Positions 1-64,000 of a stretch of 64,000 nucleotides of DNA are shown here, in pieces. The translations under genes were made by a program, and so were the position numbers. A model generated the notes under the pieces. The model saw only the letters and a program-made list of their open reading frames with translations. It was not told the DNA's origin and did not search any database. The stretch is from Escherichia phage UGJNEcP1, in the sequence record OV754623. One strand, written 5' to 3'. How positions within the stretch are numbered: the stretch's first letter is position 1; every line of letters begins with the position of its first letter.

Positions 1-43
1 AGGTATTTGGACAAGAATTTAAAGAAGCATCAGAATAAATTTA

Positions 44-68
44 GGGAGACTTCGGTCTCCCATTTTTG
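44..68 (+). terminator. Rho-independent terminator upstream of gene 36
   Basis: GC-rich hairpin gggagacttcggtctccc followed by a T-run. Confidence 0.6.
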
Positions 69-76
69 TATAAATA
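69..76 (+). promoter_or_regulatory. T4-type late promoter (TATAAATA) for gene 36
   Basis: Exact TATAAATA about 25 nt upstream of the ATG at 101, with RBS aaggag in between. Confidence 0.6.
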
Positions 77-100
77 TGGTATACATATAAGGAGACAACT

Positions 101-766
101 ATGGCCGATTTAAAAGCTGGTAGTACAACTGGCGGTGCTGTTATATGGCATCAAGGTAATTTCCCTTTAATGCCGGCAGGTGATGACGTCCTGTATAAAA
201 CGTTTAAACTCTATTCAGAATATAATAAGCCACAAGCGGCTGATAACGATTTCGTTTCTAAAGCTAATGGTGGTACGTATGCCGCTCGAGTAACATTTAA
301 TAATGGTGTGCAAGTACCTTATGCCGTAAATAACACAAATCAAAGTGGTATTTATCCTGGCAATGGCGATGCTGCTACTTTTGATACAGCAAATATTGAT
401 ATTGTTTCATGGTATGGCATTGGTTTTAAATCATCACAAGGATCTGCAGGTAGAACTGTTGTTGTTAACACTCGTACTGGTGATATCAGCACTAAAGGTG
501 GTATTTATGCAACTGGTCCTGTCCGTTCTAACGCTACTGCTCCTATAGCAGCGAATGACCTTACTAGAAAGGACTATGTTGACGGACGAATAAATATTGT
601 TACGGATAACGCAAATTCCCGTGTATTGCGTAAAGGCGATACCATGACTGGTACTTTAACAGCACCAAACTTTTTCTCACAGAATCCGGCGTCTGAGGCT
701 AATCATGTTCCTCGTTTCGACCAGATTGTAATTAAAGATTCTGTTCAAGATTTCGGCTATTATTAA
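101..766 (+). CDS. 36: Long tail fibre hinge/connector protein gp36
   Basis: 221 aa, same length as T4 gp36, directly upstream of gp37; Gly/Thr/Asn-rich fibre-like composition; strong RBS. Confidence 0.75.
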
Positions 767-774
767 GAGGACTT

Positions 775-3700
775 ATGGCTACATTAAAACAGATACAATT
801 TAAAAGAAGCAAAGTGGCAGGAGTTAATCCTACTGCAGCACAATTAGCCGAAGGCGAATTAGCGATAAACTTAAAAGATCGAACTCTTTTTACTAAAGAT
901 GACCTCGGTAATATTATTAGCCTAGGCTTTGCTAAGGGTGGGGATATTAACGGTAATGTAACTCAAACTGGCGATTATTTACAAAACGGCACGTATAATC
1001 TCAATGGAAATCAGTTTGTTTATGCAGGAAAATACATTGAATTTTTACCTAAAACCACTGGAAATGGCGCTTGGGCTAACCAACATTCGAATAAAGCCCC
1101 TATCTTTACAGATTTAAGTTCAACTACTTCTGTTTCAGAATACCATCCACTGATTAAACAACGCTATAAAGATGGAACTTTTTCTGCTGGTACATTAGTA
1201 AACGAAGGTAGTTTTAAATTCCATTATATTGATGAAACCGGGACTTCAAAATACTGGACTTTTAATCGAAACGGTAATTTTCAAGTTGATTCCGGAAGTT
1301 TATTAGTATCTAATGGATATTTAGTTACTCAAAGTAATATTGAAACTAAAGCTGGTTCTTTAATTGGTCCTAAAGTTATTACCAAAAATATCAATGTGAG
1401 CACTAAATCTTGGGACACTAATATTGATACTGCATATGATTTAGTTTCATTACCGACTTGGCAGTATACTCCAACCGAAACAGATTTGGATACTAATGGT
1501 ATAAACTACCTTCGTAAATTCCGCGGACATGTTTCTTCTGCTATTTTCCATGAAGTTGCTGATGCTCGTTCAGGTAAACCACAGAATATTTCGTATTGGA
1601 CAGGACGTAATGCTGAAGTTTATCAATGGTCTTATACCACAGATGGGCGTATGTCTGTTGCTAATTCGATAGGTATAGGTCTTGCTGATGTTGGTGACCA
1701 AGGACGTTATCCATTGGTTTCGTTTGGTAAAGGTATTGCAATTGGTGACAATGATACTGGTATTAAATGGGTTCGTGACGGGGTTATCGATTTAGTTGCG
1801 AATGGTATTTCTGCCGGCACTATTCTTAATAACGGTATTAACAGTACTAAAAAATTGATGGTTGGTTATAGTCGAGATTCTGGTTCTACTTGGGATTACC
1901 CAAATAACAACCAAGCAATGTTTACTGCGCGTACCGATGTTGATGGTAATAATAACGGTGACGGTCAGACTCATATCGGTTATAGTAGCAATGCCAAGAT
2001 GTATCACTATTTCCGTGGCACTGGTCGTATGTCCGTTAGTATGGGTGATGGGCTTCTTGTTGAGCCTGGCATTTTAGATATTAAAACCAGTTCAAATAGG
2101 GTTGCTATTAGAGCAGATGGTACATTTGACTCAACCCAACGTATTTCAATGCGTACTGGGTTATTTTTATCAGGTGATGACAATACCAATGCTTTGACAT
2201 TTAAAGCGCCTACAGGCGTTGACGGGACAAAAACCATTAACTGGGATGCAGGTACTCGTAATGGTCAGAATAAAAATACTGTAACCATTAAAGCATGGGG
2301 TAACTCATTTAACGCTGAAAAGGGTAATAGAGAAACTGTATTTGAAGTATCAGATTCACAAGGTTATTATTTTTATGCTCAACGTACCAACCCGGCTTCT
2401 GGTGAAACAGTAGGTCCTGTTAACTTTAAATTTAACGGAACTGTCGAAACAGGCCATATCATAGGCCTTGGTAATATAAGTGCCTCCGGTACAGGTTCTT
2501 TTGGTGGCAATGTTACCATGACTAATGGCCTGTTTGTCCAAGGTGGTTCTTCTATTACAGGCCAAGTTAAAATTGGTGGAACAGCTGATGCATTAAGAAT
2601 TTGGAATGCTGAATACGGTGCTATTTTCCGTCGTTCTGAAGATAAGCTTTATATTATTCCAACCCCGCAGAATGCTGGCGAATCAGGTGGTATTTCTAAT
2701 TTACGTCCGTTCTATATTACATTAAGTACCGGTAAAGTTTCTATGGACCATGATGTAGATATCGGTGGTGGAATATTTAAAGTAGAAACTAGTGGAACAA
2801 CAGCAGGGAAACGTATTACAGTTAATGCGGCGTCAGATGCTATTAGAATAAATGCCCCAACGCAAGAGTCTTCTAACTTTATTCAAGGACGTAAAGCAGA
2901 TGTTACAAAATGGTATTTAGGTATTGGCGATGGCGGCAACGTCGTTCGTATGCATAGTTACACCTATTCACATGGTATTGCACTGAATTCTGATACTGTC
3001 GATATTACTAAACCATTAAAAGTTGGTAATGCTCAATTCGGTACTGATGGTAATATCACTGGTGGTTCTGGTAATTTTGCTAACTTGAATACCACAATAA
3101 ATAACCTTAAGACAGATATTGTCTCAAGTTATCCAATTGGTGCTCCGATTCCTTGGCCTACTGATACACCTCCTGAAGGTTATGCCATAATGGAAGGCCA
3201 GACGTTTGATACTGACTTGTATCCTAAGTTAGCTGCGGTGTATCCTTCCGGCGCTCTGCCTGATATGCGCGGTCAAACTATCAAGGGTAAACCATCCGGG
3301 CGTGCTGTATTAAGTACAGAAGCAGACGGTGTTAAGTCACATAGCCATAGTGCAAGTGCGTCAAGCACGGATTTAGGTACTAAGACCACTTCTAGTTTTG
3401 ATTACGGTAGCAAAACGACTTCAAGCTTTGATTATGGTACTAAAACCAGTAATACTACTGGTAACCATAACCATACAGTGAGTGGTAATACTAGTGCCGC
3501 TGGTAATCACCAGCACTCACAGACAGGCCCAAGAGGACCTAGTAACCAACCGACCGGGATATTTCCTAATGGGGCTACTCTAATTAGTGGGACTCAGGTT
3601 ATTAGTTTTGGCCTAAGCAACGGTATCGTGCCTGGTACAAGCCAATATATTGCAAAGTCGTCAACAGAAGGTAACCATACCCATAGTTGGTCAGGAACTA

Positions 3701-3888
3701 CTAGCGCTACTGGTAACCATGCCCATACGGTAGGTATTGGTGCTCATACCCATTCGGTAGGTATTGGTGCTCATTCTCATACTGTTGCAATTGGTTCCCA
3801 TGGGCATACAATAACTGTAAATGCCACAGGAAATACAGAAAACACTGTTAAAAACGTTGCTTTTAACTATATCGTTCGTTTAGCATAA
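775..3888 (+). CDS. 37: Long tail fibre distal subunit gp37
   Basis: 1037 aa; C-terminal His-rich GNHxH / G(A/S)HxH repeats as in T4 gp37 needle domain; RBS aagagga. Confidence 0.9.
3403..3450 (+). repeat. In-frame tandem direct repeat inside gene 37 ([10 protein letters not shown] x2)
   Basis: Two near-identical ~24-27 nt units encoding [23 protein letters not shown]. Confidence 0.7.
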
Positions 3889-3921
3889 GGAGAAGGGACT
3901 TCGGTCCCTTTTTATAATATG
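3886..3921 (+). promoter_or_regulatory. Gene 38 translation initiation region: stable hairpin between SD and AUG
   Basis: SD aaggag at 3886-3891, hairpin gggacttcggtccc at 3895-3908, ATG at 3919; the hairpin would bring the SD to normal spacing, as described for T4 gene 38. Confidence 0.55.
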
Positions 3922-4470
3922 AAACTCTATCACTATTATTTTGACACTAAAGAATTTTACAAAGAAGAAAATTATAAACCATTAAAAGGCGTAGGATTTC
4001 CGGCTCATTCGACACCAAAAAAACCTTTAGACCCTAAAGAAGGCTATGCTGTTATATTTGACGAACGCGAGCAAGAATGGGTATATGTTGAAGACCATCG
4101 TGGAAAAACAGTATGGACTTATGATAAGCAAAAAATTGTTATTGACACTCCAGGTGCTCTTCAAAATGTTACTACAGAAGAACCTGGTGAATTTGACATT
4201 TGGACCGACGACGGGTGGAAGGAAGATGAAGCATATAAACGCGTAGTTCAACGTGATAAGAAAATTCATGAACTCTATAAATTATTCAGTGTTTTAAGTT
4301 CTCTTATTGACGCAGAGGTTGCTAATAGAGAAGAAAAACGAAAATTTAAAGAGCTCAAAAAATTCTTTGCCCTTTTAGAAAAACATGAACATCTTGGCGG
4401 CGAATTCCCTAAATTCCCTGACCTTGAAAAAAAATCTATTGTCAAAGCGATTATAAATATCTTTAAGTAA
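3919..4470 (+). CDS. 38: Tail fibre assembly chaperone gp38 (T4 type)
   Basis: 183 aa; N-terminus MKLYHYYFDTKEFYKEENYKP and C-terminus FFALLEKHEHLGGEFP match remembered T4 gp38. Confidence 0.85.
   Translation: MKLYHYYFDTKEFYKEENYKPLKGVGFPAHSTPKKPLDPKEGYAVIFDEREQEWVYVEDHRGKTVWTYDKQKIVIDTPGALQNVTTEEPGEFDIWTDDGWKEDEAYKRVVQRDKKIHELYKLFSVLSSLIDAEVANREEKRKFKELKKFFALLEKHEHLGGEFPKFPDLEKKSIVKAIINIFK
4452..4459 (+). promoter_or_regulatory. T4-type late promoter (TATAAATA) for holin t
   Basis: Exact TATAAATA about 20 nt upstream of the t start, followed by RBS aaggagg. Confidence 0.55.
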
Positions 4471-4479
4471 GGAGGTATT

Positions 4480-5142
4480 ATGGCAACACCAAAAGTGTCA
4501 TTTTCGCCTAGTGATATTCTATTTGGGTTGCTAGATCGTATTTTCAAAGATAACGCTACTGGAAAGGTTTTAATGTCCCGAGTAGCGGTAATTATTCTTT
4601 TGTTCCTAATGGCACTAATATGGTACAAAGGAAGTATTTTGCTGGATTATTATGTAAGAGCTAAGTATGATACTTATACTGAAATAATCCAAAAAGAACG
4701 AGCTTTACGTTTTGAATCTGCGGCTCTAGAACAACTGCAAATAGTTCATATCTCATCTGGTGCAGATTTTAGTGCTGTGTATTCTTTCAGACCTAAAAAC
4801 TTAAATTATTTTGTCGACCTTATAGCTTATGAAGGCAAACTACCTAGCACAATTTCTGAAAAGTCGCTTGGTGGATTCCCGGTGGATAAAACGGCTAATG
4901 AATATATAATTCATTTAAGTGGCCGTCATTTCTCATCTAAATCAGAATTTGCATTTTTGCCTACAAAATCTAAGACTGCCGAACTTTCTTATATGTATAG
5001 TTGTCCATACTTTAATTTGGATAACATCTATGCTGGAACTGTGGCGATGTATTGGTATAAGGGGAATAATAATATACTTGAGGAAGATCGCTTAGCGGCT
5101 ATATGCAACCAAGCGATCCGAATACTAGGAAGGGCTAAATAA
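4480..5142 (+). CDS. t: Holin T
   Basis: 220 aa; N-terminal SFSPSDILFG..DNATGKVL..SRVAV plus a single TM and large periplasmic domain match T4 holin. Confidence 0.9.
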   Translation: MATPKVSFSPSDILFGLLDRIFKDNATGKVLMSRVAVIILLFLMALIWYKGSILLDYYVRAKYDTYTEIIQKERALRFESAALEQLQIVHISSGADFSAVYSFRPKNLNYFVDLIAYEGKLPSTISEKSLGGFPVDKTANEYIIHLSGRHFSSKSEFAFLPTKSKTAELSYMYSCPYFNLDNIYAGTVAMYWYKGNNNILEEDRLAAICNQAIRILGRAK

Positions 5143-5415
5143 TTAGTTGTTAGAATACATCGCTAAATGACGATAAATATTTTCAAAACCTTCATTGAAT
5201 TCACTAATCAGTGTTTTCTTTTCTTCGGCAGTTAAATTTGTAATTAGTTTTCTAAAAGAATTCTGATTTAGCTGCCGACCATCTTTTTTAATTCCAATCT
5301 CATTCAAGAATCCGATGAAACTTGCTCGGTCTTCAACAATATCTTCCCTAGAGAATTTAATCAAAATAGAAGCAATAGTAATAATTTCACGTACAATTTC
5401 AATATCTTTATTCAT
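5143..5415 (-). CDS. asiA: Anti-sigma70 factor AsiA
   Basis: 90 aa; MNK.I..VREIIT.ASILIKFSREDIVE..A.F..FLNEIG matches T4 AsiA. Confidence 0.9.
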   Translation of the reverse strand: MNKDIEIVREIITIASILIKFSREDIVEDRASFIGFLNEIGIKKDGRQLNQNSFRKLITNLTAEEKKTLISEFNEGFENIYRHLAMYSNN

Positions 5416-5461
5416 AACGTTTTATTCATTCTACTTAGTTGATATGGATATAGTACCATTA

Positions 5462-5623
5462 TCAGTGTTGATTGTAAACAGCTTTTTCTACGCTTTTAAC
5501 GTAATTGACGTAGTCTTCCTGTTCGTACGAGTGTAAGGCTAAGAACAGAGCTAATAGTTCATTATAGACTAAAGCCTCACGCTCGCGTTCGGCCTCTACT
5601 ACGTTCTGAAGATTATGGCTCAT
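5462..5623 (-). CDS. Hypothetical small protein (about 53 aa)
   Basis: ORF from an internal ATG (MSHNLQ...) overlapping the stop of the upstream gene; no recognisable family. Confidence 0.3.
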   Translation of the reverse strand: MSHNLQNVVEAEREREALVYNELLALFLALHSYEQEDYVNYVKSVEKAVYNQH

Positions 5624-5912
5624 ACCGTTCCTTATAACTATCAATATAGTCCTGTATGTCGAAGAATGACATTTCATATTCTAGGGCATTAAGAGCCCGT
5701 TCTTCAGTATAGTCAGAACCAAAGACGATAGTGATTTCACCAGGCTTCATGTGATTGAAATCAACACTAAAAGGAATACGAGAACATACTTCGTCTGCCA
5801 TATCTGCAACAACACTACGATACACTTCTCGGTTAACCTGATAAAGCTCTGCAAGTTCTTCGCATCGAATAACAAGTTCAGTGGCAGGATTTTCTTTGAT
5901 TTTAGTAAGCAT
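5613..5912 (-). CDS. Acidic small protein at the arn position (possible Arn-like anti-restriction protein)
   Basis: About 100 aa from MLTKIKENPATEL; acidic; sits between asiA and motA where T4 has arn; identity from position only. Confidence 0.35.
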   Translation of the reverse strand: MLTKIKENPATELVIRCEELAELYQVNREVYRSVVADMADEVCSRIPFSVDFNHMKPGEITIVFGSDYTEERALNALEYEMSFFDIQDYIDSYKERYEP

Positions 5913-5995
5913 AGTCTTTACCCTTATGTTTTTGTTTGCGTTTAGATTGAAGTTCTGATTTCTTCTTGTCCTTATGGACAGAAGCCTTATTGAAA

Positions 5996-6214
5996 TCATG
6001 TTTTGCTACAAGATTGTTCATAATGATTTATAACCTCATTTAAGCATTTATCGGTAAAAGAAAACTTTTTAGCCACAGAACATTCGATAATGTGCTCTTT
6101 CAAATCTTTAGAGTCGGTATATCCCATCTCAGTAATAAAGTGGCGAATTAAAGCTTTATTCTTATCATTGACAGAATTAAAATAATCTGCTTTAGAATCA
6201 ATTATTCTCATCAT
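5996..6214 (-). CDS. Hypothetical early protein
   Basis: 72-aa ORF in the packed minus-strand array between asiA and motA. Confidence 0.4.
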   Translation of the reverse strand: MMRIIDSKADYFNSVNDKNKALIRHFITEMGYTDSKDLKEHIIECSVAKKFSFTDKCLNEVINHYEQSCSKT

Positions 6215-6479
6215 CTAATTTCCTTAATTGATATTGCAACGAGCTAATAATTTCTTCATTCATTTTAATATACATGTCACACAAGAAAGATTTTAACCCG
6301 TCACGAATAATTGCTAACTTATCACCTTTACATAAATTGACCAAATAAGGATGATCTAAAGCATCCCAACCAGGCTGATTAGCATACATACCATAGTTTT
6401 CTTCCATCATATGATTAAGACGTTTGATATCTTGGATACGTGTTTCAATAGCATCTTTCTGGAGTTGTTTAATATTCAT
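6198..6479 (-). CDS. Hypothetical early protein
   Basis: 93-aa ORF, stop overlaps the next start. Confidence 0.45.
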   Translation of the reverse strand: MNIKQLQKDAIETRIQDIKRLNHMMEENYGMYANQPGWDALDHPYLVNLCKGDKLAIIRDGLKSFLCDMYIKMNEEIISSLQYQLRKLDDENN

Positions 6480-6940
6480 TAATAAAGGTCCTCTGAATAA
6501 AGTTCTTTCTCACTTCCGCCACGTTCAATACGTACCTGTCCAGCATATGTTGCAATAATCATTGCTTCTTCACGAGTCCAGTAATTAGAGTATTGGTCGA
6601 TAAAGCCTTGGTCGTCACCACAAACTTGTTGCGAGACTAATTGAGGACCAACTATATCAAGTACTTCAGCCATATCTTTAGAGTAATGACGAACTCCAGG
6701 AATAACCAGAGTTCCACCGCTCTTCAATTTAAACCTATTAGCTGCACATACTATAACACGTTGAACTTTTTGGTCATTATTCCAATAGCATGTTTGCCAA
6801 CAGATTTCAGGAACTTCATTCATTATATCATCAGCAGAATAATTATAACCGTAGGACTGGAATTTTTCTGCTAGACTTTCAGGAGTCTCACGAGACAAGG
6901 CCAAATCTAATAGCTCTAAACGTTCTTTAAATGATTTCAT
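6479..6940 (-). CDS. Hypothetical early protein
   Basis: 153-aa ORF, overlapping start/stop with neighbours. Confidence 0.5.
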
Positions 6941-7281
6941 TTAAACCATTCCTTAATACGTTGCCAAATAGATTTTTGTGCTTGTTTATTTACACCAATC
7001 GAACGAATAACTGGTTGTGACTGCTGATATTCTTTATAATCTTCTTTATAGATTTCGTAAGCTGCATCAACAAATGAACTGATCGCTGCCATGTAGTTTT
7101 TACGAAGACCACCAGGAGCTACTCCATTAGGGAATTCGGAATTTTCGCGAATAATTAAATATAACCCAGCTTTAACCTTTACAATTGTCCCTAAATAAGC
7201 CCCGTGGTACCAAATATCCCATCCTTCCTGAGTAGGTTCTGCACATTTACGAAGTTCGTTAATAATATTCAGCTTATTCAT
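6937..7281 (-). CDS. Hypothetical early protein
   Basis: 114-aa ORF downstream of motA. Confidence 0.5.
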
Positions 7282-7291
7282 TATGTATTCC

Positions 7292-7924
7292 TCACAGTAC
7301 GTTAGTTACAAGAGTAATGATTTCTTTGGACACATTAGGGAAGTCAATGTAAGTATATTTACCACCGATCTTAATCTTAACATCATTTTCAAGAGAAGTA
7401 AACAGCTTTGATTCAGTTTCTGACATGTTGTATGCAAAGATTCTAAGAGCGCCATCTCGTCGAATTTCAATTTGGCGAATGCCTAGAACTCGTTTAGCGA
7501 ATCGAACTTCTAAGTTACTACGGTTTTCACCAATTTCTTTAACTTCAACTTTATCTTTAATATTTTCAAAAACAAAGTTTGCTAATTCATGCATTTCAGG
7601 AGTAACTCCACGTGCTTTTCTAGTGTTACGTTTCTGAAGAAGTTCTGGAGCATTTTCTTGGGCAAAGAGGTCTGCAGCTTTTTGGATAATATCCATTGCT
7701 TCGCCTGTTGCTATAAGTCCATCACCAGATTTTTCGACTAAACCTTTCTTAATCAATACACCAATGTTAGAGTTAACAACCGATGCATTGTATTCAGCTT
7801 CCAGAGCTTCACGGACATTAGCAGCAGTGGTGAAGTTGTTCTTAATGATATAAACCATTATTGCAGCAGTTTTTTCATTCAGAGCGTTTTCAGAAGCTTT
7901 GATGATGTAAGTAACTTTAGACAT
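7292..7924 (-). CDS. motA: Middle-transcription activator MotA
   Basis: From MSKVTYIIKAS..; VVNSNIGVLIKKGLVEKSGDGLI.TGEA and QENAPELL match T4 MotA; RBS ggag; the track ORF has a 20-codon upstream extension that covers the promoter. Confidence 0.85.
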   Translation of the reverse strand: MSKVTYIIKASENALNEKTAAIMVYIIKNNFTTAANVREALEAEYNASVVNSNIGVLIKKGLVEKSGDGLIATGEAMDIIQKAADLFAQENAPELLQKRNTRKARGVTPEMHELANFVFENIKDKVEVKEIGENRSNLEVRFAKRVLGIRQIEIRRDGALRIFAYNMSETESKLFTSLENDVKIKIGGKYTYIDFPNVSKEIITLVTNVL

Positions 7925-7961
7925 TTTATTTCTCCAATTTGGTTGTTTTGTTTTGATATGT

Positions 7962-7992
7962 CTATAATACCATGTTTGAAGCAAAAGTAAAC
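7962..7992 (-). promoter_or_regulatory. Sigma70-type early promoter upstream of motA
   Basis: Minus strand reads GTTTAC, 17-nt spacer, TATTATAG; the spacer contains TGCTTCA, a MotA-box-like motif. Confidence 0.6.
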
Positions 7993-8029
7993 TTTATTTT
8001 GGGCTCTTTTTCAAAAGCCCTGGTAAAAT

Positions 8030-8245
8030 TTACAAACTCATTTCTTTAATAAGGCTAATAAGTTTTGCCTTTTTAGAACGAAGCTTTTCTAAATGATGCC
8101 CATTTGAACCGCGAACCACTAAAGAATTGATTTCAACTTCTAAGAAATTTAATTCTTCAACAAGTGCTTTACGGAGAGCATTCATACCAGGTTTAACTTT
8201 ACCGAAACGAGTAGTTGTGTTTTGAGTTAATTTCATTTTAGACAT
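8030..8245 (-). CDS. Hypothetical basic protein (71 aa)
   Basis: ORF with RBS ggag and its own early promoter; Lys/Arg-rich. Confidence 0.5.
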   Translation of the reverse strand: MSKMKLTQNTTTRFGKVKPGMNALRKALVEELNFLEVEINSLVVRGSNGHHLEKLRSKKAKLISLIKEMSL

Positions 8246-8282
8246 TTTATTTCTCCAATTTGGCTGTTTTGTTTTGATAGGT

Positions 8283-8313
8283 TTATAATATCATGTTTGA
8301 AGCAAAAGTAAAC
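8283..8313 (-). promoter_or_regulatory. Sigma70-type early promoter (near-duplicate of the motA promoter)
   Basis: GTTTAC, 17 nt, TATTATAA; about 70 nt near-identical to 7921-7995. Confidence 0.6.
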
Positions 8314-8324
8314 TGTTTTCGTGA

Positions 8325-8357
8325 GAAAAAAATGCACAAAAGGGAGCTTCGGCTCCC
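8325..8357 (-). terminator. Rho-independent terminator downstream of gene 52
   Basis: Minus-strand hairpin gggagccgaagctccc followed by a T-rich run. Confidence 0.6.
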
Positions 8358-8433
8358 TAATCATGTTTGTCTAACCAATACAGCCAAATCACTAGTGCAG
8401 CTATTGCACCGAGAAATCCTAAGGCTAGGGCAC

Positions 8434-9759
8434 TCAAAGTGCCTCCAAGTCTTTAGTGTACTCTGTCACAACATCAGTAGACTTCCAATACTCGTTTTCT
8501 TCTTTCTTAGCTTTAGCTTCTTCTGCTAGTTTACGTGCTTCGTCGGAAGTGATATGGAAGATGTTAAGACCTACCAGTTTATCGACATGTTCTTTATACA
8601 TTTCGATTTGTGCTAGCTCTTCAGTCAAAGCTTTACGAGTCTTGCCTTGAATCACAATTTCACCGGCAATAACTTTTTTGATGAAGTGTGCCTTAGCAAA
8701 AGCAAGTTTAAATGCTTTTTCAGATTCAAGGATTTTGTTGTCAATACGTTTCTGAACGTAAGTCTTACGGACTTCAACAAAATCTTTGATTAAGTCCACT
8801 ACGTTATCGTAGACCGCTAATTTACCCTTTTCATTAATCACTGTGATGTTTTGTGAACGACGTTCGATGAGACTAAAATCTTTCATGATTTTTTCGTGAC
8901 GTAGCTCTTCATCATCAGGAAGCGAGTACTCTTTACGGAACTTCACCTTAAACCCAAAGCCGTGTTCACCACAATCATCTTCCCATGAGATTAGACCTTT
9001 GTCTTCCAACGGGTCAAGAACCTTACTCACATACGTTTCACGGTCGAATTTATATGGGATTTCAGTTATCTGCATTTGAGTGCGAGATGTGAACTTATAT
9101 GTTCCGTGAATCTCATAACGCCCATCAACTTCATGTACTTCACCACGGAATTCCGGGAATTCAACTTTTGGCTTAGTGACATTTTTACCTTGAAGAGCTT
9201 GTAATACAGCCTTTTTAACTGATTTAAAACTATGAGGCAGAATATTTGTTGCGTAACCGGTTGCAATACCAGAGACGCCATTCAAAAGAACTGTCGGAAT
9301 AATAGGAAGATAGAATTTTGGTGGAACGTGTTCTTTATCTTCATGAGCTGGAGCGTATTCAGTATCTTTATAGACATTATAGAAATTTTTACTTACACGA
9401 GCAAAAATATAACGAGATGCTGCAGCTTTTTGGACTGTTCTAGAACCAAAGTTGCCCTGGCCGTCTAACAGTGGATAGTTGTTGTTCCATGTGTTAGCCA
9501 TCAATGCACCTGCATCTTGTGCAGAAGATTCGCCATGATGATAACCTAAATCTGCAACACCTCCTGCAATTGACGCAAGTTTATGAAATTTTTCTTTATT
9601 ACCACGAGCCAAATCTAATGCCCGATGAACAACAAAACGTTGAACCGGCTTAAATCCATCAATCATGTTTGGGATTGCACGGTTTTCAACGGTGTACATC
9701 GCATATGCTAAGGCTTCGTTATCAATAATACTTTTTAGATTACGAGAATTCAATTGCAT
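8434..9759 (-). CDS. 52: DNA topoisomerase II medium subunit gp52 (GyrA-like)
   Basis: 441 aa; GFKPVQR, active-site region AAASRYIF.R, topo IIA A-subunit architecture as in T4 gp52. Confidence 0.9.
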   Translation of the reverse strand: MQLNSRNLKSIIDNEALAYAMYTVENRAIPNMIDGFKPVQRFVVHRALDLARGNKEKFHKLASIAGGVADLGYHHGESSAQDAGALMANTWNNNYPLLDGQGNFGSRTVQKAAASRYIFARVSKNFYNVYKDTEYAPAHEDKEHVPPKFYLPIIPTVLLNGVSGIATGYATNILPHSFKSVKKAVLQALQGKNVTKPKVEFPEFRGEVHEVDGRYEIHGTYKFTSRTQMQITEIPYKFDRETYVSKVLDPLEDKGLISWEDDCGEHGFGFKVKFRKEYSLPDDEELRHEKIMKDFSLIERRSQNITVINEKGKLAVYDNVVDLIKDFVEVRKTYVQKRIDNKILESEKAFKLAFAKAHFIKKVIAGEIVIQGKTRKALTEELAQIEMYKEHVDKLVGLNIFHITSDEARKLAEEAKAKKEENEYWKSTDVVTEYTKDLEAL

Positions 9760-9763
9760 ATTT

Positions 9764-9904
9764 TCACCATATTAATGAACGAATAACCATTATAACATCT
9801 GAAATGAAAAGCACTACTTGGATTAGTCCAAACATCACACCATAATACAGAACCGTAAGCAACAACAAGAGCCCGAAGGCTCCTGCTAAGATTTTCTTAA
9901 TCAT
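9764..9904 (-). CDS. Small hydrophobic membrane protein (46 aa)
   Basis: Hand-translated MIKKILAGAFGLLLLLTVLYYGVMFGLIQVVLFISDVIMVIRSLIW; below the track cutoff; start overlaps the stop of the next ORF (ATGATTAA). Confidence 0.4.
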   Translation of the reverse strand: MIKKILAGAFGLLLLLTVLYYGVMFGLIQVVLFISDVIMVIRSLIW

Positions 9905-10049
9905 TACTCGCCTTTAACACGTTAAGAAGAGCTAAGACCGCTAAGGTGCCTTGTGATACGGCTTGTTGAAATACTGTTGTTTCGCCTGTAACTAAAGTGT
10001 TAACGAATAAAAACAACCAACACAGCAATGCAATAATCCATGATACCAT
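9897..10049 (-). CDS. Small membrane protein (50 aa), possible ac/stp-region gene
   Basis: Hand-translated MVSWIIALLCWLFLFVNTLVTGETTVFQQAVSQGTLAVLALLNVLKGSND; RBS gaggt; sits between 52 and ndd where T4 has ac and stp. Confidence 0.4.
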   Translation of the reverse strand: MVSWIIALLCWLFLFVNTLVTGETTVFQQAVSQGTLAVLALLNVLKASND

Positions 10050-10101
10050 TTTAATTACCTCAAAAATAAATTAAAGGACTATTAAGCTAGGCCCGTATAA
10101 A

Positions 10102-10548
10102 TTAGTAACTCTGCAGAATGAATTTGAAATTATCTGCCAGAAGACGGTTCATTTCAGTGAGTGTTTGATATTCTGATGTATGATTGCGAGTGAATGCCAG
10201 AGCCAATTGTCCTTTACCATAACCAGTAGTCAGGGGTTTCATGTTCTTAGCTGCAACAAAGATTACATCATATTCAATATTGTTAGTGCCCATAGTACGG
10301 GCTAGTTGTGAACGGCCTTGACGAATGTGAGAAAGAATTGCATCCAACCCTTGTTTAGAACGTTGACGTCCTACAAAGAATCGTGCTGCTACTTGTCGCC
10401 AATCAGATGAACCTTTAACAAAGAAGTAAAAACCTTCACGAGAACGAAACTCTTTAGAAACTTCAGAACCGTATTCACCATTACGAACTACTGCAACAAC
10501 TTCACCGCCAACTGCCAGAAGGTCTTTACGAGTTAAATATTTGGACAT
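10102..10548 (-). CDS. ndd: Nucleoid disruption protein Ndd
   Basis: 148 aa; [56 protein letters not shown] match T4 Ndd. Confidence 0.85.
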
Positions 10549-10592
10549 GCTAATTTCCTCAATTGATTAATGTTTTTGTAATCCATGAGAGC

Positions 10593-10621
10593 ATTATACT
10601 CTGCTCTCAAGAGTTTGTACA
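10593..10621 (-). promoter_or_regulatory. Early promoter with inverted repeat around -10
   Basis: TATAAT flanked by TGAGAGC / GCTCTCA arms; the 32-bp core is repeated exactly at 55476-55507. Confidence 0.5.
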
Positions 10622-10624
10622 ATT

Positions 10625-10825
10625 TTATTCGGCCATATCAGAACGTTCAAAAAGCTCTTCAACAGTTAAACATTCAGTGTCATCCTCAATAAAGAATCGA
10701 GTCCAACACGTTGGGGCGATACAGTTATGAGTTTGTCCGGCGATAGAAGCTACACGAATAAGCTGCTGACCGTTATTCAGAACAAATTTTTCACCAATTT
10801 CAACATCTTTAAAAAGCTTAGCCAT
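10625..10825 (-). CDS. Hypothetical protein (66 aa)
   Basis: ORF with upstream early promoter; several Cys. Confidence 0.45.
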   Translation of the reverse strand: MAKLFKDVEIGEKFVLNNGQQLIRVASIAGQTHNCIAPTCWTRFFIEDDTECLTVEELFERSDMAE

Positions 10826-10853
10826 TTTGTGTTCCTCATGTTTCAGTAGGACT

Positions 10854-10883
10854 ACTATACCATAATCCTACCTTGTTGTAAAC
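10854..10883 (-). promoter_or_regulatory. Sigma70-type early promoter
   Basis: GTTTAC, 18 nt, TATAGT; inverted repeat GTAGGA..TCCTAC around -10. Confidence 0.55.
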
Positions 10884-11075
10884 AATTAAATTACATTAAA
10901 ATATGTTAAAGCCAACCATGTTCCTGTGAACGAACACGCAATGTAAAAACCCGTATCGCAAATTGTTCTTAGTACAATAAGAAGTGCATTTTTCATAAGT
11001 ACCTCAATGCAATTGAAAATATTATACAAATCATAGGGATACTAAGCAACCATATTCCGATCCACATTTTAGAGC

Positions 11076-11339
11076 TCATAGCTCAACTTCCGCCAGTTCC
11101 ATATATCCTTTGTTGATAGTCTCTTTAAGGTCTTTAGAAAGAATGACATTAAAATGGTCGTTCATATGTCCGTTAACTAAACGAGTTATTTCGGCTTCAG
11201 ATGACATATAAGGCACGTCTGAGTCCCAATGAGATAGTCCCAAATGGGTATAAATCATCCCTTCGTCATCTGCAGTGTTGTACATTGAAACAAATTCGCC
11301 TGTTACTTTATGTTTTGCGTAGAAAAATTTAAATTTCAT
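11076..11339 (-). CDS. Hypothetical protein (87 aa)
   Basis: ORF downstream of an early promoter. Confidence 0.5.
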   Translation of the reverse strand: MKFKFFYAKHKVTGEFVSMYNTADDEGMIYTHLGLSHWDSDVPYMSSEAEITRLVNGHMNDHFNVILSKDLKETINKGYMELAEVEL

Positions 11340-11365
11340 AATGTTATCCTCTTTTAGATAGGACT

Positions 11366-11395
11366 ACTATAACATAGTCCTACTTAGTTGTAAAC
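11366..11395 (-). promoter_or_regulatory. Sigma70-type early promoter
   Basis: GTTTAC, 18 nt, TATAGT; inverted repeat AGGACTA..TAGTCCT flanks -10. Confidence 0.55.
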
Positions 11396-11407
11396 ACTTT
11401 TATGAAA

Positions 11408-11884
11408 TTAAAGATGAAGATACCACCCGTTGTAGTTGCTCTTGCGGACGATTTTCTTTAGGTCTTCATGGTCTCCCACAAACTTTATAGAATAAGAGAA
11501 GACGTCAGGTGAGGTTTCTTTGACATCTAATATAATAATGCAATCTGCGACTCGATGATTCAAGAAGGGCCCTATATTGATTCCATTACCACCCGGATAA
11601 TCACCGCTGTATCCTGTGGTAACCGAAATCCATTTAGAATCTATCTGATGGGTCTTTACTTCTACGCGTAGACCACAGTACTTAGGATGAGCTAAAACGT
11701 CCCACGCATACGTGTACGGGTCTTCTACGTCTTCAATACCTTTATTAACATATCCGTCTAGCCAATTTGCTACTACGTACTCTGCAAAGACCGCAACCTT
11801 ACAACGTCGAACTACATCTTCTTTGTTTTGGTCAGGATTTTGGCTCAGGGAATACCGAGCAGTGTCAGCAATCTTCACCTTCAT
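11408..11884 (-). CDS. Hypothetical protein at the denB position (possible nuclease)
   Basis: About 158 aa from the internal Met (MKVKIADTARY...); positional analogue of T4 denB between ndd and rIIB; family not verifiable by eye. Confidence 0.4.
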   Translation of the reverse strand: MKVKIADTARYSLSQNPDQNKEDVVRRCKVAVFAEYVVANWLDGYVNKGIEDVEDPYTYAWDVLAHPKYCGLRVEVKTHQIDSKWISVTTGYSGDYPGGNGINIGPFLNHRVADCIIILDVKETSPDVFSYSIKFVGDHEDLKKIVRKSNYNGWYLHL

Positions 11885-11900
11885 TTCACTAGTCAAAAAC

Positions 11901-12188
11901 TCATTCGACAGGATAAATGTCGGAAGATTCTTCAGTCTCAACAGTCCCAAGTTCGTCTTTACCATAGATACCTCTGATGTGTAGTTCGCCAAAATAAATG
12001 CGGTCACCTTCTTCAAGATATTCAGCATCTACAGATGGAATTTCAATAACAACTTCGTCGCATTCTAACCAGCCGTAGTGTGCATCACCAGGATGTTTTA
12101 CCAATTTAGCACAATAAACTGATTTACACTTATGATGACCACGAAGATTAGCAATTTTGGATTCTGATACGTCAAATGGATGAATCAT
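11901..12188 (-). CDS. Hypothetical protein (95 aa)
   Basis: ORF immediately downstream of rIIB. Confidence 0.45.
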   Translation of the reverse strand: MIHPFDVSESKIANLRGHHKCKSVYCAKLVKHPGDAHYGWLECDEVVIEIPSVDAEYLEEGDRIYFGELHIRGIYGKDELGTVETEESSDIYPVE

Positions 12189-12206
12189 AATTACCCCTAA
12201 AGAAAA

Positions 12207-12228
12207 AAGGGGACCGAAGTCCCCAATT
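12207..12228 (-). terminator. Rho-independent terminator downstream of rIIB
   Basis: Minus-strand hairpin ggggacttcggtcccc followed by TTTTTTT. Confidence 0.6.
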
Positions 12229-12229
12229 A

Positions 12230-13177
12230 TTATTCTGCAAATAATTCAGTAACGTCTGAAATTACTTCATAACGACATGTACGCATCTTAGCATCACCAT
12301 AGTCAACTGGGATGGATACAACATCACGTGGATGAACTTTAACCTTAACAACTTTATCTGAGCTAGAACCAAAGTAACGAATATATGATTTAGCACAAAC
12401 GTGGAGACCGCGAGAACAGGTTTGTGTATCATCGTCGTTAACTCGAGTACGAGGCATTGAAACAACTTTACCAGGCGAGTTATCAAATGTGCCACTATAG
12501 CAATCTAAATAGTCTTTACGAACTACTTTCCATGCATAGAAATACCCATCTTCAGTGATTTCAATATCGTTTGCAACCAAGAAGTCGAATAAACGTTGTA
12601 CAGCTTTTTCGCTTGGGTTTTCTAACAGGTTTTCAAGGAATGGCAGATAGAATTTAAAGTCTTCACCTTTTTCCATGGAATCAATAATACGGTTAACCAG
12701 CCCTGAACGAATCTCTATACCTTGATAAAATAAACTACCACCTTCAATAGTAACATTACCGTCAACAAACTTACTAATAGCTTTCTTGATGTTAATAAGT
12801 TCGACAGCTTTACTAAGGTTTCCTGCGACCAAATTAGCTTTAATTTCTTCAAAATTTGCATGACTTGATGGGGTCGCATTGTATGCTACGCGTCCTTCAA
12901 TGATTGAAATAAATTTAGATGACGCGTTCCATATGATTTCAGGACGATGTCCGCCGATAATAGGTTCATCATTTTCTGGAACTTCTTCGATTACATAAGA
13001 GGCATCGTTTGCTTCAGGGACAACGCCTTCAGCTTTAAAATTCTTAACAATCTTACGAAGAGTATCTGTTGAAATGTCGAAGTAATCGGCAATTTCTTTA
13101 CGAGTCCATTTGCCTGATTCAACCAGGCCGTAAGCTTCTAACTGTTCTTCTTGGGACAAGCATTTGATATTGTACAT
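12230..13177 (-). CDS. rIIB: rIIB protein
   Basis: 315 aa; MYNIKCL start, long stretches (FDFLVANDIEITEDGYFYAWKVVR, TQTCSRGLHVC.KSYIR.FGSS) match T4 rIIB. Confidence 0.9.
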   Translation of the reverse strand: MYNIKCLSQEEQLEAYGLVESGKWTRKEIADYFDISTDTLRKIVKNFKAEGVVPEANDASYVIEEVPENDEPIIGGHRPEIIWNASSKFISIIEGRVAYNATPSSHANFEEIKANLVAGNLSKAVELINIKKAISKFVDGNVTIEGGSLFYQGIEIRSGLVNRIIDSMEKGEDFKFYLPFLENLLENPSEKAVQRLFDFLVANDIEITEDGYFYAWKVVRKDYLDCYSGTFDNSPGKVVSMPRTRVNDDDTQTCSRGLHVCAKSYIRYFGSSSDKVVKVKVHPRDVVSIPVDYGDAKMRTCRYEVISDVTELFAE

Positions 13178-13186
13178 AATGTTTCC

Positions 13187-15400
13187 TTATTTGGCCGCTT
13201 CCACGGCCTTCATGAATTTAACGATTTGAGCGACCTGTTCTTTTGAAAGAGTACCACGTCGTCCCATGTATTCTGACACAATATGATAATTGGTTTCAAA
13301 TTCAATAACCATTTTATCATCATTATCGTAAGCATTATCTTTAAGCTTATCGAAAATTTTAGCACACAATTCTAACTTCCTGTTCAGGTCTGTATTAGTA
13401 GCACCTGCGAATCGATTCCATCCCCAGCGATTATTTACTGTTGAGAGTTTTGCAAAGTCTTTACTGATTTCTTTGTTCTTAGAGCTAAAATACTTACTAA
13501 GGAAGTTAAGCTCTTCATTACGAGTAATATGATTCAAATAAGGCTGTGCTCTACGACTTGGTGATACATACTCATCATAATCTACTTTATCGATTAGCAT
13601 AATATAGTCATTAATTGATTTTTCAAACAAACATTCTACTTCACCAAGTTTACGAACTTTCTTAGCAATCTGTGGGCGAACTACAGTGAACTCTTTAATA
13701 CCTGACAAATCGGCAATACGAGTCAAGAAATTAGAATCATAGTTCAACCAACCTTTATCTGCGTCAAGACATTCAGCGTTAGAACGATTACGAATTACAA
13801 CATAACCTTGAATCTCATCAGCTTTACCGGCCGGAATAAAGAGATCTTCTGATACCCAAACATCGTTTTCATTCTTAAAGAACCGATGAGCACTCGGCGA
13901 TTTAGGACGAGGCTGCGATGAACGTTCTTTAACTTCAATCCACGGTTTAACTAATGCAAGAATTTCAGATGTCTTATAAAATTTAAGGCTATCACCAGCG
14001 AAAATAACCTTTAATCGTTCCAGAAGTTTCATTGCAACTTCATCTTCCGGGTTAATGAATAATACGCTACTACCCCATCCGGAAGGAACCTTATCAACGA
14101 GTGTTGATGCATCGGTGGAAGTCAAAGCATCGTTCAGAGCACGCATCATTGGTACGCGGCCTTTCACATCGTCAATAACGATATCAATATGCTTACGACT
14201 AATACCTAGCAGGCTATTAATTGAAATAGTTGCAGACGAGCTTCCGCTTTCACGAATACGACGAAGTCGTGGGTCTGAAACGATATCATATACAACGCCA
14301 AGGTTGCACCATTCAGGTCCCATTTTAAAACGTTTGTACAACTCAGAATAAGTTAGTTGTTCTTTAGAGTATTTCAGTGATTCAATATTAGAACCGGCTT
14401 TTTCCATATATTTACGAGCAGAGTAACCAAGAGAATCGATTTCACGGAATACATGACGTGGATATTCACAATCAATCCATTTCTTAGAATCTTCAGCAAA
14501 TAATTTTGCATCGATTTCTGCAACACGTTTATGGATATTTGCTACTGTACGTTTATCAAATGACAATGCTTCACGAGACGGGGCTACATCTAGTTCACCC
14601 ATAGGGAATTTAATATAAGCTGTAGTGCATCGCGTCATCATCCATGTTTGTTCTTTAATAACACTTCCGATTGGATATACAATACCGCCATAAACAGCCA
14701 TGATATTACCACGTTCACCCCATGGAGCTTCCTTGGCCAAATATACATCGTCAAATTCAGGAAAGTATTTAATATCTTTAACACCGCGAACTTCTGCAAT
14801 ATCACCTAGAGGACGCATAACATATGCAATTTCAGATGCGAACTTTTCAAAATCTTCTGGGTTAACAGGTACAACTACTTCTACACCCGTACGGTCATCA
14901 GGACCCATCTTATCTACAAAGGTTGGCTTAATCTGTGGACCACTGTCATCTTGGTAGATTACGTAACCACGAACTTCACCGTTGTGATAAGACGTAAGGT
15001 TAAACGTATCAGTATATGCTAGCGGAGCTTTAGAGCCGAGTCCGAATCCACCAATGAAATCGTTACTCGATGTTTTAGTTGAAGCAAAATATGAGTTATA
15101 GATTCCTGGCTCTTCGTCATTACCTCGAATGGTGAAATCACTCATACCAGGACCAAAGTCTCGAACTACAAAACGTGGGTCTAAACGACCTGGTGCCTGA
15201 ACAATAAACTTATCAGTGCAACCATTAAGAATTTGTCCATCGATACAGTTTGTGATTAATTCACGTACACAAGCCAATTCTTTGTTTGTATAAAGGTCAT
15301 TAGACAAAATCTTATAAACTTTGCTATTGCCTTGAATAGTAAATGCTGTGCTCTTACCGCCTGAACCAATAATCGTTTCTTTAGCCGTTTCAATAATCAT
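13187..15400 (-). CDS. rIIA: rIIA protein (GHKL ATPase-like)
   Basis: 737 aa; position upstream of rIIB; N-terminal ATPase-like region with Gly-rich loops (DFGPGM, GGFGLGSK). Confidence 0.85.
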   Translation of the reverse strand: MIIETAKETIIGSGGKSTAFTIQGNSKVYKILSNDLYTNKELACVRELITNCIDGQILNGCTDKFIVQAPGRLDPRFVVRDFGPGMSDFTIRGNDEEPGIYNSYFASTKTSSNDFIGGFGLGSKAPLAYTDTFNLTSYHNGEVRGYVIYQDDSGPQIKPTFVDKMGPDDRTGVEVVVPVNPEDFEKFASEIAYVMRPLGDIAEVRGVKDIKYFPEFDDVYLAKEAPWGERGNIMAVYGGIVYPIGSVIKEQTWMMTRCTTAYIKFPMGELDVAPSREALSFDKRTVANIHKRVAEIDAKLFAEDSKKWIDCEYPRHVFREIDSLGYSARKYMEKAGSNIESLKYSKEQLTYSELYKRFKMGPEWCNLGVVYDIVSDPRLRRIRESGSSSATISINSLLGISRKHIDIVIDDVKGRVPMMRALNDALTSTDASTLVDKVPSGWGSSVLFINPEDEVAMKLLERLKVIFAGDSLKFYKTSEILALVKPWIEVKERSSQPRPKSPSAHRFFKNENDVWVSEDLFIPAGKADEIQGYVVIRNRSNAECLDADKGWLNYDSNFLTRIADLSGIKEFTVVRPQIAKKVRKLGEVECLFEKSINDYIMLIDKVDYDEYVSPSRRAQPYLNHITRNEELNFLSKYFSSKNKEISKDFAKLSTVNNRWGWNRFAGATNTDLNRKLELCAKIFDKLKDNAYDNDDKMVIEFETNYHIVSEYMGRRGTLSKEQVAQIVKFMKAVEAAK

Positions 15401-15412
15401 ATTTTTCTCTCA

Positions 15413-15613
15413 TCACAAGTTACGTTTAAAAATTTCTGCCACTTCGAGAAGTTCTTCTTTAGTAGCTGTATCGGTTTGTATTTTATATCGAATTTCTTTA
15501 AAGCGTTCTTTAAAGGACTCTGCTGACTCGATATCAAAAAATCTTTGGATAAGCCGGAATTCCCGGAGCACTGCTTTATCAAAAAGTTCCAAGTCCACGT
15601 TATATGTTCTCAT
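15413..15613 (-). CDS. Hypothetical protein (rIIA.1 position)
   Basis: 66-aa ORF directly upstream of rIIA. Confidence 0.45.
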   Translation of the reverse strand: MRTYNVDLELFDKAVLREFRLIQRFFDIESAESFKERFKEIRYKIQTDTATKEELLEVAEIFKRNL

Positions 15614-15705
15614 AATATTCTCTTCAGTAGATTCCTAGGGCACTATTACTAAAGACCATATAATCTATCATCTTATGTGTAATAGTGCCTCAGGCTATTC
15701 AGGAT

Positions 15706-16806
15706 TTACGCTGTGAAGATTTTATCCCACATCGCAACAACTGCATCTCGGTTATACTTCTTCCATACTGCTTCAGCACGTTTAACTCGAGCTTCGTATG
15801 TGTCAGTGAATTCTAATACAGCTTTTGTGTAAAGCGCAACTACTTCTTTCTTAGGAGTAGAGGAATCAATTTCTACACGCACAGTATCTGGGTCGTATTC
15901 GAATGTCGCATGAGGATAATCCTTAAAAACTAACTGGATTACAGGGACACCTTTAGAGATGGCTTCAATAGAACTATTCTCTACAGTACCTGTGTCAGGA
16001 CACGTATTAATAAGTGCTTTAGCTGTTTTAAGACGTTCCATAATTTCACTGTGTGGAGCATCAATAATAACAGGATATTTAGCTGGTGGCGCCCATTTGC
16101 TTGGACAGTATCCTGCACCATTTTCGCCTAGTGCTTTAATCGCTTCAAGAGCAACATCAGTACGACGCATTTTAGTGTCATAACGTTGTGCACTAATAAT
16201 CAGATCCGTCGCCGGAAGAACTTCTGGCTTTTCAGTCAAACAAATAACCGGATAATCTTCGGCTTCAAACAACGGATTTGCTCGCCAATAATCATAATCA
16301 ATTTTGTCAGTCAGACCTGAAGTCATATAACAATATTTGCGTTCAAATTCACGGAAGGCTTTAGTAGGAGCATAACTCTTACCACCATTCTTATGAATTT
16401 GAATAGTCTGGTCCCAAATTTGAACAATGCCACGAGATACCGGTTCAAATGGTGTTGCCATAAAATTCTTATGAACTTTAGAGAGACCTGCGTCTTTAAT
16501 TGCCTGAACGGTTAGTTTAGTCGGTTCCATAGTAACAACAAAATCGTATTCATGGATGCCGGCTAGTTCAACAATCTTACGAGCCATAGTATAACTCATA
16601 CCTAGACTGAATTTAGTCAGATGACCAACAGGATGATGATTAACTTTCCAATCACCAAATGTGTCATTATCAAAACCGATATAATCAATATCAGCACCGA
16701 TGGACACAAGATATTTCAACACGTTCAAATGAACCGCTTCAAGACCACCTTGTACACGGTCAGGATTAAATGGGACTGCACGAGATGGGATAAACATAAC
16801 TTTCAT
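15706..16806 (-). CDS. GT-B (GT4-like) glycosyltransferase, candidate DNA sugar transferase
   Basis: 366 aa; N-terminal GGLEAVHLNVLKYL resembles the GT4 acceptor-domain motif; C-terminal TGTVENSSIEAISKGVPVI resembles the GT4 E-x7-E donor region; occupies the T4 gene 60 slot. Confidence 0.55.
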   Translation of the reverse strand: MKVMFIPSRAVPFNPDRVQGGLEAVHLNVLKYLVSIGADIDYIGFDNDTFGDWKVNHHPVGHLTKFSLGMSYTMARKIVELAGIHEYDFVVTMEPTKLTVQAIKDAGLSKVHKNFMATPFEPVSRGIVQIWDQTIQIHKNGGKSYAPTKAFREFERKYCYMTSGLTDKIDYDYWRANPLFEAEDYPVICLTEKPEVLPATDLIISAQRYDTKMRRTDVALEAIKALGENGAGYCPSKWAPPAKYPVIIDAPHSEIMERLKTAKALINTCPDTGTVENSSIEAISKGVPVIQLVFKDYPHATFEYDPDTVRVEIDSSTPKKEVVALYTKAVLEFTDTYEARVKRAEAVWKKYNRDAVVAMWDKIFTA

Positions 16807-16814
16807 AATTAAGC

Positions 16815-16850
16815 CTTATTAAAATTAAAATGAAGCTCCCGAAGGAGCTT
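16815..16850 (-). terminator. Hairpin/terminator at the end of gene 39
   Basis: Minus-strand hairpin aagctcc-ttcg-ggagctt right after the stop, followed by a T-rich tract. Confidence 0.45.
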
Positions 16851-18666
16851 AGGACATCCATTCTTTACGAAGTTCTGAATCATCACCCATCAACATTTCA
16901 AAGAGTTCTTTCCAATTTTCAGGAAGTTTAACTACGTCGTACACAGGGTTCTGAATCATTTCACGATATTCTGACTTTTCAAGGGAGCCTAATCCCTTGA
17001 TGTATCTAATACTATGCTTAGGCAGTGTATCTTTAACTTCTTCATACTCAGCTACAGTATAAAACCATTTTTGAGTTTTGCCAATTTGTGCAATAATTAC
17101 AGGCGTTTTAACAAAACGAATACGTCCTTGTTCAAACAATTCAGGCCAATTACTAAAGAAAGCAAGCAAAGCCGGATAGATACTTCCAAGACCGTCGTGA
17201 TCTGCATCGGTCATAATTGCAATATTACGATAGTTCGTATTCTCTGCCTTTTCACCAAGAATAAGACCTGTGATAGCACAGATATCGAAGAGCTCTTTGT
17301 TCTTCATCATATCGGCATATGACATACCCCAGCTATTCATCACCTTACCACGTAATGGGAATCCACCGTGTAGTTCACGGTCACGAACATCAATGAGATA
17401 ACCAATTGCCGAATCACCTTCTGTTAAAAACAATGTTGTATCTGCATCTTTACCGCATTGGTTAGCTTTAATATGCTTATGAACCTTAGCTTTAGTTGCC
17501 TTTTTAGCTGCTTTAGTTTCTGCAGCCTTTTCTGCCGCCAATTTACGAGCTAATGCTGCTTCAACAATAGGCATAATCAAGGCTTCGTTTTTAAGAAGTG
17601 CCTGAGCAATTTTCTTAGCATCTAATTGGATATGATTACGAATATCACCGTACGTTGACGTTAAACGCTCTTTAGTCTGAGAATCAAAACGCATGTTGCT
17701 CATGTCTCTAATAAACATCAACATTGTGAGACATTCTTTAACACGAGCTTTAGTGACTTCAATACCCTTATATTTCTTTTTAATACCTGGCAAAAGATGT
17801 TCACAGATATCATCCATTACACATTCAACATGATGACCACCATTTTTAGTATGGATGTTATTCACATAAGTTAAATGACGGAAGCCATCTGGTGATGTTG
17901 TGAATGCTATAGAAACTTTATCATTTTCTTGAATGATGTTATCTTCACCAAATTGTTTAGCAAATCGTTTAAAATTACCATCAACCTTTTTACCATTAAA
18001 TGTGAACTTGATATCAGGATAAACGACTGCCAATGTTTGAAGTCGGTCTAAAGTAATATCTAAATAAATTTGAGATAAATTGTGCTCTTCAAACGAAGAG
18101 AAATCAGGAGTGAAGATTACTTTAGTGCCTTTACCTTTAGATTTCTTAGAAGACCATGATTTGTTTTCCATTCCATTTGAACAGTTAACAGTGATTTCAT
18201 TTTCGCCATCTGACGTAATGCCTGTAAACAACGTAGAGAAGATATTAGTTAAACTACTCCCGACGCCATTCATACCACCAGTCTTGCGTTCAGAGTCATC
18301 ACCAAAGTTACCACCGGCCTTTGGAATAGTCCAGGCTGCTACAGGCCCAGGAATTTGTTCACCTGTTTGGTCGGTAACTAAACCTTGAGGAATACCACGT
18401 CCGTTATCTTCCACCGAAACTTGATTATTTTTAATTTGCACATCAATTTTATTTGCAAACTTAAATGATGTACGAATAGCTTCATCAACCGAGTTGTCAA
18501 TAATCTCATCGATTAATTTAACCAGACCAGGAACATATTCAACTTGTTGATATTTACCAAACAAAAAACGCTCATGTGCTTCTTTAGCTGAAGAACCAAT
18601 ATACATACCACTGCGTTTCTTAATATGTTCTACATCCGACAATACCTTAATTTCATTTTTAATCAT
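16849..18666 (-). CDS. 39: DNA topoisomerase II large subunit gp39 (GyrB-like), unsplit
   Basis: 605 aa continuous ORF with N-terminal GHKL ATPase and TOPRIM region (LTEGDSA); not split as in T4. Confidence 0.9.
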   Translation of the reverse strand: MIKNEIKVLSDVEHIKKRSGMYIGSSAKEAHERFLFGKYQQVEYVPGLVKLIDEIIDNSVDEAIRTSFKFANKIDVQIKNNQVSVEDNGRGIPQGLVTDQTGEQIPGPVAAWTIPKAGGNFGDDSERKTGGMNGVGSSLTNIFSTLFTGITSDGENEITVNCSNGMENKSWSSKKSKGKGTKVIFTPDFSSFEEHNLSQIYLDITLDRLQTLAVVYPDIKFTFNGKKVDGNFKRFAKQFGEDNIIQENDKVSIAFTTSPDGFRHLTYVNNIHTKNGGHHVECVMDDICEHLLPGIKKKYKGIEVTKARVKECLTMLMFIRDMSNMRFDSQTKERLTSTYGDIRNHIQLDAKKIAQALLKNEALIMPIVEAALARKLAAEKAAETKAAKKATKAKVHKHIKANQCGKDADTTLFLTEGDSAIGYLIDVRDRELHGGFPLRGKVMNSWGMSYADMMKNKELFDICAITGLILGEKAENTNYRNIAIMTDADHDGLGSIYPALLAFFSNWPELFEQGRIRFVKTPVIIAQIGKTQKWFYTVAEYEEVKDTLPKHSIRYIKGLGSLEKSEYREMIQNPVYDVVKLPENWKELFEMLMGDDSELRKEWMS

Positions 18667-18699
18667 GTTGTCTCCTCGTTATGAAGGTATTCTATCATC

Positions 18700-18722
18700 C
18701 GAAATCTAAAGCAAAAAGGGCC
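18700..18722 (-). terminator. Rho-independent terminator upstream of gene 39
   Basis: Minus-strand hairpin agggcttcggccct followed by TTTTT. Confidence 0.5.
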
Positions 18723-18729
18723 GAAGCCC

Positions 18730-19173
18730 TTATTTAAATTTAATTTTCTGAAGTGCATCAATTGCAGCTAAACGCCCTTGTTCACTTTTAACTGTAATGA
18801 CCACATCGCCTGATACGATCACCGAACCATCAACAAATTCTATAGAGCCTTTTTTGAAATCGACAGCTGTATCTGGTTCCGGAACTTCTTCAAAGAATTT
18901 AAATTCTGCACCATAAATCAGAATATCACCTTGCATACTAATGATTGTACGTCTAGGTCCATCGGTTTCAGCGGCAATCATTGAAACACCATAACCAATC
19001 ATCTCTTCTACAATAAAATCTCTTGATAATAAAACTGTATGCAGAGTAGTGTTAAGACGTTTACCAGTTGTATTAAGAATTCTCAAGAAATTATCTTCTT
19101 GACCTTTGATAATACGATATTTCTTACCAACTTCAAAACCTTTAAAACCTTTAAAAGCCGTATTAAAAGCCAT
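18730..19173 (-). CDS. Hypothetical protein (147 aa)
   Basis: ORF in the variable region between 39 and dexA. Confidence 0.5.
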   Translation of the reverse strand: MAFNTAFKGFKGFEVGKKYRIIKGQEDNFLRILNTTGKRLNTTLHTVLLSRDFIVEEMIGYGVSMIAAETDGPRRTIISMQGDILIYGAEFKFFEEVPEPDTAVDFKKGSIEFVDGSVIVSGDVVITVKSEQGRLAAIDALQKIKFK

Positions 19174-19175
19174 AA

Positions 19176-19355
19176 TTAACCCTTCTTAAGTAAGTCGTAA
19201 AAACCACCGTTCACATGTTTAGGAGCAGAAACCCGACGAGTAGACAGACGATGACATTCAGGGCAAACATCGTTTTCTCGTTCAGAAATCCTTTTAATTT
19301 TTTCATATTCATGACCACAATCTTCAGATTGACATTTATAGTCGTATAACGGCAT
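19176..19355 (-). CDS. Zinc-ribbon small protein (FmdB-like)
   Basis: Hand-translated [45 protein letters not shown]...; two CxxC pairs; below the track cutoff; TAATG overlap with the upstream gene. Confidence 0.55.
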   Translation of the reverse strand: MPLYDYKCQSEDCGHEYEKIKRISERENDVCPECHRLSTRRVSAPKHVNGGFYDLLKKG

Positions 19356-19768
19356 TATTGTTCCTTAAAATGTGCTTTCAACATTTGATACAAAGACCAT
19401 GCCTGGTCGTTATTTTCGATAGTAATCGTCATCACAGGAAATTCAGACAATTCGTCAAGTTCATCAGAATCTTGCTCTTCAGACGCTTGATATGGATTTC
19501 CAACTTCGTCAAAGAACTCTGCTTCATTCGTGGAGAGCCAGATAAAGTTTTCATCAAGGATATCACCGCCTGTTGCGTATCCAACCGTGCCAGTAGATGT
19601 TAAAATTTTAGTAGGACGTCCGAGATGGTCAACATCTAATACTTTAAATGGTTCCATGCCAAGACGTCGTGCATAAATCCCATTATCAGTGTGGTCTTTA
19701 ATAAACTCTTCTTGGGCACGTTTATCTATAAATTGATACCATGAGTTAACGCGGAATTTATTAGCCAT
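19355..19768 (-). CDS. Hypothetical acidic protein
   Basis: ORF from [13 protein letters not shown]; acidic C-terminal stretch. Confidence 0.5.
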
Positions 19769-19995
19769 TAGTAAGTTTCCTTCCAATAAGTTGTACCATT
19801 TTCAGTGATTTCACGGAAGATACCATAGATAGGCATTTCATCGCCGAGTTTTTCGTAAACGTAAACCACTTCGGTGTAGCATAAAAATTCAGTCCAGTTT
19901 TTCTGTACAACAACTAAATCAGGATTAAACAGAACATCTTCAAACTCATCGATGTTTGAATCGGTAGTTACGTTTTTAATGATTTGACGTTTCAT
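19768..19995 (-). CDS. Hypothetical protein (about 75 aa)
   Basis: From the internal Met MKRQIIKN with RBS agaggag; the track N-terminal extension would cover the promoter. Confidence 0.5.
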
Positions 19996-20023
19996 AATAT
20001 TCTCCTCTTGTTTTGATAGGTCT

Positions 20024-20052
20024 ATAGTATCATAGACCATAGTTGTTGTACA
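20024..20052 (-). promoter_or_regulatory. Sigma70-type early promoter with inverted repeat
   Basis: TGTACA, 17 nt, TACTAT; arms GGTCTAT / ATAGACC flank -10. Confidence 0.5.
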
Positions 20053-20577
20053 TCATTTTAGCAAAATAAAATCAACTTGTTCTGCCAATGAACGTCTGAA
20101 CATTAATTGACAACTTCCAAGGATGAAATCAGGTGCTTCATAGACCGCGATGTAGTATCCTTTAGCTTTCAAGAGTTCAACATCCACCTGGTCATCAAAC
20201 CATGCATAGACCGCGTCAACACTTTCAAATCCAAAATAGAACTCTTGAGCCCAATCTTCGCTCAATTCAAATGTGTGCTCAATTCTATGGTATCTTAAGG
20301 TATTTTGTTCAAGGAGTTTGTCTTCATTTACTGTAGGACGATTAGGGACATTATAGTTGTCGCCATGATGGTAGAAGTTACCTGAGAGTATTCCATGCTT
20401 ATCAAGGAACTCCCATGTTTCTTCAGAGTTGTCGGTGCCCGACCAACCGTATGGCGAACGAGGTTCTTTATTCCAAGAGGTTTCCCAAATTCTGACGGCT
20501 TTACCGTCTTCAATAGCAATTCCTGGTAATGATTCACGTTGAGTACAAAAACTACGTTCTACTCGGTAAACTAACAT
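20053..20577 (-). CDS. Hypothetical protein (174 aa)
   Basis: ORF with its own upstream promoter; no family recognised. Confidence 0.5.
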   Translation of the reverse strand: MLVYRVERSFCTQRESLPGIAIEDGKAVRIWETSWNKEPRSPYGWSGTDNSEETWEFLDKHGILSGNFYHHGDNYNVPNRPTVNEDKLLEQNTLRYHRIEHTFELSEDWAQEFYFGFESVDAVYAWFDDQVDVELLKAKGYYIAVYEAPDFILGSCQLMFRRSLAEQVDFILLK

Positions 20578-20604
20578 ATTATTCTCCTCTGGTTGATATG
20601 GTTA

Positions 20605-20632
20605 TAATATCAAAACCAGAGGAGAAGTAAAC
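20605..20632 (-). promoter_or_regulatory. Sigma70-type early promoter with 11-bp inverted repeat
   Basis: GTTTAC, 16 nt, TATTAT; arms CTCCTCTGGTT / AACCAGAGGAG flank -10. Confidence 0.55.
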
Positions 20633-20636
20633 AACT

Positions 20637-21056
20637 TTATGCAAAAGATGCTGGACAATATTTTTTGATTTGGAACTCAGGAACTACCATGAACTGACCA
20701 GCAAAAACAATGTTATAAAGCTTGACGCCATCTTCAACCCATTGGTCACTGATGAACCCAGCGACTTGATTCGTTGTCCACGGTGTTCCGTCTGTCGCAG
20801 AGGCAATGGTGAACTTGTGGTCTTTTACAACTAAAACCGATCTGCACAGTTTCCATTTGAACGCTTTTTCTTCCGGTTCAATGAATTGGCTTTTAACGTA
20901 ACCAATGTTACCATCGGCGTCACGAACTTTAATTTCGTTACGTCCAAAAACAGGATCACTCACATAAAGAACTTCAACCAACTTCCCGGCAACTTTAGAG
21001 CGAGAAGCATCCGATACGTGTACATAATCACCAATAGAGAGATTTGCAATATTCAT
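20637..21056 (-). CDS. Hypothetical protein, paralog family member A
   Basis: 139 aa; shares SxASRSKxAGxLVEV and GFISDQWVEDG.KLYNIVF with the next gene and a conserved ~30-nt DNA stretch with both neighbours. Confidence 0.6.
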   Translation of the reverse strand: MNIANLSIGDYVHVSDASRSKVAGKLVEVLYVSDPVFGRNEIKVRDADGNIGYVKSQFIEPEEKAFKWKLCRSVLVVKDHKFTIASATDGTPWTTNQVAGFISDQWVEDGVKLYNIVFAGQFMVVPEFQIKKYCPASFA

Positions 21057-21065
21057 AATAATTCC

Positions 21066-21530
21066 TTAAGCTTTACGAGGAGACACATAGCGAGTGATTT
21101 CAGATTCTTCAACAACTCGGAAGTCACCTAAGAATACAATATTGTATAGCTTTTTACCATCTTCAACCCATTGGTCGCTGATGAAGCCGCACATAGTATC
21201 AGTTTTGCTTGGATAACCGTATTCGTCGATGTAATCAAATTCTTTATCGGTTATAAATTCAACGCCTTTGCAAAGGGCCCATTTGAACTGTGTAGTAGGC
21301 TCAACGATATCGCTTGAAGCAAATTGGACTCGTATATGTTTTTCCAGGAATTTAGGACTTACGTAAGCATACTGGGCATCTTGTCCGCCAAAACTCGGGA
21401 TGATTCGAACTTTAACTTCTTTAACACGTCCCATGCCGTTAGTACGAAGCCCTGCTACTTCAACCAGACGACCTGCAGCTTTAGAACGAGAAGCAGGAGA
21501 TACACGAAGGATTTCACCAATAGTAATCAT
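21066..21530 (-). CDS. Hypothetical protein, paralog family member B
   Basis: About 154 aa from MITIGEILRVSPASRSKAAGRLVEV; the track N-terminal extension overlaps the promoter. Confidence 0.6.
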   Translation of the reverse strand: MITIGEILRVSPASRSKAAGRLVEVAGLRTNGMGRVKEVKVRIIPSFGGQDAQYAYVSPKFLEKHIRVQFASSDIVEPTTQFKWALCKGVEFITDKEFDYIDEYGYPSKTDTMCGFISDQWVEDGKKLYNIVFLGDFRVVEESEITRYVSPRKA

Positions 21531-21592
21531 AATTTCTCTCTCTTTGTTTAAATTGAATTCACTATACTCCATCCATCCTTGGATGTACAACA

Positions 21593-22087
21593 TTAATTAA
21601 GGATATTAACCACAGCACTACGTGGAACAACACTAAAATCACCAGCATGAACAACGTTAATAAGTTCAACACCATCTTCAATCCACTGGTCAGTTACCCA
21701 TCCACTCACTGGACCTGCGAACGGACGTCGAATTGAAACGGCTTTACACAACAAATCAGTAGGCTCAATAGGCTTAATCAGAGTACCGTACATACAAGCG
21801 ATGTCCATATCAAAGTGGAGACCATCTTTAACAGGTGCTTCTTCAATCAACAGTTCAAAGTCTGTGCTTGGAAGGGCGGTAGTAGAAATTGTACCGTATG
21901 AATTTTTAATTTCTAAGAATAACCAAGGGCCTTCAGCTTGTTTGATGAAGTTAACAATAGTGAAACTATTACCTTGAGTGGCACCTAAAATTTCACAAAA
22001 CTTTTCATAAGCTCGCACTGAAGCACCGTACCAATTGATTTGTTTTTCGTCTTTCAGGATGTAAGTAGCCGTAGTATTGATATTCAT
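21593..22087 (-). CDS. Hypothetical protein, paralog family member C
   Basis: 164 aa; C-terminal GWVTDQWIEDGVELINVVHAGDF related to A and B. Confidence 0.6.
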   Translation of the reverse strand: MNINTTATYILKDEKQINWYGASVRAYEKFCEILGATQGNSFTIVNFIKQAEGPWLFLEIKNSYGTISTTALPSTDFELLIEEAPVKDGLHFDMDIACMYGTLIKPIEPTDLLCKAVSIRRPFAGPVSGWVTDQWIEDGVELINVVHAGDFSVVPRSAVVNILN

Positions 22088-22118
22088 AATGTTTTTCCTG
22101 TTTGGTTAAGATAGAAAG

Positions 22119-22148
22119 ATTATACTCCAACCATCCTTGGTTGTAAAC
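22119..22148 (-). promoter_or_regulatory. Sigma70-type early promoter with spacer hairpin
   Basis: GTTTAC, 18 nt, TATAAT; the spacer holds a 6-bp stem hairpin (caacca-tcct-tggttg); same element at the 3' window edge. Confidence 0.55.
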
Positions 22149-22152
22149 TGTT

Positions 22153-22830
22153 TTATCGCTGTTTTACACTTAACGGGTCAGGATTCTCAGGGACATCTTC
22201 AAGGCCAAGCGCATAACGCTGGGCATATTTTAACATCAAAATATCTTTAGCACAATCATGAATACTATCATGGGCAACGAATCCTTTTAGCGTACCCATC
22301 GGTAATGGACACATACTTAATCCTCGTGTCAACGAGTAAGCTTCGATTGCCGTACGAATATCACGTTGAGCCCAGAATTTAACAGGTTCTAATTTATCAG
22401 TATCAATATCTGGTTCAAGAACACCTTCATCACGATAGAGGTCACGAATCAAATCGACCAAGATTGGGAAGTCAAAGCTCATACCACGACACCACATCTG
22501 TGATTTCCATTGGTCAACTTTATTAGCTCGACAATAATCTAAAAAGATTTTAATGCCTTCAAGCGTAGTGACATCGTCTTCAGACGGAGCCAAGTTTTTA
22601 CGTGCTTCAGCCGATTGTTCTTTCCACCATTTCATAGTTGATTTAGCGAAAACTCGCTTCCCTTTCTGAGAAGCTAAATTAAATTTAATTCGCTTACCTC
22701 GTTGAACAAGTTCTTCGAATGATTCAACAACTTCAGGGTCGGAATTATATGCAATAACCGCAAGGTCAATAACGGCCGCTTTTGATGTATTGCCGAATGT
22801 TTCAAAATCTATAATAACATCAGTGCTCAT
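22153..22830 (-). CDS. dexA: Exonuclease A (DexA), DEDDh 3'-5' exonuclease
   Basis: 225 aa; N-terminal D-x-E motif (IIDFETFG) and T4 dexA position next to dda. Confidence 0.8.
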   Translation of the reverse strand: MSTDVIIDFETFGNTSKAAVIDLAVIAYNSDPEVVESFEELVQRGKRIKFNLASQKGKRVFAKSTMKWWKEQSAEARKNLAPSEDDVTTLEGIKIFLDYCRANKVDQWKSQMWCRGMSFDFPILVDLIRDLYRDEGVLEPDIDTDKLEPVKFWAQRDIRTAIEAYSLTRGLSMCPLPMGTLKGFVAHDSIHDCAKDILMLKYAQRYALGLEDVPENPDPLSVKQR

Positions 22831-22839
22831 AATTTTCTC

Positions 22840-24153
22840 TCAAATAAAATGGACGTCAAACCGACCACGAGTTGTGCCGACATACAATAACTGTTTAGCT
22901 AATTCTGAATCGGCATAATGGATACACGGTGTATAAACAAAGGCCGTGTCAACAGACATACCCTGGGCCTTATGGAAGGTTGATACAGGTAGTGCCTTCA
23001 CCTTAGTGAACATACGTTTAGCATCCCAGAATTCGCTCCATGGAGCTTTACCACCTTTATTCCAGAATTTGTATGTTTCTGCGGTCTTAGCCAAAAACAA
23101 ATTGAATTTATAAAGCTCTTCTTCAGAAGAAATAACCTTTATATCTTCGCGGATGTATTCTTCATCATCCCCATATGTTTCTACTGTAAGATTCCAGTAT
23201 CGTATCATATATTCGCCTGAAACACCACGTGCTTTAACGAATGTAGACGTTTCTACAGCATCTCGAATACGAACGAATTGCCCGTTATTGAAAAGCATTT
23301 CAGTCATATTTTTGCCATCTAGCTTGTACGTCTTAGTAAATGGCTCTTGTAGAACAATGACTTCGTCTTTAATAAATGGTTTTTCTGTTTCAAGAAGTTT
23401 TCGGCGAATAATTGAATTTAACTTGTCCACCGACTTATTTGTGAATGCCATCATTCGATTTTCGAAAAGGTCTTCAGGAGTTTTAACGACGTTAAAATAG
23501 TTCATCATATACGATTTAAGGTCTGTATATCCATGAACACCGTGTCCATCAACTACTTTATCGTAAATCCATTTGCCATTACGAATATCAGTCGCAACAT
23601 CAATAATTGGTGCATTGCTACGTTTAACTTCTGTAAGGTTGCATTGCACGAAGTCTTTGTGAGTGAAGAAAGGACTTAGATACGCAGTTGATTCGCCTGG
23701 GTCTACCGGACGAATCTGGCATCGGTCGCCGATTCCAATTACTGTACACCATTTAGGGATACTAGCTAACATTATTTTAAACAGAGAACGGTCGCACATT
23801 GACGCTTCATCAAATAACAGTACACGACACAAGGCTAAGTCGGGAACCTTTTTCTGTTCAAACAATACGTTTTCTTCGTATGTAGTTGGGTTGATTTTAA
23901 GAATGCTATGAATAGTCGATGCTTCTTGACCCGCAAGTTTGCTTAGAACCTTTTTAGCAGCATGTGTAGGGGCTGCTAAAATAATACCTGATTCTCCAGA
24001 AGAAATAAGGGCTTCAACGATGAATCTAGTAAGGGTTGTTTTACCTGTACCAGCAGGTCCATTAATAGTTACATGATGTTTCTTTTCTTTAATAGCTTTC
24101 ATAACAACGTTGAAGGCGTTTTTCTGGCCTTCAGTCAAATCATCAAATGTCAT
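22840..24153 (-). CDS. dda: Dda DNA helicase (SF1B)
   Basis: 437 aa; Walker A GPAGTGKTT, Walker B LLFDEASM and N-terminal LTEGQKNAF as in T4 Dda. Confidence 0.9.
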   Translation of the reverse strand: MTFDDLTEGQKNAFNVVMKAIKEKKHHVTINGPAGTGKTTLTRFIVEALISSGESGIILAAPTHAAKKVLSKLAGQEASTIHSILKINPTTYEENVLFEQKKVPDLALCRVLLFDEASMCDRSLFKIMLASIPKWCTVIGIGDRCQIRPVDPGESTAYLSPFFTHKDFVQCNLTEVKRSNAPIIDVATDIRNGKWIYDKVVDGHGVHGYTDLKSYMMNYFNVVKTPEDLFENRMMAFTNKSVDKLNSIIRRKLLETEKPFIKDEVIVLQEPFTKTYKLDGKNMTEMLFNNGQFVRIRDAVETSTFVKARGVSGEYMIRYWNLTVETYGDDEEYIREDIKVISSEEELYKFNLFLAKTAETYKFWNKGGKAPWSEFWDAKRMFTKVKALPVSTFHKAQGMSVDTAFVYTPCIHYADSELAKQLLYVGTTRGRFDVHFI

Positions 24154-24461
24154 CGTAAAGTCCCTGCAATTGGAATACTAACAATACGGCCTGTGTCCAG
24201 AATTCGTTGATACAATCTTTGCGTCTCCGCATCTAGTTTAACGTGTTTCATTTCAAGCTTATTAAACCAGAACTTACGCGGAGTTTCGACCATTCTTAGA
24301 GCTCCCATTTTTAAATCTGTTTTATACTGTGTTTTCAAAGTATCGAAAACTTTATCTGCAATATCCTTTCTAAAAAATACTGCAGGACGATGCTCATCAA
24401 GTGGAACCGGGACAGTAAATCCTTCCATATCTCGATAAACTATTGCATATACATAAACCAT
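24150..24461 (-). CDS. Hypothetical protein (dda.1 position)
   Basis: 103-aa ORF overlapping the dda stop. Confidence 0.5.
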   Translation of the reverse strand: MVYVYAIVYRDMEGFTVPVPLDEHRPAVFFRKDIADKVFDTLKTQYKTDLKMGALRMVETPRKFWFNKLEMKHVKLDAETQRLYQRILDTGRIVSIPIAGTLR

Positions 24462-24463
24462 AA

Positions 24464-25210
24464 TTAACCTTTAATCAGTTGGAATAATGATGCGCTAAGT
24501 GGTAAGCCACGTTTCAATTTTAATTTACCAATGAAACCAATCTTTTCAAAACGTTGCAGACCTTGGATAACTTTATCATATGTATCGAAAAGCGATTCAG
24601 CGTCAGTTAATTTAGTTTTAGTTTTCCAGTCAGAGCCTTTAAGAAGAACGTTGAGTTTAGTAAGTTCATGGCCTTCTGCTTGATGTGAGCCGTTAATGCG
24701 TGCTTTCAAAGCAACAATTCTAAGTTTAGATTCGTTAGATAAAGGTTGATTTTTCATCATGTTCGCCATATGCTTAACACGATTTTCACGTTTTGCTCGG
24801 ATTTTTAAAATAGTACCATAAACCTTTTTAATTTGGGCCCATTTCTTCTCGTCGAGATTAAGTTTCTCTACTTTACGAACAGAAGGATTAGCGATACGTC
24901 TTGCAATAGCATCACGTTTCTCAATAAGTTCTTCTAATGTTAAATCAGAACGAGCCGTGTTATATTTTTTCTTAACTGGGATAACATTACCTTTAATGTA
25001 GCCTATATCATTATTAAAACGTTCTAAGGATAATTTCTCACCTTCAACAGAGTTATTGAAAGATTCACCTGAGTAAGCGCAGACCTTTTGATCAAGAATG
25101 TTTTTAAGGTAATTAAAGTCTAAGTTAAAATCCTTAGAGCGTCTCTTCGCAGAAGCTCTGGTGTGGTCAAGACGACGATTGATTTTGTTAATTTTATTAT
25201 TTGATAACAT
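24464..25210 (-). CDS. Basic protein at the srd position (Srd-like)
   Basis: 248 aa, very basic; between dda and modA as T4 srd; identity from position only. Confidence 0.35.
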   Translation of the reverse strand: MLSNNKINKINRRLDHTRASAKRRSKDFNLDFNYLKNILDQKVCAYSGESFNNSVEGEKLSLERFNNDIGYIKGNVIPVKKKYNTARSDLTLEELIEKRDAIARRIANPSVRKVEKLNLDEKKWAQIKKVYGTILKIRAKRENRVKHMANMMKNQPLSNESKLRIVALKARINGSHQAEGHELTKLNVLLKGSDWKTKTKLTDAESLFDTYDKVIQGLQRFEKIGFIGKLKLKRGLPLSASLFQLIKG

Positions 25211-25363
25211 AATATTTTCCTCTGTCTTACGGACGTTAAGGTCATTTAGCTGATAAGCTTATAATATCATGCCCTCAGGTAGTGTACACTCTTTTTTCAT
25301 GAAATGCTTTAATTTTTTATGTGTTATAATGGTTCTGAGTTCCATCCGGTTATTCCAATTCAG

Positions 25364-25972
25364 TCAGTAACTGACAATAGACAGATTCCAGATTGTATAA
25401 CGTCCATCCTGAATAATAGAATCTACACACAGTGTAGTCCCTATAGGGAGCATAAATTCACATTCGTCAGATATAAGTCTAGCATTAGACCGTCTTGTCG
25501 CTTCAGGGAAAGCTCCATTGAACTCACAAGATGGCGCAGCCAGAATCATGTTAAGCATATGTTCACGGAAGTTGAAAGCAAATGGTGCATCTTTGATGCA
25601 GAACATATTAAATGTTCCGTAAAAATTATACGAAGCAAAGTTACGTGCTACACCGAACACTGGGCTGAAGCTCATTACTCTGTCAAATTTAATAATACTA
25701 CCAATGCCTTTATCATCGAGTGTGGCCATAGTTTTCTTAGAGATTCCACGATACATTGTCTCAGGAACAGAAGACGTCCAATTTCTACGAACGATTGAAC
25801 TTAACTCCTGTTGAATACAGTCTGGCTTGTTTTCCATACACTGCCAAAGGACACTTTGTTCAATGTCGCTGAATTGACTATCAATTTCGTACTGCAATAC
25901 ATCTTGATATTCGGGGTTTTGAGCACGACGAACCATTTCTTCAATTTCACACTCGTTATACGGCATAAACAT
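25364..25972 (-). CDS. modA: ADP-ribosyltransferase ModA (R-S-E class)
   Basis: 202 aa; MYRGIS (Arg), SFSPVFG (Ser-x-Ser region) and a C-terminal Glu-rich motif; tandem with modB as in T4. Confidence 0.7.
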   Translation of the reverse strand: MFMPYNECEIEEMVRRAQNPEYQDVLQYEIDSQFSDIEQSVLWQCMENKPDCIQQELSSIVRRNWTSSVPETMYRGISKKTMATLDDKGIGSIIKFDRVMSFSPVFGVARNFASYNFYGTFNMFCIKDAPFAFNFREHMLNMILAAPSCEFNGAFPEATRRSNARLISDECEFMLPIGTTLCVDSIIQDGRYTIWNLSIVSY

Positions 25973-26029
25973 TTTGGTTTCTCCTGTGGTTGATAAAGGT
26001 ATAGTATCATCATCGGAAGAGTTTGTACA

Positions 26030-26644
26030 CTAAAAATTCAACATTTTCAAATGAATGATTTTGTATAATCGAGATAAAGGGTCATACTCTAACTCTTCGA
26101 TTTCCACAATCTCAAATCTAGAGATACTTGAAACCATGTACTCTTGTTCAGATTCAATCATATCTAGGACATCAACACGTGTTTCTTCCATAACATGCTT
26201 AGGGTTCTTTCCGGCGAGTACAATATTAACCATGTTTTGGTAGTAATCAAAAATGAATGGAGCATTCCTGAGACTAAGAATAGTGTACGTCTGATATTCC
26301 CATCTCCCAGAGAATTGACGAGCTGTACTGAAATCAGTTGTGAACGATGTTACTCGTCCAGGAGACCAATGGCATCCAACAGAAAGAAGTGAAAGACGTT
26401 CTACTTCTTCTGGAGTTACACCACGGTAAAGTTCTACTGGTACTGTAGAAGTCATATGCTTACGAACAAGATGGTCTAATTCATAGTGGAAATCCGGGTC
26501 TTCCTTAGAATCGGTGCAAGCCCAGAGAATGTTTTGTTCTTGGCGGGTGAATTTGTTATCAATAAGATTTGTTAGGTATTCACGTTCTTGAAGTTCAGAT
26601 TGACATGTCATGATAGACCTCCATTTAAAGATAAAGCCTATCAT
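26030..26644 (-). CDS. modB: ADP-ribosyltransferase ModB (R-S-E class)
   Basis: 204 aa; paralog of the preceding gene with LYRGV, SFTTDFSTA and MIESEQEYM motifs. Confidence 0.7.
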   Translation of the reverse strand: MIGFIFKWRSIMTCQSELQEREYLTNLIDNKFTRQEQNILWACTDSKEDPDFHYELDHLVRKHMTSTVPVELYRGVTPEEVERLSLLSVGCHWSPGRVTSFTTDFSTARQFSGRWEYQTYTILSLRNAPFIFDYYQNMVNIVLAGKNPKHVMEETRVDVLDMIESEQEYMVSSISRFEIVEIEELEYDPLSRLYKIIHLKMLNF

Positions 26645-26828
26645 AACACGAGAGGAGGGAATGTAAACTACTTTTTAAGCTTTCCTACTAAAGGACCATC
26701 AGGACCAGGTTGTTCTAACATGAATAACGATGCTTTAAAAAGCAATGTCAACCCTTTCACCATTCGATACCATGTCTCAAAGTCTTTTTCCTTAATTTCT
26801 AGTAAGAATTTCTCTTTAAATTTCTCTT

Positions 26829-27017
26829 TCATTTCCAAGGACTCCATGGTGGAGGGTCGTCATAATAAGATGCAAGGTCTTTCAGGGCTTCAACAGGTAA
26901 ACTAAAGCCATGACGCTGTATAATACTATCTAGTTCATCAACAAGTTCACTACGATGCACTTTAGGAGCCTCAACTTCAGGCTCGTCAAACATACTCATA
27001 AGGTCCATATTATTCAC
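26829..27017 (-). CDS. Hypothetical acidic small protein
   Basis: 62-aa ORF. Confidence 0.4.
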   Translation of the reverse strand: MNNMDLMSMFDEPEVEAPKVHRSELVDELDSIIQRHGFSLPVEALKDLASYYDDPPPWSPWK

Positions 27018-27474
27018 CTAAATAAAAACTAGGCTGCTCGGAGAATGTTTCTAGCGCTACACCTTTTGTCTTAAAAAATTTCCAAATAGCTCGTTGCAAA
27101 TGGATTAAATCTGCTAATGATGTAATAAAGTATTTTTTGGCAAAATATTTATGGTCTCGCTTTTCAAACAAGTCTAAACGCTTTTCAGGATTCACATAAA
27201 CGGCATTTTCCGTAGATTCATAACCTAAGTCCTTTATGCCTTCTTCAAGACTAAACGGAGAATTTTTAGAACGAGTAATAGCTCCAACTCGCTCTACACG
27301 AATTTTGTAACCTTTAGGAATCTGCAATTTGCAGAATTCTTCTACGATATATTGCGGATTATTTAGACTTTTGTTAATGAGAATAGCTATTTCTAGTGGA
27401 GTCTTATCTTCCACTGGTATATGTTTAAATGACTTGGCTTCAAGCAAATACATTTTAAATAACATAGCATCCAT
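27010..27474 (-). CDS. Hypothetical protein (154 aa)
   Basis: ORF overlapping its neighbours. Confidence 0.5.
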   Translation of the reverse strand: MDAMLFKMYLLEAKSFKHIPVEDKTPLEIAILINKSLNNPQYIVEEFCKLQIPKGYKIRVERVGAITRSKNSPFSLEEGIKDLGYESTENAVYVNPEKRLDLFEKRDHKYFAKKYFITSLADLIHLQRAIWKFFKTKGVALETFSEQPSFYLGE

Positions 27475-27653
27475 TATAATTTCCTCGATGGTTCACCCAT
27501 ATAAAGTTTTACAATACGTTCGCCTTCATCTTCGACGAGCTTTTCTTCATGTTTCTGGAATTCTTTAGCCATATTCTCTTCAAGAACATCCAGCCAATCT
27601 TCTGGACCGACACCATCGTCCCAGCTTTTAAACCATTTAACTATCTTGTTCAT
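27474..27653 (-). CDS. Hypothetical small protein (about 59 aa)
   Basis: Hand-translated MNKIVKWFKSWDDGVGPEDWLDVLEEN...; ATGA/TAATG overlaps on both sides; below the track cutoff. Confidence 0.4.
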   Translation of the reverse strand: MNKIVKWFKSWDDGVGPEDWLDVLEENMAKEFQKHEEKLVEDEGERIVKLYMGEPSRKL

Positions 27654-27837
27654 TCGCAGCTCCCTGAGCTTGAATCACAATCAGAATAACTTGACCCAGA
27701 ATCACCAGACCAAGACGATACATATGAATGATTATAACTTGAAGAGTTTGAAGCAGACTTAGGACGAATAACTTCTTCCATCATTCCGTCACCGATATAT
27801 TCCCAACTTTTTTCGTGTGTATCAGGAATAGGCATCA
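27650..27837 (-). CDS. Hypothetical Ser-rich small protein
   Basis: From the internal MMPIPDTHEKSW; Ser/Cys-rich C-terminal tail; start uncertain. Confidence 0.35.
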
Positions 27838-27851
27838 TACCTTCGCCTGGT

Positions 27852-28079
27852 TTAACAGCAAACAACTTCTTCAGTATCGTAAGCATTAATTGTTCCTCGA
27901 ACAAAACGAACACCACCATTATCCCAGCGGATTTCGGCATTAAATTTGACGTCTTCACCATCCATCATGAATGAGTGTACGACTACATCATCGTAATATC
28001 CAAGACCGTATTTCAACGAAACTTCTTGAGCAATCAAAGCACCTAATGTGTTATTAGGTTTAATCCAACGATTTAACAT
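27852..28079 (-). CDS. Hypothetical protein (about 75 aa)
   Basis: From the internal MLNRWIKPNNT with RBS agaggag; the track ORF begins at a TTG further upstream. Confidence 0.45.
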   Translation of the reverse strand: MLNRWIKPNNTLGALIAQEVSLKYGLGYYDDVVVHSFMMDGEDVKFNAEIRWDNGGVRFVRGTINAYDTEEVVCC

Positions 28080-28149
28080 ATTGTTCTCCTCTTGAGTAAG
28101 TAAGAATATCTTAACACAGTTTTTAGCGGTTGTAAACTGTAGAAACAAA

Positions 28150-28180
28150 AAAAAAAAGGAATCCCGAAGGATTCCTAAAT
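28150..28180 (-). terminator. Rho-independent terminator downstream of soc
   Basis: Minus-strand hairpin ggaatccttcgggattcc followed by an 11-nt T-run. Confidence 0.7.
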
Positions 28181-28183
28181 TAT

Positions 28184-28420
28184 TTAACCACTTACTGGTG
28201 TAGGGGTAAACATTGCAGCGTTCTTAGTTTTCCAGTCAGCTGCATCAGAAACTACAGTAGAATAAGCTGCCTTTTCAGAAGGAAAGGTCTGATAATGAGA
28301 ATCTGCAATCCGATGTTCGTTTGAATAAATCTCAAACGGTACAGAAACTTCCATACCTTTAACTTCTTTGCCTTCACCAGCCGGACGTGTAAAGGTTTTG
28401 ATATTAACGTAACCACCCAT
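28184..28420 (-). CDS. soc: Small outer capsid protein Soc
   Basis: 78 aa; GYVNIKTF, AHYQTFPSEKAAYSTV-like stretch as in T4 Soc; late promoter upstream and strong terminator downstream. Confidence 0.85.
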   Translation of the reverse strand: MGGYVNIKTFTRPAGEGKEVKGMEVSVPFEIYSNEHRIADSHYQTFPSEKAAYSTVVSDAADWKTKNAAMFTPTPVSG

Positions 28421-28452
28421 AATTAACTCCTTTGTTGTTTAATTACAGGTGT

Positions 28453-28460
28453 ATTTATAA
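28453..28460 (-). promoter_or_regulatory. T4-type late promoter (TATAAATA) for soc
   Basis: Minus-strand TATAAATA about 30 nt upstream of the soc ATG. Confidence 0.55.
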
Positions 28461-28465
28461 CTTAA

Positions 28466-29002
28466 TCAGTAACCATTATCCTGACGTTCAAAGTTGTGTT
28501 GGTTTTTCAAGTAGTAAAGTTTAAAGATTTCTTCTGCAGTGAGTCCAAGACCCTGGAACATATTCAGAACAAAGTGGAGGATATCAATCATTTCAAATTT
28601 AATTTCAAGCTGGTCTTCAGGAGACAGTTCATCGATACGACGATTTCGATATTCAGCATGTTGTGCTTTCCAAGGCTTCCATACAGAGCTAGCGGCTTTT
28701 TCACCATTGCTCATACCACCGAGTGAAGTCAGCAGTTCACGGAATTCATCATCAATATAATCTTTCTGATTACGCAGCCAATCAACAACATCACCAGCAG
28801 TGGCCAATTCATCAGGATGTTTGTTATGTTCAGGCTTGTCATTTGCCAGACGAACCTGTAAAGATTTCTGCATATCAAGCATTACCTGCAGTGGGTCTTT
28901 ATCTTCGTGAATCAGAGCATTAAAATAAGCTTCTTCCGCTTTATCAACACCAGAAATAAGTTGTGAACATTCGTTAAAGTGTGCCATTATTTTTCCTTTC
29001 AA
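28466..29002 (-). CDS. 56: dCTP pyrophosphatase gp56 (MazG-like)
   Basis: 178 aa; all-alpha NTP-pyrophosphatase-like sequence at the T4 gene 56 position between soc and 61; start may be the internal MAHF. Confidence 0.7.
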   Translation of the reverse strand: MKGKIMAHFNECSQLISGVDKAEEAYFNALIHEDKDPLQVMLDMQKSLQVRLANDKPEHNKHPDELATAGDVVDWLRNQKDYIDDEFRELLTSLGGMSNGEKAASSVWKPWKAQHAEYRNRRIDELSPEDQLEIKFEMIDILHFVLNMFQGLGLTAEEIFKLYYLKNQHNFERQDNGY

Positions 29003-29075
29003 TTCAGTATAAGAGAGTTAATTTTAACATTAATTTTATAAAGCGTAATAAATAATAGGTAACTAAGGAGATATT

Positions 29076-29273
29076 ATGTTTAAACTTCCATCGTTAATCA
29101 ACGCTATTAAAGGCAATAAAAAGAAAACTGCTATCGCTGCAATAGTTGTAGGTGGCATTATTTCATGGAACTTCGGGATTGCACCATTGTTAGTTGCCCA
29201 TGGTATTATAGTTCCTTCTGTTCCATTGGATACTGTAGTTGATTTGGCCTTTGCTATTATAGGGCTTGTTTAA
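29076..29273 (+). CDS. Small hydrophobic membrane protein on the plus strand
   Basis: 65 aa; strong RBS taaggag 7 nt before the ATG; two hydrophobic segments; convergent with the gene 61 stop. Confidence 0.5.
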   Translation: MFKLPSLINAIKGNKKKTAIAAIVVGGIISWNFGIAPLLVAHGIIVPSVPLDTVVDLAFAIIGLV

Positions 29274-30292
29274 ATCTTCGAATAACGAGATAATCTCATT
29301 TTAGCATGCAACCCACTTGAAATATTCTGTTTCATATATTCTAAAATTTCTTGTGGTGTTGCATTTTCTTTCATTACCATATCATTCACATCCTTTGATC
29401 TCCACGGAGCTCGGTCCCAGAACATGACACGTTCGCCTGCATCAACTAATCGCTTCATGCGAGCTATAGTATCCGGATGCCTAGGTTCATTATCCATTAC
29501 CCATACCCGACGTTCTTTAAATGGTACCACATCTAAATCTATTGAGCCGCCTGTAATAGCGATTGCATTGGGTATGAATAAACTATCAATAGGGCCTTCC
29601 ATTACCCAGACGTCTCCTTCCTTAACACGTTCAACACCATAAATTTTTGTTGCAGACTCAAACGCTTTAATAGTGATATATTTCTGAGGAGCATCTTTAC
29701 GAAGTGCACGTCCTTGGAATGACTCGGCCTTACCATCTTTATTAAAAATAGGAATCACTAAACGTGGTTCGGGAATCTCTTTCTTGTACGTACCAGGTTG
29801 AATCTTGTTGACCAATTTAGGCCATTCTAATGTGAACCATAATCTGTTCCATGATTCTTTAGGAATACACCGAGACTTGACATATTTCACAATAGGATGC
29901 TCTTCAGGCAACTTGTCCAGACGAGAACAAGACGGCAAAGAATTTATAGTCTTTTTCTCCGGTTCTGGTTTATGTTCAGGAACCTTTTCAATTTTTGGTT
30001 CCATTCTAGCTTTTTCTTTACGAACTTCCATTAGATATTCGCGATAAAGCTCTTCATCATACTCTTTTAAGTATCCAGAAATTGTATTATGGTATTGACA
30101 GTTATAGCAATGTACATTACCAGGAGTACCGCCATAATACCATCCGCGAGCTTTCATTGCATCTGTCTGGGAGTCGCCACAAACTGGACAACGAAACGTT
30201 AATTTAAATGTGCTTGAATTATTGATTTGTCTAAAACGAGGGAGGTGAGAAAACGCACGATAAGCAAATTCATTATCTATCCATTCAGCCAT
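29270..30292 (-). CDS. 61: DNA primase gp61
   Basis: 340 aa; zinc finger CPVCGDS..HCYNC and long stretches (QGRALRKDAPQKYITI, FWD..PW.SKDVNDM) as in T4 gp61. Confidence 0.9.
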   Translation of the reverse strand: MAEWIDNEFAYRAFSHLPRFRQINNSSTFKLTFRCPVCGDSQTDAMKARGWYYGGTPGNVHCYNCQYHNTISGYLKEYDEELYREYLMEVRKEKARMEPKIEKVPEHKPEPEKKTINSLPSCSRLDKLPEEHPIVKYVKSRCIPKESWNRLWFTLEWPKLVNKIQPGTYKKEIPEPRLVIPIFNKDGKAESFQGRALRKDAPQKYITIKAFESATKIYGVERVKEGDVWVMEGPIDSLFIPNAIAITGGSIDLDVVPFKERRVWVMDNEPRHPDTIARMKRLVDAGERVMFWDRAPWRSKDVNDMVMKENATPQEILEYMKQNISSGLHAKMRLSRYSKI

Positions 30293-30331
30293 AGTATTCT
30301 CCAGAGGCCTTAAATTAATAAGGCCATCATA

Positions 30332-30826
30332 TCACAACTTATTAATATTTACTTTAATTCGCTTTCTTTTCTTGGAAGGAATTTGTTCTGGACCTTTATT
30401 TACGACTGCACCTGAAGTAGTTCCTGATGCAATAGCTTGAGGACTGCCACCTGAATCACCAGCAACCATATCCTCAAATAAAGGGAGTTCTTTAAATATT
30501 TCTTTCTGTTGTTCTTCCGTAATGTTATAGCGTGAAGCTACAGCACTCCAGGCAGACATCATTGAGGCCATTCCATTAAGACCTGGAACAGTGCTCATCA
30601 TTCGCTTCATTGAACGAACTGAAGCATGAAAAGGTGTATAAGCCGCTTTCTCTTCAGGAGTGGAAGGGCGTTTAAGAACACTTCCACGTTCATCGATGAT
30701 TTTGGCTTCATACGCTTTCCATTCGGTAAAAGGTTTTTGCATTAGTCGAATAAACTTATATGCGTAAACAGAATCTATTGCAGTGTTAATAATACCCATA
30801 GGTACCTCCTGAGTATATTTAATCAA
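30332..30826 (-). CDS. Hypothetical protein (164 aa)
   Basis: ORF in the island between 41 and 61; basic C-terminus. Confidence 0.5.
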   Translation of the reverse strand: MIKYTQEVPMGIINTAIDSVYAYKFIRLMQKPFTEWKAYEAKIIDERGSVLKRPSTPEEKAAYTPFHASVRSMKRMMSTVPGLNGMASMMSAWSAVASRYNITEEQQKEIFKELPLFEDMVAGDSGGSPQAIASGTTSGAVVNKGPEQIPSKKRKRIKVNINKL

Positions 30827-31016
30827 TTACAAAGATTGCTTTGTCACCATTTATATCTGTGACTTCATATGTAGTGCCTTCATACTGTGGAATATTCCAA
30901 ATTACACCATCATTAGCTTTTACGCTAATATGGCATTGGTGTTTTGAAACAACTTCATAATCTTCAAAACTTGTAAAAACACTAATTTTAGAACCAGTGC
31001 AAATTGCAGTAGTCAT
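30819..31016 (-). CDS. Hypothetical protein (65 aa)
   Basis: Small ORF overlapping the next gene by 8 nt. Confidence 0.45.
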   Translation of the reverse strand: MTTAICTGSKISVFTSFEDYEVVSKHQCHISVKANDGVIWNIPQYEGTTYEVTDINGDKAIFVID

Positions 31017-31017
31017 T

Positions 31018-31677
31018 TTAACCTCGATTCATAAATGCATTAAATATTTGGTCATCAACAGAAATTTCTAATTCGACTTCAATTGCTTCAGCCTTTTCTT
31101 CAGGCGGTAATTCGTATCCACACACTACAATTTTTTCATCGATATCAAAATATACAGAAGCAATATGATTAATGTTATTTTCAGTTAAGTCCAAATCAAC
31201 ATCAACATCTTTTTGACCTTCACTTAAAGGATAACTAATACGGGTTATTTTATTATCTTTAACAAAGAGTCCGCCAACATACTCTGTACTACGTTTGAAG
31301 TTTACACGTTTCCGAATTGAAAGATATGATGCATCTTTACCGTGAGCTCGGCTCATAGGACATAATGAATAGCTAGAATAAGAGATGTCAAATCCTACAC
31401 CTTCAATATGAGCCAACGTATCATGATTAAACCAATTATAATCATATGCCAAATCCATTATATTGTAATATGTGAAAGGCACAGGATTAACATCATATGT
31501 TGTACCTTTAAAATCCGCCCATGCAACGATTTCGTTATCTTTAACAATTACAAAAATTACACCAATATGGTATCCATTATTATTTTCATTCGGCGTTATA
31601 TTATAACATTGTGCATTAGGAAATTTACCATATTTAAATGGCGCATTTTTGTGCATATAATAAATCATATTATTCAC
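31018..31677 (-). CDS. Hypothetical protein (219 aa)
   Basis: ORF in the island; no family recognised. Confidence 0.5.
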   Translation of the reverse strand: MNNMIYYMHKNAPFKYGKFPNAQCYNITPNENNNGYHIGVIFVIVKDNEIVAWADFKGTTYDVNPVPFTYYNIMDLAYDYNWFNHDTLAHIEGVGFDISYSSYSLCPMSRAHGKDASYLSIRKRVNFKRSTEYVGGLFVKDNKITRISYPLSEGQKDVDVDLDLTENNINHIASVYFDIDEKIVVCGYELPPEEKAEAIEVELEISVDDQIFNAFMNRG

Positions 31678-31963
31678 CTGTGATTTCGGTTACGATATCT
31701 TTGTTATCGAAATTAGGGTCACAATACAAAACATAGTTGTACTGCATGATACCGCCAGACTTAAGTTGTTCAACAACTTTATTAACCATATTAGGACGGT
31801 CTCGTTTAGTGATGTTCATGATATCAGAGAAGATTTGTTGTTCAACATCTTCTTGATTTGCAGTCATTGACCACTCACAGAGGTCTTTATCATAACCTGC
31901 CGTAACTGGAGCCGGTGCACATGATACTGCAAGTAAGATTGCTGCCAATGATAACTTTTTCAT
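31670..31963 (-). CDS. Secreted small protein with signal peptide (Sp/spackle-like)
   Basis: 97 aa; signal peptide MKKLSLAAILLAVSCAPAPVTAG, two Cys; length and character of T4 Sp; identity uncertain. Confidence 0.45.
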   Translation of the reverse strand: MKKLSLAAILLAVSCAPAPVTAGYDKDLCEWSMTANQEDVEQQIFSDIMNITKRDRPNMVNKVVEQLKSGGIMQYNYVLYCDPNFDNKDIVTEITGE

Positions 31964-31992
31964 TTTAACTCCTTAGTTGATTTGATAGGACT

Positions 31993-32022
31993 ACTATACT
32001 ATAGTCCATCTATAATGTAAAC
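31993..32022 (-). promoter_or_regulatory. Sigma70-type early promoter with inverted repeat
   Basis: GTTTAC, 18 nt, TATAGT; arms GGACTA / TAGTCC. Confidence 0.55.
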
Positions 32023-32026
32023 AAGT

Positions 32027-32275
32027 TTATTCTTTTTCGCGAATAATAATTACTTGTTGAGGCTGCTGAGCAGATTTCTTTTCGGCAACGATAGACCAAA
32101 TTAAAGTTCCAATCCAACCAACCATCGTCCAGTTAAAGAGTAAAGATACAAAGAAGATTGCTGCTGTGCTTTTTGTGCCACGAATAAGTGCGATTACCCA
32201 AGGCAACATGTAAATGATGATTGAACCAATACCTGCGATTAAAACTGCTACTGAACTAGCCACGAATAATTCCAT
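32027..32275 (-). CDS. Small inner-membrane protein (Imm / superinfection-immunity-like)
   Basis: 82 aa; two TM segments with P..IA..RG.K....NW..VGWIGTLIWS pattern typical of the Imm family. Confidence 0.5.
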   Translation of the reverse strand: MELFVASSVAVLIAGIGSIIIYMLPWVIALIRGTKSTAAIFFVSLLFNWTMVGWIGTLIWSIVAEKKSAQQPQQVIIIREKE

Positions 32276-32303
32276 GATAATTTCCTCTTGATTTGTTATG
32301 TTT

Positions 32304-32333
32304 ATAGTATCTTATTTTAACTTTGGTGTAAAC
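32304..32333 (-). promoter_or_regulatory. Sigma70-type early promoter
   Basis: GTTTAC, 18 nt, TACTAT. Confidence 0.5.
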
Positions 32334-32336
32334 CAA

Positions 32337-32705
32337 TTAATTAAATTTGTTTAAACGTTCAATACACTGGACGTAGTTATTCGCGATTTGTTTCTGGGTA
32401 GGCTCTTTACCAGTTGTTTCAACATAGCGAATGAATGCGATTTCAGTAGCCTGTAAGCAATGTTCTTTAACGCGTTGTTCCTTTGACAATGCTACAGTAT
32501 CAGAGTCACGATAACGTTGAGCATGAGCGTCAGCTTGAATCATTCGATTACCTACAGTAACCGGGTCTTCCACTTCAACTTTAGGTTGTTCATATTGTTT
32601 AACATTCGGATTGTAAATCAGTTGGCCAACGTTATTAGGGATAAAGCCATGAGCACCACATCCGGTTAATCCGAATACCATTGCTAAAGCGATTAATTTT
32701 TTCAT
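32337..32705 (-). CDS. Putative lipoprotein
   Basis: 122 aa; signal peptide plus lipobox LTGC (MKKLIALAMVFGLTGC). Confidence 0.6.
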   Translation of the reverse strand: MKKLIALAMVFGLTGCGAHGFIPNNVGQLIYNPNVKQYEQPKVEVEDPVTVGNRMIQADAHAQRYRDSDTVALSKEQRVKEHCLQATEIAFIRYVETTGKEPTQKQIANNYVQCIERLNKFN

Positions 32706-32733
32706 TTCAATTTCCTCTGTAGTTGATAGAAAG

Positions 32734-32763
32734 ATAGTAACACAGTATGTGGTGCTTGTAAAC
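32734..32763 (-). promoter_or_regulatory. Sigma70-type early promoter
   Basis: GTTTAC, 18 nt, TACTAT. Confidence 0.5.
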
Positions 32764-32765
32764 AG

Positions 32766-32978
32766 CTATTTTAAACTTTTGCGAAATTTGCGTTTTTCTT
32801 GACGAATCTGTCGTTTAGTCGGACGTACAGCAAATTTAACGAAGTCCACTTTGCCGTGTGGAAACTTTTCAGATGCTTCACAATCCATCATTAGTTCCCA
32901 TCCTTCCAAAATAAGAGCTTTCCATTGGGTAGTTGATGCAAATTCGTATGTTGATGGTTTAAACACAGTTGAATACAT
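32766..32978 (-). CDS. Small protein with basic RPTKRQ tail
   Basis: About 70 aa from MYSTVFKP; the C-terminal VRPTKRQIRQEKRK tail is shared with two small ORFs near gene 49. Confidence 0.45.
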   Translation of the reverse strand: MYSTVFKPSTYEFASTTQWKALILEGWELMMDCEASEKFPHGKVDFVKFAVRPTKRQIRQEKRKFRKSLK

Positions 32979-32979
32979 A

Positions 32980-33171
32980 TTAACCTCTGAAGTCTGCTTC
33001 AAAAACTTTCTCATCATTAACAAATGCTTTAACTAATGCATTGTTCACTTCAGCAAGTTGTACCGCAACCCACTCGATTTCTTCGCGATCACCTGATAAC
33101 ATGATATCTTTAGTGAACATCTCACCGCTTTTAAACCAACCGATAAAAGTAACTTTAGTTAATTTGCTCAT
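32980..33171 (-). CDS. Hypothetical small protein (about 63 aa)
   Basis: From MSKLTKVTFIGW; ATGA overlap with the upstream ART-like gene. Confidence 0.45.
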   Translation of the reverse strand: MSKLTKVTFIGWFKSGEMFTKDIMLSGDREEIEWVAVQLAEVNNALVKAFVNDEKVFEADFRG

Positions 33172-33485
33172 ATTTCCTCGCAAAATGCCCATTCAGCGTG
33201 ATAAACTGTAGCGCCTTTAGTATCATTCATTTGAACTACATCTACCGGAGAAATTACTCGATAGAGACGTGGTTCACCTCCATAAGAGCGTGCTGCTCGT
33301 CCTGCATAAATCTTTGCTAAACCGATATCTTCGGTAAAGAATACACGATCCAAGTTTTTCTTACGTCCTGTTTCAGACAGAACTCCTGTTTCTTCAGGAG
33401 GACAAAGCATGTTTTCGATGTTAGCTGAACTACTTGAACCGTGATAAAAAATCTTAAATTCTGCTTTACAATCGATGGTTTTCAT
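33168..33485 (-). CDS. Small protein with an ADP-ribosyltransferase-like H-Y-E signature (tentative)
   Basis: 105 aa; FYHGSSSS (H-G-S), AKIYAGRAARSYGG (Tyr-rich loop) and YHAEWAF (catalytic Glu context) in the order seen in PARP/diphtheria-toxin ARTs; short for a full ART domain. Confidence 0.35.
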   Translation of the reverse strand: MKTIDCKAEFKIFYHGSSSSANIENMLCPPEETGVLSETGRKKNLDRVFFTEDIGLAKIYAGRAARSYGGEPRLYRVISPVDVVQMNDTKGATVYHAEWAFCEEI

Positions 33486-33511
33486 TTTGTTCTCCAGTAG
33501 TTGATAGGTCT

Positions 33512-33540
33512 ATAATAACACAACTACTGGAGAAGTAAAC
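33512..33540 (-). promoter_or_regulatory. Sigma70-type early promoter with 10-bp inverted repeat
   Basis: GTTTAC, 17 nt, TATTAT; arms CCAGTAGTTG / CAACTACTGG flank -10. Confidence 0.55.
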
Positions 33541-33915
33541 TTAAAAACGTAATTTAGATATATCTGCGTTGATTTCGTTTTGGTTTGCGTCGTATGCAAT
33601 TAAACGAACCGCTTTAGATGGGTCATTCAATGCATAGAAATGATGGAACATTGCTCGAACGATATCACCATTTACGAGTTCTACCTGGATAGGAGAACCT
33701 TTTTCGAGTTGGAAATGTTCATAAGCTTTGATGGTTCGTAGATAATCAAGTTTTTGATTTCCAGCTCCAACTATTTGTACGATACGTTTGCCCATGTTTT
33801 CCATACGAGATACAATAGTTTTAGGAGCAAGAATAACGTAGGTTGCCAGCGGAGAAACTACTTCAACAGTTGTGTTTTCGGTGATTGCAGTAAAAATTGC
33901 TTGAGACATATTCAT
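33541..33915 (-). CDS. Hypothetical protein (124 aa)
   Basis: First gene of the island downstream of gene 41. Confidence 0.5.
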   Translation of the reverse strand: MNMSQAIFTAITENTTVEVVSPLATYVILAPKTIVSRMENMGKRIVQIVGAGNQKLDYLRTIKAYEHFQLEKGSPIQVELVNGDIVRAMFHHFYALNDPSKAVRLIAYDANQNEINADISKLRF

Positions 33916-33944
33916 AATGTTTTCCTCTTGGTTTGTGTAAGTGC

Positions 33945-33974
33945 ATCATATCATGCCTAGAGGAAGATGTAAAC
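33945..33974 (-). promoter_or_regulatory. Sigma70-type early promoter
   Basis: GTTTAC, 18 nt, TATGAT; arms TCCTCT / AGAGGA around -10. Confidence 0.5.
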
Positions 33975-33977
33975 CCC

Positions 33978-34000
33978 GAAAGGAGACCGAAGTCTCCTTT
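33978..34000 (+). terminator. Hairpin with T-run on the plus strand (possible antisense or bidirectional terminator) just after gene 41
   Basis: aggagaccgaagtctcct followed by TTTTTATT on the plus strand; weaker T-tract on the minus strand. Confidence 0.4.
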
Positions 34001-34003
34001 TTA

Positions 34004-35446
34004 TTAAAATTTTAACTCATTGGCTAAGCTATCTAGGTCAGCACGTGTTGCTTTGGCTTTACCTACGCGTTCCGTACGATTCACCTCTGCCTGACGCATC
34101 TGAGCACCTGCGTTTTCATTTACTGTGTTAGGTGTGTTCATGCCTTCTTGCTCAATCTCAATCCATTTCTGGTTGCCTTTACGTACACCCATCAGGAATT
34201 TATTCCACTTATTCTTATCACCATAACGTGATTTGATTTGTTTGATAAGTTGTTGTTCGGCTTGTGCAAGTTCTTCGGTTTCAATTACAGCCAACATGAA
34301 ATCTGCCGTTGCTGGTAAACCTGCTGATTCTGCGATATCACTCATGTTCATGTCTGAAGCATCCCATGCTGCACGTCCTACTTGAGCTGCAGTCCATAGA
34401 ACTGTTTCAGATTCTACTGCTAATGCACGAAGTTCTTCTGCGATAGCTTTAACTAATGTGTAGCTATTTTCAGTGTAAACTCTGATACGACAAGACCCAC
34501 AAATACCTAAGTAATCAACCATGATTACAGATGGCACAAAGTTCTTCTTAAGTTTTAACTCATTAAGCAATGCACGGAATGTATTAGCATTAGCTCCACC
34601 AGTAGGATACTGTTTAACTACTAAACGTCCTAATGTGGATTTTGAACGCCATTTTTCCATCTTGGCTTTATATTCAGCATAAGATACGTTACCATCATCG
34701 ATATCATCGAGTGATACGTCAAGCATGTTTGCATCTATACGCTTAGCACAAACTTCTTCAGCCATTTCCATGGAAATATAAAGAACATTATGTCCTGTTT
34801 GAAGATAATCTGCAGCAAGTGAACAAAGGCCTAAAGATTTACCAACGTTAACACCTGCCATTAAAACGTTTAGTGTACCAGTTTCAGCACCGCCTTTGGT
34901 GATTTTATTCAAAATGTTTAATTTGAACGGGACCTTACGTGCTTTGTTCAGATAAGAAAGCCAGCGTGCTTCGTAGTCTTCCATCCAGTCATGTCCAACA
35001 TAACTATCGAACGAAATTGAAAGTGCTTGACGCATAATATCAGGAATAGCTCCTACATCAGGCATTTTCTTGTTACGTTGTTCTGGAGGTAGTTCAGCAT
35101 TAGACTGAATCTCAATGATTTTGGACGTAGCATTATACATCGCTTTTTGCTGGACATATTTCTCAGTTTCTTTAACCAACCATTCGTGGTCTTCAGGAGT
35201 ATCAGCCAATTTTTCAATTAGGTCTGAAGTTCCTTTATATTCGGCTTCAGTTAAAGAACTGTTATCTAAAGCCACCTTTAATGCATTGATAGATGGCATT
35301 GCATTATATTCGTTAACGTGGCTCTTTATAATTTTAAAGACATTTTTTGCCGGTCCACGCTCAAAGTAATCAGAATCCATATAAGGCCAGACCTTAGAAA
35401 AATAAGCCTGGTCATATACTAGATGAGACAAAATAATTTCTACCAC
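34004..35446 (-). CDS. 41: Replicative DNA helicase gp41 (DnaB-like)
   Basis: 480 aa; Walker A GVNVGKS, DnaB-family motifs and T4 gp41 length. Confidence 0.9.
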   Translation of the reverse strand: MVEIILSHLVYDQAYFSKVWPYMDSDYFERGPAKNVFKIIKSHVNEYNAMPSINALKVALDNSSLTEAEYKGTSDLIEKLADTPEDHEWLVKETEKYVQQKAMYNATSKIIEIQSNAELPPEQRNKKMPDVGAIPDIMRQALSISFDSYVGHDWMEDYEARWLSYLNKARKVPFKLNILNKITKGGAETGTLNVLMAGVNVGKSLGLCSLAADYLQTGHNVLYISMEMAEEVCAKRIDANMLDVSLDDIDDGNVSYAEYKAKMEKWRSKSTLGRLVVKQYPTGGANANTFRALLNELKLKKNFVPSVIMVDYLGICGSCRIRVYTENSYTLVKAIAEELRALAVESETVLWTAAQVGRAAWDASDMNMSDIAESAGLPATADFMLAVIETEELAQAEQQLIKQIKSRYGDKNKWNKFLMGVRKGNQKWIEIEQEGMNTPNTVNENAGAQMRQAEVNRTERVGKAKATRADLDSLANELKF

Positions 35447-35455
35447 GATAACTCC

Positions 35456-35818
35456 TTAAAAGAATTTAAATTTTTTCTTGGCCCGTTCATTAAAAGCTTG
35501 TTGTACTTGCATTGTAACACATTTTTCAACATGTGGTGCAAGTTCTGCTTTTCTGTCCTGGTCAAGAACTGCAAAGTCCATTACGATTTTACCATCAACC
35601 CAGTCTAGTTTTGTAATATAGACTATATGATGGGAACCATCTTCAAGTGTAATCAGAATCTCTTGAATGACATTTTCCATTGCTGAACGGATAATTTTAA
35701 GAGATTCATTAAACACTCGTTCTTTGCGAATGTCTTCCCCTTCCGAAGAAGGGGATTCATCAACGATTTCTAGATTTAAATCATCGAGATTATTCATCGA
35801 AATCTTCCATTTCGTCAA
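35456..35818 (-). CDS. gp40-like protein (head vertex assembly chaperone position)
   Basis: 120-aa ORF between uvsX and 41 as T4 gene 40; N-terminus overlaps the uvsX 3' end. Confidence 0.45.
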   Translation of the reverse strand: MTKWKISMNNLDDLNLEIVDESPSSEGEDIRKERVFNESLKIIRSAMENVIQEILITLEDGSHHIVYITKLDWVDGKIVMDFAVLDQDRKAELAPHVEKCVTMQVQQAFNERAKKKFKFF

Positions 35819-36962
35819 GGTCGTTTTCTATATCTGCTGCAGACGGAGCATCAGAAGTTTTAACCGGAACTTTAGTTGTTGCTTTGCAATTAATAAGGTC
35901 ATTAACAGCGTCATCAACTTCTTTAATAGAAGAGATAGCACCTAGTTTATATTTAGTTTCAATTGCATCTCGGAAAGGTTTGTGTTTAAACAAAGGTCCC
36001 CAGAATTCTACACAATCAGTAGCTTTAGCACGCCATGATTTTTCTTCACGAATCATTTCACCTGTTTCTTCGTCAAGGAATTCGCGAGCATACCAACCGG
36101 CTTTAGGCTTAACTACAAAACCAATTTCAGTTGCCATTTCTAACAAGCCACTGAATGGGTCAATACCGCCATCAAAATTAACCGTGATTGGGAAAGTAGA
36201 TTTTTCTTTAACGGTGCGAGATTTTTCTGCTTTCAACGTGAAGTCATAACCGGTCAATTCTGTACCTTCTTTAACCTGACGTTTAGAGATAAAAAATACC
36301 GTGTTGGCAGAATAAAGAATACCTGTACCACCGCCCATAATCTCTTTAGGATACAATCCGCCAATTTCCATTGCGGTATGGTTGATTGCAACACATGGAA
36401 TATCTTTAATAGTCAGATAAGGAGTCACAATACGGAACAGAGATTTAAGTGCCTTAGCACGAGACATATCACCTACAACTTTCTCGTTCAACGCATCTTC
36501 GGTTTCTTTCTTAGATGCAGTATTACCGATTGAATCGATAAAGATAATAACTTTATCACCGCGTTCAATCGCGTCAAGCTGATTAGTCATATCAACTTTA
36601 AGTTGTTCGACTGACTGAATTGGTGTATGAACTACACGGTCTAAATCAACACCCATTGAACGAAAATAAGATTCTGAAGCACCAAATTCTGAATCATAGA
36701 ACAAACAAATTGCATCTTTATATTTCTTCATATATGCTGCAACCATAGTTAGTCCAAACAACGTTTTAAAGTGTTTAGAAGGAGCAGCAAAAATAGTCAA
36801 GCCTGATTGCAATCCTGCATTCAGAGCACCACCTAATGCAATATTCAACATCGGAATACGAGTAGGGACTTCATCACGATTATTAAACAGCTTAGACTTA
36901 GTCAAGTCTGCAGTCATTTTAGAAGTAGAAGCTTTAATCAGACGAGATTTTAAATCAGACAT
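35790..36962 (-). CDS. uvsX: UvsX recombinase (RecA-like)
   Basis: 390 aa; near-identical stretches to remembered T4 UvsX (MSDLKSRLIKASTSK, KETEDALNEKVV, NGWYAREFLDEETGEMIREEKSWRAK). Confidence 0.95.
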   Translation of the reverse strand: MSDLKSRLIKASTSKMTADLTKSKLFNNRDEVPTRIPMLNIALGGALNAGLQSGLTIFAAPSKHFKTLFGLTMVAAYMKKYKDAICLFYDSEFGASESYFRSMGVDLDRVVHTPIQSVEQLKVDMTNQLDAIERGDKVIIFIDSIGNTASKKETEDALNEKVVGDMSRAKALKSLFRIVTPYLTIKDIPCVAINHTAMEIGGLYPKEIMGGGTGILYSANTVFFISKRQVKEGTELTGYDFTLKAEKSRTVKEKSTFPITVNFDGGIDPFSGLLEMATEIGFVVKPKAGWYAREFLDEETGEMIREEKSWRAKATDCVEFWGPLFKHKPFRDAIETKYKLGAISSIKEVDDAVNDLINCKATTKVPVKTSDAPSAADIENDLDEMEDFDE

Positions 36963-37060
36963 TGTATTTTTCCATAGGCATCATTATATTTTACTCATGT
37001 TTAAAAGATAAGATGATTATATACTAAGAGTTATACAGCATTTAAAACTTTAAATGGCTC

Positions 37061-37609
37061 TTAACGAGCCCATTTAATGATTTCTGTAATCAAATTATTA
37101 CGTTCGCTTGCATTAAATCCTATAACTTTGTTAGAACCATCATGATTAAGTAATTGATACGTTTGGATTTTGTTATGAATTGCAAACTCTTCAAAATGTG
37201 AAATGACTGTATTAAAACCGAATGAAGACAAAGTAATAAGGTCGTCTTCAAAACTTTCAGTCATTTCGTTACGTGTTAAAATAATTGTGAACACATCATG
37301 GTTTTGGCAAAGACGAACATAATCCTGTTCATAAACGTCAAGAACCGAGTCCGCATCTTGTCGAATACGTCCATAAACCCAGTTACTAATATATCCACGG
37401 TCTAATAGATAAATCTTAGTAGGGTCTAAATAATTCAACATCGTTTCGAAACAGCCAACTTCATTTCGAGACTTAACATCGAAACGCCCATCAACTGTTC
37501 GTTTAGGGAAATCAATCTTTACATATCTTTCACTAATTTCCATTATATCATTAATGAAAGTTGTTTTACCAGCATTATCCGGCCCGTCTACTAAAATAAT
37601 TTTAGCCAT
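37061..37609 (-). CDS. Thymidylate-kinase-like P-loop nucleotide kinase
   Basis: 182 aa; Walker A GPDNAGKTT near the N-terminus and DRGYISNWVYG resembling the Tmk DR-Y..S..AY substrate motif. Confidence 0.55.
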   Translation of the reverse strand: MAKIILVDGPDNAGKTTFINDIMEISERYVKIDFPKRTVDGRFDVKSRNEVGCFETMLNYLDPTKIYLLDRGYISNWVYGRIRQDADSVLDVYEQDYVRLCQNHDVFTIILTRNEMTESFEDDLITLSSFGFNTVISHFEEFAIHNKIQTYQLLNHDGSNKVIGFNASERNNLITEIIKWAR

Positions 37610-37610
37610 T

Positions 37611-38510
37611 TTATTCCTCGATTACGACATCTTCGTATTTAGGTATATTATACGGTGAAGAAATTAAAGCATTAAAGTAGATGAACTCACCAAGACCTGG
37701 ATGGAATACTTCTTCAGGATTTTCGAAATATTGAATCTTCGGACGTCCTTTAAGAATTTGATAGTACTCAGTTTTAGTTGGATTAAAAATTCGAATCAGC
37801 GCTTCTTCAGGATACTTATTTCTGTCGAAACTATTATTTGGATCAGTTATATAAAGCGGTTGACCTAATTGAATTGCGCATTCAACCACTTGTTCAAAAC
37901 GATAGCATGGGTCACTAATTCGAAATGGATGAAAAATACCATCTAGATGAATAGGAGCCAAATCACCTACAAGACGCTGCATGACGGAAGGACGTATAAC
38001 TTTCTGCGTTACGATAATCTTATTACCATCTGCACCTGCGTTAACCAGCACTTCTTTTTGACGTTCATTCAACATAGTAGTTTGAAGTGAACGATTAACA
38101 GACAACATGTCGGTTTTTAAGAATTCATCAATATAAAAACGTGGTTTATTAGGGTCTGCAGTGATATTGAAATTGAATTCTACATCAAAAGCGCCGTCAT
38201 ATCCAGTGATATCTGTGATTAGAAAATCACAATCATAATAAGCAATTAATGAATCAACCACAAATTCATTTTCAGACCAAAAATATTTACGAGTGTTATA
38301 CGCGTTATCTTTATACCATAATGGAACAAACTTAAATTCTGGGAAAAGACGTTCACATTCTTTAATATCAGATGCATTACGTGGATATGTAATCACATCA
38401 CCCGGATTAGCACGGTGCAAATGAAGTTGGAAGTTGCCATCCTTAAGGATAGCATACTGTCCAGTTTCATAAGACCGCATACTCAAGATAGGTACGCGGA
38501 AAATAGCCAT
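37611..38510 (-). CDS. Hypothetical protein in the beta-gt slot (candidate DNA-modifying enzyme)
   Basis: 299-aa ORF directly downstream of and overlapping gene 42; positional analogue of T4 beta-gt; no clear family motif. Confidence 0.45.
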   Translation of the reverse strand: MAIFRVPILSMRSYETGQYAILKDGNFQLHLHRANPGDVITYPRNASDIKECERLFPEFKFVPLWYKDNAYNTRKYFWSENEFVVDSLIAYYDCDFLITDITGYDGAFDVEFNFNITADPNKPRFYIDEFLKTDMLSVNRSLQTTMLNERQKEVLVNAGADGNKIIVTQKVIRPSVMQRLVGDLAPIHLDGIFHPFRISDPCYRFEQVVECAIQLGQPLYITDPNNSFDRNKYPEEALIRIFNPTKTEYYQILKGRPKIQYFENPEEVFHPGLGEFIYFNALISSPYNIPKYEDVVIEE

Positions 38511-39226
38511 TAGTCAAGGAATCCTTTAACATAATCAAAATCACGTTCAAACACATGGGCACTTACCATGGTATGAGTATAATCACCAACTTCTACACCA
38601 CATTCGTTAGCGATATAATGAAGTAATTTTCCTTGGAGATAAAAATCCAACTGCATAACAACAGCACAGTTCTGGGAACGCATATGACAGTGGGTATAAA
38701 GCTTACCATCACGAATATAATAAGTCACTGAGTCAGTACATGGATATTCAAGCGTTTCGTCCGAATCAAGCAAAGCCTGATCAGAACTTTCTAGAATTTG
38801 GAACACAACTCTTCGGGAGTTAGGCTTCTCTTTAAGTTCTTTTAGAAGAGCTGGTAATTGAGCCGCAATGCGAGGGCCATAGAAAGTGTTGAAGTTCGCC
38901 GGCAAAACATCTGATTTTGGTTTAGAAATAAATTTAGCGACATTAGGATATGCCTTAAACGCTTCTTCTGCGTTGGTACCACCAGAAATCATAAACTTCC
39001 AGAAGTCTTCGGCATATTCATAAGAGATGCGGTTAATACGTGGGTCGGTCATTTTGAATGATGATGGAGTGTCAACAACCACTGTCATAGACCCAATTTC
39101 ATTACAACGTCCAATACGAGAATCAGTTACGAATTCCGGGTTTTCTAAAATTTCACGATTGACTGCTTTAAATGCGGCTTGAAAATCTGCGGCTTTGATA
39201 TATTTCATTGTGTTATGTTTTCCCAT
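38510..39226 (-). CDS. 42: dCMP hydroxymethylase gp42 (thymidylate-synthase fold)
   Basis: 238 aa; EYPCTDSVTYYIRDGKL...HMRSQN aligns with T4 gp42 catalytic Cys region MCTNTVQYLIRD...NMRSND. Confidence 0.7.
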   Translation of the reverse strand: MGKHNTMKYIKAADFQAAFKAVNREILENPEFVTDSRIGRCNEIGSMTVVVDTPSSFKMTDPRINRISYEYAEDFWKFMISGGTNAEEAFKAYPNVAKFISKPKSDVLPANFNTFYGPRIAAQLPALLKELKEKPNSRRVVFQILESSDQALLDSDETLEYPCTDSVTYYIRDGKLYTHCHMRSQNCAVVMQLDFYLQGKLLHYIANECGVEVGDYTHTMVSAHVFERDFDYVKGFLD

Positions 39227-39268
39227 GTTTACCTCAATACAATTTATTATATACTCAATTCGTAAAGC

Positions 39269-39508
39269 TTATTTGAATTTCTTGACAATGTTGATATAAC
39301 GTAAAGCTTCAGCATCGATACTTCCAAGAACACTATGAAGAAATGCATCAGCGTAATATTCTAGTTGAACAGGTTCTTTAATCACTTTAGCCGCTTTAGT
39401 TTCAAACAGGCCCATCAGGGCCTTTTTAAGAATTTGTTCGTTAGTGTTCAGTTTAATAGTCAAAATCTCTTCGTTAAGTTGGTGGTTAAAAGTTTTTCTA
39501 GAAATCAT
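39269..39508 (-). CDS. Hypothetical protein (79 aa)
   Basis: ORF between the U32-like gene and gene 42; start overlaps the upstream stop. Confidence 0.45.
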   Translation of the reverse strand: MISRKTFNHQLNEEILTIKLNTNEQILKKALMGLFETKAAKVIKEPVQLEYYADAFLHSVLGSIDAEALRYINIVKKFK

Positions 39509-40665
39509 TCCGGGTACCTCAAAGCGTCATCAGAGTTAGTTATATCAATAATAGATATAGAGTTTTCTGCTAACCCGTTTTTAGATAATTGACGTTTATA
39601 ATATCTTTCACAATATGTACACGTCGTCCCGCAGATTTCATTAGCACAATCGAAATCTGGATGTCTGAACCACCTTTTTTCTAAAAAGCCATCTAACAAA
39701 GAGGTTTCAATATTTACTGTATGTGAAAACTCAGTTTCGTTTTCAAGAGTGAAAATAGTCTCTAAAGGCTTCCACAGTTCTAACAAATTACCTTCAAACT
39801 TTTCAGAAGCGTATGCTTCAAGAACTTTCAAAATGTAGTCTGTGCTACCTGTACGTCCTGAAACTTTGAATTGAGTGATACCAATATCATTATAAAGTTT
39901 CAAATCTTGAGGACGAACAAAACGAGTTCTCAACCAGTTAAATGGGTCTGTATCACGAGCTTTAATACAGTGCTGCATAGGATATCCGTTTAAGGATTTA
40001 GCATCATCGGCTGTAACATCAGTACTATGGAAAATATAGCAAGAGTCACGATAGCTACAATGTGTTGTATACCCTTTACCAGCATTAGAACAGAACTCAT
40101 TTACAAGAACTTCAAATATTATATTGTTCTTATTGCAAAACTCTGCTGCACGCTTCAGGAAAGAAACTGAACGGTTCTTATGAATTCCACAGCAGACCTT
40201 TTTGATATTATATTGGTCATGCAAGTATTTGATTTGAGTTACAGCATCGACATGTAGAATTGTTGAAACTTCAATCTCAATGTCTTTATTGACTTCACGA
40301 ACAATTTCCATAACAACAGGGTTAGCGATAGTAATACGCCATACGCCTATTGACCAAAGATACTGAACATAATCCTGAATAGCTTTCTTCTTCCACTCAA
40401 CTAGTTCTCTTTTTGAACCAGGATTTATCGTGTTGAGTGTATAGTTAAAGCAAATACCTAATTCGTTACAACGTTTAACGTAATCTTCTAACATCTTTTT
40501 GTCAACGTCAGGAAGCCTAAAATCAGGTCTGGCTGCTACAAAAGCCATTTCTCTTGTAGAGCCGTATACTTCATTTATCAAGCTATTAGGATAAGTTTTA
40601 TTGAGCTCTACGATTTTATCAAGAAGAGCTAAATCAAAATTCGTTCCGATTTTAAAAGTATTCAT
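39505..40665 (-). CDS. Cys-rich protein resembling peptidase U32 family (TIM-barrel, Fe-S type)
   Basis: 386 aa; N-terminal FKIGTNFDLALL..INEVYGS and central NRSVSFLKRA...EVLVNEFCSNAGKGYTTHC resemble the U32 signature region; C-terminal CANEICGTTCTYC contains C-x3-C-x2-C. Confidence 0.4.
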   Translation of the reverse strand: MNTFKIGTNFDLALLDKIVELNKTYPNSLINEVYGSTREMAFVAARPDFRLPDVDKKMLEDYVKRCNELGICFNYTLNTINPGSKRELVEWKKKAIQDYVQYLWSIGVWRITIANPVVMEIVREVNKDIEIEVSTILHVDAVTQIKYLHDQYNIKKVCCGIHKNRSVSFLKRAAEFCNKNNIIFEVLVNEFCSNAGKGYTTHCSYRDSCYIFHSTDVTADDAKSLNGYPMQHCIKARDTDPFNWLRTRFVRPQDLKLYNDIGITQFKVSGRTGSTDYILKVLEAYASEKFEGNLLELWKPLETIFTLENETEFSHTVNIETSLLDGFLEKRWFRHPDFDCANEICGTTCTYCERYYKRQLSKNGLAENSISIIDITNSDDALRYPE

Positions 40666-40719
40666 TTTTTACATCTCGCGTTAATTGATGCGATGGTTTT
40701 TTTGCAGGTCTTACTTAAA

Positions 40720-41124
40720 TTATTGTAGATTCGGTTTATATGATTTAAATGTTTCGAATTCGCCTTTATTCATAAGAGCTTTGAATTCGTCAGGACGCAT
40801 AGCTTTGTCGTCGATAATCCAATCATATACTGGTTTATGTGTTAGCAAATTATGGTACTTCAAGCCAATGTTTGCCAAGTTCTGAATCAGACTTGGGAGA
40901 ATGTCAATTGCTATACGACCAGGACCTACTGACTTCATACCGCGAGCAGTGTAAAGCGTTATGGTATGCCCTGCATCATACAGGGCATTAATGGCAGACA
41001 CCATTTCGACGTCTGGTTTGAAGTTCACGTAATCACGATTGTTATTCCACTCTGTTATACAATCATCGACATCAAAACAAAGATTAAGCATGTTTTCTAC
41101 ACGGTGCATTAGATTCGTTCCCAT
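40720..41124 (-). CDS. Small HAD-superfamily phosphatase
   Basis: 134 aa; motif I FDVDDCIT, motif II Thr (ITLYTAR), motif III Lys (THKP), motif IV IIDD. Confidence 0.6.
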   Translation of the reverse strand: MGTNLMHRVENMLNLCFDVDDCITEWNNNRDYVNFKPDVEMVSAINALYDAGHTITLYTARGMKSVGPGRIAIDILPSLIQNLANIGLKYHNLLTHKPVYDWIIDDKAMRPDEFKALMNKGEFETFKSYKPNLQ

Positions 41125-42794
41125 TGATGAGTGATATCGCCACCGATTGGACGATAAGAAACACCAGTTTCTTTATCAGTTAGTACCCATTTACCAGGAT
41201 TTTTTGTAATCAGAGTAGCCGTTACAGGCTCTGCTACGTCATAACTAATAGAGCCGTCTTGAAGTACACGGCCCATGTTACGTAATTGCTTAGTCAGAAG
41301 TTCCATACCTTTATAATATGCGGCTACCGCTTTAAGTGGATTATTCTTGAAATAACCACCTAATGCAATCCAGATAATTGCCACCGCCAAATGATGATAC
41401 TCGTTAAACGAACTCATCTTTCCATATTTGTAAATTAATGGATTGATGTTAATAGTCACATTACAAGTTGTTTCATCAATAGTAAACTGTCCCCAGGTCG
41501 GATTAGCATTGAATTCATCATAACCTGAAACAGCATAAAGCACTTTAGCTTCATCGTACAATTTTGGCCCGTAAATCTTGGTTTCGCCAAAATATCCACG
41601 AGGGTCGATAAACTTGACTTCGCCGTTATCAGTAATCATAGTATTACTGAAGTTCGGGTCACCGTGAATAACAGAGTACTGTCCCTGAGAACGGTTATGA
41701 TAACGAATAAGGTGTTCTAAAGCTTGTTTCAGCATTGGCTTCAGACGTCCAATCTTAGTGTAGTTCACGTGTGTGATTTTACCAAATGAATCAATCAATG
41801 GTTGAATGCTTTCACAACGATCAATAACTTTCGTATAGAATTCTTTAGTGAAATCACGACGAACAGTTTCAGGACTTACAAAATAAGTGTCTGTGCTGAA
41901 TTTCAGTGCATCTAAAATTGCATCAACAATTTGTGGACGAGCAAGACTTGATTTGGATTTAATATATTCAAATGCCGGCTTACCTTTAATGCGTTCCATT
42001 TCAAAGTTATTTTCATTAACAGAAACTAACTGAGGAACTGAATCTGATTTCACTTTAAGATACCATGAAATCTCATCTTTCTGAAGAGCTCGGCCCTGTT
42101 CGGTTAATGCGAATTTAGTTACAGTTTCTTCACCAATTTCAACTGCATTAAAACTACGATTAAGTTCACGAACTTCATGAGCCTTTTCAAGTTTAGGCAT
42201 ATCACCTAAATCAATTAGATTCATAAGCTCTGATTTATTGAATGCACTCCCGTAAAGGAATTCTACAAAATCACGTCCTTTGCAATATTCGTGAATTTCC
42301 TCATCAGTAGAACCCATGTAGAATTCCCAGTCTTTGAACTGATAAATTCCTACAACATTACCACCTGTTGAACCTACGTTAGTGATATTTTCACCGTCGA
42401 AATTATATCGACATTCGTCACCCTTAACATAGATTGCGTTAACATTCCAAGACCATGAACCAAAATCAGGAATAATATCACACCAGTTAACAATTACGTT
42501 ATGGCCGTCTAAATCTTTGTGTAATTTAGCAAGAGCATAAGCAGAACCATACGCTTCATCAACTGTACGAATAGTCACATTGAACCCTTCTTGCTCACAA
42601 TAAGCTCGAACAGTTTCAGCAAATTTTGAATGAACTACTACAATAATTTCATCTGCGCCAAGGTCAGAATAAATTGTATACAAATTGCTCAGAATAGTGT
42701 CTTGTTTATAGTTAACAAGCACCTTAGGAATATGATGCGTTATTGGATACAAACGAGTTGCCAGTCCAGCACCAAGAATAACAGCTTTTTTCAT
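41109..42794 (-). CDS. Bifunctional sugar-1-phosphate nucleotidyltransferase / APH-like kinase
   Basis: 561 aa; N-terminal RmlA/GlmU-type signature AVILGAGLATRLYPIT; C-terminal HGDPNFSNTMI and FIDPRG resemble the catalytic loop of aminoglycoside/choline/anomeric-sugar kinases; RBS gagga. Confidence 0.65.
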   Translation of the reverse strand: MKKAVILGAGLATRLYPITHHIPKVLVNYKQDTILSNLYTIYSDLGADEIIVVVHSKFAETVRAYCEQEGFNVTIRTVDEAYGSAYALAKLHKDLDGHNVIVNWCDIIPDFGSWSWNVNAIYVKGDECRYNFDGENITNVGSTGGNVVGIYQFKDWEFYMGSTDEEIHEYCKGRDFVEFLYGSAFNKSELMNLIDLGDMPKLEKAHEVRELNRSFNAVEIGEETVTKFALTEQGRALQKDEISWYLKVKSDSVPQLVSVNENNFEMERIKGKPAFEYIKSKSSLARPQIVDAILDALKFSTDTYFVSPETVRRDFTKEFYTKVIDRCESIQPLIDSFGKITHVNYTKIGRLKPMLKQALEHLIRYHNRSQGQYSVIHGDPNFSNTMITDNGEVKFIDPRGYFGETKIYGPKLYDEAKVLYAVSGYDEFNANPTWGQFTIDETTCNVTININPLIYKYGKMSSFNEYHHLAVAIIWIALGGYFKNNPLKAVAAYYKGMELLTKQLRNMGRVLQDGSISYDVAEPVTATLITKNPGKWVLTDKETGVSYRPIGGDITHQWERI

Positions 42795-42835
42795 GTTGAA
42801 GTCCTCATTGGTAAGTAGGAGTATTGTACACTATT

Positions 42836-42979
42836 CTAGTTAAAGCATTCATACTTTGCTTGTAGTCCAATCATAATCCATCCGATTATAAGAGTCGGAA
42901 TCATTACCGGAGCCGTTAAGCTCCAGTAGATAGTCATGACAAGCATCAATAGTAAAAGTCCTATTGTTATTGCTTTCAT
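42836..42979 (-). CDS. Small membrane protein (about 47 aa)
   Basis: Hand-translated MKAITIGLLLLMLVMTIYWSLTAPVMIPTLIIGWIMIGLQAKYECFN; ATGA overlap with the SIS gene stop; below the track cutoff. Confidence 0.4.
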   Translation of the reverse strand: MKAITIGLLLLMLVMTIYWSLTAPVMIPTLIIGWIMIGLQAKYECFN

Positions 42980-43611
42980 TGTTCGCCTCGTAACATGGCA
43001 CCTAGTGCACCGCCTGGATGGAACTTAAGGAAGTCATTAGAGGTAAATCCACGTTCAGACGAAAGGTTGATAGCAAACGTATCGATAAGCGCTAACAACA
43101 ATGTAGTGGACATAGTCGGAGCCAGAGAATTCTCATCAACCTCTACCGCGATGCCTGTACAGAAAGAGTAATCAAAAAGGGCTTCATTTTCTTGCGGAAT
43201 GTCTGGGTTACAATGCAACAGAATCTGTTTGACGTTCGGTCGAATCATTTTAAGATGCTTAGCCACGCCTATCATTTCTTCAGTTTTACCAGAACGACTA
43301 ATATGAATCAACACATCATTAGGCGCAATGAATCCTGCGTCACCGTGAGAATAATGTCCAGTGTTCAAGTACATACTCGGGATACCGAGTGAAGCAAATG
43401 TCTCAGAAGCTTTAGTTGCAATATTAGCATTCTTACCAACACCTGTAATAATTACTCGGCTTTCATAATTACTAAGTCCAGGGCGTCGAAGAGTTTCTAG
43501 AATAGCATTATAACGAGCAGGGTTTTGACTAATTACTTTGGCCATAGCGGCCAAAGAAGAAGCTTGTTTTATGATTGCGTCAATAGCGATAGTAATAGGA
43601 GTAGTTTTCAT
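42976..43611 (-). CDS. SIS-domain sugar-phosphate isomerase, KdsD/KpsF-type arabinose-5-phosphate isomerase-like
   Basis: 211 aa; ITGVGKNANIATKASETFASLGIPS, HGDAGF, ISRSGKTEE, LAPTMSTT and FHPGGALG align with KdsD GMGKSGHIGKK.AATFASTGTPS / HGDLGM / ISNSGE / LAPTSSTT / HPGGALG; lacks the CBS domains. Confidence 0.7.
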   Translation of the reverse strand: MKTTPITIAIDAIIKQASSLAAMAKVISQNPARYNAILETLRRPGLSNYESRVIITGVGKNANIATKASETFASLGIPSMYLNTGHYSHGDAGFIAPNDVLIHISRSGKTEEMIGVAKHLKMIRPNVKQILLHCNPDIPQENEALFDYSFCTGIAVEVDENSLAPTMSTTLLLALIDTFAINLSSERGFTSNDFLKFHPGGALGAMLRGEQ

Positions 43612-43651
43612 ATTTCTCTCATTTAATTAGTTTACCGTCCATGGCATTATA

Positions 43652-46363
43652 TCAAAAATCGAACATATCGAACAGAGATGCTTTCTTCTCGTAATCGAGT
43701 TTCGCTGCTGATGTGAATCCTTCAAGTGGTTTAATAAATGTCTTCTCAAGGAGAACAGTGTAGTCCATCCAATGAAGTACGTCGTCTTTAATTAAATCTG
43801 TGATTTCCGTACCAGAAGGCCATGCGATACATTTATCACCGAATGGGTTTCCATCACGTAAAGGCAGAACGTATACCTTTTCGCCTTCTACAACTTGTGG
43901 AGCATCAATATTACCTTTGATAGCTCGGTTATATGTCAGAATTCCACGAATATGGAACGGGCATTTAGGTCCTGGATATCCACCTACATCATATTTAGCA
44001 ATGTTATTCGCAGAAGATACCGACGCGATGCTAATATAATTCAATTGACGGAATTCTTTTTCAAACTCTTTAAAATATTCTTGTAATGATTCTTCACCTT
44101 CTTGAAGCATACGACGAATACATTCTTTAAGAGCTTTCTGTACTGCTTTAGGAGTCGAAGATTTCTGAGTCTCTAGACCCATGATTTTGAGTTTAGGCTC
44201 AGCGTAACGAGTACCTTCCATATCCCACACGTTTAATGCATAACGTTTCTTACCAGTCCAGAATCCACCAATACCTTTAGAACCGAGCGGAGGTCCAGCG
44301 ATAGCTTCTCGGTCCATGAACATTAAGTGTTGTTTATTGTTCATGTATTCACACATTTCACGGAAACCTTTATCAATAGCTGGTTCCATACGTTCACGTG
44401 CAAACTTATCTAAGAAGTCTACCCAATGGTTGGTATCACGGAATTTAGATTCACCAACCTTATCGATAATTTTATCAGCAGATACGTAAATAGAGTCTGT
44501 ATCACCATAAAGAACGAAAGCTTCACCTTCTGTGCCACAAACTTCATTCAGATATTCATTAACTTTACGTTCAATCCACTGTAAAGCCATTTGACCAAAT
44601 GTTGTGATTGCAGTTGCATTACGCAAATCGTAATAACGGAACCAAACGTTGCCAAGTGCACCATAAAGCGAGTTGATGAGCAATTTACGGTTAATCTGTG
44701 CAGTCATACCTGCAACTTCAGTACGTTGAGCTCTAAACAACATTTCATTAAGAGATTTAGCAGACAACTTTTTAATCTTTTCTTTAATCTCATCGCTGAA
44801 GTCGAAACGATAATCAACATCTAATGGTTCGTCAACAGAAAGATTAGGATTATGCAATGCCTCTTTAATTATTTCACCATTACGTTGAGCTGCAAGCATG
44901 TAACCTTTATGTTCTTTACGTTGATTAAAGACCTTAGTTATTTCAGTTGGAACTACACCATCACGGTCTTTATAATACATCATGCCGTTAGGAGAACAAC
45001 TGTACACATCTGAAGGACGTTCAGCGATTGCGTTAATATAATCATGCAATGGAGCTACTTTAAACGTTCCTGCTATTGTTTCCGGGCTAATATTCACTTG
45101 GCGAATAATACTTGGATACAGAGATGTAAGGTCGAAACTCATTACATATTTGTATCGATTTGGAATAGGTTCCTTAACAAAAGCACCCGGGTAAGGTTGA
45201 ACTGGATGCGAACGACCTTGTGGAATCACCTTGTTTTGTTCTTTAAGGCTATTAAAAATAATAGCGTCCCAAGTTTTAATTGGACTGAACACAGATTGAA
45301 TCTGAATTTTAGCATAATAACCCATGTCCAAACTCAAGTTGATGAACTGACGCTTAGCATCAATTTGCAATACACGATACACGTCGATAATGTTATAAGA
45401 AATATATCGTTGGTGATTGCTTTCACGAAGCTTAGAAATAGGGCCGTCATATTTCAGTTTACCAACGTTCAATTCAAATTCTGAAATGTAATCCAGAGAA
45501 TACGACGGTTGATTAGTAAAAGAGAATTTTTTGTAAAGGTCGATGTAATCAAGAACAGAGATACCGAACAATGTAATGATTTCACGAGAACCATACATGT
45601 TTTCGATAACTTTAACACGAGTTTTACGATGTGGTGATAAACGTTTCGCAGTAGATTCGCCAAAAATATTCTTGATTCGGTTATACACATATGGAATATC
45701 AAATGACTCAACGTTCCATCCGGTTAAAATGACAGGAGTTTTCTGTTGCCAGAAGTTGAGATATTCCATCAACAATTCTTTTTCGTTATCGAACGGCATA
45801 TAAACGATTTTATCGATAATTTCAGATGGAACCTCATCACCACCTTGTTCTTGAAGCTTAGCAGCGATTTCAATAGACCATTCTTCTACATTACCGTATG
45901 GAGAATTCAATAGATCAAATACGTAGAACCTGTCGTCAATTGAGTCATAATGGGTGATAGCATCAATCGGATGTTTTGCTTGTGACGGCTCAGGGAACCC
46001 GTCCGGAGATGTTACTTCGATGTCGAAGTTAGCCACACGAATTTTTGTATGGTCGTATTTGATTTCATAGTTATAAGTGTCAGACAAATACGCCAATTTG
46101 AAATCGTCCATGCCAAGTGCTTCAAGTCCGATATCTTCCATGCGTTTAATCCATTGGGAGGCATCACGCATATTAGCGAACAACTTACGAGTACACGGCT
46201 TACCGTAGATATCGAAATATTTCGTAGCCTGACTTTCCGGACAATGAGCAAACAGTGATGGTTTATATTCTACTTCACGAGTACGTTCACGGCCATTAGA
46301 ATCGATGTAACGTTCAAAAATTGAATCACCAATCTGTTCAACCGTTAAGTAAAATTCTTTCAT
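43652..46363 (-). CDS. 43: DNA polymerase gp43 (family B)
   Basis: 903 aa; exonuclease motifs, polymerase motif C YGDTDS, T4 gp43-like length and position next to regA. Confidence 0.95.
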   Translation of the reverse strand: MKEFYLTVEQIGDSIFERYIDSNGRERTREVEYKPSLFAHCPESQATKYFDIYGKPCTRKLFANMRDASQWIKRMEDIGLEALGMDDFKLAYLSDTYNYEIKYDHTKIRVANFDIEVTSPDGFPEPSQAKHPIDAITHYDSIDDRFYVFDLLNSPYGNVEEWSIEIAAKLQEQGGDEVPSEIIDKIVYMPFDNEKELLMEYLNFWQQKTPVILTGWNVESFDIPYVYNRIKNIFGESTAKRLSPHRKTRVKVIENMYGSREIITLFGISVLDYIDLYKKFSFTNQPSYSLDYISEFELNVGKLKYDGPISKLRESNHQRYISYNIIDVYRVLQIDAKRQFINLSLDMGYYAKIQIQSVFSPIKTWDAIIFNSLKEQNKVIPQGRSHPVQPYPGAFVKEPIPNRYKYVMSFDLTSLYPSIIRQVNISPETIAGTFKVAPLHDYINAIAERPSDVYSCSPNGMMYYKDRDGVVPTEITKVFNQRKEHKGYMLAAQRNGEIIKEALHNPNLSVDEPLDVDYRFDFSDEIKEKIKKLSAKSLNEMLFRAQRTEVAGMTAQINRKLLINSLYGALGNVWFRYYDLRNATAITTFGQMALQWIERKVNEYLNEVCGTEGEAFVLYGDTDSIYVSADKIIDKVGESKFRDTNHWVDFLDKFARERMEPAIDKGFREMCEYMNNKQHLMFMDREAIAGPPLGSKGIGGFWTGKKRYALNVWDMEGTRYAEPKLKIMGLETQKSSTPKAVQKALKECIRRMLQEGEESLQEYFKEFEKEFRQLNYISIASVSSANNIAKYDVGGYPGPKCPFHIRGILTYNRAIKGNIDAPQVVEGEKVYVLPLRDGNPFGDKCIAWPSGTEITDLIKDDVLHWMDYTVLLEKTFIKPLEGFTSAAKLDYEKKASLFDMFDF

Positions 46364-46444
46364 TTAATTTCCTTTAGACGAGTTATTGTCTTTTGTTTGT
46401 TGATGAACTTATTATACTCCAAATGGGACCGAAGTCCCATTGCT

Positions 46445-46813
46445 TTAATTACCAATTGTATATTTTGCTTTCAAAGTCCAGTCATCTTTCTGTTTAAAAG
46501 AGATAACACGGAAGTTATTAGTCAGGCCAAACAGATCTTCACGAGCAGAGTCTTCAATAACAATCAAGCCCCAGTCTTCAAGCAACTGAGCAATCGAATC
46601 ACGTCGCTGATAGTCTTCACCATCAATATCAACCTGACGTCCGTCCATACGCAGCATTTCTTTAAAGTGGACGATGTAGTATTTACCTTGCTTTTGGAGG
46701 ATATGACAGGACTGATAAAGGACTTTATCCTTGTTATTAGCGATGCCCATACGGGTCAGAGTCTCTTTGACTTTCAGAAAATCTTCGGGGTTCTTCAATT
46801 TAATTTCGATCAT
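46445..46813 (-). CDS. regA: Translational repressor RegA
   Basis: From MIEIKLK; near-identical to T4 RegA (KPEDFLKVKETLTRMGIANNKDKVLYQSCHILQK.G.YYIVHFKEMLRMDGRQV, LTNNFRVISFKQK). Confidence 0.95.
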   Translation of the reverse strand: MIEIKLKNPEDFLKVKETLTRMGIANNKDKVLYQSCHILQKQGKYYIVHFKEMLRMDGRQVDIDGEDYQRRDSIAQLLEDWGLIVIEDSAREDLFGLTNNFRVISFKQKDDWTLKAKYTIGN

Positions 46814-46815
46814 TT

Positions 46816-47379
46816 TTACCATTCCAATGCTAATTTTTTAAATTGTTTTTGTTCTTTCACATTTTTTGTAACTTCTTTGAGAAACTCATCAGTGACCATG
46901 GCCTTCAGTTCTTTAAGGACTATTGGCAACTTGTTATTTTTTTCAAGGAGCCGCTTATACTCGGTAGCATCATTCATGTTGATTGTGTAATGTTTCATCA
47001 ACAGTTTGATAACTAGTAACTCTGAAGTGTCTTCGACTAGTTTAGCCCATTTAGAGAATCGACGACCACGCGGAATTGCCGCCATCATATAGTTGAAGTG
47101 CGCTTCATCACTTAATTCAGAACCGACTAAGTTCATCATGTAAACAGCTGGCATACATTCTGGGAACTGGGATAATGAGTTCTCAACCATAAATTTTGAG
47201 TAGTCGACCTGAGCAATTGACATAGGTTTCTTTTCATTAATAGCATTAATGATTTTAAAGAATTCGTTCTCAGGTTTTTCTTTAAACATGTCAGCGCATT
47301 TTTGAATCGCATCAGCGTCGTTAGACTTCCATGCGATTTGGTGCTCGTTAAGTTGGACGTCATCATCAAATAAGTTCAT
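46816..47379 (-). CDS. 62: Clamp loader small subunit gp62
   Basis: 187 aa; between regA and gene 44 as in T4. Confidence 0.8.
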
Positions 47380-47380
47380 A

Positions 47381-48343
47381 TTATTTCCAAGTCAATTCAC
47401 AAGTCAATTGAAGAAGCATATACATAACATGTAATTCAATATTACTAGCTAGTCCATGAAACTTATTATTTTCACCTGCAATTTCATAAAGCGAAATAAT
47501 ACTTTTACCAGGTGCAACTTGGTCATAACATTCTGAAACTAATTTATCGATGAACCATGAATAATCTGCAGCGTATTTTGGAGCTAATGCACGAAGTTGT
47601 TTGATATCTTTGTTCTTCATTGCTTCGATAACATCAGAGACTGTGCCACGGTCATTAGTTACGATAGACAGAATACCTGCATCAAGAACACCTTTAGACG
47701 AGTACTGGTCTAATTGACCAATTGTACGACGAAAGTCCGGGAAGTTCTTTTTAACAAGAGCTGCAACAACTTTCATATCAGCGATTTCAATATTTTCGTT
47801 CTTACAGATTTCAACCATACGATGAATCATTTTCTTCATCATTGAGATTTTATCTTCTTCGGTTGGACGTCCGAATTCGATAACTCGACAACGACTACGT
47901 AACGGTTCGATAATTCCATCGATGTTGTTGGCAGTAATAATAATAGAACAGTTACTAGAGAATTCTTCCATGAATGTACGAAGGTGTCGTTGTGATTCAG
48001 CAAGGCCACTACGGTCAAATTCATCGATAACGATAACTTTCGGCTTGCCTTCCATTGAGACTGAACGAGCAAATGCAGTTAACGGACCACGCACAAAATC
48101 AATCTTACAATCAGAACCGTTGACGAACATCATTTCGGCATTGATATCATTACATAATGCTTTTGCTACGGTTGTTTTACCGGTACCAGGAGATGGAGAG
48201 TGTAAAATAATATGAGGAAGTTTTCCTTTAGATACTAAAGACTTGAATGTTTCATGGTCATACGCAGGCAGAATACATTCGTCAATGGAAGAAGGACGAT
48301 ATTTCTGTTCTAGAATGTGTTCTTTGGAATTGATAGTAATCAT
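47381..48343 (-). CDS. 44: Clamp loader large subunit gp44 (AAA+)
   Basis: 320 aa; Walker [11 protein letters not shown], Walker B VIVIDEFD. Confidence 0.9.
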
Positions 48344-48418
48344 GTAATTTTCCTCATTATCATTAAACTGGAGGATTTCTCCTCCATAATCGTATCACAA
48401 TAAATGTAAAGCTTTGAC

Positions 48419-49105
48419 TTAGAAGTCGTGAGTAGAATCGGCTTCCATCGCAATAACATAACTTACTTGAGAGCTTTCAAACTTGGCTGCAACTTTATCA
48501 CCAGCTCCCCACAACATTACTTTATAGTTACCTGGCTGGATTTTCATATTAGCCATATTGATTACGAAGTTAAAGTTGTTAGAACCATCATAATCGGTAA
48601 GAGTTAAAGAATACTTAGGACGAGTTAGTCCAGAATCTTCAACTTTATTATAGCCATTGATAACAATTTTACCATCTTTATTTGTAATAGCAATTGTATC
48701 AATCTGAAGACCACGTGAAACTCGAAGCAATTGTTGAAGGTCTTCAGCTTTAATTTCAGTAATCACAGAAGCCACTGGGAATTGAATTGGCTTATTAGGA
48801 AAAACAATAGTGCTCTTGTCAGCGGCAGGCCAATAAACTGTGGAACGTGTATCTGCAATTTTAATATTGCCATCGGTGTGCATTGAAATTTCAGCATCAT
48901 CAGACACTAGACTCAAAATGCTTAAGAAGCTATTCAAATCATAAAGTGCTACGTCAAAATCAATTTCATCAGAGATATTTGCTTCCGCATAAGTGGTGCC
49001 ATTAACTGCACGAGTCATAATAAATTTACCTTGACTCAGCAGAATGCCAGAGTTAATAGAGGCAAAGTTTTTCAGAATAGCGATAGTATCTTTAGACAGT
49101 TTCAT
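48419..49105 (-). CDS. 45: Sliding clamp gp45
   Basis: About 228 aa from MKLSKDTIAILKNF; position and length as T4 gp45. Confidence 0.85.
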   Translation of the reverse strand: MKLSKDTIAILKNFASINSGILLSQGKFIMTRAVNGTTYAEANISDEIDFDVALYDLNSFLSILSLVSDDAEISMHTDGNIKIADTRSTVYWPAADKSTIVFPNKPIQFPVASVITEIKAEDLQQLLRVSRGLQIDTIAITNKDGKIVINGYNKVEDSGLTRPKYSLTLTDYDGSNNFNFVINMANMKIQPGNYKVMLWGAGDKVAAKFESSQVSYVIAMEADSTHDF

Positions 49106-49147
49106 TTTATTTCCTTTCAAGACAATTCAAAGTTTATAACAAATTTA

Positions 49148-49564
49148 TTATGCAGCAACCATCTGCTTTTTAATAGCTTCAGGCAGTGATTCAATATATT
49201 CTGGAATTTTAGAAGCAACAATTTCGCCAGCTGCAATTAGTTGTTCGTCGGCATCAACACAATAGAAATCTTCCAGACGCTCAGAACCGTCTTTATCAAG
49301 AACGATTTTTCCGCCGGCTTCAATAGAATCTTTATAGTGCTTACGCATCAGATGAATCCACATATCAGATACATCGTTATCAATAAAACCATAAATCATA
49401 AAACGAGTTTCTTGTGGCAAAGATTGGAGTTTTTTAGCACTTGCGTCATCACAATGCAGGACCCATGCTTTACGAACACGATTATGGTTATGTGGGTTAG
49501 CGTCAGTACGGATAGAAGTAACTTTCAGATCAGCAGCAGTGAAACCTTTAGCAGTAGTAAACAT
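49148..49564 (-). CDS. RNA polymerase binding protein RpbA-like
   Basis: 138 aa between 45 and 46 as T4 rpbA; identity positional. Confidence 0.45.
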   Translation of the reverse strand: MFTTAKGFTAADLKVTSIRTDANPHNHNRVRKAWVLHCDDASAKKLQSLPQETRFMIYGFIDNDVSDMWIHLMRKHYKDSIEAGGKIVLDKDGSERLEDFYCVDADEQLIAAGEIVASKIPEYIESLPEAIKKQMVAA

Positions 49565-49576
49565 ATTATTTCTCTC

Positions 49577-49777
49577 TTATTCGTAGAAGTCGGTAACTGT
49601 CCATGCGGAATTGCGATTAGACATTATTTTATTATACTCATCTTTAAAAGCAGATTTGAGCATTTGTTCAGTAACAATATGTTCTTCACCTGAAAACGTA
49701 TTGGTCAAAACATATTTTTTAATTTCAGGGACAACGAGAAGATGTTGGCCAGTTGAATACTCCATGTTGTTCTCCAT
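49577..49777 (-). CDS. Hypothetical protein (66 aa)
   Basis: Small ORF downstream of gene 46. Confidence 0.4.
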   Translation of the reverse strand: MENNMEYSTGQHLLVVPEIKKYVLTNTFSGEEHIVTEQMLKSAFKDEYNKIMSNRNSAWTVTDFYE

Positions 49778-49819
49778 TTAATTTGATGTGGTCATTATAA
49801 CCACATCGTGTTAAAGCGT

Positions 49820-51508
49820 TTATGAAACAGTCATTACAGTAAATCGTCCAACTTTGCTCATTTGAAGATGTTGTCCATAACGTTGAGGGTCATGGTCTCG
49901 ATGAGAGATAATGAACACATTAGTATTTTGTAAACTTCCAAGAATGGTATCTATAGCCTTAACAGCCTCAGAATCGACAGCCCCGTCAAAAACCTCATCA
50001 AGAATCAGAGTGTTGATTTTAACGCCAGAGACCTTTTCAGCAATATCTCGCCATGTAAACAACAATGCGATATCGATACGTGCCTTTTCACCTTGACTAA
50101 ATGAAGCGTAACTAAAATCTTCACGACCACGTGATTTTATAGATTCATTGAATTCTTCGTCAATAGAAAACACGTAATCAGCTTCCATGATTTTAAGATA
50201 ATGGTTAATCTGCTTGTTAAACAGAGGCACATATTTTTTAATGATAGCACCTTTAATACCAGAATCTTTTAACATATCTGTGATAATACCACGATGGTAT
50301 TTTTCAAGAACGATATCCGATTTTGTCTTAATGATTTTATCAAGTTCTTTTTGAAGCAAAGCTATCTCATCAGCATGGTCGATAAATTCTGCTGAGGCTT
50401 GCTCTATTGCAGCTTTAACTTTCTTAGCTTTATCAATAGTGGCAATCATTGCTTGTTTCTTGGTACGAATATCAGATGCAAGGTCCTGTTTAGTCTTAAC
50501 ATTAGCTCTATATTCGTCCACTAGGACACTCAGATTATCTCTGTGACATGTAAGTTGCTCGAATGAGTGATTACATTCGTGAAGCTTATCGGTAATCTTA
50601 GAGACAATAGGATCACCCTGGTGCAACTGTGATGCACAAGTAGGACATGTACCGCCATCGTGATACATCTTAATAACTTTGTTATATGAGTCAATTTTAG
50701 ATTTAATCAAGAACGCTTCTTGTCCTATCTTGTTGAATGCCTCAGTAGGGTCCTCATCAAGAACGATATTAAGTAGTCGCTCATTAGCTTCTTCGATTTC
50801 TGCTTTTAATGAACGAGCTTCTTTGGCTAGGTCGTCATACATATTCTGTAGACGCGCTACATTATCACCAGATAATTTCTTTTGACGTTCGATATTCTCG
50901 TTATAAATCTTAATTTGTTGGATAATACCATCTTTCTTGGCATCGAGAACTTGTCCCTGGGAATTAAGTTCTCGAACTTGAGCCTTATTGATTTTATCCA
51001 TTTCAGCGAGTGTGCCGACTTCTAAAAGGTCTTCGACAAGTTTTCTACGAGCAGGGGTGCTAAGAGCCATGAAAGGGGTATACCCTGCCGTCCCAAGCAC
51101 AACGATTTGTTTAAAAGACGCGTATGACATTCCGATGCTACGTTCAAATTCTTCTTGGAAGTCACGACTGCTGGCAGATTCATCAAGACGAACACCGTCA
51201 ACGGAGATTTCGAAAATATTGGGCTTTTGGCCGCGTTTAATGAAGTATTTTTTACCATCGAATTCCATCCAAAGCTCAACTAAGAGCTCTTTCTTGTTCG
51301 TGCTATTAATGATTTGTCCTTTCTTAACATCACGAAATGGTTTACCGAAAAGTCCGAAAGTAATGGCTTCTAACATCGTAGATTTACCGCCGCCGTTTTT
51401 TCCAGTGATTAATGTCTTTTGGACTTTATCTAATTGGATATCAATAGGATTCCCACCTACCGACATGATGTTTTGATAACGAACACGATTTAATTTAAAT
51501 GATTTCAT
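49820..51508 (-). CDS. 46: Recombination nuclease subunit gp46 (Rad50/SbcC-like ATPase)
   Basis: 562 aa; Walker A GKNGGGKST, long coiled-coil, C-terminal signature and Walker B LILDEVFD. Confidence 0.9.
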   Translation of the reverse strand: MKSFKLNRVRYQNIMSVGGNPIDIQLDKVQKTLITGKNGGGKSTMLEAITFGLFGKPFRDVKKGQIINSTNKKELLVELWMEFDGKKYFIKRGQKPNIFEISVDGVRLDESASSRDFQEEFERSIGMSYASFKQIVVLGTAGYTPFMALSTPARRKLVEDLLEVGTLAEMDKINKAQVRELNSQGQVLDAKKDGIIQQIKIYNENIERQKKLSGDNVARLQNMYDDLAKEARSLKAEIEEANERLLNIVLDEDPTEAFNKIGQEAFLIKSKIDSYNKVIKMYHDGGTCPTCASQLHQGDPIVSKITDKLHECNHSFEQLTCHRDNLSVLVDEYRANVKTKQDLASDIRTKKQAMIATIDKAKKVKAAIEQASAEFIDHADEIALLQKELDKIIKTKSDIVLEKYHRGIITDMLKDSGIKGAIIKKYVPLFNKQINHYLKIMEADYVFSIDEEFNESIKSRGREDFSYASFSQGEKARIDIALLFTWRDIAEKVSGVKINTLILDEVFDGAVDSEAVKAIDTILGSLQNTNVFIISHRDHDPQRYGQHLQMSKVGRFTVMTVS

Positions 51509-51759
51509 ATGTATTCTCTTCGAATGAAGTCCTCTACATATTTTAACATGTCATCTCTATCAGCAAAATATTCATCTAGTTCTGCATACATGACAACACC
51601 TGGTGCGTACTCACAGGTAACATACATTGTTCCAAAGAAACGAGGAGTTGTCTCCTCGTAATTCTCAGTCCATTCAACGATACCAATATAACCGTCACCA
51701 ATACTAAATTCGTGACGATGGATTTCATAATCAGTCTTCGTCATTATACGCATCCTCAA
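51505..51759 (-). CDS. Hypothetical protein (84 aa)
   Basis: ORF between 47 and 46. Confidence 0.45.
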   Translation of the reverse strand: MRMRIMTKTDYEIHRHEFSIGDGYIGIVEWTENYEETTPRFFGTMYVTCEYAPGVVMYAELDEYFADRDDMLKYVEDFIRREYI

Positions 51760-51988
51760 TACACGCTTCGGCCATTTTAAGAATAGAGCCAGGAGTATCG
51801 TTGTCCATTATATTAAAGCTAAATTCAATAGCCCAGTCAGTGCAGACATGAACTGCTTTAACTTCATTGCCTTCAACGCGTAATGGCTCAATCCAATACT
51901 TGATAGTGTTCTCGAATCCATCATCATCTTTAACGTCCATTTCAACTTCAAGCCTGAGTCCAGCATTGTTAAATTCATCTAAAGTCAT
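51731..51988 (-). CDS. Hypothetical acidic protein (85 aa)
   Basis: ORF between 47 and 46. Confidence 0.45.
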   Translation of the reverse strand: MTLDEFNNAGLRLEVEMDVKDDDGFENTIKYWIEPLRVEGNEVKAVHVCTDWAIEFSFNIMDNDTPGSILKMAEACIEDAYNDED

Positions 51989-53004
51989 TGTGTTGCCTCA
52001 ACATAAAGTTCGTTGGAATATTTGACCAGCGCTTCTCTGTCTTCATCTGAGATATCCGGAATCGCGTCAATATATTCTTTAATGATATCTTGAAGCGATT
52101 TAATCTCGATTTCCTGGTCGTCATCAGATTCAACACTGTTATCAACTTTAGAAACCATGCGAAGAGAGTGAACTACTTTTTCAAGTTCAGATTCAAACTT
52201 AGTCAACTCTGAATCAATTTCTGATACTATAACACGTACGGCTAGATTAGTATAATCAGAATAATTGATTTTGCCTTTAAACGGATAAGTGATTCGTCGA
52301 TGCCATGTTGTTTCATTAGGAATAAATTCCATACGTTCAACATCAGTGTCAAATACCCAGAATCCGCGAGGGTCGTTCTCATCACCTGCAGTAAGGGTCC
52401 ATGGTGTCCCAATATATTTGACGTTAGCAGCTTCAGAGATTGTGTGGAAGTGGCCAGAACAGACTTGTTTATAGGTCTTTAAGAAATCAGGTTCAAGCCC
52501 ATGAGACTTCATTCCTTTATAGAAATAAAAGCCATTCAGTTCCCAGTGCCCAACACAATACGCTGCGGAAGAAGTCTTGATGTGCTCTAAGATTTCACCT
52601 GTATTTTCTTCACACATCCATGGAACGATATCAATCAGACATCCATCAAAATCTACAGTAGTTGGATGCTCATAAATAGTAAAGTTTTCAAATTGAGTTA
52701 ACAATTCAGAAACAGTGTTAGGTGTTATTGTATTCTTAAACGCCATGTCATGGTTTCCTACCGTGACATGAACGTGAATGCCTGCTTTAGAAATCATATC
52801 AACGATTTCACGATTGAATTCCATCGTACGATGTGTTATTGCTTTACGGACGTCAAACCAATCACCGCACTGAATCCAAGTTTTAATCCCGTGTTTCTTA
52901 GAGTATTCAATTGCTTGACGAATACCATCACGTTGAATGTCTTGAACCCATGGGTCGTCTTGTTTGACTCCGATATGGAAGTCGCCTAAGTACAAAATTT
53001 TCAT
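51985..53004 (-). CDS. 47: Recombination nuclease subunit gp47 (Mre11/SbcD-like)
   Basis: 339 aa; N-terminal phosphoesterase motif ILYLGDFHIG, GNHD motif. Confidence 0.9.
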   Translation of the reverse strand: MKILYLGDFHIGVKQDDPWVQDIQRDGIRQAIEYSKKHGIKTWIQCGDWFDVRKAITHRTMEFNREIVDMISKAGIHVHVTVGNHDMAFKNTITPNTVSELLTQFENFTIYEHPTTVDFDGCLIDIVPWMCEENTGEILEHIKTSSAAYCVGHWELNGFYFYKGMKSHGLEPDFLKTYKQVCSGHFHTISEAANVKYIGTPWTLTAGDENDPRGFWVFDTDVERMEFIPNETTWHRRITYPFKGKINYSDYTNLAVRVIVSEIDSELTKFESELEKVVHSLRMVSKVDNSVESDDDQEIEIKSLQDIIKEYIDAIPDISDEDREALVKYSNELYVEATQ

Positions 53005-53056
53005 ATTATTTCCTCATTAGTTAATTCATTTTATCATCCGTTTATAAAGCAAAAAA

Positions 53057-53080
53057 GGAACTCCGAAGAGTTCCTATCCA
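53057..53080 (-). terminator. Rho-independent terminator upstream of gene 47
   Basis: Minus-strand hairpin ggaactcttcggagttcc followed by TTTTTT. Confidence 0.55.
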
Positions 53081-53247
53081 CATAGTACACCATACAGAGG
53101 CTCATTTGAACTTTTAAATCGAATGGGCTTGTATGTAATAGTTCCTTCGGCTTTAGCTTTATCATAAGACTCTTTAAAACGTCTCATTCTTTCTGCTTTG
53201 CCTTTACGGATTTTATCGAAATTTTCAGAAGTCGGGATGTTCGTCAT
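53074..53247 (-). CDS. Hypothetical small basic protein (about 55 aa)
   Basis: Hand-translated MTNIPTSENFDKIRKGKAERMRRFKESYDKAKAEG...; RBS gagaggtg; below the track cutoff. Confidence 0.35.
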   Translation of the reverse strand: MTNIPTSENFDKIRKGKAERMRRFKESYDKAKAEGTITYKPIRFKSSNEPLYGVLCG

Positions 53248-53286
53248 GCATAAGCACCTCTCAGAAAATGCCTAAATCAATTTCTC

Positions 53287-53508
53287 TCATCGTTTCCACC
53301 ATTTCTTAACTTGAAATGAATCGACCCACACGAGTTGTTTTGGGTCTGCCTTTACAATAGGCGGACAAATTTCTGTAATAGAACCGTCGTGATATTCCTT
53401 TTCAGAAATTTTAACACAAAGAGGACCTCCCAATTTAAGGGTGAACCCTGCGTTCAGCTTCAGACGTTTAAACTTTGTTTGAACTAGCGCCATTAATGAT
53501 GTCCTCAA
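53287..53508 (-). CDS. Hypothetical protein
   Basis: 73-aa ORF in the alpha-gt slot; start uncertain. Confidence 0.4.
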   Translation of the reverse strand: MRTSLMALVQTKFKRLKLNAGFTLKLGGPLCVKISEKEYHDGSITEICPPIVKADPKQLVWVDSFQVKKWWKR

Positions 53509-53791
53509 TAGCCTGACGAGTAGTAACCCACTGGATTTTAATTAACTTGTCATTATATGGTTGTCGTAGAATATCCCGAGATTTCTTAATAGCATATTCG
53601 TAAGCTTCGAAGTTGTTTTGAATTGCTGCTTCTTGAGCGTGAGCATAAAGACGGTTTAGTTCAAAACGATTCTTTTTAAGAATCTTTTCGGATTTTTTAC
53701 GTGCTTCAGCTTCATTTTTCTTTTGGATTTCTTGTAGCATTTTAGCTACTGCATCTTCTGCTTCTTTATTTTCAATAATCTCGGTAGTCAT
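53468..53791 (-). CDS. Hypothetical protein (107 aa)
   Basis: Lys/Glu-rich helical ORF in the alpha-gt slot. Confidence 0.45.
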   Translation of the reverse strand: MTTEIIENKEAEDAVAKMLQEIQKKNEAEARKKSEKILKKNRFELNRLYAHAQEAAIQNNFEAYEYAIKKSRDILRQPYNDKLIKIQWVTTRQAIEDIINGASSNKV

Positions 53792-53792
53792 A

Positions 53793-54008
53793 TTATCTCA
53801 TTAAATTAAAATAAAAACGTCCATCCTCTTCAATACAGAACTCATACTCAACCGGAGTCCCATTTATCGAAAATGACACGTCGTGTGGGTTCAAAGGGTC
53901 GATGTCAAAATTAATTTTAAATTCACGACCCAACAGTTTTACCAAATAAGGGATTGCTTCGTCAAAAGGTTCTTCTAAGTAGTTAGAGATGTCAATTGTC
54001 GTCCTCAT
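53793..54008 (-). CDS. Hypothetical protein (about 71 aa)
   Basis: From the internal Met; overlaps the gene 55 3' end. Confidence 0.35.
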
Positions 54009-54549
54009 ATAAAAAATCCAAACTAGGCGAATCGCTAACAACTTCCTTCTTTTCAGCCCCAGGAGCTTTATAAGCGGATTCTTCATAATGCGTCATTTTA
54101 TCGTAGATGTCTTGAATAAACGTTTCATCTACCAACGCTACCATATCATCGTCATGACTGTCGTAGACATTATGAACGAAGTAACTATATTTCTTTGCAA
54201 CTTCCTTACGTTCTTTTTTGATACGTTGGACAAAAGCATTAAAACAAGCTCGAGTTATGTATGCATGTGGGTTATTGTACTTAGTTTCGTCGAAATTATG
54301 AAGTCCCTTAATAGAGGCTTCAATCCCATCTGCAATCATCTCCTGCTTCCAAGACTGGGTATATCCTGAAAAGTTGAAACGTTTAGACAGGCCTTCGGCA
54401 ATAAGCATAATTGCTAAACCGATGGTATCATTCTGACGAATAATTTTGTTTGGGTCTTTATTATTTAAGAGCTCCTTTTTCCACTCGATTATAGCGGCGA
54501 GAAGCTCTTTATTATTCACATAGTTATTTTTATGTTTTTGTTCAGTCAT
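53992..54549 (-). CDS. 55: Late sigma factor gp55
   Basis: 185 aa, T4 gp55 length; N-terminal NNKELL..I..WK and a sigma region-2-like segment. Confidence 0.85.
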
Positions 54550-54621
54550 AAGTACCTCTTAGCTCAATTCATAGGTCTATTATATCATAATATTTAGAGA
54601 CCTATCTTAAAGCACGAGATA

Positions 54622-54891
54622 CTATCGGAGCAAACAATAAGCCTGAAACACTTTTTCCATTAAACGTTTGAACTCATGGATATCGATATAAAGCTCAGGA
54701 AGTCCGGCGTTATAAAGAAAATCTAAAAAGTTCTCATGTGTTTCGTTATAGTCGCCTTCGTTTAATTGAGATACATGAGTTTCCCAAAAACCGACACCTT
54801 TAACAAATGGAAAATACGTAACTTTCATAAAGTTGTCGACGTAAAATTCGCCCAGCTTTTCTTCAGTTATAGCGATTCGAGATAGTTTCAT
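54622..54891 (-). CDS. Hypothetical protein (89 aa)
   Basis: ORF in the packed array downstream of 55. Confidence 0.45.
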   Translation of the reverse strand: MKLSRIAITEEKLGEFYVDNFMKVTYFPFVKGVGFWETHVSQLNEGDYNETHENFLDFLYNAGLPELYIDIHEFKRLMEKVFQAYCLLR

Positions 54892-55115
54892 TCTAGTTCC
54901 TTTGCTGCTTCAAGAGCAGCATCCAGCGAATCAAATTGGTCAACGAAATCAATATTCAACGCATCGTCAACCGTAGCATATAGCCACCATTGTTTAAATT
55001 CATATTCTAGAATAAATCCAGGACCTTCAATCTGAGGAAGACCTAGACTATTTGTACCAACTTCGTAACCAGCTAGACGCAGATCATTAATCAAAGTTTC
55101 TGTTAATACGCTCAT
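54888..55115 (-). CDS. Hypothetical acidic protein (75 aa)
   Basis: ORF with overlapping stop/start. Confidence 0.45.
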   Translation of the reverse strand: MSVLTETLINDLRLAGYEVGTNSLGLPQIEGPGFILEYEFKQWWLYATVDDALNIDFVDQFDSLDAALEAAKELE

Positions 55116-55444
55116 TTTACCGCCTTAACAATTTTCAAGTCAGCGAATTTTTTCTTACGTTGATTTTTCATACGACGGATAGTCTTTTCAGAGATTTCAT
55201 GTTTCTGATAAGCTTTAGATTCAACACCAAATGCAGCAACGTCAAATTCAGAAAGAATATATTGTACTAGAATTTCGCGAATAGAATTACGTCCAATTTT
55301 CTGGTCGTGTTTTTGCATGATTTCATAAAGACGGAATTCCCATGCGTCAAGAACTTGAGGAGTAACAATATTGCCGGATTCCAGAAGAGCAACAACTTTA
55401 TCGAAAGCGAAAGAATTAACTACGTTTTTGATTTTAGTAGACAT
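55112..55444 (-). CDS. Hypothetical protein (about 110 aa)
   Basis: From MSTKIKNVV with RBS gaggaaa; promoter repeat just upstream. Confidence 0.5.
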   Translation of the reverse strand: MSTKIKNVVNSFAFDKVVALLESGNIVTPQVLDAWEFRLYEIMQKHDQKIGRNSIREILVQYILSEFDVAAFGVESKAYQKHEISEKTIRRMKNQRKKKFADLKIVKAVK

Positions 55445-55481
55445 ATTATTTTCCTCGGTTATTTTATTATCCAACGAGAGC

Positions 55482-55510
55482 ATTATACTCTGCTCTCAAG
55501 AGTTTGTGCG
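55482..55510 (-). promoter_or_regulatory. Early promoter (32-bp exact repeat of the 10587-10618 element)
   Basis: TATAAT flanked by TGAGAGC / GCTCTCA; identical core to the promoter upstream of ndd. Confidence 0.5.
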
Positions 55511-55750
55511 TTATTTCGTGATAAGATAATGTAAATAGTTTGCTTGACGAACACTGATATCAACACCCATATCAAAGATACCTTTATAGAACGGGTATTT
55601 GTTTTCAGTAGAATCTAGACTAAAAGCCTTTCCACCACAACTAACGCTAATAGCATCAGTTAAAGTGTCATATACAAACTTAATAGTTGAGCCATTCACT
55701 ACAACTTCAAGACGTTTTTTCGATGTAATAATGTCTAATTCTTGTTCCAT
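55511..55750 (-). CDS. Hypothetical protein (79 aa)
   Basis: ORF. Confidence 0.45.
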   Translation of the reverse strand: MEQELDIITSKKRLEVVVNGSTIKFVYDTLTDAISVSCGGKAFSLDSTENKYPFYKGIFDMGVDISVRQANYLHYLITK

Positions 55751-55805
55751 GATATTCTCCTCAAATTGGTAGGAAGAAGTGTTATCTTCCTACCATCATA
55801 AACTA

Positions 55806-56018
55806 TTAACCGAACTTTTTAGCGCCTTTCCAGCCTTCGTACATAATTGCGCAAGTCAATAGCACAGCATGTTGGCATTCTTTGTATTTGTAAATCCAGA
55901 ACCAGCGTAAAAAGTCTTCATCCTCAACACCGTTGAGTTTCATATTGGCAAAGAATTCGGCACGTTCTTCACGAAGTTGCCATGACACAATATTTTCAGG
56001 ATTCATTTTGTGTTCCAC
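55806..56018 (-). CDS. Hypothetical protein (70 aa)
   Basis: ORF. Confidence 0.4.
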   Translation of the reverse strand: MEHKMNPENIVSWQLREERAEFFANMKLNGVEDEDFLRWFWIYKYKECQHAVLLTCAIMYEGWKGAKKFG

Positions 56019-56137
56019 GCCCCATTTTCATCGATGAACTTAATCCAGTCATTTACAGACCATTTAGTTGTATCGCCCTTTGGATTAACATTTAAAGTAT
56101 ATAATCCCTGCTTAAAAAGCATTCGTTTGATATTCAT
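56003..56137 (-). CDS. Hypothetical small protein (about 44 aa)
   Basis: From the internal MNIKRMLF with RBS gaggaa. Confidence 0.3.
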   Translation of the reverse strand: MNIKRMLFKQGLYTLNVNPKGDTTKWSVNDWIKFIDENGAWNTK

Positions 56138-56144
56138 AATTTCC

Positions 56145-56438
56145 TCAACTGTAACGATAACATTCGTTAGCTTTACGTTTGGCTTCAGTATGAGAAGTAT
56201 TATAATCATAATCTTCTTTACTGTAAACATCTTTTTTCAACTTACGAACTTCTTTGCGGAGTTGACGATTCATTTCATTCTTGACTTCAGAATCAACGCC
56301 TTTCATACGTTTCCATTTATCTGAGCGGAAAATGTTTTCAACCATGCCTTTGTGGCTAACACCGTCAGGAGCTTTACGCTTACCAAAATAGTCATAATCG
56401 CGAACTTTCAAATCTTTACGACGATATGTTTTACCCAT
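56145..56438 (-). CDS. Hypothetical basic protein (about 97 aa)
   Basis: From MGKTYRRKD with RBS gaggt; Lys/Arg-rich. Confidence 0.45.
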   Translation of the reverse strand: MGKTYRRKDLKVRDYDYFGKRKAPDGVSHKGMVENIFRSDKWKRMKGVDSEVKNEMNRQLRKEVRKLKKDVYSKEDYDYNTSHTEAKRKANECYRYS

Positions 56439-56445
56439 AAGTACC

Positions 56446-56694
56446 TCAGAGGTTGATTGATACGACACGTTTGATAAAATTAACTTCACTTACTGAAAGG
56501 TCTTTGAGACCGATTGATTCTAAACGCTGAGTAAGCGTCAACATTGGGATATAGTCCCATTGTGTTTTAGTCGTTTGATAAGTACGGACGCCATTAGCAA
56601 TTTCAACATGTAAATCGGAAATGGTAATGAATACCAGTCGCTCGTCATTAACTTTAAGGGTTAGAACAACTTTCTTTGAATCTAAACTAATCAT
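56446..56694 (-). CDS. Hypothetical protein (82 aa)
   Basis: ORF. Confidence 0.45.
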   Translation of the reverse strand: MISLDSKKVVLTLKVNDERLVFITISDLHVEIANGVRTYQTTKTQWDYIPMLTLTQRLESIGLKDLSVSEVNFIKRVVSINL

Positions 56695-56873
56695 GGCTTA
56701 ATTTCCTTCGCAATTGAACAGAAGATACCACGGTCACAAAGCATTTCACCAATTTCTGGATATTTGATTGGACGGTACCAAACATCCAGGCTTGAAACTC
56801 TGGTTATCTGTACTGCATTACCGTTGACAGAATAGTACTGGTCGACCTTAATTTCTTTATCTTCAATTGTCAT
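56691..56873 (-). CDS. Hypothetical small protein (about 60 aa)
   Basis: From MTIEDKEIK with RBS agaggaaa. Confidence 0.4.
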   Translation of the reverse strand: MTIEDKEIKVDQYYSVNGNAVQITRVSSLDVWYRPIKYPEIGEMLCDRGIFCSIAKEIKP

Positions 56874-57014
56874 TTTATTTTCCTCTATAGTAGATGGTTT
56901 AATCTTAACACATCTATTGAGGATGTAAACTGTTTTATGAAAATATTTTTGATTTGAGAGGGGCACAAGGAGATAGTGAAGTGAAGATTCCAATGGATTA
57001 TATTAGAAATGTGA

Positions 57015-57038
57015 TAAAGAAGACCAGGCGGCACCTGG
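57015..57038 (-). terminator. Hairpin/terminator downstream of the glutaredoxin-like gene
   Basis: Minus-strand hairpin gaccagg-tgccg-cctggtc followed by a T-rich tract. Confidence 0.4.
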
Positions 57039-57362
57039 TCAATCTTCTATGATATCAGAGTCATATCCTAATGAAATCAAGGACTTTTTAAACTCTGCAA
57101 TATTCTTTTGTTTCTTATCATTTAAAAATATGACAGGATAACGAATATTAAGTGAAGTGAATCCTGCACGTTTAGCAAGAGATACGATTAAAGGACGGTC
57201 ATATCCAATCTTACCATTATTAGTGAGGACTTTATAAAATGTATAAGGAGCATTGAGCTCCTTTAAAAGTTTTGTAACAGCATAACATCCTGGACAACGT
57301 CCTACTTCTTCAGGGATGCCATAGATTTCAATCTTGTTCTTTAAGTTCGAGTTTTGTTCCAC
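57039..57362 (-). CDS. Glutaredoxin-like protein (NrdH-like, CPGC motif)
   Basis: KIEIYGIPEEVGRCPGCYAVTKLL thioredoxin-fold start; probable GTG start with RBS aagga; the track ORF has a spurious N-terminal extension. Confidence 0.55.
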   Translation of the reverse strand: MEQNSNLKNKIEIYGIPEEVGRCPGCYAVTKLLKELNAPYTFYKVLTNNGKIGYDRPLIVSLAKRAGFTSLNIRYPVIFLNDKKQKNIAEFKKSLISLGYDSDIIED

Positions 57363-57645
57363 GAGAAATAATTCCTTGGTAAGCCCAATAAGGAGGATTA
57401 ACAGAATCCTCACCAGAGTTTTCTTCAGGAAAATAAACCTGGATAACAAATCCAGATGCATCAAAGGTAAAATAAACCGTAGGCAATTCACCTAACAATT
57501 CGGCACGAGCATTAATTTCTTCTAGATCTCGTTCACGTCCAGCCCAAAAACTAGGATTTAGATTACATTCGTAAAAATAATAGTCATTACCGAACATATC
57601 AAAACCCTTCCAACTCTCTACCACATACCGCTCAAAACTAATCAT
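57328..57645 (-). CDS. Hypothetical protein (105 aa)
   Basis: ORF downstream of the small membrane protein. Confidence 0.45.
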   Translation of the reverse strand: MISFERYVVESWKGFDMFGNDYYFYECNLNPSFWAGRERDLEEINARAELLGELPTVYFTFDASGFVIQVYFPEENSGEDSVNPPYWAYQGIISRGTKLELKEQD

Positions 57646-57647
57646 AA

Positions 57648-57863
57648 TTAAGCCTTTTTATCAAGAACAGAATTCAGTTTATTAGTAATTTTGCCCAAAC
57701 GTCCATTGAATTCGCTGGAGGATAAACCCTTTTCTGGAGAAATTAAACTAATCACAAAAAATACACCAATAAAAGGAATAAGAAAAATAGCTCCAACTGC
57801 CATAAACAAAAAGAACGTTACAGCTGTAAGAAAATCAGCTAAACCTTTACGAAATTTGTACAT
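57648..57863 (-). CDS. Small membrane protein (71 aa)
   Basis: Two hydrophobic segments (FLTAVTFFLFMAVGAIFLIPFIGVFFVISLI). Confidence 0.45.
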   Translation of the reverse strand: MYKFRKGLADFLTAVTFFLFMAVGAIFLIPFIGVFFVISLISPEKGLSSSEFNGRLGKITNKLNSVLDKKA

Positions 57864-57973
57864 ATTTACCCTTAATTAACTAAGCATTGATAATCATTAA
57901 ACTATATTGCGAATAAAATTCTGGACCAAAACGAAAAATCGTATCATTTATAGTATCCATAATGTAATTCAAT

Positions 57974-58444
57974 TTAATCATGTTTCCACACCCCATCGGT
58001 ATTTGACCAAAGTCGCTGATTATCTGATCCTCGCCACAGTTTTTTGGTCGGAAGATTTTTCTCATACTTCCCATCAATAATAACATCAACATATTTAAGC
58101 ATTTCTAGCTGTTTAATATCTTCAAACTTATATCCTGTCCACAACCAAATGCTTTTATTGGGATAAAGATTTTTTACTGTTTGAACAATGCAATGAATAA
58201 CATCTCGATTGTCAGGATAGAGAGGGTCACCTCCGGTTATAGTCAATCCTTCTATATAATCATTATTCAAATAATCAATTAATTGTTCTAGTGTCTCTCT
58301 GGTGAATGGAATACCATTTCTAGCATTCCATGTTGATTTATTATAACACCCTTCGCATTTATGCAAACAACCTGTAACGAAAAGAACGACCCTGCAACCA
58401 GGGCCATTCACAAAATCGCAAGGATAAAATCTATCATAATTCAT
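57974..58444 (-). CDS. nrdG: Anaerobic ribonucleotide reductase activating protein NrdG (radical SAM)
   Basis: 156 aa; C-x3-C-x2-C within GCLHKCEGCYN; overlaps the nrdD stop. Confidence 0.85.
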   Translation of the reverse strand: MNYDRFYPCDFVNGPGCRVVLFVTGCLHKCEGCYNKSTWNARNGIPFTRETLEQLIDYLNNDYIEGLTITGGDPLYPDNRDVIHCIVQTVKNLYPNKSIWLWTGYKFEDIKQLEMLKYVDVIIDGKYEKNLPTKKLWRGSDNQRLWSNTDGVWKHD

Positions 58445-60258
58445 TGGTGTTTAACCCTATGCATGATTTCTTTATTTTTACCGAGATTAAATCCGCGTTC
58501 GTTCGGGTTTCCCAAATATCCGCATGTTCTTCTTATGGTGTTCATCTTTTTAGGATCAGTTTCTCCACAAATAGAACAAACAAATCCGTTTTCAGTAGGA
58601 GTCATTTCATGGGTACTTCCGCATGTAAAACATTTATCTACTGGCATATTAACACCAAAATAATCTAAATGTTGTGCAGCATAATCCCATACGGCCTCAA
58701 GACCTTTTAGGTTATTTTTCATATCAGGAAGTTCAACATAAGAAATGTGACCGCCTGTCGCAATGAAATGATATGGTGCTTCACGAGAAATTTTTTCAAA
58801 CGGAGTGATATTTTCTTCTACTGAAACGTGGAAACTGTTAGTGTACCAGCCTTTATCAGTAACATCCTTTACACTTCCATATTTTTCGGTATCAAGTTTA
58901 CAAAAGCGATAACACAAGTTTTCAGCAGGAGTAGAATACAAGCTAAAAGCAAATCCAGTTCTTTCAGTCCACTGTTTAAGATGAGCATTCATTTTAGTCA
59001 AAATTTCCTGACCAATATCACGACCGACAAGAATATTCAATTCGTGAATACCAATGTATCCTAGGGAAACTGAACTTCTACCGTTTTTAAATAACTCAAT
59101 TATATCGTCATCAGGTTTAAGACGAACCCCGAATGCACCTTCTTGGTAAAGAATAGGAGCTACAGTTGCTTTAACACCCTTTAAAGAACTAATTCTACAC
59201 ATCAAGGCTTCAAAACACAAATCCATTCGTTCATTAAATAGCTCAACAAATTTCTGTTCGTTAAATTGTGTTCCAATATAAGAATCTAATGCGATACGAG
59301 GAAGATTCAGTGTTACAACACCAAGATTATTACGTCCATCAAGAATTTCATTACCAGTCGAATCTTTCCATACGCTCAAGAAACTACGGCAACCCATTGG
59401 AGAAACTGGAATTGAAGAACCAGTAATAGCTTTATTATTCTTAACCGAAATAATGTCAGGATACATTCTTTTGCTTGCACATTCTAACGCAAGTTGTTTA
59501 ATATCATAGTTTGGATCATCTTTATAAAGATTAACACCTTCTTCAACAAACATAACAAGTTTAGGAAAAATAGGAGTTATTCCGTCGCGTCCGAGACCTT
59601 TAATACGATTTTTCAGAATTGCCTTCTGAATCATTCGTTCGGTCCAGTCAGTTCCCGTACCAAATGTAATTGTTACAAAAGGCGTTTGTCCGTTTGAACT
59701 AAAGAGAGTATTTACTTCATACTCATACGCTTGAAATGCGTCATAGACATCTTTTTCTGTTTTGGATTGAGCATAATTCAACGCATCAGCGATTTGCCAT
59801 TTTTCTGCATCCTCGATATGTTTTGCATAGGTGCGTTTAACATAAGGAGAAAGAACTTTATCGACATTCGCAAAAGTCGTTCCGCCATATTGATGAGAAG
59901 CAACCTGTGCAGTAATTTGTGCCATAATTGCAGTAGCAACACCAATCGATTTAGGCGTTTCAATTTGAGCATTGCCTAATTTAAATCCATTCTCAAGCAT
60001 CCCCTTTAAATCGACTAAACAGCAATTAGTAAATGGAAGAGCAGGAGAATAATCAATATCATGCATGTGAATGATTCCACTTTCATGCGCATTCATAATA
60101 AAAGACGGGACCATATTTTTGGCAATGTGCTTAGACACAATACCAGCCATAAGGTCCCGTTGAGTTGGAAAAACACGAGAATCTTTATTAGCATTCTCGT
60201 TCAAAAGATCTTTATTAGTTTTATAAATTAATCCTTCAATTTCTTTTTCAATTTTCAT
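58441..60258 (-). CDS. nrdD: Anaerobic ribonucleoside-triphosphate reductase NrdD
   Basis: 605 aa; C-terminal zinc-ribbon cysteines and glycyl-radical motif RRTCGYLG; uninterrupted ORF. Confidence 0.9.
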   Translation of the reverse strand: MKIEKEIEGLIYKTNKDLLNENANKDSRVFPTQRDLMAGIVSKHIAKNMVPSFIMNAHESGIIHMHDIDYSPALPFTNCCLVDLKGMLENGFKLGNAQIETPKSIGVATAIMAQITAQVASHQYGGTTFANVDKVLSPYVKRTYAKHIEDAEKWQIADALNYAQSKTEKDVYDAFQAYEYEVNTLFSSNGQTPFVTITFGTGTDWTERMIQKAILKNRIKGLGRDGITPIFPKLVMFVEEGVNLYKDDPNYDIKQLALECASKRMYPDIISVKNNKAITGSSIPVSPMGCRSFLSVWKDSTGNEILDGRNNLGVVTLNLPRIALDSYIGTQFNEQKFVELFNERMDLCFEALMCRISSLKGVKATVAPILYQEGAFGVRLKPDDDIIELFKNGRSSVSLGYIGIHELNILVGRDIGQEILTKMNAHLKQWTERTGFAFSLYSTPAENLCYRFCKLDTEKYGSVKDVTDKGWYTNSFHVSVEENITPFEKISREAPYHFIATGGHISYVELPDMKNNLKGLEAVWDYAAQHLDYFGVNMPVDKCFTCGSTHEMTPTENGFVCSICGETDPKKMNTIRRTCGYLGNPNERGFNLGKNKEIMHRVKHQ

Positions 60259-60728
60259 TTTAAACTCTTTCTAAGCTGCTTTTTGAATGAAGCTATTAAT
60301 TGTGTTTTAGTATCAGATTCATTATATTCAAATCCTCTTTGAAGCATCTCAGCCATCATTTCCTCTTTACCTAGTCTTGAGAACTCTTTAGTTTTGTCTG
60401 GAACAAAATTAGGATGGATATTATTATCAGAATAATCTTGTTTCAAATAAACAAGAAGAGCTTCAAGCCATTCTAAGTAGTCAACGTTTTGACCTTTCAA
60501 ACCGGAACGGTTGAACTTATGCTTCATTTGACCTTCTGCTGCGTTGCACAGATTACAGAGTAATCCACGAACTCTACCGGCTTTTGGCCCGTTTAATTCG
60601 TGGTCGTGGTCAAGATGGTTACCTTGAACATCAGGGTCTAATTCACGGTGGCAAATAGGACACTTACCGTTCTGTGCATCATAAAATTTTTGTTTTTCTT
60701 CTTTATATTTTGCGCCTGATAATAACAT
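60255..60728 (-). CDS. 49: Endonuclease VII gp49 (Holliday junction resolvase)
   Basis: 157 aa; near-identical to remembered T4 gp49 (KYKEEKQKFYDAQNGKC.IC.REL.PDVQ.NHLDHDHELNGPKAG.VRGLLCNLCNAAEGQMKHKFNRSGLKGQ). Confidence 0.95.
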   Translation of the reverse strand: MLLSGAKYKEEKQKFYDAQNGKCPICHRELDPDVQGNHLDHDHELNGPKAGRVRGLLCNLCNAAEGQMKHKFNRSGLKGQNVDYLEWLEALLVYLKQDYSDNNIHPNFVPDKTKEFSRLGKEEMMAEMLQRGFEYNESDTKTQLIASFKKQLRKSLK

Positions 60729-60756
60729 GATAAACCCTTACCTTAAATAGATAAGG

Positions 60757-60764
60757 GTATTTAT
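60757..60764 (-). promoter_or_regulatory. T4-type late promoter (TATAAATA) for gene 49
   Basis: Minus-strand TATAAATA about 30 nt upstream of the gene 49 ATG. Confidence 0.5.
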
Positions 60765-60776
60765 AATTTAGTAAAC

Positions 60777-60956
60777 GTTATAAAAGTCTCGATGAAAACG
60801 TTTATATTGACGAATCATTTTCTTAGTAGGACGAGTTTCTGAAATAATTGAAGTCCTCATATTTGGATTGTTTGGGGCCCCAATCATAATAAATTTCCAG
60901 GATTTTTGCCCATTTTTTCTTTCACCATAAAATAATTCAGTTTTCATAATAAACCT
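60777..60956 (-). CDS. Small protein with basic RPTK tail (paralog 1)
   Basis: Hand-translated MKTELFYGERKNGQKSWKFIMIGAPNNPNMRTSIISETRPTKKMIRQYKRFHRDFYNVY; below the track cutoff. Confidence 0.4.
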
Positions 60957-61370
60957 TTAACTTAAACGTCTTTCTAAATATTCAATGTATTCCGCTGCGG
61001 CTTGCATCAGATTACCTTCATAGCCATCGTTATTTTCTTGTCCAGCTAATTTAGCTAACGCATAAGAAATTCGTTCACCTTCGAATTCGCCAAGTCCACC
61101 ATCACAAACTACTTGGTCAATTTCTTCGAGTTCATCTATTGAATGGGATTCCCAGAAGCACCAAAGAGAAGTATCACGGTCATAGATGCAAAGTTTCTCA
61201 CCTGTGTTCAACATTACTTCGATAATGCCATGGTCGCCATAACCATCTTCGGTAGTAGTACCAATTACCTTGATGATCGTATCTTTCTTTAATTCAGGAA
61301 ACTTGACTTGTAGTTCTTCATCTTCTTTAACAATCTTGAACCATTTACCGCGAGTTTCAGAAATATTCAT
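60957..61370 (-). CDS. Hypothetical acidic protein (about 137 aa)
   Basis: From the internal Met MNISETRGKW; the track N-terminal extension overlaps the neighbour. Confidence 0.45.
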   Translation of the reverse strand: MNISETRGKWFKIVKEDEELQVKFPELKKDTIIKVIGTTTEDGYGDHGIIEVMLNTGEKLCIYDRDTSLWCFWESHSIDELEEIDQVVCDGGLGEFEGERISYALAKLAGQENNDGYEGNLMQAAAEYIEYLERRLS

Positions 61371-61371
61371 A

Positions 61372-61542
61372 TCAATATTCTCTATAAAAGTTACGATGAG
61401 AACGTTTAGCTTTGCGAAGCTGACGTTTAGTAGGACGAACTGTAAATGGTTGTCCAGAGAAAAAATTCGGATCGGTTTTAATAAGCAAATACCAATCATG
61501 TTTGCCATTTTTTAATAAACGGTACAATAATTTAACTTGCAT
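61372..61542 (-). CDS. Small protein with basic RPTK tail (paralog 2)
   Basis: From MQVKLLYRLLKNGKHDWYLLIKTDPN...VRPTKRQLRKAKR; clear similarity to the 60777-60956 ORF. Confidence 0.4.
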   Translation of the reverse strand: MQVKLLYRLLKNGKHDWYLLIKTDPNFFSGQPFTVRPTKRQLRKAKRSHRNFYREY

Positions 61543-61670
61543 AATAATCTCTTCCCATCTCCATATCAATTAATTCATTTATTGAAGGTTCATCATAACA
61601 TGTTTCTTCGTCGTTGTAAACCGTTTCGACGTCTGGCTCGACAGTCTCCCATCGAGCAGAATACCACGGT

Positions 61671-62027
61671 TTAACCCCGGAGTTTATTGAGCTCTTCATA
61701 ATCAACCCAGGATTCTAGCCCAGATGGCAAATCAGATTCAATGTTCCACAGAAGCTCTTCAATGGCTTGCAGGCGATTATATTCTTCAACGGTAATGGTA
61801 ACCATTGGTGCAACCGGTTCTGCCTTTTTAACCATCATATCGTTCATCAGGACGTAAAGGTCATCACGAACGACAGTGTCGTTCCAACCCCATGATTTGG
61901 CTTCGTAAGCTAATGATGAAGGGAGCACATTTAAAACTTCAATAATAGTTGGAGCATCAGGACCAAGTTCATTGGCACAAACTTCGTATACATCTTGGAA
62001 ATCTTTAAGATTTAATGAATATGTCAT
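61671..62027 (-). CDS. Hypothetical acidic protein (118 aa)
   Basis: ORF. Confidence 0.5.
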   Translation of the reverse strand: MTYSLNLKDFQDVYEVCANELGPDAPTIIEVLNVLPSSLAYEAKSWGWNDTVVRDDLYVLMNDMMVKKAEPVAPMVTITVEEYNRLQAIEELLWNIESDLPSGLESWVDYEELNKLRG

Positions 62028-62287
62028 TTAAAATATTCTCGCAGTTGATCAAATCCACCAATGTGACTTCCGTCAGGAGCAAACACTTGAGGCATAGTCA
62101 ATCCAACTTGTGATTCGCGTCCAAGCTTAACAAGAAGCTCAGTAATTTTCTCATCGTCTAACACACCTTTTTCTGGCATAACATTAATGAATTCGAATGG
62201 CTGTTTCTTAACAGTCAGCAATCGTTTCGCATTATCACAATAAATGCATTTATGAATAGTAGAGTCATACCCATACACTTTAAACAT
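62024..62287 (-). CDS. nrdC: Glutaredoxin/thioredoxin NrdC
   Basis: From MFKVYGYDS; near-identical to remembered T4 NrdC (HKC.YCDNAKRLLTVKKQPFEFIN.MPEKGV, LTMPQVFAPDGSHIGGFDQLREYFK). Confidence 0.9.
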   Translation of the reverse strand: MFKVYGYDSTIHKCIYCDNAKRLLTVKKQPFEFINVMPEKGVLDDEKITELLVKLGRESQVGLTMPQVFAPDGSHIGGFDQLREYFK

Positions 62288-62693
62288 TATTTTTCCTTTC
62301 ATCGATTAAATATGCAACGCCAAATACAATACATGTAATAAAACCTGTGATACAGATAGAAACCAACAACACCGTACCAAAGAACCAAATCAGGTTATCT
62401 TTAGTAGTTTGTTTGATATCCATCTCACGAATTTCTATAGCTATCGTATCACCTTTATTCAGAAGCGTATAAAACGACGGTGATACATGCCTGTCAAAAA
62501 CTCGACCTTGTTCATCTTTATAAACTGCAATAAATTCTAATTTAGAATATTTTCCTGTAGATTGACCTGAAATTAATTCCACTACCTCCACAGGAATTAC
62601 TTTAGTTTCCATGTAAGTATTCTGGCTGTTCCAAATGAATGGAATAATAGCAAAAACTAAAGCTGCGATAAAACAACGAAGGCTATATCTCAT
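62280..62693 (-). CDS. Membrane protein (137 aa)
   Basis: N- and C-terminal hydrophobic segments. Confidence 0.5.
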   Translation of the reverse strand: MRYSLRCFIAALVFAIIPFIWNSQNTYMETKVIPVEVVELISGQSTGKYSKLEFIAVYKDEQGRVFDRHVSPSFYTLLNKGDTIAIEIREMDIKQTTKDNLIWFFGTVLLVSICITGFITCIVFGVAYLIDERKNNV

Positions 62694-62998
62694 TATAATG
62701 TTCTCTCAAATTTGTGGAAGCATTTACGGCATTTCAATTTCAAGTTATCAGTGGTCCAGTTAACCAGTTGAACTTGGATAGTTCCACATTCCGGGCACGG
62801 ATGTTTTGCTGCCGATTTGGCAGCATTTTCACGTCGTTCAACCATTTTCATTATTTCGTTCCATGCCGGAGGAACGAACTCTTCTTCAATGTGGATTTTA
62901 TCTCGTTGAACAAATTCAATCTTTGAACTATCGTCAATAAACTTAACCAAGCCGTGATTAGTGCTCATATCAATATCCTCTAAAAGACGTAGGTTCAT
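62693..62998 (-). CDS. Zinc-finger protein (101 aa)
   Basis: C-terminal CPECG...CRKC cysteine pairs. Confidence 0.5.
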   Translation of the reverse strand: MNLRLLEDIDMSTNHGLVKFIDDSSKIEFVQRDKIHIEEEFVPPAWNEIMKMVERRENAAKSAAKHPCPECGTIQVQLVNWTTDNLKLKCRKCFHKFERTL

Positions 62999-63945
62999 TA
63001 TAACACCTCAATGGCATTTCGTAAACCGTCCGCTTTCGCATTCAGAGCTTTTAACGATTTAGTTTGTTCTGCAATCTGGGCTTCGACTTCTTTCAGACGA
63101 GATTTGAGATATTCGCGTTCTTCTCTTAAGTTATCAACTTTTTCTGCTTTAGGCTCTTTAATAGGCTTAGGCTTATACTCGTTAGGGTTCTTCAACTTAA
63201 TTTGAATGCGAGAACTGTATAACATTGAACCATTATCTTCGGTTTCATCATACATTTCTACCACGTCCATGATTCTTAACATCATGCGAAGTTTATAAGA
63301 CAGCGAACGAATGGTTTTATTGTGCTTCTTAATTTCTTCAGCTTTCATGGTGCCGAGATTACGTGAGTAGCAATAAGGAACCTGGATATCAATTGACAAT
63401 GATGCGTTACCATTACCGGTTGGTTTGAATACTGCAGTAACCCAATCTTTAACATGAACTTTATTTGTACGATCATCGCCGCCTGTGAATAATTTACGAG
63501 AATGTTTAAAAAGCATATTCACTTGGTTATTGAATTCACAAGCAAATTTATCAGCAAATTTAGTTTCAGGAATGGTAGATAACCAATCGGCCAAATGAGT
63601 CTTTTTAACATCATTAACAATAGTGAATTCAACCAAATCGGTTTTAGATGTCACAGATTTAATAAAGCTCGGCTTCATAAAGTTTTTGATGTTATCACGA
63701 GCTACAGTAGAAGATAATAAACGAGAACGTTTGAACCATTTAAGCAGTGTCCCTAATGAATGAGAATAGGCATTTTGAGTATCTTTACAGATATGATTTT
63801 CTTGGCCAACATATGTAAGAAAATCACGAAGAATACTATAAACCACGCCTTTATGTGGAACATCAGTCCAAGCACCAGTAGCACGTTGAGCGTGAGCGTT
63901 ATCGATAAGACCTGCAAAGTATTCAATGTAATGTGAACGTGTCAT
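62998..63945 (-). CDS. Hypothetical protein (315 aa) with C-terminal coiled coil
   Basis: ORF; C-terminal Lys/Glu-rich heptad-like region. Confidence 0.55.
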   Translation of the reverse strand: MTRSHYIEYFAGLIDNAHAQRATGAWTDVPHKGVVYSILRDFLTYVGQENHICKDTQNAYSHSLGTLLKWFKRSRLLSSTVARDNIKNFMKPSFIKSVTSKTDLVEFTIVNDVKKTHLADWLSTIPETKFADKFACEFNNQVNMLFKHSRKLFTGGDDRTNKVHVKDWVTAVFKPTGNGNASLSIDIQVPYCYSRNLGTMKAEEIKKHNKTIRSLSYKLRMMLRIMDVVEMYDETEDNGSMLYSSRIQIKLKNPNEYKPKPIKEPKAEKVDNLREEREYLKSRLKEVEAQIAEQTKSLKALNAKADGLRNAIEVL

Positions 63946-63974
63946 AATATTTTCCTCTCGTTAAGATAGATTCA

Positions 63975-64000
63975 TTATACTCCAACCATCCTTGGTTGTA
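63975..64000 (-). promoter_or_regulatory. Early promoter truncated at the window edge
   Basis: Same tatactccaaccatccttggttgta element as at 22121-22148; the -35 runs off the window. Confidence 0.4.

What the first reader, a model, noticed from the sequence alone, without database searches (positions are those of the whole stretch)
32980..33485. Possible minimal ADP-ribosyltransferase-like protein translationally coupled to a small partner ORF
The 105-aa protein (33168-33485) carries, in the right order, motifs like the H-Y-E class ART catalytic core (YHGSS, KIYAG...SY, YHAEW). Its stop overlaps the start of a 63-aa ORF (ATGA), an arrangement seen in toxin/partner or enzyme/regulator pairs. 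It would be additional to the R-S-E class ModA/ModB encoded upstream. At 105 aa it is shorter than known ART domains, so the assignment is tentative.
Basis: inference. Interest (0 to 1): 0.55.

Follow-up and report, generated by a model that had tools for sequence, protein, structure and literature searches.

The report
Small Arr-like ADP-ribosyltransferase next to dmd
This RB69-type phage gene really does encode a very small, very conserved protein with the fold of an NAD-using ADP-ribosyltransferase, but its "partner" is the known anti-toxin Dmd, the pairing is only local gene order, and the prediction was already published in 2022 without any experiment.

Summary
The ORF at 33168-33485 (minus strand, 105 aa) is the orthologue of RB69ORF040c. 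Its stop overlaps (ATGA) the start of a 63-aa ORF.

The ART reading is supported:
- A family profile hits only Arr in the PDB (E 3e-4).
- hhalign against Arr gives 95.6% probability.
- Many distant relatives pass Pfam's Arr-ms threshold.

The motif reading is only partly right. His15 and Tyr60 are invariant. The proposed Glu (E98, "YHAEW") is variable. The conserved acids are E38 (whole family) and E103 (T4-like branch).

The partner is Dmd, the inhibitor of the host RnlA/LsoA toxins, followed by TifA (anti-ToxN). All three sit behind a T4-type early promoter. The pairing is not obligate:
- Dmd follows the ART in only 10 of 62 viral loci.
- T4 has Dmd but no ART.
- Four-base overlaps are common in this genome.

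The ART evolves more slowly than the replicative helicase. I read it as an immediate-early NAD-dependent effector with an unknown, conserved target. The ART-plus-Dmd pair was predicted computationally in 2022 (PMC9503650), so it is already known as a prediction and remains untested.

The parts
33168..33485 (-). 105-aa stand-alone minimal ART-fold protein. It is the orthologue of RB69ORF040c, belongs to PHROG 2110, and is a divergent Arr-like branch.
32980..33171 (-). dmd (discriminator of mRNA degradation; antitoxin against host RnlA/LsoA), 63 aa. Its start overlaps the ART stop (ATGA).
   Evidence: Pfam PF17587, E 2.4e-20, 73 bits against a cut-off of 27. PHROG 2102. Annotation in RB69 and UGJNEcP2. 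55% identical to T4 Dmd.
32766..32978 (-). tifA (gp61.4; inhibitor of the ToxN endoribonuclease), 70 aa. It starts 1 base after the dmd stop and is the third gene of the unit.
   Evidence: DUF7279, E 3.5e-20. RB69 gp61.4 annotation. 57% identical to T4 gp61.4. Function from PMC9391042.
33512..33540 (-). T4-early-type sigma-70 promoter: -35 GTTTAC (33540-33535), 17-nt spacer, extended -10 TGtTATTAT (33520-33512). It heads the ART-dmd-tifA unit.
   Evidence: Consensus scan (9 of 12, TG present). Read directly from the sequence. GTTTAC-type promoters sit directly upstream of the ART in most T4-like lineages, after the gene 41 terminator.
33490..33534 (-). Hairpin with a 14-bp perfect stem (arms 33534-33521 and 33503-33490). 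The loop holds the -10 element and the 3' arm holds the Shine-Dalgarno GGAG (33495-33492) of the ART gene. I infer that it masks the ribosome-binding site in read-through transcripts but not in transcripts started at the gene's own promoter.
   Evidence: RNA fold -25 kcal/mol, z = -6.5, 0 of 200 shuffles as stable. A weaker version is present in RB69. The regulatory role is inference.

Best explanation
The 105-aa product is a genuine stand-alone minimal ADP-ribosyltransferase-fold protein. It is a divergent, phage-restricted branch of the Arr (rifampin ART) / Tpt1-like lineage.

What is shown:
- It is the first gene of an early transcription unit (own GTTTAC-type promoter) that continues into dmd and tifA.
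- It keeps the NAD-site signature shared with Arr: His15-Gly-Ser on strand 1, Glu38-x-Gly-Arg41, Phe49/Thr51 on strand 2, and Tyr60 on the following helix.
- In the T4-like branch it also has an invariant Glu103 on the last strand.

What I infer:
- It binds NAD+ and transfers ADP-ribose to a conserved target at the very start of infection, as a host-takeover or counter-defence effector.
- This is the same job its relatives appear to do when embedded in injected 'polyvalent' virion proteins.
- It works independently of Dmd. The ART-dmd adjacency is gene order specific to Mosigvirus, Dhakavirus and close relatives, not a toxin-antitoxin pair.

The acceptor is unknown. The Arr/Tpt1-type fold, and fusions of relatives to NUDIX and 2H domains, favour a phosphate, RNA-end or small-molecule acceptor over a fast-evolving host protein.
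For: Fold:
- AF2 pLDDT 84.7, pTM 0.77.
- Foldseek top hits are Arr 9iaf and 2hw2 (prob 1.00, TMq 0.58-0.59), then Tpt1.
- The third BFVD hit is a siphovirus protein named rifampin ADP-ribosyl transferase.

Homology:
- Profile A2 hits only Arr in the PDB (2hw2/9iaf E 3e-4; Arr-2 E 0.01). It aligns H15 to H19, E38xGR41 to E40-A-G-R43, and F49 to Y49.
- hhalign against an Arr alignment gives 95.6%, E 1.1e-8, 71 columns.
- 10 of 32 multidomain relatives scanned exceed the Pfam Arr-ms gathering score.

Conservation:
- H15 and G16 are invariant; Y60 is present in 102 of 103, E38 in 100 of 103 and F49 in 100 of 103 representatives. E103 is present in 37 of 37 T4-like sequences.
- ART dN is 0.087 against 0.253 for the gp41 helicase versus Dhakavirus; dN/dS is about 0.08-0.09.
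- Amino-acid identity is 90% for the ART against 68% for gp41.

Early expression:
- Promoter, hairpin, and a promoter conserved across lineages.

Effector context:
- The roughly 95-aa domain sits inside proteins of up to 3924 aa together with tape-measure, portal, CHAP, ART-PolyVal, ddrB-ParB, GNAT and Toprim domains.
- NUDIX or 2H lies immediately C-terminal in P0162, P0205 and P0166.

Independence from Dmd:
- Dmd is downstream in 10 of 62 IMG/VR loci, and at least 8 unrelated ORF families fill that slot elsewhere.
- The whole T4 genome has dmd but no ART (best E 0.07).
- The distributions of Dmd (798 records) and the ART (609 records) overlap only partly.
- T4 dmd is essential only in rnlA+ hosts.
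Against: - No biochemical datum exists for any member of this family.
- The protein itself scores nothing in Pfam, NCBIfam or PADLOC.
- Arr's essential Asp84 has no conserved counterpart; it falls at M86/N87/D88, just outside the aligned region.
- Arr's Tyr49 is Phe here.
- Glu103 is hydrophobic in most of the wider family: only 18 of 103 have E or D. The catalytic acid is therefore not identified, and a non-catalytic NAD/ADPr-binding role cannot be excluded.
- I could not inspect model coordinates, so the positions of residues around the NAD pocket rest on alignment only.
- The Glu103-Glu104 codons (GAGGAA) also serve as the ribosome-binding site of the downstream gene in many loci, which adds a nucleotide-level constraint.
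- The hairpin's regulatory role and the 'effector' role are inferences.
- Aravind and colleagues report a second, independent Dmd-ART (Mod-like) adjacency in Klebsiella phages. I did not examine it, and it argues for some functional link.
Confidence: 0.6

Rival explanations
1. The ART and Dmd form a phage-borne type II toxin-antitoxin pair. The ART is a toxin (perhaps acting on RNA), and Dmd, besides blocking host RnlA/LsoA, neutralises it. This is the published computational proposal and is.
For: - There is a direct ATGA overlap here, and abutting TAAATG junctions in Dhakavirus-type loci.
- PMC9503650 proposes exactly this for Escherichia, Shigella and Salmonella phages, and reports a second ART family (Mod-like) next to Dmd in Klebsiella phages.
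- Relatives of the ART occur as modules of large conflict proteins.
Against: - Dmd follows the ART in only 10 of 62 viral loci.
- The slot is filled by a membrane peptide, a Cys-rich mini-ORF, a lipoprotein-like ORF, gp30.6 and others, often with the same ATGA overlap, or by nothing.
- Close ART orthologues (85%, 78% identical) sit after gene 41 with no dmd within 3 kb.
- T4 has dmd but no ART anywhere.
- T4 dmd is dispensable in an rnlA knockout.
- Dmd was not detected among the main organism groups listed for Klebsiella, Acinetobacter or Aeromonas phages, which carry the ART.
- The ART evolves about three times more slowly than Dmd, unlike co-evolving toxin-antitoxin partners.
Confidence: 0.12
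2. It is a catalytically dead ART fold that only binds NAD+, ADP-ribose or an ADPr-derived immune signal. It would act as a sponge or decoy, or mimic and compete with a host ART such as DarT.
For: - There is no conserved acid at the position of Arr Asp84, and Tyr49 is replaced by Phe.
- The protein is very small.
- It lies in a cluster of stoichiometric inhibitors: Dmd, TifA, and AdfA at 31021-31668.
- Strong conservation fits binding of an invariant small ligand.
Against: - The His-Gly-Ser/Thr, Glu38-x-Gly-Arg41 and Tyr60 signatures shared with the active enzyme Arr are nearly invariant.
- Glu103 is invariant in all 37 T4-like sequences, across different codon contexts.
- Relatives fused directly to NUDIX or 2H domains suggest that a product is made and then processed.
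Confidence: 0.15
3. It is a true Arr-type small-molecule resistance enzyme that ADP-ribosylates a rifamycin-like antibiotic for the benefit of the infected cell.
For: Arr is the closest sequence relative and a top structural relative. Relatives pass the Pfam Arr-ms threshold.
Against: - The alignment stops at residue 84 and the protein ends at residue 105, so the C-terminal part of the roughly 140-aa Arr is missing.
- Of the Arr triad H19/Y49/D84, only the His is kept.
- A virulent phage with a cycle of tens of minutes gains little from antibiotic resistance; this point is inference.
- The family is almost absent from cellular genomes: 5 loci in 185,579 species, of which at least one, and probably three, are phage contigs.
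Confidence: 0.04
4. It is a chance ORF with chance motifs and not a functional gene.
For: None beyond the short length and the absence of a Pfam hit.
Against: - It is found in 609 phage records.
- 149 clusters with E <= 0.01 were found, and all 120 listed are at least 62% identical.
- 222 distant representatives were found.
- dN/dS is about 0.08.
- The predicted fold is confident.
- The gene has its own promoter and Shine-Dalgarno sequence.
Confidence: 0.01

Closest known systems
Arr, NAD+-rifampin ADP-ribosyltransferase (Pfam PF12120; PDB 2HW2, 9IAF, 9IBA)
   Same: - It is the only PDB family hit by sequence profile (E 3e-4) and by hhalign (95.6%).
- Shared features: a small single-domain ART, HG[ST] on strand 1, the E-x-G-R loop, and the hhhT strand 2.
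- Relatives of the window protein pass the Arr-ms gathering score.
   Different: - It is 105 aa against about 140 aa, and the C-terminal third is not alignable.
- Arr's Tyr49 is Phe here, and Asp84 has no conserved counterpart.
- The window protein itself is below Pfam detection.
- It is phage-restricted, expressed early, and has no link to rifamycins.
Tpt1/KptA RNA 2'-phosphotransferase (NAD-binding C-lobe)
   Same: - It is a His-type ART.
- Relatives of the window protein are fused to 2H or NUDIX domains. PMC9503650 associates both of these domains with KptA: 2H acts on its ADPr>P product, and one viral KptA is fused to Nudix.
   Different: - There is no N-terminal RNA-binding lobe, so the two-lobe architecture that carries Tpt1's catalytic Arg-His-Arg-Arg tetrad (from my own knowledge) is absent.
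- No sequence-level match was found at E <= 10.
Predicted 'p0068-family ART + Dmd' phage toxin-antitoxin pair (PMC9503650, Viruses 2022)
   Same: The description fits this locus: a predicted His-type ART directly upstream of Dmd in Escherichia, Shigella and Salmonella T-even-like phages.
   Different: - The identity of 'p0068' with RB69ORF040c is inferred from that description. No accession could be checked: supplements are not held and the 2015 classification paper is not held.
- That paper places the family in the H-Y-[EDQ] clade and reads Dmd as its antitoxin.
- My tests put it nearest to Arr/Tpt1 and do not support an obligate pair.
AcrIF11, a phage anti-CRISPR ADP-ribosyltransferase (PDB 6KYF)
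   Different: No sequence-profile relationship was detected. AcrIF11 is narrowly distributed, whereas this family spans T4-like phages of many host genera and evolves slowly.
T4 Alt / ModA / ModB (R-S-E clade ARTs)
   Same: They are phage-encoded NAD-dependent modifiers deployed at the start of T-even infection. ModA/ModB-like genes are in the same window.
   Different: - They belong to a different ART clade: Arg rather than His on strand 1.
- They are about 200-680 aa.
- No sequence similarity was found.
- T4 has these three but lacks this ART.
ART-PolyVal (PF18760) domains of polyvalent proteins (PMC5512222)
   Same: Relatives of the window protein occur in the same giant phage proteins, often directly next to an ART-PolyVal domain: P0130, P0139, P0162, P0185, P0209.
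   Different: It is a distinct family: the two domains co-occur as separate modules. The window protein is free-standing and expressed from an early promoter rather than packaged as part of a virion protein.

Membership tests
ADP-ribosyltransferase superfamily (fold level) | ART core fold with the NAD-binding strand-1 motif | tested here: met
   [not shown]
Arr (PF12120, rifampin ART) | Scores above the Pfam gathering threshold | tested here: not met
   The window protein has no Pfam hit at E <= 1. Ten more distant multidomain relatives do pass, with 26.8-35.2 bits against a cut-off of 25.
Arr (PF12120, rifampin ART) | Detectable homology to Arr by profile methods | tested here: met
   hmmsearch of profile A2 against the PDB: 2hw2/9iaf E 3e-4, 9iba E 0.01, and no other family. 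hhalign A2 against Arr alignment A4: 95.6%, E 1.1e-8, residues 8-84.
Arr (PF12120, rifampin ART) | Essential residues His19, Tyr49 and Asp84 (Baysarowich 2008, as cited in PMC13246000) | tested here: not met
   His is kept (H15). Tyr49 aligns with Phe49, which is F in 100 of 103 sequences. Asp84 lies just past the aligned block, opposite M86/N87/D88, none of which is invariant.
Arr (PF12120, rifampin ART) | Full-length domain of about 140 aa, including the C-terminal part | tested here: not met
   The protein ends at residue 105. The PDB Arr chains are 143-151 aa. The alignments stop at residue 84.
Arr (PF12120, rifampin ART) | ADP-ribosylation of rifamycins | not testable with these tools
   This needs an enzyme assay or an MIC test.
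His15 is invariant and Tyr60 is present in 102 of 103 sequences. Glu103 is invariant in the T4-like branch, but only 18 of 103 sequences in the wider family have E or D there.
Tpt1/KptA RNA 2'-phosphotransferase | Two-lobed enzyme with an N-terminal RNA-binding lobe (the site of the catalytic Arg-His-Arg-Arg tetrad, from my own knowledge) | tested here: not met
   [not shown]
R-S-E clade ARTs (Alt/ModA/ModB, cholera-toxin type) | Arg on strand 1, Ser-Thr-Ser, Glu-x-Glu | tested here: not met
   Strand 1 carries His-Gly-Ser. T4 ModA and ModB match other window genes (25382-26554), not this one.
Type II toxin-antitoxin pair (ART toxin + Dmd antitoxin) | The two genes co-occur as a conserved unit | tested here: not met
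   Dmd is adjacent in 10 of 62 loci. The ART occurs without dmd in Mosugukvirus, Kanagawavirus, and Klebsiella, Aeromonas, Acinetobacter and Vibrio phages. T4 has dmd without the ART. Their database distributions overlap only partly.
Type II toxin-antitoxin pair (ART toxin + Dmd antitoxin) | The toxin is toxic, and the antitoxin binds and neutralises it | not testable with these tools
   This needs expression and rescue experiments and pull-downs. Co-folding of two chains was not available.
Dmd family (the partner ORF) | Scores above the Pfam PF17587 gathering threshold over its full length | tested here: met
   73.1 bits against a cut-off of 27, covering residues 4-63 and profile positions 3-60 of 60. 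PHROG 2102, E 3.7e-33.
Polyvalent-protein effector domains (PMC5512222) | The domain is embedded in large multidomain phage or conjugative-element proteins alongside unrelated enzymatic modules | tested here: met
   This is met for the family: 46 of 103 representative domains lie in proteins of 250 aa or more, up to 3924 aa. Partner domains include tape-measure, portal, CHAP, ART-PolyVal, NUDIX, 2H, GNAT, Toprim, ddrB-ParB and LPD23. The window protein itself is free-standing.

The most novel reading that the evidence does not exclude
The ART-dmd-tifA unit may be a three-part anti-RNase-toxin operon. In this reading the mini-ART is the smallest active ADP-ribosyltransferase known, and it works like the NAD lobe of Tpt1. 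It would ADP-ribosylate phosphate groups at RNA ends (2'- or 5'-phosphates left by host endoribonuclease toxins), or the RNA or toxin itself. That would chemically repair, cap or protect phage transcripts, while Dmd and TifA block RnlA/LsoA and ToxN directly.

The extreme conservation would then reflect an invariant nucleic-acid substrate. The fusions of relatives to 2H and NUDIX domains would reflect processing of the ADPr-phosphate product.
Probability: 0.12. Interest if true: 0.8.

Novelty: already known. Interest (0 to 1): 0.42.

Why it matters
If the protein is active, it would be about the smallest ADP-ribosyltransferase domain known. It would also be a fourth ART type in T-even-like phages, next to Alt, ModA and ModB.

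It is carried by hundreds of Mosigvirus, Dhakavirus, Klebsiella, Acinetobacter, Aeromonas and Vibrio phages, many of them phage-therapy candidates. It is conserved better than their replicative helicase, yet it has no known target.

It sits at the head of an operon whose other two genes are proven counter-defence factors, so finding its substrate could reveal a new point of attack on the host or on host immunity.

The practical message of this check is narrower:
- The fold prediction is sound.
- The prediction is not new (PMC9503650).
- The attractive toxin-antitoxin reading should not be taken for granted.

Tried and rejected
Led nowhere:
- Pfam, NCBIfam and PADLOC on the protein itself gave no hits.
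- A PDB sequence search with the single protein and with the close-orthologue profile A1 gave no ART hit. Only the broad profile A2 worked.
- The afdb50 fold library was not installed.
- The look-up of encoding contigs for P0125 gave only a 546-bp contig.
- The genome-contig scan gave 5 loci. One is demonstrably a T4-like phage contig filed under a bacterial name, and two others probably are (contig length and ART identity). No bacterial neighbourhood information came from this.
- The literature search for 'p0068' was swamped by accession numbers.
- The supplements of PMC9503650, and the papers PMC2290778 and PMC6126934, are not held.
- No paper on RB69ORF040c was found: the one 'ORF040c' hit concerns Aeh1 and RB49 ORFs. 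Further searches found no experimental work.

Considered and rejected:
- Chance ORF: rejected on conservation and dN/dS.
- E98 as the catalytic Glu: it is variable.
- Membership of Tpt1 or of bona fide Arr: the architecture and key residues are not met.
- ATGA overlap as evidence of partnership: overlaps are common, and the same overlap occurs with unrelated ORFs.
- High ART identity being only recent horizontal transfer: dS is saturated (about 1.8) against PM2 while dN stays at 0.15.
- E103 conservation being only a ribosome-binding-site constraint: E103 persists in loci with no downstream gene and in other codon contexts.
Full report
**What is there.** The window is a Mosigvirus (RB69-like) genome segment. 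The stretch 32700-34000 is 100% identical to Escherichia phage UGJNEcP2 and 98.2% identical to RB69. All genes around the finding are on the minus strand.

The 105-aa ORF runs 33485->33168. It is preceded by GGAG six bases upstream of its ATG. It ends ...GAG GAA ATA TGA, and that TGA shares its first two bases with the ATG of a 63-aa ORF at 33171->32980.

The gene is RB69ORF040c (NP_861730.1) and is annotated 'hypothetical'. The only points to add are that the strand is minus and that the ModA/ModB-like genes (25382-26554) lie downstream in the direction of transcription.

**The neighbours.**
- The 63-aa ORF is Dmd (Pfam PF17587, 73 bits against a cut-off of 27; PHROG 2102). Dmd is the T-even inhibitor of the host RnlA/LsoA RNase toxins.
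- The next ORF (32978->32766) is gp61.4/TifA (DUF7279; 57% identical to T4). TifA is the ToxN inhibitor (PMC9391042).
- Further on come imm.1, imm, sp and gp61.2/AdfA (31021-31668; 66% identical to T4 gp61.2).
- Upstream lie a Mosigvirus-specific 124-aa ORF of unknown function (33541-33915) and the gene 41 helicase.

The ART therefore heads a run of known counter-defence genes.

**Is it an ART?** The protein alone gives nothing in Pfam, NCBIfam or PADLOC, or in a PDB sequence search. It belongs to PHROG 2110, function unknown.

Evidence from structure:
- An AlphaFold2 model built on 37 orthologues is confident (pLDDT 84.7, pTM 0.77).
- Foldseek puts Arr first (probability 1.00, TMq 0.58-0.59), then Tpt1.
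- In the viral structure set, the first match outside the close orthologues is a siphovirus protein named rifampin ADP-ribosyl transferase.

Evidence from sequence:
- A profile search of 1.84 billion representatives found 222 relatives.
- A profile built from them hits only Arr in the whole PDB (E 3e-4; Arr-2 E 0.01).
- hhalign against an alignment of bona fide Arr proteins gives 95.6% probability and E 1.1e-8 over residues 8-84.
- Ten of 32 multidomain relatives pass Pfam's own Arr-ms threshold.

The protein is an ART-fold domain, and its nearest characterised kin are Arr and the NAD lobe of Tpt1.

**Which residues matter.**
- Among T4-like orthologues, 25 positions are invariant, including H15, G16, E38, G40, R41, K43, N44, F49, T51, Y60, R63 and E103.
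- Across 103 diverse representatives, H15 and G16 are 100% conserved. Y60 is present in 102 of 103, E38 in 100 of 103, F49 in 100 of 103 and R41 in 96%.
- The alignment with Arr pairs H15 with Arr His19, E38-x-G-R41 with Arr E40-A-G-R43, and F49 with Arr Tyr49.
- Arr's third essential residue, Asp84 (cited in PMC13246000), falls just beyond the alignable block, opposite M86/N87/D88. None of these is invariant.
- E103 is invariant in all 37 T4-like sequences, but only 18 of 103 sequences in the wider family have E or D there.

I could not inspect coordinates, so the catalytic acid is unresolved; E38 and E103 are the candidates. This is the main weakness of the claim that the protein is an active enzyme.

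**Expression.** Directly upstream lies a T4-early-type promoter: GTTTAC at 33540-33535, a 17-nt spacer, and TGtTATTAT ending at 33512. The same GTTTAC-type promoter, placed after the gene 41 terminator, precedes the ART in most T4-like lineages examined.

In this phage the promoter is embedded in a 14-bp perfect hairpin (33534-33490). The hairpin folds at -25 kcal/mol with z = -6.5. Its 3' arm contains the Shine-Dalgarno sequence. A transcript started about 7 nt after the -10 element would lack the 5' arm. I infer that the ribosome-binding site is masked in read-through RNA and free in the gene's own early transcript. This has not been shown.

**Is Dmd its partner?** Four tests say the pairing is not obligate.
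1. Of 62 viral-contig loci carrying the ART, Dmd is the downstream gene in only 10. All 10 are gene-41-adjacent Tevenvirinae with an ART at least 86% identical to this one. Elsewhere the slot holds a 55-60-aa membrane peptide (again with an ATGA overlap), a 41-46-aa Cys-rich ORF, a lipoprotein-like ORF, gp30.6, a 124-aa ORF, a 38-aa ORF, or nothing.
2. A six-frame profile search of the complete T4 genome finds no ART (best E 0.07). The same search on the window gives 1.7e-41. T4 has dmd directly after gene 41.
3. Dmd is detected in 798 phage records, mostly Tequatrovirus-type coliphages. The ART is detected in 609 records, including 116 Klebsiella, 68 Acinetobacter and 62 Aeromonas phages. The two sets overlap only in Mosigvirus/Dhakavirus-like phages.
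4. In T4, dmd is essential only when the host has rnlA (HIDEN-SEQ preprint).

In addition, 4-base overlaps are routine here: 4 of 27 junctions in the RB69 stretch have one, and 11 of 27 overlap or nearly abut. The overlap is real, but it is not evidence of a functional pair.

Against this, Aravind and colleagues report a second ART family (Mod-like) next to Dmd in some Klebsiella phages. I did not examine that, so I keep the toxin-antitoxin reading as a rival at about 0.12.

**Clues to function.**
- The ART is unusually conserved. Against a Dhakavirus it is 90% identical, compared with 68% for the gp41 helicase and 47-67% for Dmd.
- Its dN is 0.087, against 0.253 for gp41 and 0.287 for Dmd. 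Against PM2, dS is saturated at about 1.8 while dN is 0.15. This argues for an invariant substrate rather than a fast-evolving host defence protein.
- The family is essentially viral. A scan of 185,579 species genomes gave 5 loci. One is demonstrably a T4-like phage contig filed under a bacterial name: the 'Flagellimonas marina' contig encodes a neighbour 97% identical to one in a Klebsiella phage.
- In other phages the same roughly 95-aa domain is a module of very large proteins. Partner domains include tape-measure, portal, CHAP, ART-PolyVal, ddrB-ParB, GNAT, Toprim and LPD23. These are the 'polyvalent proteins' proposed to be delivered with the DNA (PMC5512222).
- In three of them the next domain is NUDIX or a 2H phosphoesterase (P0162, P0205, P0166). 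PMC9503650 associates both domains with KptA: 2H acts on its ADPr>P product, and one viral KptA is fused to Nudix.
- In T4-like phages the free-standing gene behind an early promoter would give the same timing as an injected protein.

My best explanation, at confidence 0.6, is an NAD-dependent, immediate-early effector of the Arr/Tpt1-like ART lineage that acts independently of Dmd. The acceptor is unknown. I lean towards a phosphate, RNA-end or small-molecule acceptor, and that lean is inference.

**Comparison with what is known.**
- The protein works like, and is homologous to, Arr. It fails Arr membership on three tested features: the Pfam threshold for this protein, two of the three essential residues, and the missing C-terminal part.
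- It resembles only the NAD lobe of Tpt1.
- It is not an R-S-E enzyme like Alt, ModA or ModB.
- AcrIF11 is the nearest precedent for a small phage ART used in counter-defence; that resemblance is structural only.

**Novelty.** The idea is not new. [quoted passage not shown] A few GenBank records already name orthologues 'ADP-ribosyl transferase': Pantoea phage Phynn, Klebsiella phage KLB31 and Vibrio phage 501E54-1. I equate 'p0068' with this family from the description only, because no accession could be checked. I found no experimental work on any member.

**Verdict.**
- The ART interpretation is supported at the level of fold and homology.
- The motif details are partly wrong.
- The partner is identified as Dmd, and an obligate partnership is not supported.
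- The finding is already known as a computational prediction.
- Interest is moderate (0.42): an ultra-small, ultra-conserved, widely distributed phage ART with no known substrate is a good experimental target, but it is not a surprise to specialists.

Noticed in passing
window 33490-33540 (-): A 14-bp perfect hairpin (-25 kcal/mol, z -6.5) encloses the -10 element of a T4-early-type promoter. Its 3' arm carries the Shine-Dalgarno sequence of the ART gene. This looks like the classic T4 device in which read-through transcripts are translationally silent and only transcripts from the gene's own promoter are translated.
   Followed up: partly
window 33168-33485 compared with 34004-35446 (-): The accessory ART is more conserved than the essential gp41 helicase. 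Against Dhakavirus it is 90% versus 68% identical, with dN 0.087 versus 0.253. This is the opposite of what is usual for conflict genes.
   Followed up: yes
window 33168-33176 (-); loci L003-L039: The last sense codons of the ART (GAG GAA, Glu103-Glu104) double as the ribosome-binding site (GAGG) of whatever gene follows. GAGGAA(N)T(N)TGA/TAA-ATG recurs at the junction in most T4-like loci, regardless of the downstream gene.
   Followed up: partly
window 30800-33000 (-): A run of counter-defence and superinfection genes lies directly downstream of the ART: dmd, tifA (61.4), imm.1, imm, sp and adfA (gp61.2, 31021-31668; 66% identical to T4). It forms an anti-defence island between gene 41 and gene 61. 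In T4, imm and imm.1 sit elsewhere.
   Followed up: partly
window 33541-33915 (-): RB69ORF041c is a 124-aa ORF with its own early-type promoter (33973-33945). It belongs to PHROG 10668 (unknown function) and has no Pfam hit. It was found only in Mosigvirus loci among the 80 loci compared.
   Followed up: no
L077 (NZ_JBHSCL010000010.1, 'Flagellimonas marina', 178-kb contig); also L078 and L076: L077, a contig filed in the bacterial species genome collection, is a T4-like phage contig: a gene next to its ART is 97% identical at protein level to one in Klebsiella phage Fraggle_ER53. L078 (167-kb contig) and L076 (Selenomonadaceae MAG) carry ARTs 64% and 71% identical to this one and are probably phage contigs too. 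This looks like contamination or mis-binning.
   Followed up: partly
L008 1818-1958, L009 1816-1956, L007 2023-2163, L026-L028: A 41-46-aa acidic, Cys-rich mini-ORF (CxxC...CxxC, possibly a zinc ribbon) follows either the ART or Dmd in several Tevenvirinae genera. One GenBank record notes HHpred similarity to the ClpX zinc-binding region.
   Followed up: no
L003 1595-2464; L004 1680-2441: In Klebsiella and Aeromonas T4-like phages the ART lies in a different genome region (near rnlB, hoc and the 30.x genes). There it is preceded by a conserved 250-290-aa protein of unknown function (PHROGs 7439 and 7204, which are related to each other). An RNA ligase 2 gene lies about 2 kb downstream in the Klebsiella type.
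   Followed up: no
P0130, P0139, P0162, P0185, P0209 (metagenomic proteins): Arr-like and ART-PolyVal domains recur side by side in the same giant phage proteins, so two different ARTs sit in one polypeptide. In P0162 and P0205 a NUDIX domain follows the Arr-like domain directly, and in P0166 a 2H/Acb1-like domain does.
   Followed up: partly
window 25382-26554 (-): Two adjacent ModA/ModB-like genes are present (30-38% identical to T4 ModA and ModB), next to an srd homologue (24467-25207).
   Followed up: no

Follow-up and report, generated by a model that had tools for sequence, protein, structure and literature searches.

Introduction

The DNA of phage RB69 and of Mosigvirus NP carries 5-ara-dC and 5-ara-ara-dC. 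In RB69, gp48 has been shown by experiment to make 5-hydroxy-dCMP with O2 and a flavin, and both 18O2 labelling and FMN binding are described (Lee et al., PMC13326640). The published route to the sugar donor runs from arabinose-5-phosphate through arabinose-1,5-bisphosphate and arabinose-1-phosphate to UDP-arabinofuranose (PMC13326640), although Table 1 of that paper, unlike its own text, keeps an older order in which the phosphatase acts on arabinose-5-phosphate. This sugar pathway is complete without the U32-family protein encoded in the same cluster, and the dCTPase RB69p028 is also counted as a pathway member (PMC13326640). For AfhE of phage HY126, both kinase and nucleotidyltransferase activities are cited in the same paper. 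The first arabinosyltransferase has so far yielded no in vitro activity, and individual glycosyltransferases of Acinetobacter phage DLP3 were inactive on 5hoC DNA. Taken together, the accessible accounts of near-identical proteins and relatives place the hydroxylase, the HY126 kinase, phosphatase and uridylyltransferase steps and the RB69 DNA chemistry on an experimental footing.

Here, we analyse a 64,000-nucleotide window of Escherichia phage UGJNEcP1 (record OV754623), in which positions 37061-43611 very probably constitute a Mosigvirus (RB69-type) cluster for making mono- and di-arabinosylated 5-hydroxycytosine DNA. For UGJNEcP1, the assignment is drawn from characterised relatives whose sequences are 98-100% identical. 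The cluster is not novel, having already been published (Thomas 2018; Mahler 2025; He 2026; Lee 2026).

Results

The 37061-43611 segment is filled by nine co-directional minus-strand ORFs, with uvsX on one side and the DNA polymerase gene on the other. Their spacing is tight: neighbours overlap by 1, 4, 4 or 16 nt or are separated by 1, 41, 42 or 54 nt. The initial annotation had described seven co-directional genes here. Every ORF that it listed is found on the minus strand at the coordinates it gave, and the shared direction holds, but the number is nine, the 79-residue ORF at 39269-39508 having been overlooked. It had also equated the segment with the slot that holds beta-gt, 42 and imm between uvsX and 43 in T4, which agrees with the gene order of the T4 record (uvsX-segA-b-gt-42-imm-imm.1-43). 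The DNA of Escherichia phage UGJNEcP2 is 100% identical to the segment, and RB69 ORF045c-055c is 98.2% identical with all 6551 bases covered, which confirms the suspected likeness to RB69-type arabinosyl phages; in the RB69 annotation, the gene set and order are the same. In addition, at least 80% of the segment is covered in 151 phage records, and each of the nine ORFs matches a PHROG family (E <= 4.5e-27). Given the complete identity to UGJNEcP2, the 151 records and the PHROG matches, we consider the ORFs to be real genes and not chance. Profile searches matched SIS/KpsF-GutQ, HAD, NTP_transferase, ThyA-fold, Peptidase_U32 and Tmk-like families.

The base-modifying enzyme is encoded at 38510-39226 (minus strand; 238 aa; RB69 gp48). 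The protein has a ThyA fold (Pfam, 56.9 bits) and differs at 5 of 238 residues (about 98% identity) from PDB 9iqc/9ir2 (E=7.9e-161); it is near-identical to the crystallised 9iqu as well. Its identity to T4 gp42 is only 26%, and T4 gp42 structures are absent among the best 60 of its 113 PDB matches. ThyA position 169 is Asn here (MRSQN) and Asp in both T4 gp42 (MRSND) and E. coli ThyA (QRSCD), and the same motif aligns with RSAD in the PDB sequences of L. casei and S. aureus TS. The protein also has Asp at ThyA-177 (QLD aligned with PFN) and Glu at ThyA-143 (LEYPC aligned with ALAPC), positions 169 and 177 having been placed against PDB sequences as well and position 143 from the E. coli ThyA alignment only. 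A D169N signature has been stated to predict 5hodCMP synthases. The product is, judging by homology, a flavin- and O2-dependent 5-hydroxy-dCMP synthase and not the gp42 dCMP hydroxymethylase of the initial annotation. Because its relative RB69 gp48 makes 5-hydroxy-dCMP with O2 and flavin, the acceptor base would be 5-hydroxycytosine; of the earlier "pentosyl-hmC", the pentose (arabinose) therefore stands and the hmC does not.

Four minus-strand ORFs occupy the sugar-donor portion at 40720-43611. The 211-residue protein at 42976-43611 (RB69 gp55 homologue) had been taken for a KdsD/KpsF-type arabinose-5-phosphate-isomerase-like SIS protein, and its matches to Pfam SIS (41.9 bits), NCBIfam KpsF/GutQ (112.9 bits) and KdsD (107.7 bits) and PHROG 5670 bear this out. 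Unlike KdsD, it has no CBS domains, and its conversion of ribulose-5-phosphate to arabinose-5-phosphate is a proposal of PMC13326640. The start of the next ORF, at 42836-42979 (47 aa, hydrophobic; RB69 ORF054c), shares 4 nt with the end of the isomerase gene; this ORF belongs to PHROG 3610, of unknown function, and is conserved in Entb_45, JS98, PM2 and TG1. The 561-residue protein at 41109-42794 (RB69 gp52:53; analogous to HY126 AfhE) has a Pfam NTP_transferase match at residues 3-99 (39.1 bits), weak Pfam matches to kinase families at residues 308-409, NCBIfam matches to sugar-1-phosphate nucleotidyltransferases and a PDB match to 1jyk, and it carries the motifs GAGLATRL and HGDPNFSN. By analogy, it is a putative bifunctional enzyme, whose C-terminal kinase would convert arabinose-5-phosphate to arabinose-1,5-bisphosphate and whose N-terminal domain would form UDP-arabinofuranose from arabinose-1-phosphate and UTP. 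The 134-residue HAD-family protein at 40720-41124 (RB69 gp51; analogous to HY126 AfhF) is near-identical to PDB 9iqw (E=7.8e-88) and matches the capsule phosphatase family TIGR01689 (E=4e-13); its role in PMC13326640 is to remove the 5-phosphate from arabinose-1,5-bisphosphate to give arabinose-1-phosphate. In public records, this phosphatase is mislabelled as a phosphoheptose isomerase. The activities of the isomerase, kinase, nucleotidyltransferase and HAD protein are taken from PMC13326640, our own data being the domain matches and the identity to 9iqw.

The putative arabinosyltransferase 1 is the 299-residue protein at 37611-38510 (minus strand; RB69 gp46:47). It has no sequence match in Pfam, NCBIfam or the PDB, and its single-sequence AF2 model has a pLDDT of 36; the GT-B fold matches come from a model of RB69 gp46:47 (PMC13326640). 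Its gene is syntenic with the sole glycosyltransferase gene of the mono-arabinosylated phage Thanatos, and by analogy it is proposed to add the first alpha-linked arabinose to 5-hydroxycytosine. The proposed second arabinosyltransferase is encoded apart from the cluster at 15706-16806 (minus strand), between rIIA and topoisomerase gene 39, and is identical to RB69 ORF003c (gp3) at 364 of 366 residues, so its earlier inclusion in the system was apt. At the other end of the cluster lies the 182-residue Tmk-like P-loop nucleotide kinase (37061-37609, minus strand; RB69 gp45). It matches PHROG 761 thymidylate kinase (E=1.7e-45), whereas the profile search recognised only the P-loop (motif GPDNAGKT), and it is kept in all related clusters compared, including those of JS98 and Thanatos. 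RB69 gp45 is listed as a "nucleotide kinase" in PMC13326640. Finally, an NTP pyrophosphohydrolase at 28466-28987 (minus strand), annotated in UGJNEcP2 and located from that 100%-identical record (11406-11927 plus an offset of 17060), is probably a gene-56-type dCTPase. Such an enzyme would remove dCTP, and the modified base would therefore fully replace C.

The remaining large ORF encodes a 386-residue, Cys-rich U32-family protein (39505-40665, minus strand; RB69 gp50), which the initial annotation had left without a role and which is better conserved than any other protein of the cluster among the loci compared. Its Peptidase_U32 match scores 42.2 bits against a Pfam cut-off of 22.4, and its AF2 model (pLDDT 92.9) has the U32 protein 5d88 as its top PDB fold match (E=6.9e-7); a search for a deposited structure of the phage protein found none in the PDB. 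Nine Cys are invariant across 64 homologues, among them C192, C203, C209 and C233 and a C-terminal group of C340, C345, C349 and C352. E185 falls in a column that is invariant with UbiU, UbiV, TrhP and RlhA, C192 lies opposite the first motif Cys of UbiU, TrhP and RlhA, and the phage sequence GYPMQHC233 resembles GYPTLC232 of UbiU. The corresponding Glu (TrhP E162, RlhA E161) and first Cys (C170, C169) are essential residues. The second Cys of the CX6C pair (TrhP C177, RlhA C176, UbiU C176) is Gly or Tyr in all aligned phage proteins. The canonical ligand set is not kept in UbiV either, which has no Cys at the first motif position.

The U32 gene is present in 221 phage records, whose hosts are all Enterobacterales or Shewanella; every phage found to carry it infects facultative anaerobes. 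It is absent from all 57 Acinetobacter phage records with the hydroxylase and from JS98-type E. coli phages. A chorismate mutase (CM_2) gene adjoins it in 51 phage records and in locus L022, and a DAHP synthase gene adjoins a 54%-identical U32 gene in one metagenomic contig (L020); these neighbours point to the use of prephenate. In unrelated phage contigs, the neighbours are deoxypyrimidine enzymes and DNA glycosyltransferases and not partners of a sugar reductase, and a TAGT is also among the neighbours. In the window, an HMM of phage chorismate mutases run against the six-frame translation found no chorismate mutase. The ORF next to the U32 gene is the small ORF 'X' (39269-39508, minus strand, 79 aa; RB69 ORF049c), whose start shares 4 nt with the end of the U32 gene. 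It has no match in Pfam or NCBIfam; its homologue in PM2 and TG1 is the first of the small ORFs that separate U32 from chorismate mutase. It occurs in 162 phage records, with a U32/peptidase gene under or beside every annotated match listed, and its family is a small one found only adjoining the phage U32 gene. ORF 'X' was rejected as an AroQ chorismate mutase, with no CM_2 match at E up to 10 and an hhalign probability of 0.2% against phage chorismate mutases.

Discussion

Our analysis supports the earlier view of the segment as an arabinose-nucleotide synthesis and transfer module for DNA hypermodification, here of the RB69 type, and the roles suggested for the isomerase, phosphatase, kinase/nucleotidyltransferase and transferase agree with published ones. 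In the pathway that we propose, the ThyA homologue (38510-39226) would hydroxylate dCMP at C5 with flavin and O2, and phage kinases would convert 5-hydroxy-dCMP to the triphosphate, to be incorporated instead of dCTP. For the sugar, the SIS isomerase (42976-43611) would convert ribulose-5-phosphate to arabinose-5-phosphate, the C-terminal kinase domain of the 561-residue protein (41109-42794) would produce the 1,5-bisphosphate, the HAD phosphatase (40720-41124) would take off its 5-phosphate, and the N-terminal nucleotidyltransferase domain would form UDP-arabinofuranose. The initial annotation had routed these steps through free pentose, which does not fit the published order of kinase, phosphatase and then uridylyltransferase (PMC13326640). 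The 299-residue transferase (37611-38510) would then place the first arabinose on the 5-OH, and the ORF003c homologue (15706-16806) the second. Of these steps, that of the isomerase is inferred, as are the two transferase assignments and the part played by the Tmk-like kinase. The U32 protein (39505-40665) may act as a prephenate-dependent Fe-S hydroxylase, which would open a second way to that 5-hydroxypyrimidine, one that needs no O2.

Two other readings of the cluster can be weighed against the pathway set out above. The 2018 RB69 proposal, in which a gp42-type dCMP hydroxymethylase makes hmC that is then pentosylated to arabinosyl-hmC, was reported on the strength of HPAEC and MALDI measurements (Thomas et al. 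2018, PMC6024577), and it draws on the ThyA homologue occupying the gene-42 position and on the dCMP hydroxymethylase label in many GenBank records. However, NMR and MS give an ether link straight from C5, with no methylene group, and RB69 gp48 yields 5-hydroxy-dC, takes 18O from O2 and binds FMN (PMC13326640). A later paper calls the assignment erroneous, and the Asn at ThyA-169 and the low identity to T4 gp42 also speak against it; contradicted as it already is by published work, we consider this proposal very improbable. That the sugar genes instead serve host capsule, LPS or Kdo synthesis as auxiliary metabolic genes, with no link to DNA, is more improbable still, to the point of being nearly discounted. 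The names of the best HMM matches (KpsF/KdsD, capsule biosynthesis phosphatase EcbF-BcbF, GlmU-like) and the deposition of 9iqw as "Capsule biosynthesis protein" would suit such a role, but the genes sit amid replication genes, adjoining the base hydroxylase and transferases, and co-occur with the hydroxylase in many T4-like genera. In addition, arabinose is present in RB69 DNA, and UDP-Araf is the donor for DNA arabinosylation in vitro.

The function of the U32 protein is far more evenly balanced. No role is assigned to it in the accessible literature, and we infer from its sequence and neighbours a prephenate-dependent, O2-independent pyrimidine C5-hydroxylase that would supply 5-hydroxycytosine without O2; in short, it looks like an oxygen-independent back-up hydroxylase. 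The chances are roughly equal that it is no base hydroxylase but modifies host tRNA or rRNA, reduces a sugar or heterocycle, or is a true peptidase. Its RB69 counterpart RB69p050 is labelled "sugar or heterocycle reductase" (PMC13326640, Table 1), the phage protein lacks the second CX6C Cys that TrhP and RlhA require, and hydroxylation in vitro by any U32 protein is so far undemonstrated in the literature. The gene is also absent from DLP3, an Acinetobacter phage whose DNA nevertheless contains arabinosyl-5-hydroxycytosine, and from the JS98-type E. coli phages, and the window's six-frame translation lacks a chorismate mutase. Against these alternatives stands a sugar pathway that is complete without the U32 protein, and the nine invariant Cys with an Fe-S-type motif speak against a protease. 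The deoxypyrimidine enzymes and DNA glycosyltransferases beside it in unrelated contigs and the prephenate use suggested by the chorismate mutase and DAHP synthase link likewise favour the back-up hydroxylase.

If the U32 protein is such a hydroxylase, it would resemble E. coli, where O2-dependent enzymes and U32 proteins are paired as TrhO/TrhP for tRNA ho5U and UbiI-H-F/UbiU-V for ubiquinone, with RlhA serving rRNA ho5C2501. The likeness lies in a U32 protein, presumed to carry Fe-S, beside an O2-dependent enzyme that likewise yields a C5-hydroxypyrimidine, and in a prephenate-supply link, which for the phage protein is a genomic one. Unlike the E. coli proteins, the phage protein has a deoxynucleotide or DNA as its presumed substrate, lacks the canonical second Cys and has an additional invariant C-terminal CX4CX3CX2C motif.

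Among phage systems, RB69 ORF045c-055c with ORF003c has the same genes in the same order (Lee et al., PMC13326640; Thomas et al., PMC6024577), with 98.7% identity for the hydroxylase, 99.5% for the U32 protein and 99% for the second transferase. The 299-residue transferase and the 561-residue enzyme are intact here and each split in two in the RB69 reference owing to sequencing errors there. The Afh system of E. coli phage HY126 (He et al., Nat Chem Biol 2026), in which the activities of AfhE and AfhF set the sugar route, supplied the crystallised proteins (9iqc, 9ir2, 9iqu, 9iqw) to which the hydroxylase and HAD phosphatase here are near-identical. The tri-arabinosyl-5-hydroxycytosine system of Acinetobacter phage DLP3 (gp76-83) shares the hydroxylase, Tmk-like kinase, HAD protein, kinase/nucleotidyltransferase, SIS isomerase and first transferase, but has two additional transferases and no U32 gene. 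The glucosyl-hmC system of T4 (gp42, alpha-gt, beta-gt) occupies the same slot between uvsX and gene 43 and shares the logic of a ThyA-family enzyme that modifies dCMP before replication, followed by sugar transfer. It differs in adding a hydroxymethyl group with folate, where a hydroxyl is added with flavin and O2 here, and in its sugar and donor; the transferases are unrelated, and the UGJNEcP1 cluster has a dedicated pathway for donor synthesis.

Gene content of the cluster and its published counterpart

The cluster under study (37061-43611) consists of nine minus-strand ORFs in tandem, flanked by uvsX (35790-36962) and the DNA polymerase gene (43652-46363). Neighbouring ORFs overlap by 1, 4, 4 and 16 nt or are separated by 1, 41, 42 and 54 nt, and a simple scan of 36900-43800 found no promoters or terminators above shuffled expectation. 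Its sequence matches Escherichia phage UGJNEcP2 at 100% identity and RB69 at 98.2%; the RB69 counterpart is ORF045c-055c, and at least 80% of the region is covered by 151 phage records. The ORF scan and these identities confirm the co-directional gene block described in the initial annotation, whose list lacked a 79-aa ORF (39269-39508, here termed X). In T4, by contrast, the equivalent slot holds segA, b-gt, 42, imm and imm.1. The T4 superinfection immunity gene imm lies between 42 and 43 and JS98 retains imm beside gene 43, whereas imm in the window is found about 5 kb away (32027-32275, minus strand), adjoining spackle. The close relative NRG-P0074 carries a homing endonuclease gene (L002:7003-7764 of the compared loci) between its HAD phosphatase and kinase/nucleotidyltransferase genes, and the window is free of an insertion of this type.

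Beginning at the polymerase side, the 211-aa protein (42976-43611) is a SIS-domain protein in Pfam and matches KpsF/GutQ (112.9 bits) and KdsD (107.7 bits) in NCBIfam. It is followed by a 47-aa ORF (42836-42979) and by a 561-aa protein (41109-42794) with an NTP_transferase domain at residues 3-99, weak kinase-family Pfam matches at 308-409, and the motifs GAGLATRL and HGDPNFSN. The 134-aa protein (40720-41124) matches the HAD-type capsule phosphatases (TIGR01689, E=4e-13) and is near-identical to PDB 9iqw. The 386-aa protein (39505-40665, here U32) belongs to Peptidase_U32 (Pfam, 42.2 bits), and beyond X the 238-aa protein (38510-39226) has the ThyA fold (Pfam, 56.9 bits). For the putative 299-aa transferase (37611-38510), searches of Pfam, NCBIfam and PDB sequences returned no match, and AlphaFold run on the single sequence gave an unusable model (pLDDT 36). 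A protein encoded elsewhere in the window (15706-16806) is identical to RB69 ORF003c at 364 of 366 residues. The last protein of the cluster (182 aa, 37061-37609) is a P-loop protein with a weak dTMP-kinase match in NCBIfam and a PHROG thymidylate kinase match (E=1.7e-45). This Tmk-like kinase is kept in every related cluster, including those of JS98, Thanatos, DLP3 and RL38J1, and is separate from the gp1-type dNMP kinase that phosphorylates 5-hydroxy-dCMP.

The RB69 system was described between 2018 and 2026 and is thus already known. Thomas et al. (2018, PMC6024577) reported arabinose on RB69 DNA and proposed arabinosyl-hmC. They took ORF003c for the transferase, and ORF055c and ORF53_52c for UDP-arabinose genes. 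Lee et al. (NAR 2026, PMC13326640) subsequently identified mono- and poly-arabinosylated cytidines in RB69 and Acinetobacter phage DLP3 by LC-MS and NMR, with the arabinose tied directly to C5 through an ether oxygen derived from 5-hydroxycytosine. In the same study, RB69 gp48, the counterpart of the 238-aa protein, produced 5-hydroxy-dC in E. coli, incorporated 18O from 18O2 and co-purified with FMN. Gp55 was assigned as the isomerase, gp52:53 as kinase and uridylyltransferase, gp51 as the phosphatase, gp46:47 and gp3 as arabinosyltransferases, and gp45 as a 'nucleotide kinase', and the split RB69 ORFs 46/47 and 52/53 were attributed to sequencing errors (PMC13326640). A further 2026 paper found 5-ara-dC and 5-ara-ara-dC in another Mosigvirus and termed the ara-hmC assignment erroneous. 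Given this work, the region is very probably the known Mosigvirus arabinosyl-5-hydroxycytosine cluster.

The sequence of the 238-aa protein agrees with this assignment. It matches PDB 9iqc/9ir2 with E=7.9e-161 and five differences in 238 residues, and shares 26% identity with T4 gp42. In alignments with thymidylate synthases from the PDB, it has Asn at the position of E. coli Asp169, where thymidylate synthases have Asp, and Asp where they carry Asn177. The corresponding motifs are MRSQN in the 238-aa protein, MRSND in T4 gp42 and QRSCD in E. coli ThyA; at position 143, taken only from the alignment with T4 gp42 and E. coli ThyA, they are LEYPC, SDFMC and ALAPC, respectively. D169N has been published as the signature that predicts 5-hydroxy-dCMP synthases (PMC13326640).

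Together, the published work and the sequence tests on the 238-aa and HAD proteins indicate that the initial annotation recognized the right kind of system, sugar hypermodification with a likeness to RB69, which is borne out by the 98.2% identity, the domain matches and the published pathway. The modified base, however, is 5-hydroxycytosine and not hmC, as indicated by the ether link at C5 in RB69 and DLP3 (PMC13326640) and the D169N substitution, and the enzyme that had been called gp42 is instead the flavin hydroxylase. The proposed order of sugar steps, through free pentose, also differs from the published route, which in phage HY126 runs from Ara-5-P to Ara-1,5-P2 (AfhE kinase), Ara-1-P (AfhF phosphatase) and UDP-Araf (AfhE), as cited from He et al. 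(2026) in PMC13326640. The change from hmC to 5-hydroxycytosine matters when predicting the defences, whether restriction, glycosylase or CRISPR, that the phage escapes or sets off. Public annotation of the cluster is inconsistent and often wrong. Among 30 matching records (H1-H30), the HAD phosphatase is mislabelled 'phosphoheptose isomerase', the kinase/nucleotidyltransferase 'GlmU' or 'dCMP deaminase', and the hydroxylase 'thymidylate synthase' or 'dCMP hydroxymethylase', and U32 is labelled 'peptidase' or 'collagenase'. These public labels are still in use, and the value of the finding lies in a correct annotation of the cluster.

Conservation and gene neighbourhood of the U32 protein

In the published account of RB69, U32 (gp50) receives a single table entry, as a 'sugar or heterocycle reductase' (PMC13326640). 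It is the best-conserved protein of the cluster: when the window is compared with six other genera, U32 shows 82-89% identity, the hydroxylase 71-83%, the transferase 47-69% and the kinase/nucleotidyltransferase 41-71%. Nine cysteines (C158, C192, C203, C209, C233, C340, C345, C349 and C352) are invariant in 64 homologues down to 47% identity. U32 E185/C192 align with E162/C170 of TrhP and E161/C169 of RlhA, residues that are essential in those enzymes according to the literature; C203 lines up with the motif's third Cys, and GYPMQHC233 resembles GYPTLC232 of UbiU. The canonical second Cys (TrhP C177), a feature of U32 hydroxylases, is missing from the phage protein in the alignment, and UbiV likewise deviates from the canonical ligand set. 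A confident AlphaFold model built from the 64-homologue alignment (pLDDT 92.9) has the U32 protein 5d88 as its best PDB match, and all other matches are generic TIM barrels; for this predicted structure, PDB fold matches do not separate the subfamilies.

A tblastn search places U32 in 221 phage records, each with at least 81.6% identity, and the hosts are Enterobacterales or Shewanella throughout. The flavin hydroxylase is present in 373 records, of which 57 belong to Acinetobacter phages and 20 to Rhizobium phages, and no U32 was found by tblastn in the phage records of either genus. As a parallel control, Acinetobacter was outside the ten commonest names among the matches to NrdD. U32 was also not found in JS98 and JS98-type E. 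coli phages. U32 is thus never seen in phages of strict aerobes, yet, as JS98 shows, phages of facultative anaerobes can lack it too. A strict rule that U32 occurs only where the host grows anaerobically is therefore only half true.

U32 repeatedly neighbours genes for prephenate synthesis or nucleotide metabolism. A CM_2 chorismate mutase above the Pfam gathering threshold adjoins it in Entb_45, PhiKpNIH-6, Pectobacterium PM2, Yersinia TG1 and Shewanella Thanatos-2; in Thanatos-2 U32 is relocated within the cluster and the mutase still adjoins, and in a metagenomic T4-like contig the mutase lies upstream of U32 instead. These AroQ-type enzymes (L004:6158-6397, L007:3658-3903, L008:3825-4067, L009:3878-4171, L010:7134-7391 and L022:3469-3732) occur in 51 of 50,697 phage records, all T4-like and always within this cluster. 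An HMM of the phage chorismate mutases found none in the translated window. An 80-kb phage-like contig (L020:6001-7891) encodes a U32 protein of 54% identity. [quoted passage not shown] An NAD-dependent sugar epimerase/dehydratase also lies after this U32 gene.

U32 homologues at 49-56% identity are found in large phage-like contigs. Three of these lie between dCMP deaminase and a PolIII-alpha/UDG gene, and another adjoins NT5C, a deoxynucleoside kinase and a second U32. In L014:5447-7086, L016:5504-7083 and L017, contigs of up to 466 kb that are probably huge phages, the clade sits just past dCMP deaminase and a PolIII-alpha/UDG fusion, and a conserved protein of about 250 aa, without clear family, follows. 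On a 60-kb phage contig (L021:6001-8000), a U32 gene (50% identity) and the first bases of the gene for a TET-associated DNA glycosyltransferase (33.9 bits, threshold 27.5) overlap, with a dUTPase/DCD gene and UDP-galactopyranose mutase close by. No ThyA homologue was seen within 6 kb of this U32, which may be the sole hydroxylase there.

The length and slot of X are those of the Entb_45 chorismate mutase, yet the two are unrelated: X has no BLASTP similarity to that enzyme, no CM_2 match and an hhalign probability of 0.2%, so that a chorismate mutase function was rejected. X is instead a homologue of a small ORF in PM2 and TG1, the first of a pair that separates U32 from chorismate mutase there. 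The two share the motif YY.DAF.HS..G.I..E..RH, and the ancestral order was likely U32, X, chorismate mutase, hydroxylase. A library of 1.84 billion proteins contains only five representatives of X, which is present in 162 phage records, with a U32/peptidase gene under or beside it in every annotated case among the matches listed. In some Mosigvirus isolates X is cut to 47-58 aa or matches in two pieces (proteins P0022-P0032; records H224, H233 and H234), and its conservation is 81-97% versus 99-100% for U32, suggesting that selection on X may be relaxed.

Discussion

The only characterized hydroxylase requires O2, whereas the anoxic gut is also a site of E. coli phage replication. The window encodes NrdD (58441-60258) and its activase NrdG (57974-58444), both on the minus strand and annotated through the 100%-identical UGJNEcP2, and the phage is therefore equipped for replication without O2, where the flavin hydroxylase cannot work. 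From alignments and gene neighbourhoods, we tentatively propose, at somewhat less than an even chance, that U32 is a prephenate-dependent, O2-independent C5-hydroxylase for DNA precursors. U32 would then represent a phage-specific clade of Fe-S pyrimidine C5-hydroxylases that backs up the flavin enzyme and allows full cytosine replacement in hosts growing without oxygen. Related phages would strengthen this route by encoding a chorismate mutase or DAHP synthase themselves, and Mosigviruses, which keep X, would draw prephenate from the host. On other phage contigs the clade, accompanied there by dCMP deaminase, dUTPase/DCD or a TET-associated glycosyltransferase, may be the sole hydroxylase.

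This reading is weakened by the missing canonical second Cys, by the E. coli phages that lack U32, and by the U32 family as a whole being without in-vitro proof. Outside He 2026 and Mahler 2025, either of which may already treat the U32 gene, the literature on U32 or chorismate mutase in this phage context held no such proposal. If correct, the prephenate route would account for hypermodification maintained in the anoxic gut, and a family that lacks an in-vitro assay would gain a viral representative that is small and soluble and acts on a simple nucleotide.

The proposed activity has counterparts in known systems. Pyrimidine hydroxylation is known from two further pathways, which modify RNA and do without ThyA homologues (PMC13326640). 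They depend on U32-family proteins, RlhA for ho5C2501 of 23S rRNA and TrhP for ho5U34 of tRNA. Both need prephenate, and ho5C formation by RlhA also requires Fe-S cluster biogenesis. The U32 Fe-S proteins UbiU-UbiV hydroxylate ubiquinone precursors without O2, with prephenate as the oxygen donor, and run alongside UbiI, UbiH and UbiF, flavin enzymes that depend on O2. Should the phage protein act similarly, it would extend this little-understood hydroxylase family to DNA precursors, as its first such member, and prephenate would for the first time serve a virus as oxygen donor.

Follow-up and report, generated by a model that had tools for sequence, protein, structure and literature searches.

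The 64-kb stretch of Escherichia phage UGJNEcP1 analysed here (the window) carries a DNA-modification module whose genes we denote by the names of their RB69 counterparts. An initial annotation had placed a 386-aa, cysteine-rich protein resembling the peptidase U32 family at 39505-40665 within such a module. Both the open reading frame and its location among DNA-modification genes were confirmed, and the gene was found to lie on the minus strand, which the annotation had not specified. The features relevant to our analysis are as follows.

37061-37609, minus strand: gp45 orthologue, thymidylate-kinase-like nucleotide kinase (PHROG 761; Table 1 of PMC13326640)
37611-38510, minus strand: gp46:47 orthologue, putative first DNA arabinosyltransferase, a single ORF here
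38510-39226, minus strand: gp48 orthologue, thymidylate-synthase (TS)-family, flavin/O2-dependent 5-hydroxy-dCMP synthase (Pfam Thymidylat_synt; PMC13326640)
39269-39508, minus strand: gp49, 79-aa ORF with a 4-base overlap between its start and the U32 stop codon
39505-40665, minus strand: gp50 orthologue (RB69 gp50/RB69ORF050c), U32 family, 386 aa (ATG-to-stop ORF)
39610-39648, minus strand: C-terminal cluster C340-x4-C345-x3-C349-x2-C352 of gp50, proposed second Fe-S (or Zn) site (sequence, conservation)
39808-40386, minus strand: Peptidase_U32 profile region, gp50 residues 94-286, part of the TIM-barrel-like core (Pfam)
39967-40092, minus strand: core metal-ligand segment C192...C203...C209...C233 of gp50, proposed [4Fe-4S] site (alignment with RlhA, TrhP, UbiU and UbiV; conservation)
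40720-41124, minus strand: gp51 orthologue, AfhF-like HAD phosphatase (PHROG 1238; PMC13326640)
41109-42794, minus strand: gp52:53 orthologue, AfhE-like bifunctional sugar kinase and nucleotidyltransferase, a single ORF here (Pfam; PMC13326640)
42976-43611, minus strand: gp55 orthologue, arabinose-5-phosphate isomerase (Pfam SIS; PHROG 5670; PMC13326640)
57974-60258, minus strand: NrdG activase (57974-58444) and NrdD anaerobic ribonucleotide reductase (58441-60258) (Pfam)

The gp52:53 orthologue showed Pfam NTP_transferase and kinase-like matches, and AfhF-like gp51 converts arabinose-1,5-bisphosphate into arabinose-1-phosphate (PMC13326640). NrdD and NrdG were recognised by NRDD (570 bits), Gly_radical (90 bits) and Fer4_12 (167 bits), indicating that the phage is equipped for DNA precursor synthesis without oxygen. 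A scan for promoters and terminators across 36.9-43.8 kb yielded no more sites than shuffled sequence, so that no separate transcription unit could be called in this region.

The assignment of gp50 to the U32 family held up in profile and fold analyses. The protein matched Pfam Peptidase_U32 (PF01136), its sole Pfam domain, with 42.2 bits (cut-off 22.4) over residues 94-286, and PHROG 5757 with an E value of 5e-267. All 111 aligned homologues either contained PF01136 or shared 46-87% identity with proteins that do, and the AF2 model of gp50 displayed the strand/helix alternation of a U32 TIM-barrel-like fold. The four E. coli U32 paralogues were all remote (local HMM ≤15 bits); in an hhalign ranking with single sequences as templates, RlhA was the best profile match among them (probability 85.7%) and UbiU reached 5.6%. 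The only NCBIfam match was a weak one to quinone_UbiU (18.5 bits, cut-off 440). gp50 is thus not a UbiU/UbiV equivalog, and neither a second U32 gene nor an SCP2-like gene was found in the cluster. It also stands outside the RlhA subfamily, as it lacks DUF3656 and the C-terminal Cys580/Cys611, and the C-terminal cysteines of the two proteins do not align. PDB sequence searches with gp50 and with gp49 returned nothing informative.

Cysteine accounts for 3.4% of gp50 residues, compared with a mean of 1.2% over the 68 ORFs of the window, in agreement with the initial description of a Cys-rich, probably Fe-S-containing protein. The E-x-F-C...C segment mentioned there proved real and reads N189-E190-F191-C192 ... 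C203 ... C209; the C-terminal C-x3-C-x2-C turned out to be part of the longer C340/C345/C349/C352 cluster, the only four-cysteine run in the window. Conservation was evaluated in 128 deep homologues, one representative per 50%-identity cluster. C203 and C233 were present in all 128 sequences and C192 in 127, while the position of C209 was occupied by Cys in 75 and by His in 52; the four C-terminal cysteines were retained in 120-123 of the 128. Across 111 closer homologues, the core ligand segment was invariant. This conservation is well above chance. The canonical U32 signature, the PROSITE pattern E-x-F-x2-G-[SA]-[LIVM]-C-x4-G-x-C-x-[LIVM]-S, spans E161, C169 and C176 of RlhA. gp50 does not match it: the segment FE185VLVNE190FC192SNAGKG198YTTH202C203SYRDSC209 lacks the second cysteine and has an altered spacing, and hence represents a variant motif. 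In the MAFFT register, the canonical second cysteine (C176 of RlhA and UbiU) corresponds to Gly198 of gp50, the column being missing in the deep homologues; the hhalign register differs and places C203 and C209 at C169 and C176 with altered spacing. Related proteins offer precedents for such variation. UbiU and UbiV have each swapped one canonical cysteine for a remote one (PMC10990095), that of UbiU being C232, which may be compared with C233 of gp50, and RlhA needs two core and two C-terminal cysteines (PMC5727448). The ligand sets of gp50 were assigned from conservation. On these grounds, gp50 probably binds two metal clusters, a [4Fe-4S] one through C192/C203/C209/C233 and another through C340/C345/C349/C352, and we regard it as almost certainly a U32 Fe-S enzyme.

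The gene that the initial annotation took for a dCMP hydroxymethylase is in fact gp48. The TS homologue of the window is 98.7% identical to RB69 gp48, and gp48 of this clade has been shown experimentally to be a flavin- and O2-dependent 5-hydroxy-dCMP synthase (PMC13326640). Labelling with 18O2 identified O2 as the oxygen source, and gp48 alone was enough for the formation of 5hodC in aerobic E. coli; RB69 DNA carries 5-hydroxycytosine derivatives only, in arabosylated form (PMC13326640). The pathway as published does not need gp50: each sugar step has been attributed to another gene, and the sugar pathway was reconstituted in the absence of gp50 (PMC13326640). The only label given to gp50 in that work (Table 1 of PMC13326640, NAR 2026) is "sugar or heterocycle reductase", which is based on fold matches to 5d88 alone and is not taken up in the running text of the paper. 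The evidence hence points away from the "extra" oxidative or rearrangement step envisaged by the annotation, and a role on the sugar is unsupported. What stands of that proposal is U32-hydroxylase chemistry as the relevant one; instead of an additional step, we favour a parallel, O2-independent route.

This view draws on the genomic company of U32 genes in related phages. In 11 of 12 sister strabovirus lineages, the gene of a catalytically intact AroQ chorismate mutase adjoins the U32 gene or lies closely downstream of it. The mutase is located between the U32 and TS-homologue genes in Tegunavirus, Kanagawavirus (two members), Mosugukvirus, Winklervirus, Kagamiyamavirus, Bragavirus and Gualtarvirus as well as in a Klebsiella phage and Serratia 92A1; in Shewanella Thanatos-2, the two genes form a pair elsewhere in the cluster. 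These mutases scored 32.8-46.2 bits against Pfam CM_2 (cut-off 27) and retain the EcCM catalytic residues R11, R28, K39, E52, S84 and Q88. They thus resemble the AroQ class represented by the N-terminal domains of E. coli PheA and TyrA in profile and in all six catalytic residues, but differ in being "mini" mutases of 79-125 aa that lack 10 residues between helices 2 and 3 and have N48 instead of D48. A tblastn search of 50,697 phage records found genes of the type present in Edwardsiella phage PEi26 only beside U32/TS genes. No chorismate mutase was detected in Mosigviruses (whole-database tblastn), the gene is also missing from Klebsiella phage Clarke_MM3, and a local HMM of the phage chorismate mutase family revealed nothing credible in the 64-kb window. 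Because the window lacks a mutase, the linkage is, for this genome, inherited from relatives and not observed.

gp49 occupies the position at which sister phages hold this small ORF plus a chorismate mutase. The idea that it might itself be a (degenerate) mutase was rejected: no CM_2/Pfam or NCBIfam match appeared at permissive thresholds, hhalign against the phage mutase family gave a probability of 9%, and BLASTP similarity was absent. In Yersinia TG1 and Serratia 92A1, the homologue of gp49 is the first small ORF, and both phages possess a separate chorismate mutase in addition. Only its N-terminal "M..INH.LNE" recurs in mutases, namely as an N-terminal extension of the 114-aa enzymes of Winklervirus and Kagamiyamavirus. 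In several Mosigviruses, HY126 among them, gp49 is frameshifted or truncated.

The U32 gene was found in 221 phage records, and the hosts among the matches listed were all Enterobacterales or Shewanella. Its position inside the DNA-modification operon is conserved in at least 11 strabovirus lineages. Phage HY126 carries gp50 too, with a dN/dS of 0.01 relative to the gene studied here; across genera, dN of gp50 (0.09-0.17) was below that of gp48 (0.13-0.30). Of the genes in the cluster, gp50 is under the strongest constraint. Homologues of gp48 without a U32 gene occur in phages of the strict aerobes Acinetobacter, Pseudomonas and Rhizobium. Among records with a TS homologue, the U32 gene was present in none of 57 from Acinetobacter phages and none of 20 from Rhizobium phages, and direct checks confirmed its absence from Maestro and PspYZU05. 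The Dhakaviruses of E. coli (VR5) likewise carry the gp48 pathway without the U32 gene, showing that it is not indispensable in an enteric host, and the host correlation could stem from phylogenetic inertia, with perhaps one gain and a few losses. Beyond the straboviruses, the phage-type U32 clade comprised 493 clusters (50% identity) at E ≤ 1e-30, mostly from uncultured phage contigs, many of them jumbo. For viral homologues in IMG/VR (40-55% identity), the commonest neighbour families were DAHP_synth_1, Thymidylate_kin and CM_2. At 11 distant viral loci, the U32 gene was flanked by a DAHP-synthase/chorismate-mutase fusion or a standalone chorismate mutase, and none of these loci held a gp48-type gene. 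Further neighbours encoded dCMP deaminase, thymidylate kinase, dNK, NT5C and dUTPase/DCD as well as a TET-associated glycosyltransferase and UDP-galactopyranose mutase.

The association with chorismate mutase suggests a chemistry, as prephenate is the oxygen donor of, or a requirement for, UbiUV, RlhA and TrhP (PMC10990095, PMC5727448, PMC6599085). RlhA (YdcP), the 5-hydroxycytidine-2501 synthase of E. coli 23S rRNA, has the U32 core in common with gp50 and converts cytosine C5-H to C5-OH, which is the reaction we propose for gp50. It requires prephenate and Fe-S biogenesis in addition to its core and C-terminal cysteines (PMC5727448). Whereas RlhA comprises 653 aa with DUF3656 and acts on an rRNA precursor, gp50 is only about 20% identical to it, has no Cys equivalent to C176 and features its own CX4CX3CX2C cluster. 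TrhP and TrhO serve as the conceptual template. They produce tRNA 5-hydroxyuridine redundantly in one organism, covering anoxic and oxic life (PMC6599085), and the prephenate-dependent U32 protein TrhP and the unrelated, O2-dependent TrhO would be paralleled by gp50 and gp48. In the TrhP/TrhO system, however, the substrate is tRNA, TrhO is a rhodanese and not a TS homologue, and the redundancy was demonstrated genetically, whereas that of gp50 and gp48 is deduced. UbiU-UbiV are Fe-S U32 proteins for which prephenate was identified as oxygen donor by 18O labelling (PMC10990095), and they have flavin/O2-dependent counterparts (UbiI/H/F) for the same steps, much as gp50 would have in gp48. UbiU-UbiV hold two clusters per functional unit and form a heterodimer that works with lipid-binding UbiT on a lipid substrate, whereas gp50 is a single polypeptide that possibly contains both clusters. 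A minimal U32 protein, Mk0906 of Methanopyrus kandleri (PDB 5d88; 247 aa, 14% identity), has no counterpart of the approximately 100-residue C-terminal extension of gp50 that bears the four-cysteine cluster. gp48 of RB69, with its homologue in HY126, is adjacent to gp50 in the same operon and makes the product proposed for gp50, but with an unrelated fold and cofactor, with O2 as oxygen source and with experimental proof.

The pairing with chorismate mutase, together with the TrhO/TrhP and UbiIHF/UbiUV precedents, argues for a parallel, O2-independent route to the same C5 hydroxylation. We consider it likely that gp50 is a prephenate-using hydroxylase. Its reaction would resemble those of RlhA, TrhP and UbiU-UbiV: an aromatic carbon would be hydroxylated in the absence of O2, with prephenate donating the oxygen atom and ending up as phenylpyruvate and CO2. 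With less assurance, we take the target to be cytosine C5 of the arabinosyl-5-hydroxycytosine pathway, and on balance we prefer to view gp50 as the anaerobic counterpart of gp48, a cytosine C5 hydroxylase that depends on prephenate and not on O2. The most plausible form of the substrate would be dCMP, yielding 5-hydroxy-dCMP, the product that gp48 forms only with O2; action at the mononucleotide level is, however, a tentative part of the proposal. The phage would then possess aerobic and anaerobic routes to its replacement base, in parallel with its aerobic and anaerobic ribonucleotide reductases, and the anaerobic route would be needed for replication in the anoxic gut. Sister phages would supply prephenate through their own chorismate mutase, while Mosigviruses would have lost this enzyme and draw on host PheA/TyrA. 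In the literature searched, which excluded He et al. 2026 and Mahler et al. 2025, an oxygen-free role for gp50 was neither proposed nor tested. Nor did any publication in it connect phage U32 proteins with arabinosyl modification or, in the relevant sense, with prephenate, or chorismate mutase with bacteriophage DNA modification and prephenate.

RlhA and TrhP, the two characterised nucleobase U32 enzymes, use RNA polymers and not mononucleotides, which speaks against dCMP as the substrate. gp50 might accordingly be a prephenate-dependent hydroxylase of a polymer, either of cytosines in new phage DNA as a post-replicative patch or of host or phage RNA. In the RNA version, tRNA U34 or rRNA C2501 would be the targets, tuning translation during infection. 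Such a role would accommodate the extra conserved C-terminal tail of strabovirus U32 proteins, which could be a docking peptide, and one metagenomic locus in which the U32 gene adjoins the TET-associated glycosyltransferase, a member of a DNA-acting family. Yet the C-terminal domains associated with RNA in RlhA (DUF3656) and TrhP are missing from gp50, the host already has both of these enzymes, and the U32 gene is always found among nucleotide-level enzymes (TS homologue, nucleotide kinases, dCMP deaminase, dNK and NT5C). We therefore judge a polymer substrate unlikely, though worth keeping in view.

The label "sugar or heterocycle reductase" comes from those who characterised the pathway, and gp48 requires reduced flavin, for which PMC13326640 identified no dedicated reductase. 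It could thus be argued that gp50 is a redox helper that passes electrons to the FMN of gp48, or that it reduces or rearranges a sugar nucleotide; two probable metal clusters would fit electron transfer. This explanation appears improbable to us: the label derives from 5d88 fold matches, no U32 protein is known to be a reductase, distant phages have the U32 gene without a gp48-type partner, the reconstituted sugar pathway did not include gp50, and there would be no reason for chorismate mutase or DAHP synthase genes to accompany the U32 gene time and again. Weaker still is the notion of an auxiliary metabolic module in which chorismate mutase and U32 protein would draw off chorismate and prephenate and thereby alter the aromatic or quinone metabolism of the host, such as UbiU/V-like ubiquinone synthesis under anaerobic conditions. 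The sole NCBIfam match of gp50 is indeed UbiU, and the DAHP synthase added in some distant phages resembles pathway boosting. That match lies far under its cut-off, a UbiV/UbiT partner is missing, and both the conserved place in the DNA-modification operon and the nucleotide enzymes beside distant homologues speak for another role, so that we give this scenario very little credence. The protease reading, found in many GenBank records ("peptidase", "collagenase-like protease" or "putative protease") and in a family name that goes back to PrtC-type collagenolytic activity (PMC5727448), was rejected as scarcely credible, given that no proteolytic mechanism is known for the family, that conservation falls on arginines and on Cys/His metal ligands, and that the gene is surrounded by nucleotide and DNA-modification functions in every context.

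An O2-independent cytosine hydroxylase would bear on a question raised by the published pathway. RB69-like enteric phages destroy dCTP. Their published arabinosyl-5-hydroxycytosine pathway depends on an O2-requiring hydroxylase, yet they carry an anaerobic ribonucleotide reductase, and how these phages replicate in the anoxic gut was not addressed in the literature searched. If the proposal is true, gp50 would be the first viral prephenate-dependent U32 hydroxylase and the first U32 hydroxylase tied to DNA rather than to RNA or quinones. It would also be a small, soluble, single-chain candidate for in vitro work on a family of which no member has yet been reconstituted (PMC10990095). More speculatively, the whole phage-type U32 clade may represent a general viral O2-independent nucleobase hydroxylase, fuelled by phage chorismate mutase or DAHP-synthase/chorismate-mutase genes. 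As parts of this same speculative reading, the U32 protein would replace the TET dioxygenases or TS-family enzymes of oxic settings, would seed undescribed pyrimidines, hydroxylated and glycosylated, in phage DNA from anoxic habitats, and would be the physiologically dominant 5-hydroxycytosine route in RB69-like gut phages, where gp48 would serve as a back-up under aerobic conditions. Confirmation of the proposal for gp50 would in itself give a function to the chorismate mutase and DAHP synthase genes of viruses, and the large U32 family of uncultured phages would become a marker of unknown hydroxylated DNA bases. For phage-therapy candidates (Mosigvirus and the Klebsiella, Proteus and Yersinia straboviruses), DNA protection might differ between the oxic laboratory and the anoxic infection site, and restriction and CRISPR sensitivity might consequently differ between oxic tests and anoxic sites.

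The U32-family gene gp50 is an open reading frame with an ATG start and 386 codons on the minus strand (39505-40665). It is the orthologue of RB69ORF050c/gp50 (protein identity 99.5%) and lies in a region that matches Escherichia phage UGJNEcP2 over its whole length without a difference and RB69 (Mosigvirus, Straboviridae) at 98.4% identity. The initial annotation had described a Cys-rich, U32-like protein of 386 aa here, and the ORF call, a Cys content of 3.4% (window average 1.2%) and the only four-Cys run of the window bore this observation out. The C-terminal C-x3-C-x2-C cluster was present as well, but is part of a fuller motif, C340-x4-C345-x3-C349-x2-C352, and the minus strand has to be added. 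The genes of the modification cluster are all on the minus strand and closely packed; in transcription order they are:

42976-43611 (-), arabinose-5-phosphate isomerase (gp55), first of the genes listed
41109-42794 (-), bifunctional sugar kinase/nucleotidyltransferase (gp52:53), second
40720-41124 (-), HAD phosphatase (gp51), third, directly before the U32 gene
39505-40665 (-), U32 gene (gp50), fourth
39269-39508 (-), gp49, a 79-aa ORF with its start overlapping the stop codon of the U32 gene
38510-39226 (-), thymidylate-synthase (TS) homologue (gp48), after gp49
37611-38510 (-), glycosyltransferase, after the TS homologue
37061-37609 (-), thymidylate-kinase-like kinase, last of the genes listed

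Where the RB69 reference shows two split genes (ORF046c/047c and ORF052c/053c), the present phage has one intact ORF each (37611-38510, 299 aa; 41109-42794, 561 aa), which fits a published assertion attributing the RB69 splits to errors in sequencing. In RB69 DNA, cytosine is replaced by mono- and di-arabinosylated 5-hydroxycytosine (Lee et al., NAR 2026, PMC13326640). The neighbour that had been taken for a dCMP hydroxymethylase, gp48, is instead a flavin-binding 5-hydroxy-dCMP synthase whose oxygen comes from O2, as demonstrated by 18O2 labelling; the same paper credits in vitro confirmation of the activity to He et al. 2026 and allots the sugar-activation steps to gp55, gp52:53 and gp51 (PMC13326640).

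Among 111 homologues (46-87% identity), C158, C192, C203, C209, C233, C340, C345, C349 and C352 were invariant. In 128 deeper representatives, C192 was retained in 127, C203 and C233 in all, and the four C-terminal cysteines in 120-123. At position 209, 75 of them have Cys and 52 have His, a swap that would be expected of a metal ligand. C158 is unlikely to be a ligand, as its conservation fell to 72/128. K267 and R271 of the U32 'K-x-x-G-R' motif were invariant throughout the deeper set. MAFFT aligned C192 with RlhA/UbiU C169 and C203 with UbiU/UbiV C193, and placed C209 near UbiV C197 and Gly198 at the RlhA/UbiU C176 position, while hhalign gave another register (C203/C209 = C169/C176). Either register predicts four ligand-like core residues and a second four-Cys site, with C233 recalling the remote ligand C232 of UbiU. 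We infer two clusters on a single gp50 chain, which would be functionally alike to the two-cluster pair UbiU-UbiV. As gp50 does not match the canonical PROSITE-type U32 motif and is about as far from each of the four E. coli paralogues (RlhA, TrhP, UbiU, UbiV) as from the others, it represents a distinct U32 subfamily. In straboviruses the U32 protein closes with a tail of ~25 aa that is modelled at low confidence (pLDDT < 55; residues ~362-386, 39508-39582 (-)); the metagenomic homologues lack this tail, which may be a docking peptide. Its terminal motif D-[DE]-x-L-R-Y-P-E is kept in three of four aligned genera; Shewanella phage Thanatos-2 ends in S-D-A-L-R-Y-S-E.

The U32 enzymes UbiU-UbiV, RlhA and TrhP depend on prephenate. 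In the O2-independent, UbiU-UbiV-dependent hydroxylations of ubiquinone synthesis it is the oxygen donor, as revealed by 18O-shikimate labelling (PMC10990095). According to the same paper, no U32 enzyme has so far been reconstituted in vitro. RlhA is needed for 5-hydroxycytidine at position 2501 of 23S rRNA and requires prephenate, Fe-S biogenesis, two core and two C-terminal cysteines (PMC5727448). tRNA 5-hydroxyuridine is formed redundantly by TrhP (U32, prephenate-dependent, O2-independent) and the O2-dependent TrhO (PMC6599085), so that the cell already pairs both enzyme types for a single product. Exactly the reaction that the phage pathway needs, cytosine C5 hydroxylation, thus falls within known U32 chemistry. 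We favour, with moderate confidence, the reading that gp50 is a prephenate-dependent, O2-independent hydroxylase supplying 5-hydroxycytosine in anoxia. Its product would most simply be 5-hydroxy-dCMP, made when oxygen is absent; gp48 would be the O2-dependent partner and gp50 the anaerobic counterpart for the same base. The same chemistry could act on DNA or RNA polymers, the latter being where RlhA and TrhP products reside; we consider this a rather unlikely alternative.

Both the gp50 gene and its placement in the U32 family have been on record since 2006. Earlier papers list its Pfam match and nothing more, and the Thanatos phage paper modelled the U32 homologue without comment. Lee et al. 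name gp50 in Table 1 only, as a 'sugar or heterocycle reductase' on the basis of fold hits to 5d88; their text omits gp50, and the words U32, peptidase and prephenate are absent from the paper. Their Discussion notes that RNA pyrimidine hydroxylation pathways exist, citing the RlhA and TrhP work, and draws no tie to gp50 (PMC13326640). That gp50 is an electron-transfer or reductase helper, in keeping with this label, appears improbable to us. Among the papers searched, none joins U32, phage and prephenate.

The U32 protein occurred in 221 phage records, in every case with an identity of 80% or more, with Escherichia, Shigella, Klebsiella, Serratia, Proteus, Yersinia, Enterobacter, Providencia, Edwardsiella, Pectobacterium and Shewanella as host or organism names among the matches listed. 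In Enterobacter phage Entb_45, the NCBI pipeline annotated a small ORF directly 3' of the U32 gene as 'chorismate mutase' (CM). The product of this enzyme is prephenate. When ORFs between the U32 and TS-homologue genes of 12 non-Mosigvirus genomes were searched with Pfam CM_2 (AroQ; gathering score 27), 11 yielded a domain above threshold (32.8-46.2 bits): Yersinia TG1, Serratia 92A1, Klebsiella CP-p-KP-21072, Proteus phiP4-3, Edwardsiella PEi26, Pectobacterium PM2, Serratia CBH8, Escherichia EcS1, Providencia PSTRCR_127, Enterobacter Entb_45 and Shewanella Thanatos-2. In Thanatos-2, the U32-CM pair is shifted as one unit to a different cluster position. Alignment with the CM domains of E. coli PheA/TyrA showed R11, R28, K39, E52 and S84 to be invariant and Q88 to be kept in every phage sequence aligned; these six are the active-site residues of EcCM (structure 1ECM). 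A tblastn search of 50,697 phage records with one phage CM detected this gene type only beside U32/TS genes. Klebsiella phage vB_KpnM_Clarke_MM3 is an exception, with the TS homologue directly after the U32 gene and neither small ORF nor CM.

Mosigviruses carry gp49 at the position where their sisters carry CM. As a chorismate mutase gp49 was rejected, the proteins being unrelated; its homologue in Yersinia TG1 and Serratia 92A1 is an additional small ORF present there alongside CM. It evolves fast (39269-39508 (-); dN/dS 0.17-0.24), and several Mosigviruses carry frameshifted, shortened or truncated versions (40 aa in the isolate HY126); related entries occur at the comparison loci L022:5715-5837, L004:5197-5394 and L005:4989-5213. 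In Serratia CBH8 and Escherichia EcS1, the N-terminal 'M..INH.LNE' of gp49 recurs as an N-terminal extension of the 114-aa CMs, suggesting that genes were fused in these two phages. No chorismate mutase was found in the 64-kb window or elsewhere in Mosigvirus genomes. Despite this absence, the U32 gene is under very strong purifying selection (dN/dS 0.010 against HY126, dS 0.11; 0.07 against RB69), and comparisons across genera gave it a dN of 0.09-0.17, below the 0.13-0.30 of gp48, whose enzymatic activity is proven. Because E. coli RlhA, TrhP and UbiUV run on PheA/TyrA prephenate (PMC10990095, PMC5727448), the phage enzyme could, by analogy, use the same host supply.

Outside Straboviridae, metagenomic U32 homologues form a large family (~360 aa, 40-58% identical; 493 clusters at 50% identity and E <= 1e-30 in a profile search). 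An IMG/VR scan yielded 33 divergent viral U32 loci, many on contigs of 127-294 kb. For 26 of them, Pfam annotation of two genes upstream and two downstream (102 neighbours) gave DAHP_synth_1 (6), Thymidylate_kin (6) and CM_2 (5) as the commonest families. Screening of every ORF at the divergent loci by local HMM/phmmer revealed DAHP-synthase/chorismate-mutase fusions beside the U32 gene at five (e.g., L060: DAHP_synth_1 125 bits, CM_2 65 bits), standalone CMs that overlap the 3' terminus of the U32 gene at six, DAHP synthase alone at two, and a gp48-type TS homologue at none. The fusions (L057, L058, L060, L061, L071; 320-372 aa, CM domain C-terminal in L060) mostly precede a HAD hydrolase gene, after which comes the U32 gene; that viruses encode the first committed step of the shikimate pathway has apparently not been discussed. 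This recurrence in divergent loci indicates that the tie of the U32 gene to the prephenate pathway is old and recurrent. Other U32 neighbours were dCMP deaminase, thymidylate kinase, UDG and DnaE (L017, L020). An ENA scaffold (L018, LEMO22-1...scaffold_150; 8001-15428) carries two U32 genes with radical-SAM/SPASM, NT5C (5'-deoxynucleotidase), deoxynucleoside kinase, NMN transporter and nucleoside deoxyribosyltransferase genes; an adjoining giant dockerin/GH43 protein makes a cellulolytic, anaerobic Firmicute the probable host. Loci L017, L028 and L029 likewise have a radical-SAM/SPASM gene close to the U32 gene. Metagenomic contig SRR33454321_1371 (L027; 5495-13179) encodes a TET-associated glycosyltransferase, then dUTPase/DCD (dCTP-deaminase) and UDP-galactopyranose mutase; no TET or TS-family hydroxylase was seen nearby, and the locus resembles a full, though uncharacterised, cassette for hydroxyl-plus-glycosyl modification of DNA. 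With such nucleotide-enzyme neighbours and no gp48-type gene, the U32 clade operates in deoxynucleotide/DNA-modification settings even without the flavin hydroxylase. For gp50, a metabolic-hijack module is a very improbable reading, and a protease role is hardly worth entertaining. As far as checked, the proposed function, the CM and DAHP-synthase partners and the large viral U32 subfamily are undescribed.

The proposed anaerobic hydroxylase would act in a phage that is built for O2-free dNTP synthesis, since it encodes the class III anaerobic ribonucleotide reductase NrdD (58441-60258 (-)) and its activase NrdG (57974-58444 (-)). Both genes lie ~18 kb from the modification cluster, beside an endonuclease VII gene (60255-60728). 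The sole published route to the replacement base needs O2 (PMC13326640). Phage records with a gene of the gp48 type number 373, among them those of 57 Acinetobacter and 20 Rhizobium phages; the U32 gene, by host names among the matches listed, occurs only in phages of Enterobacterales or Shewanella, which are facultative anaerobes. A direct check did not find it in Acinetobacter phage Maestro or Pseudomonas phage PspYZU05, and the published DLP3 cluster lacks it (PMC13326640). E. coli Dhakavirus VR5 has the TS-homologue cluster without U32 gene, CM or annotated arabinose-5-phosphate isomerase. This host pattern may stem from few evolutionary events. The proposal addresses an unasked but obvious question, namely how 5-hydroxycytosine phages replicate in anoxia, is directly testable by existing assays, and points towards DNA modifications of unknown nature among uncultured phages.
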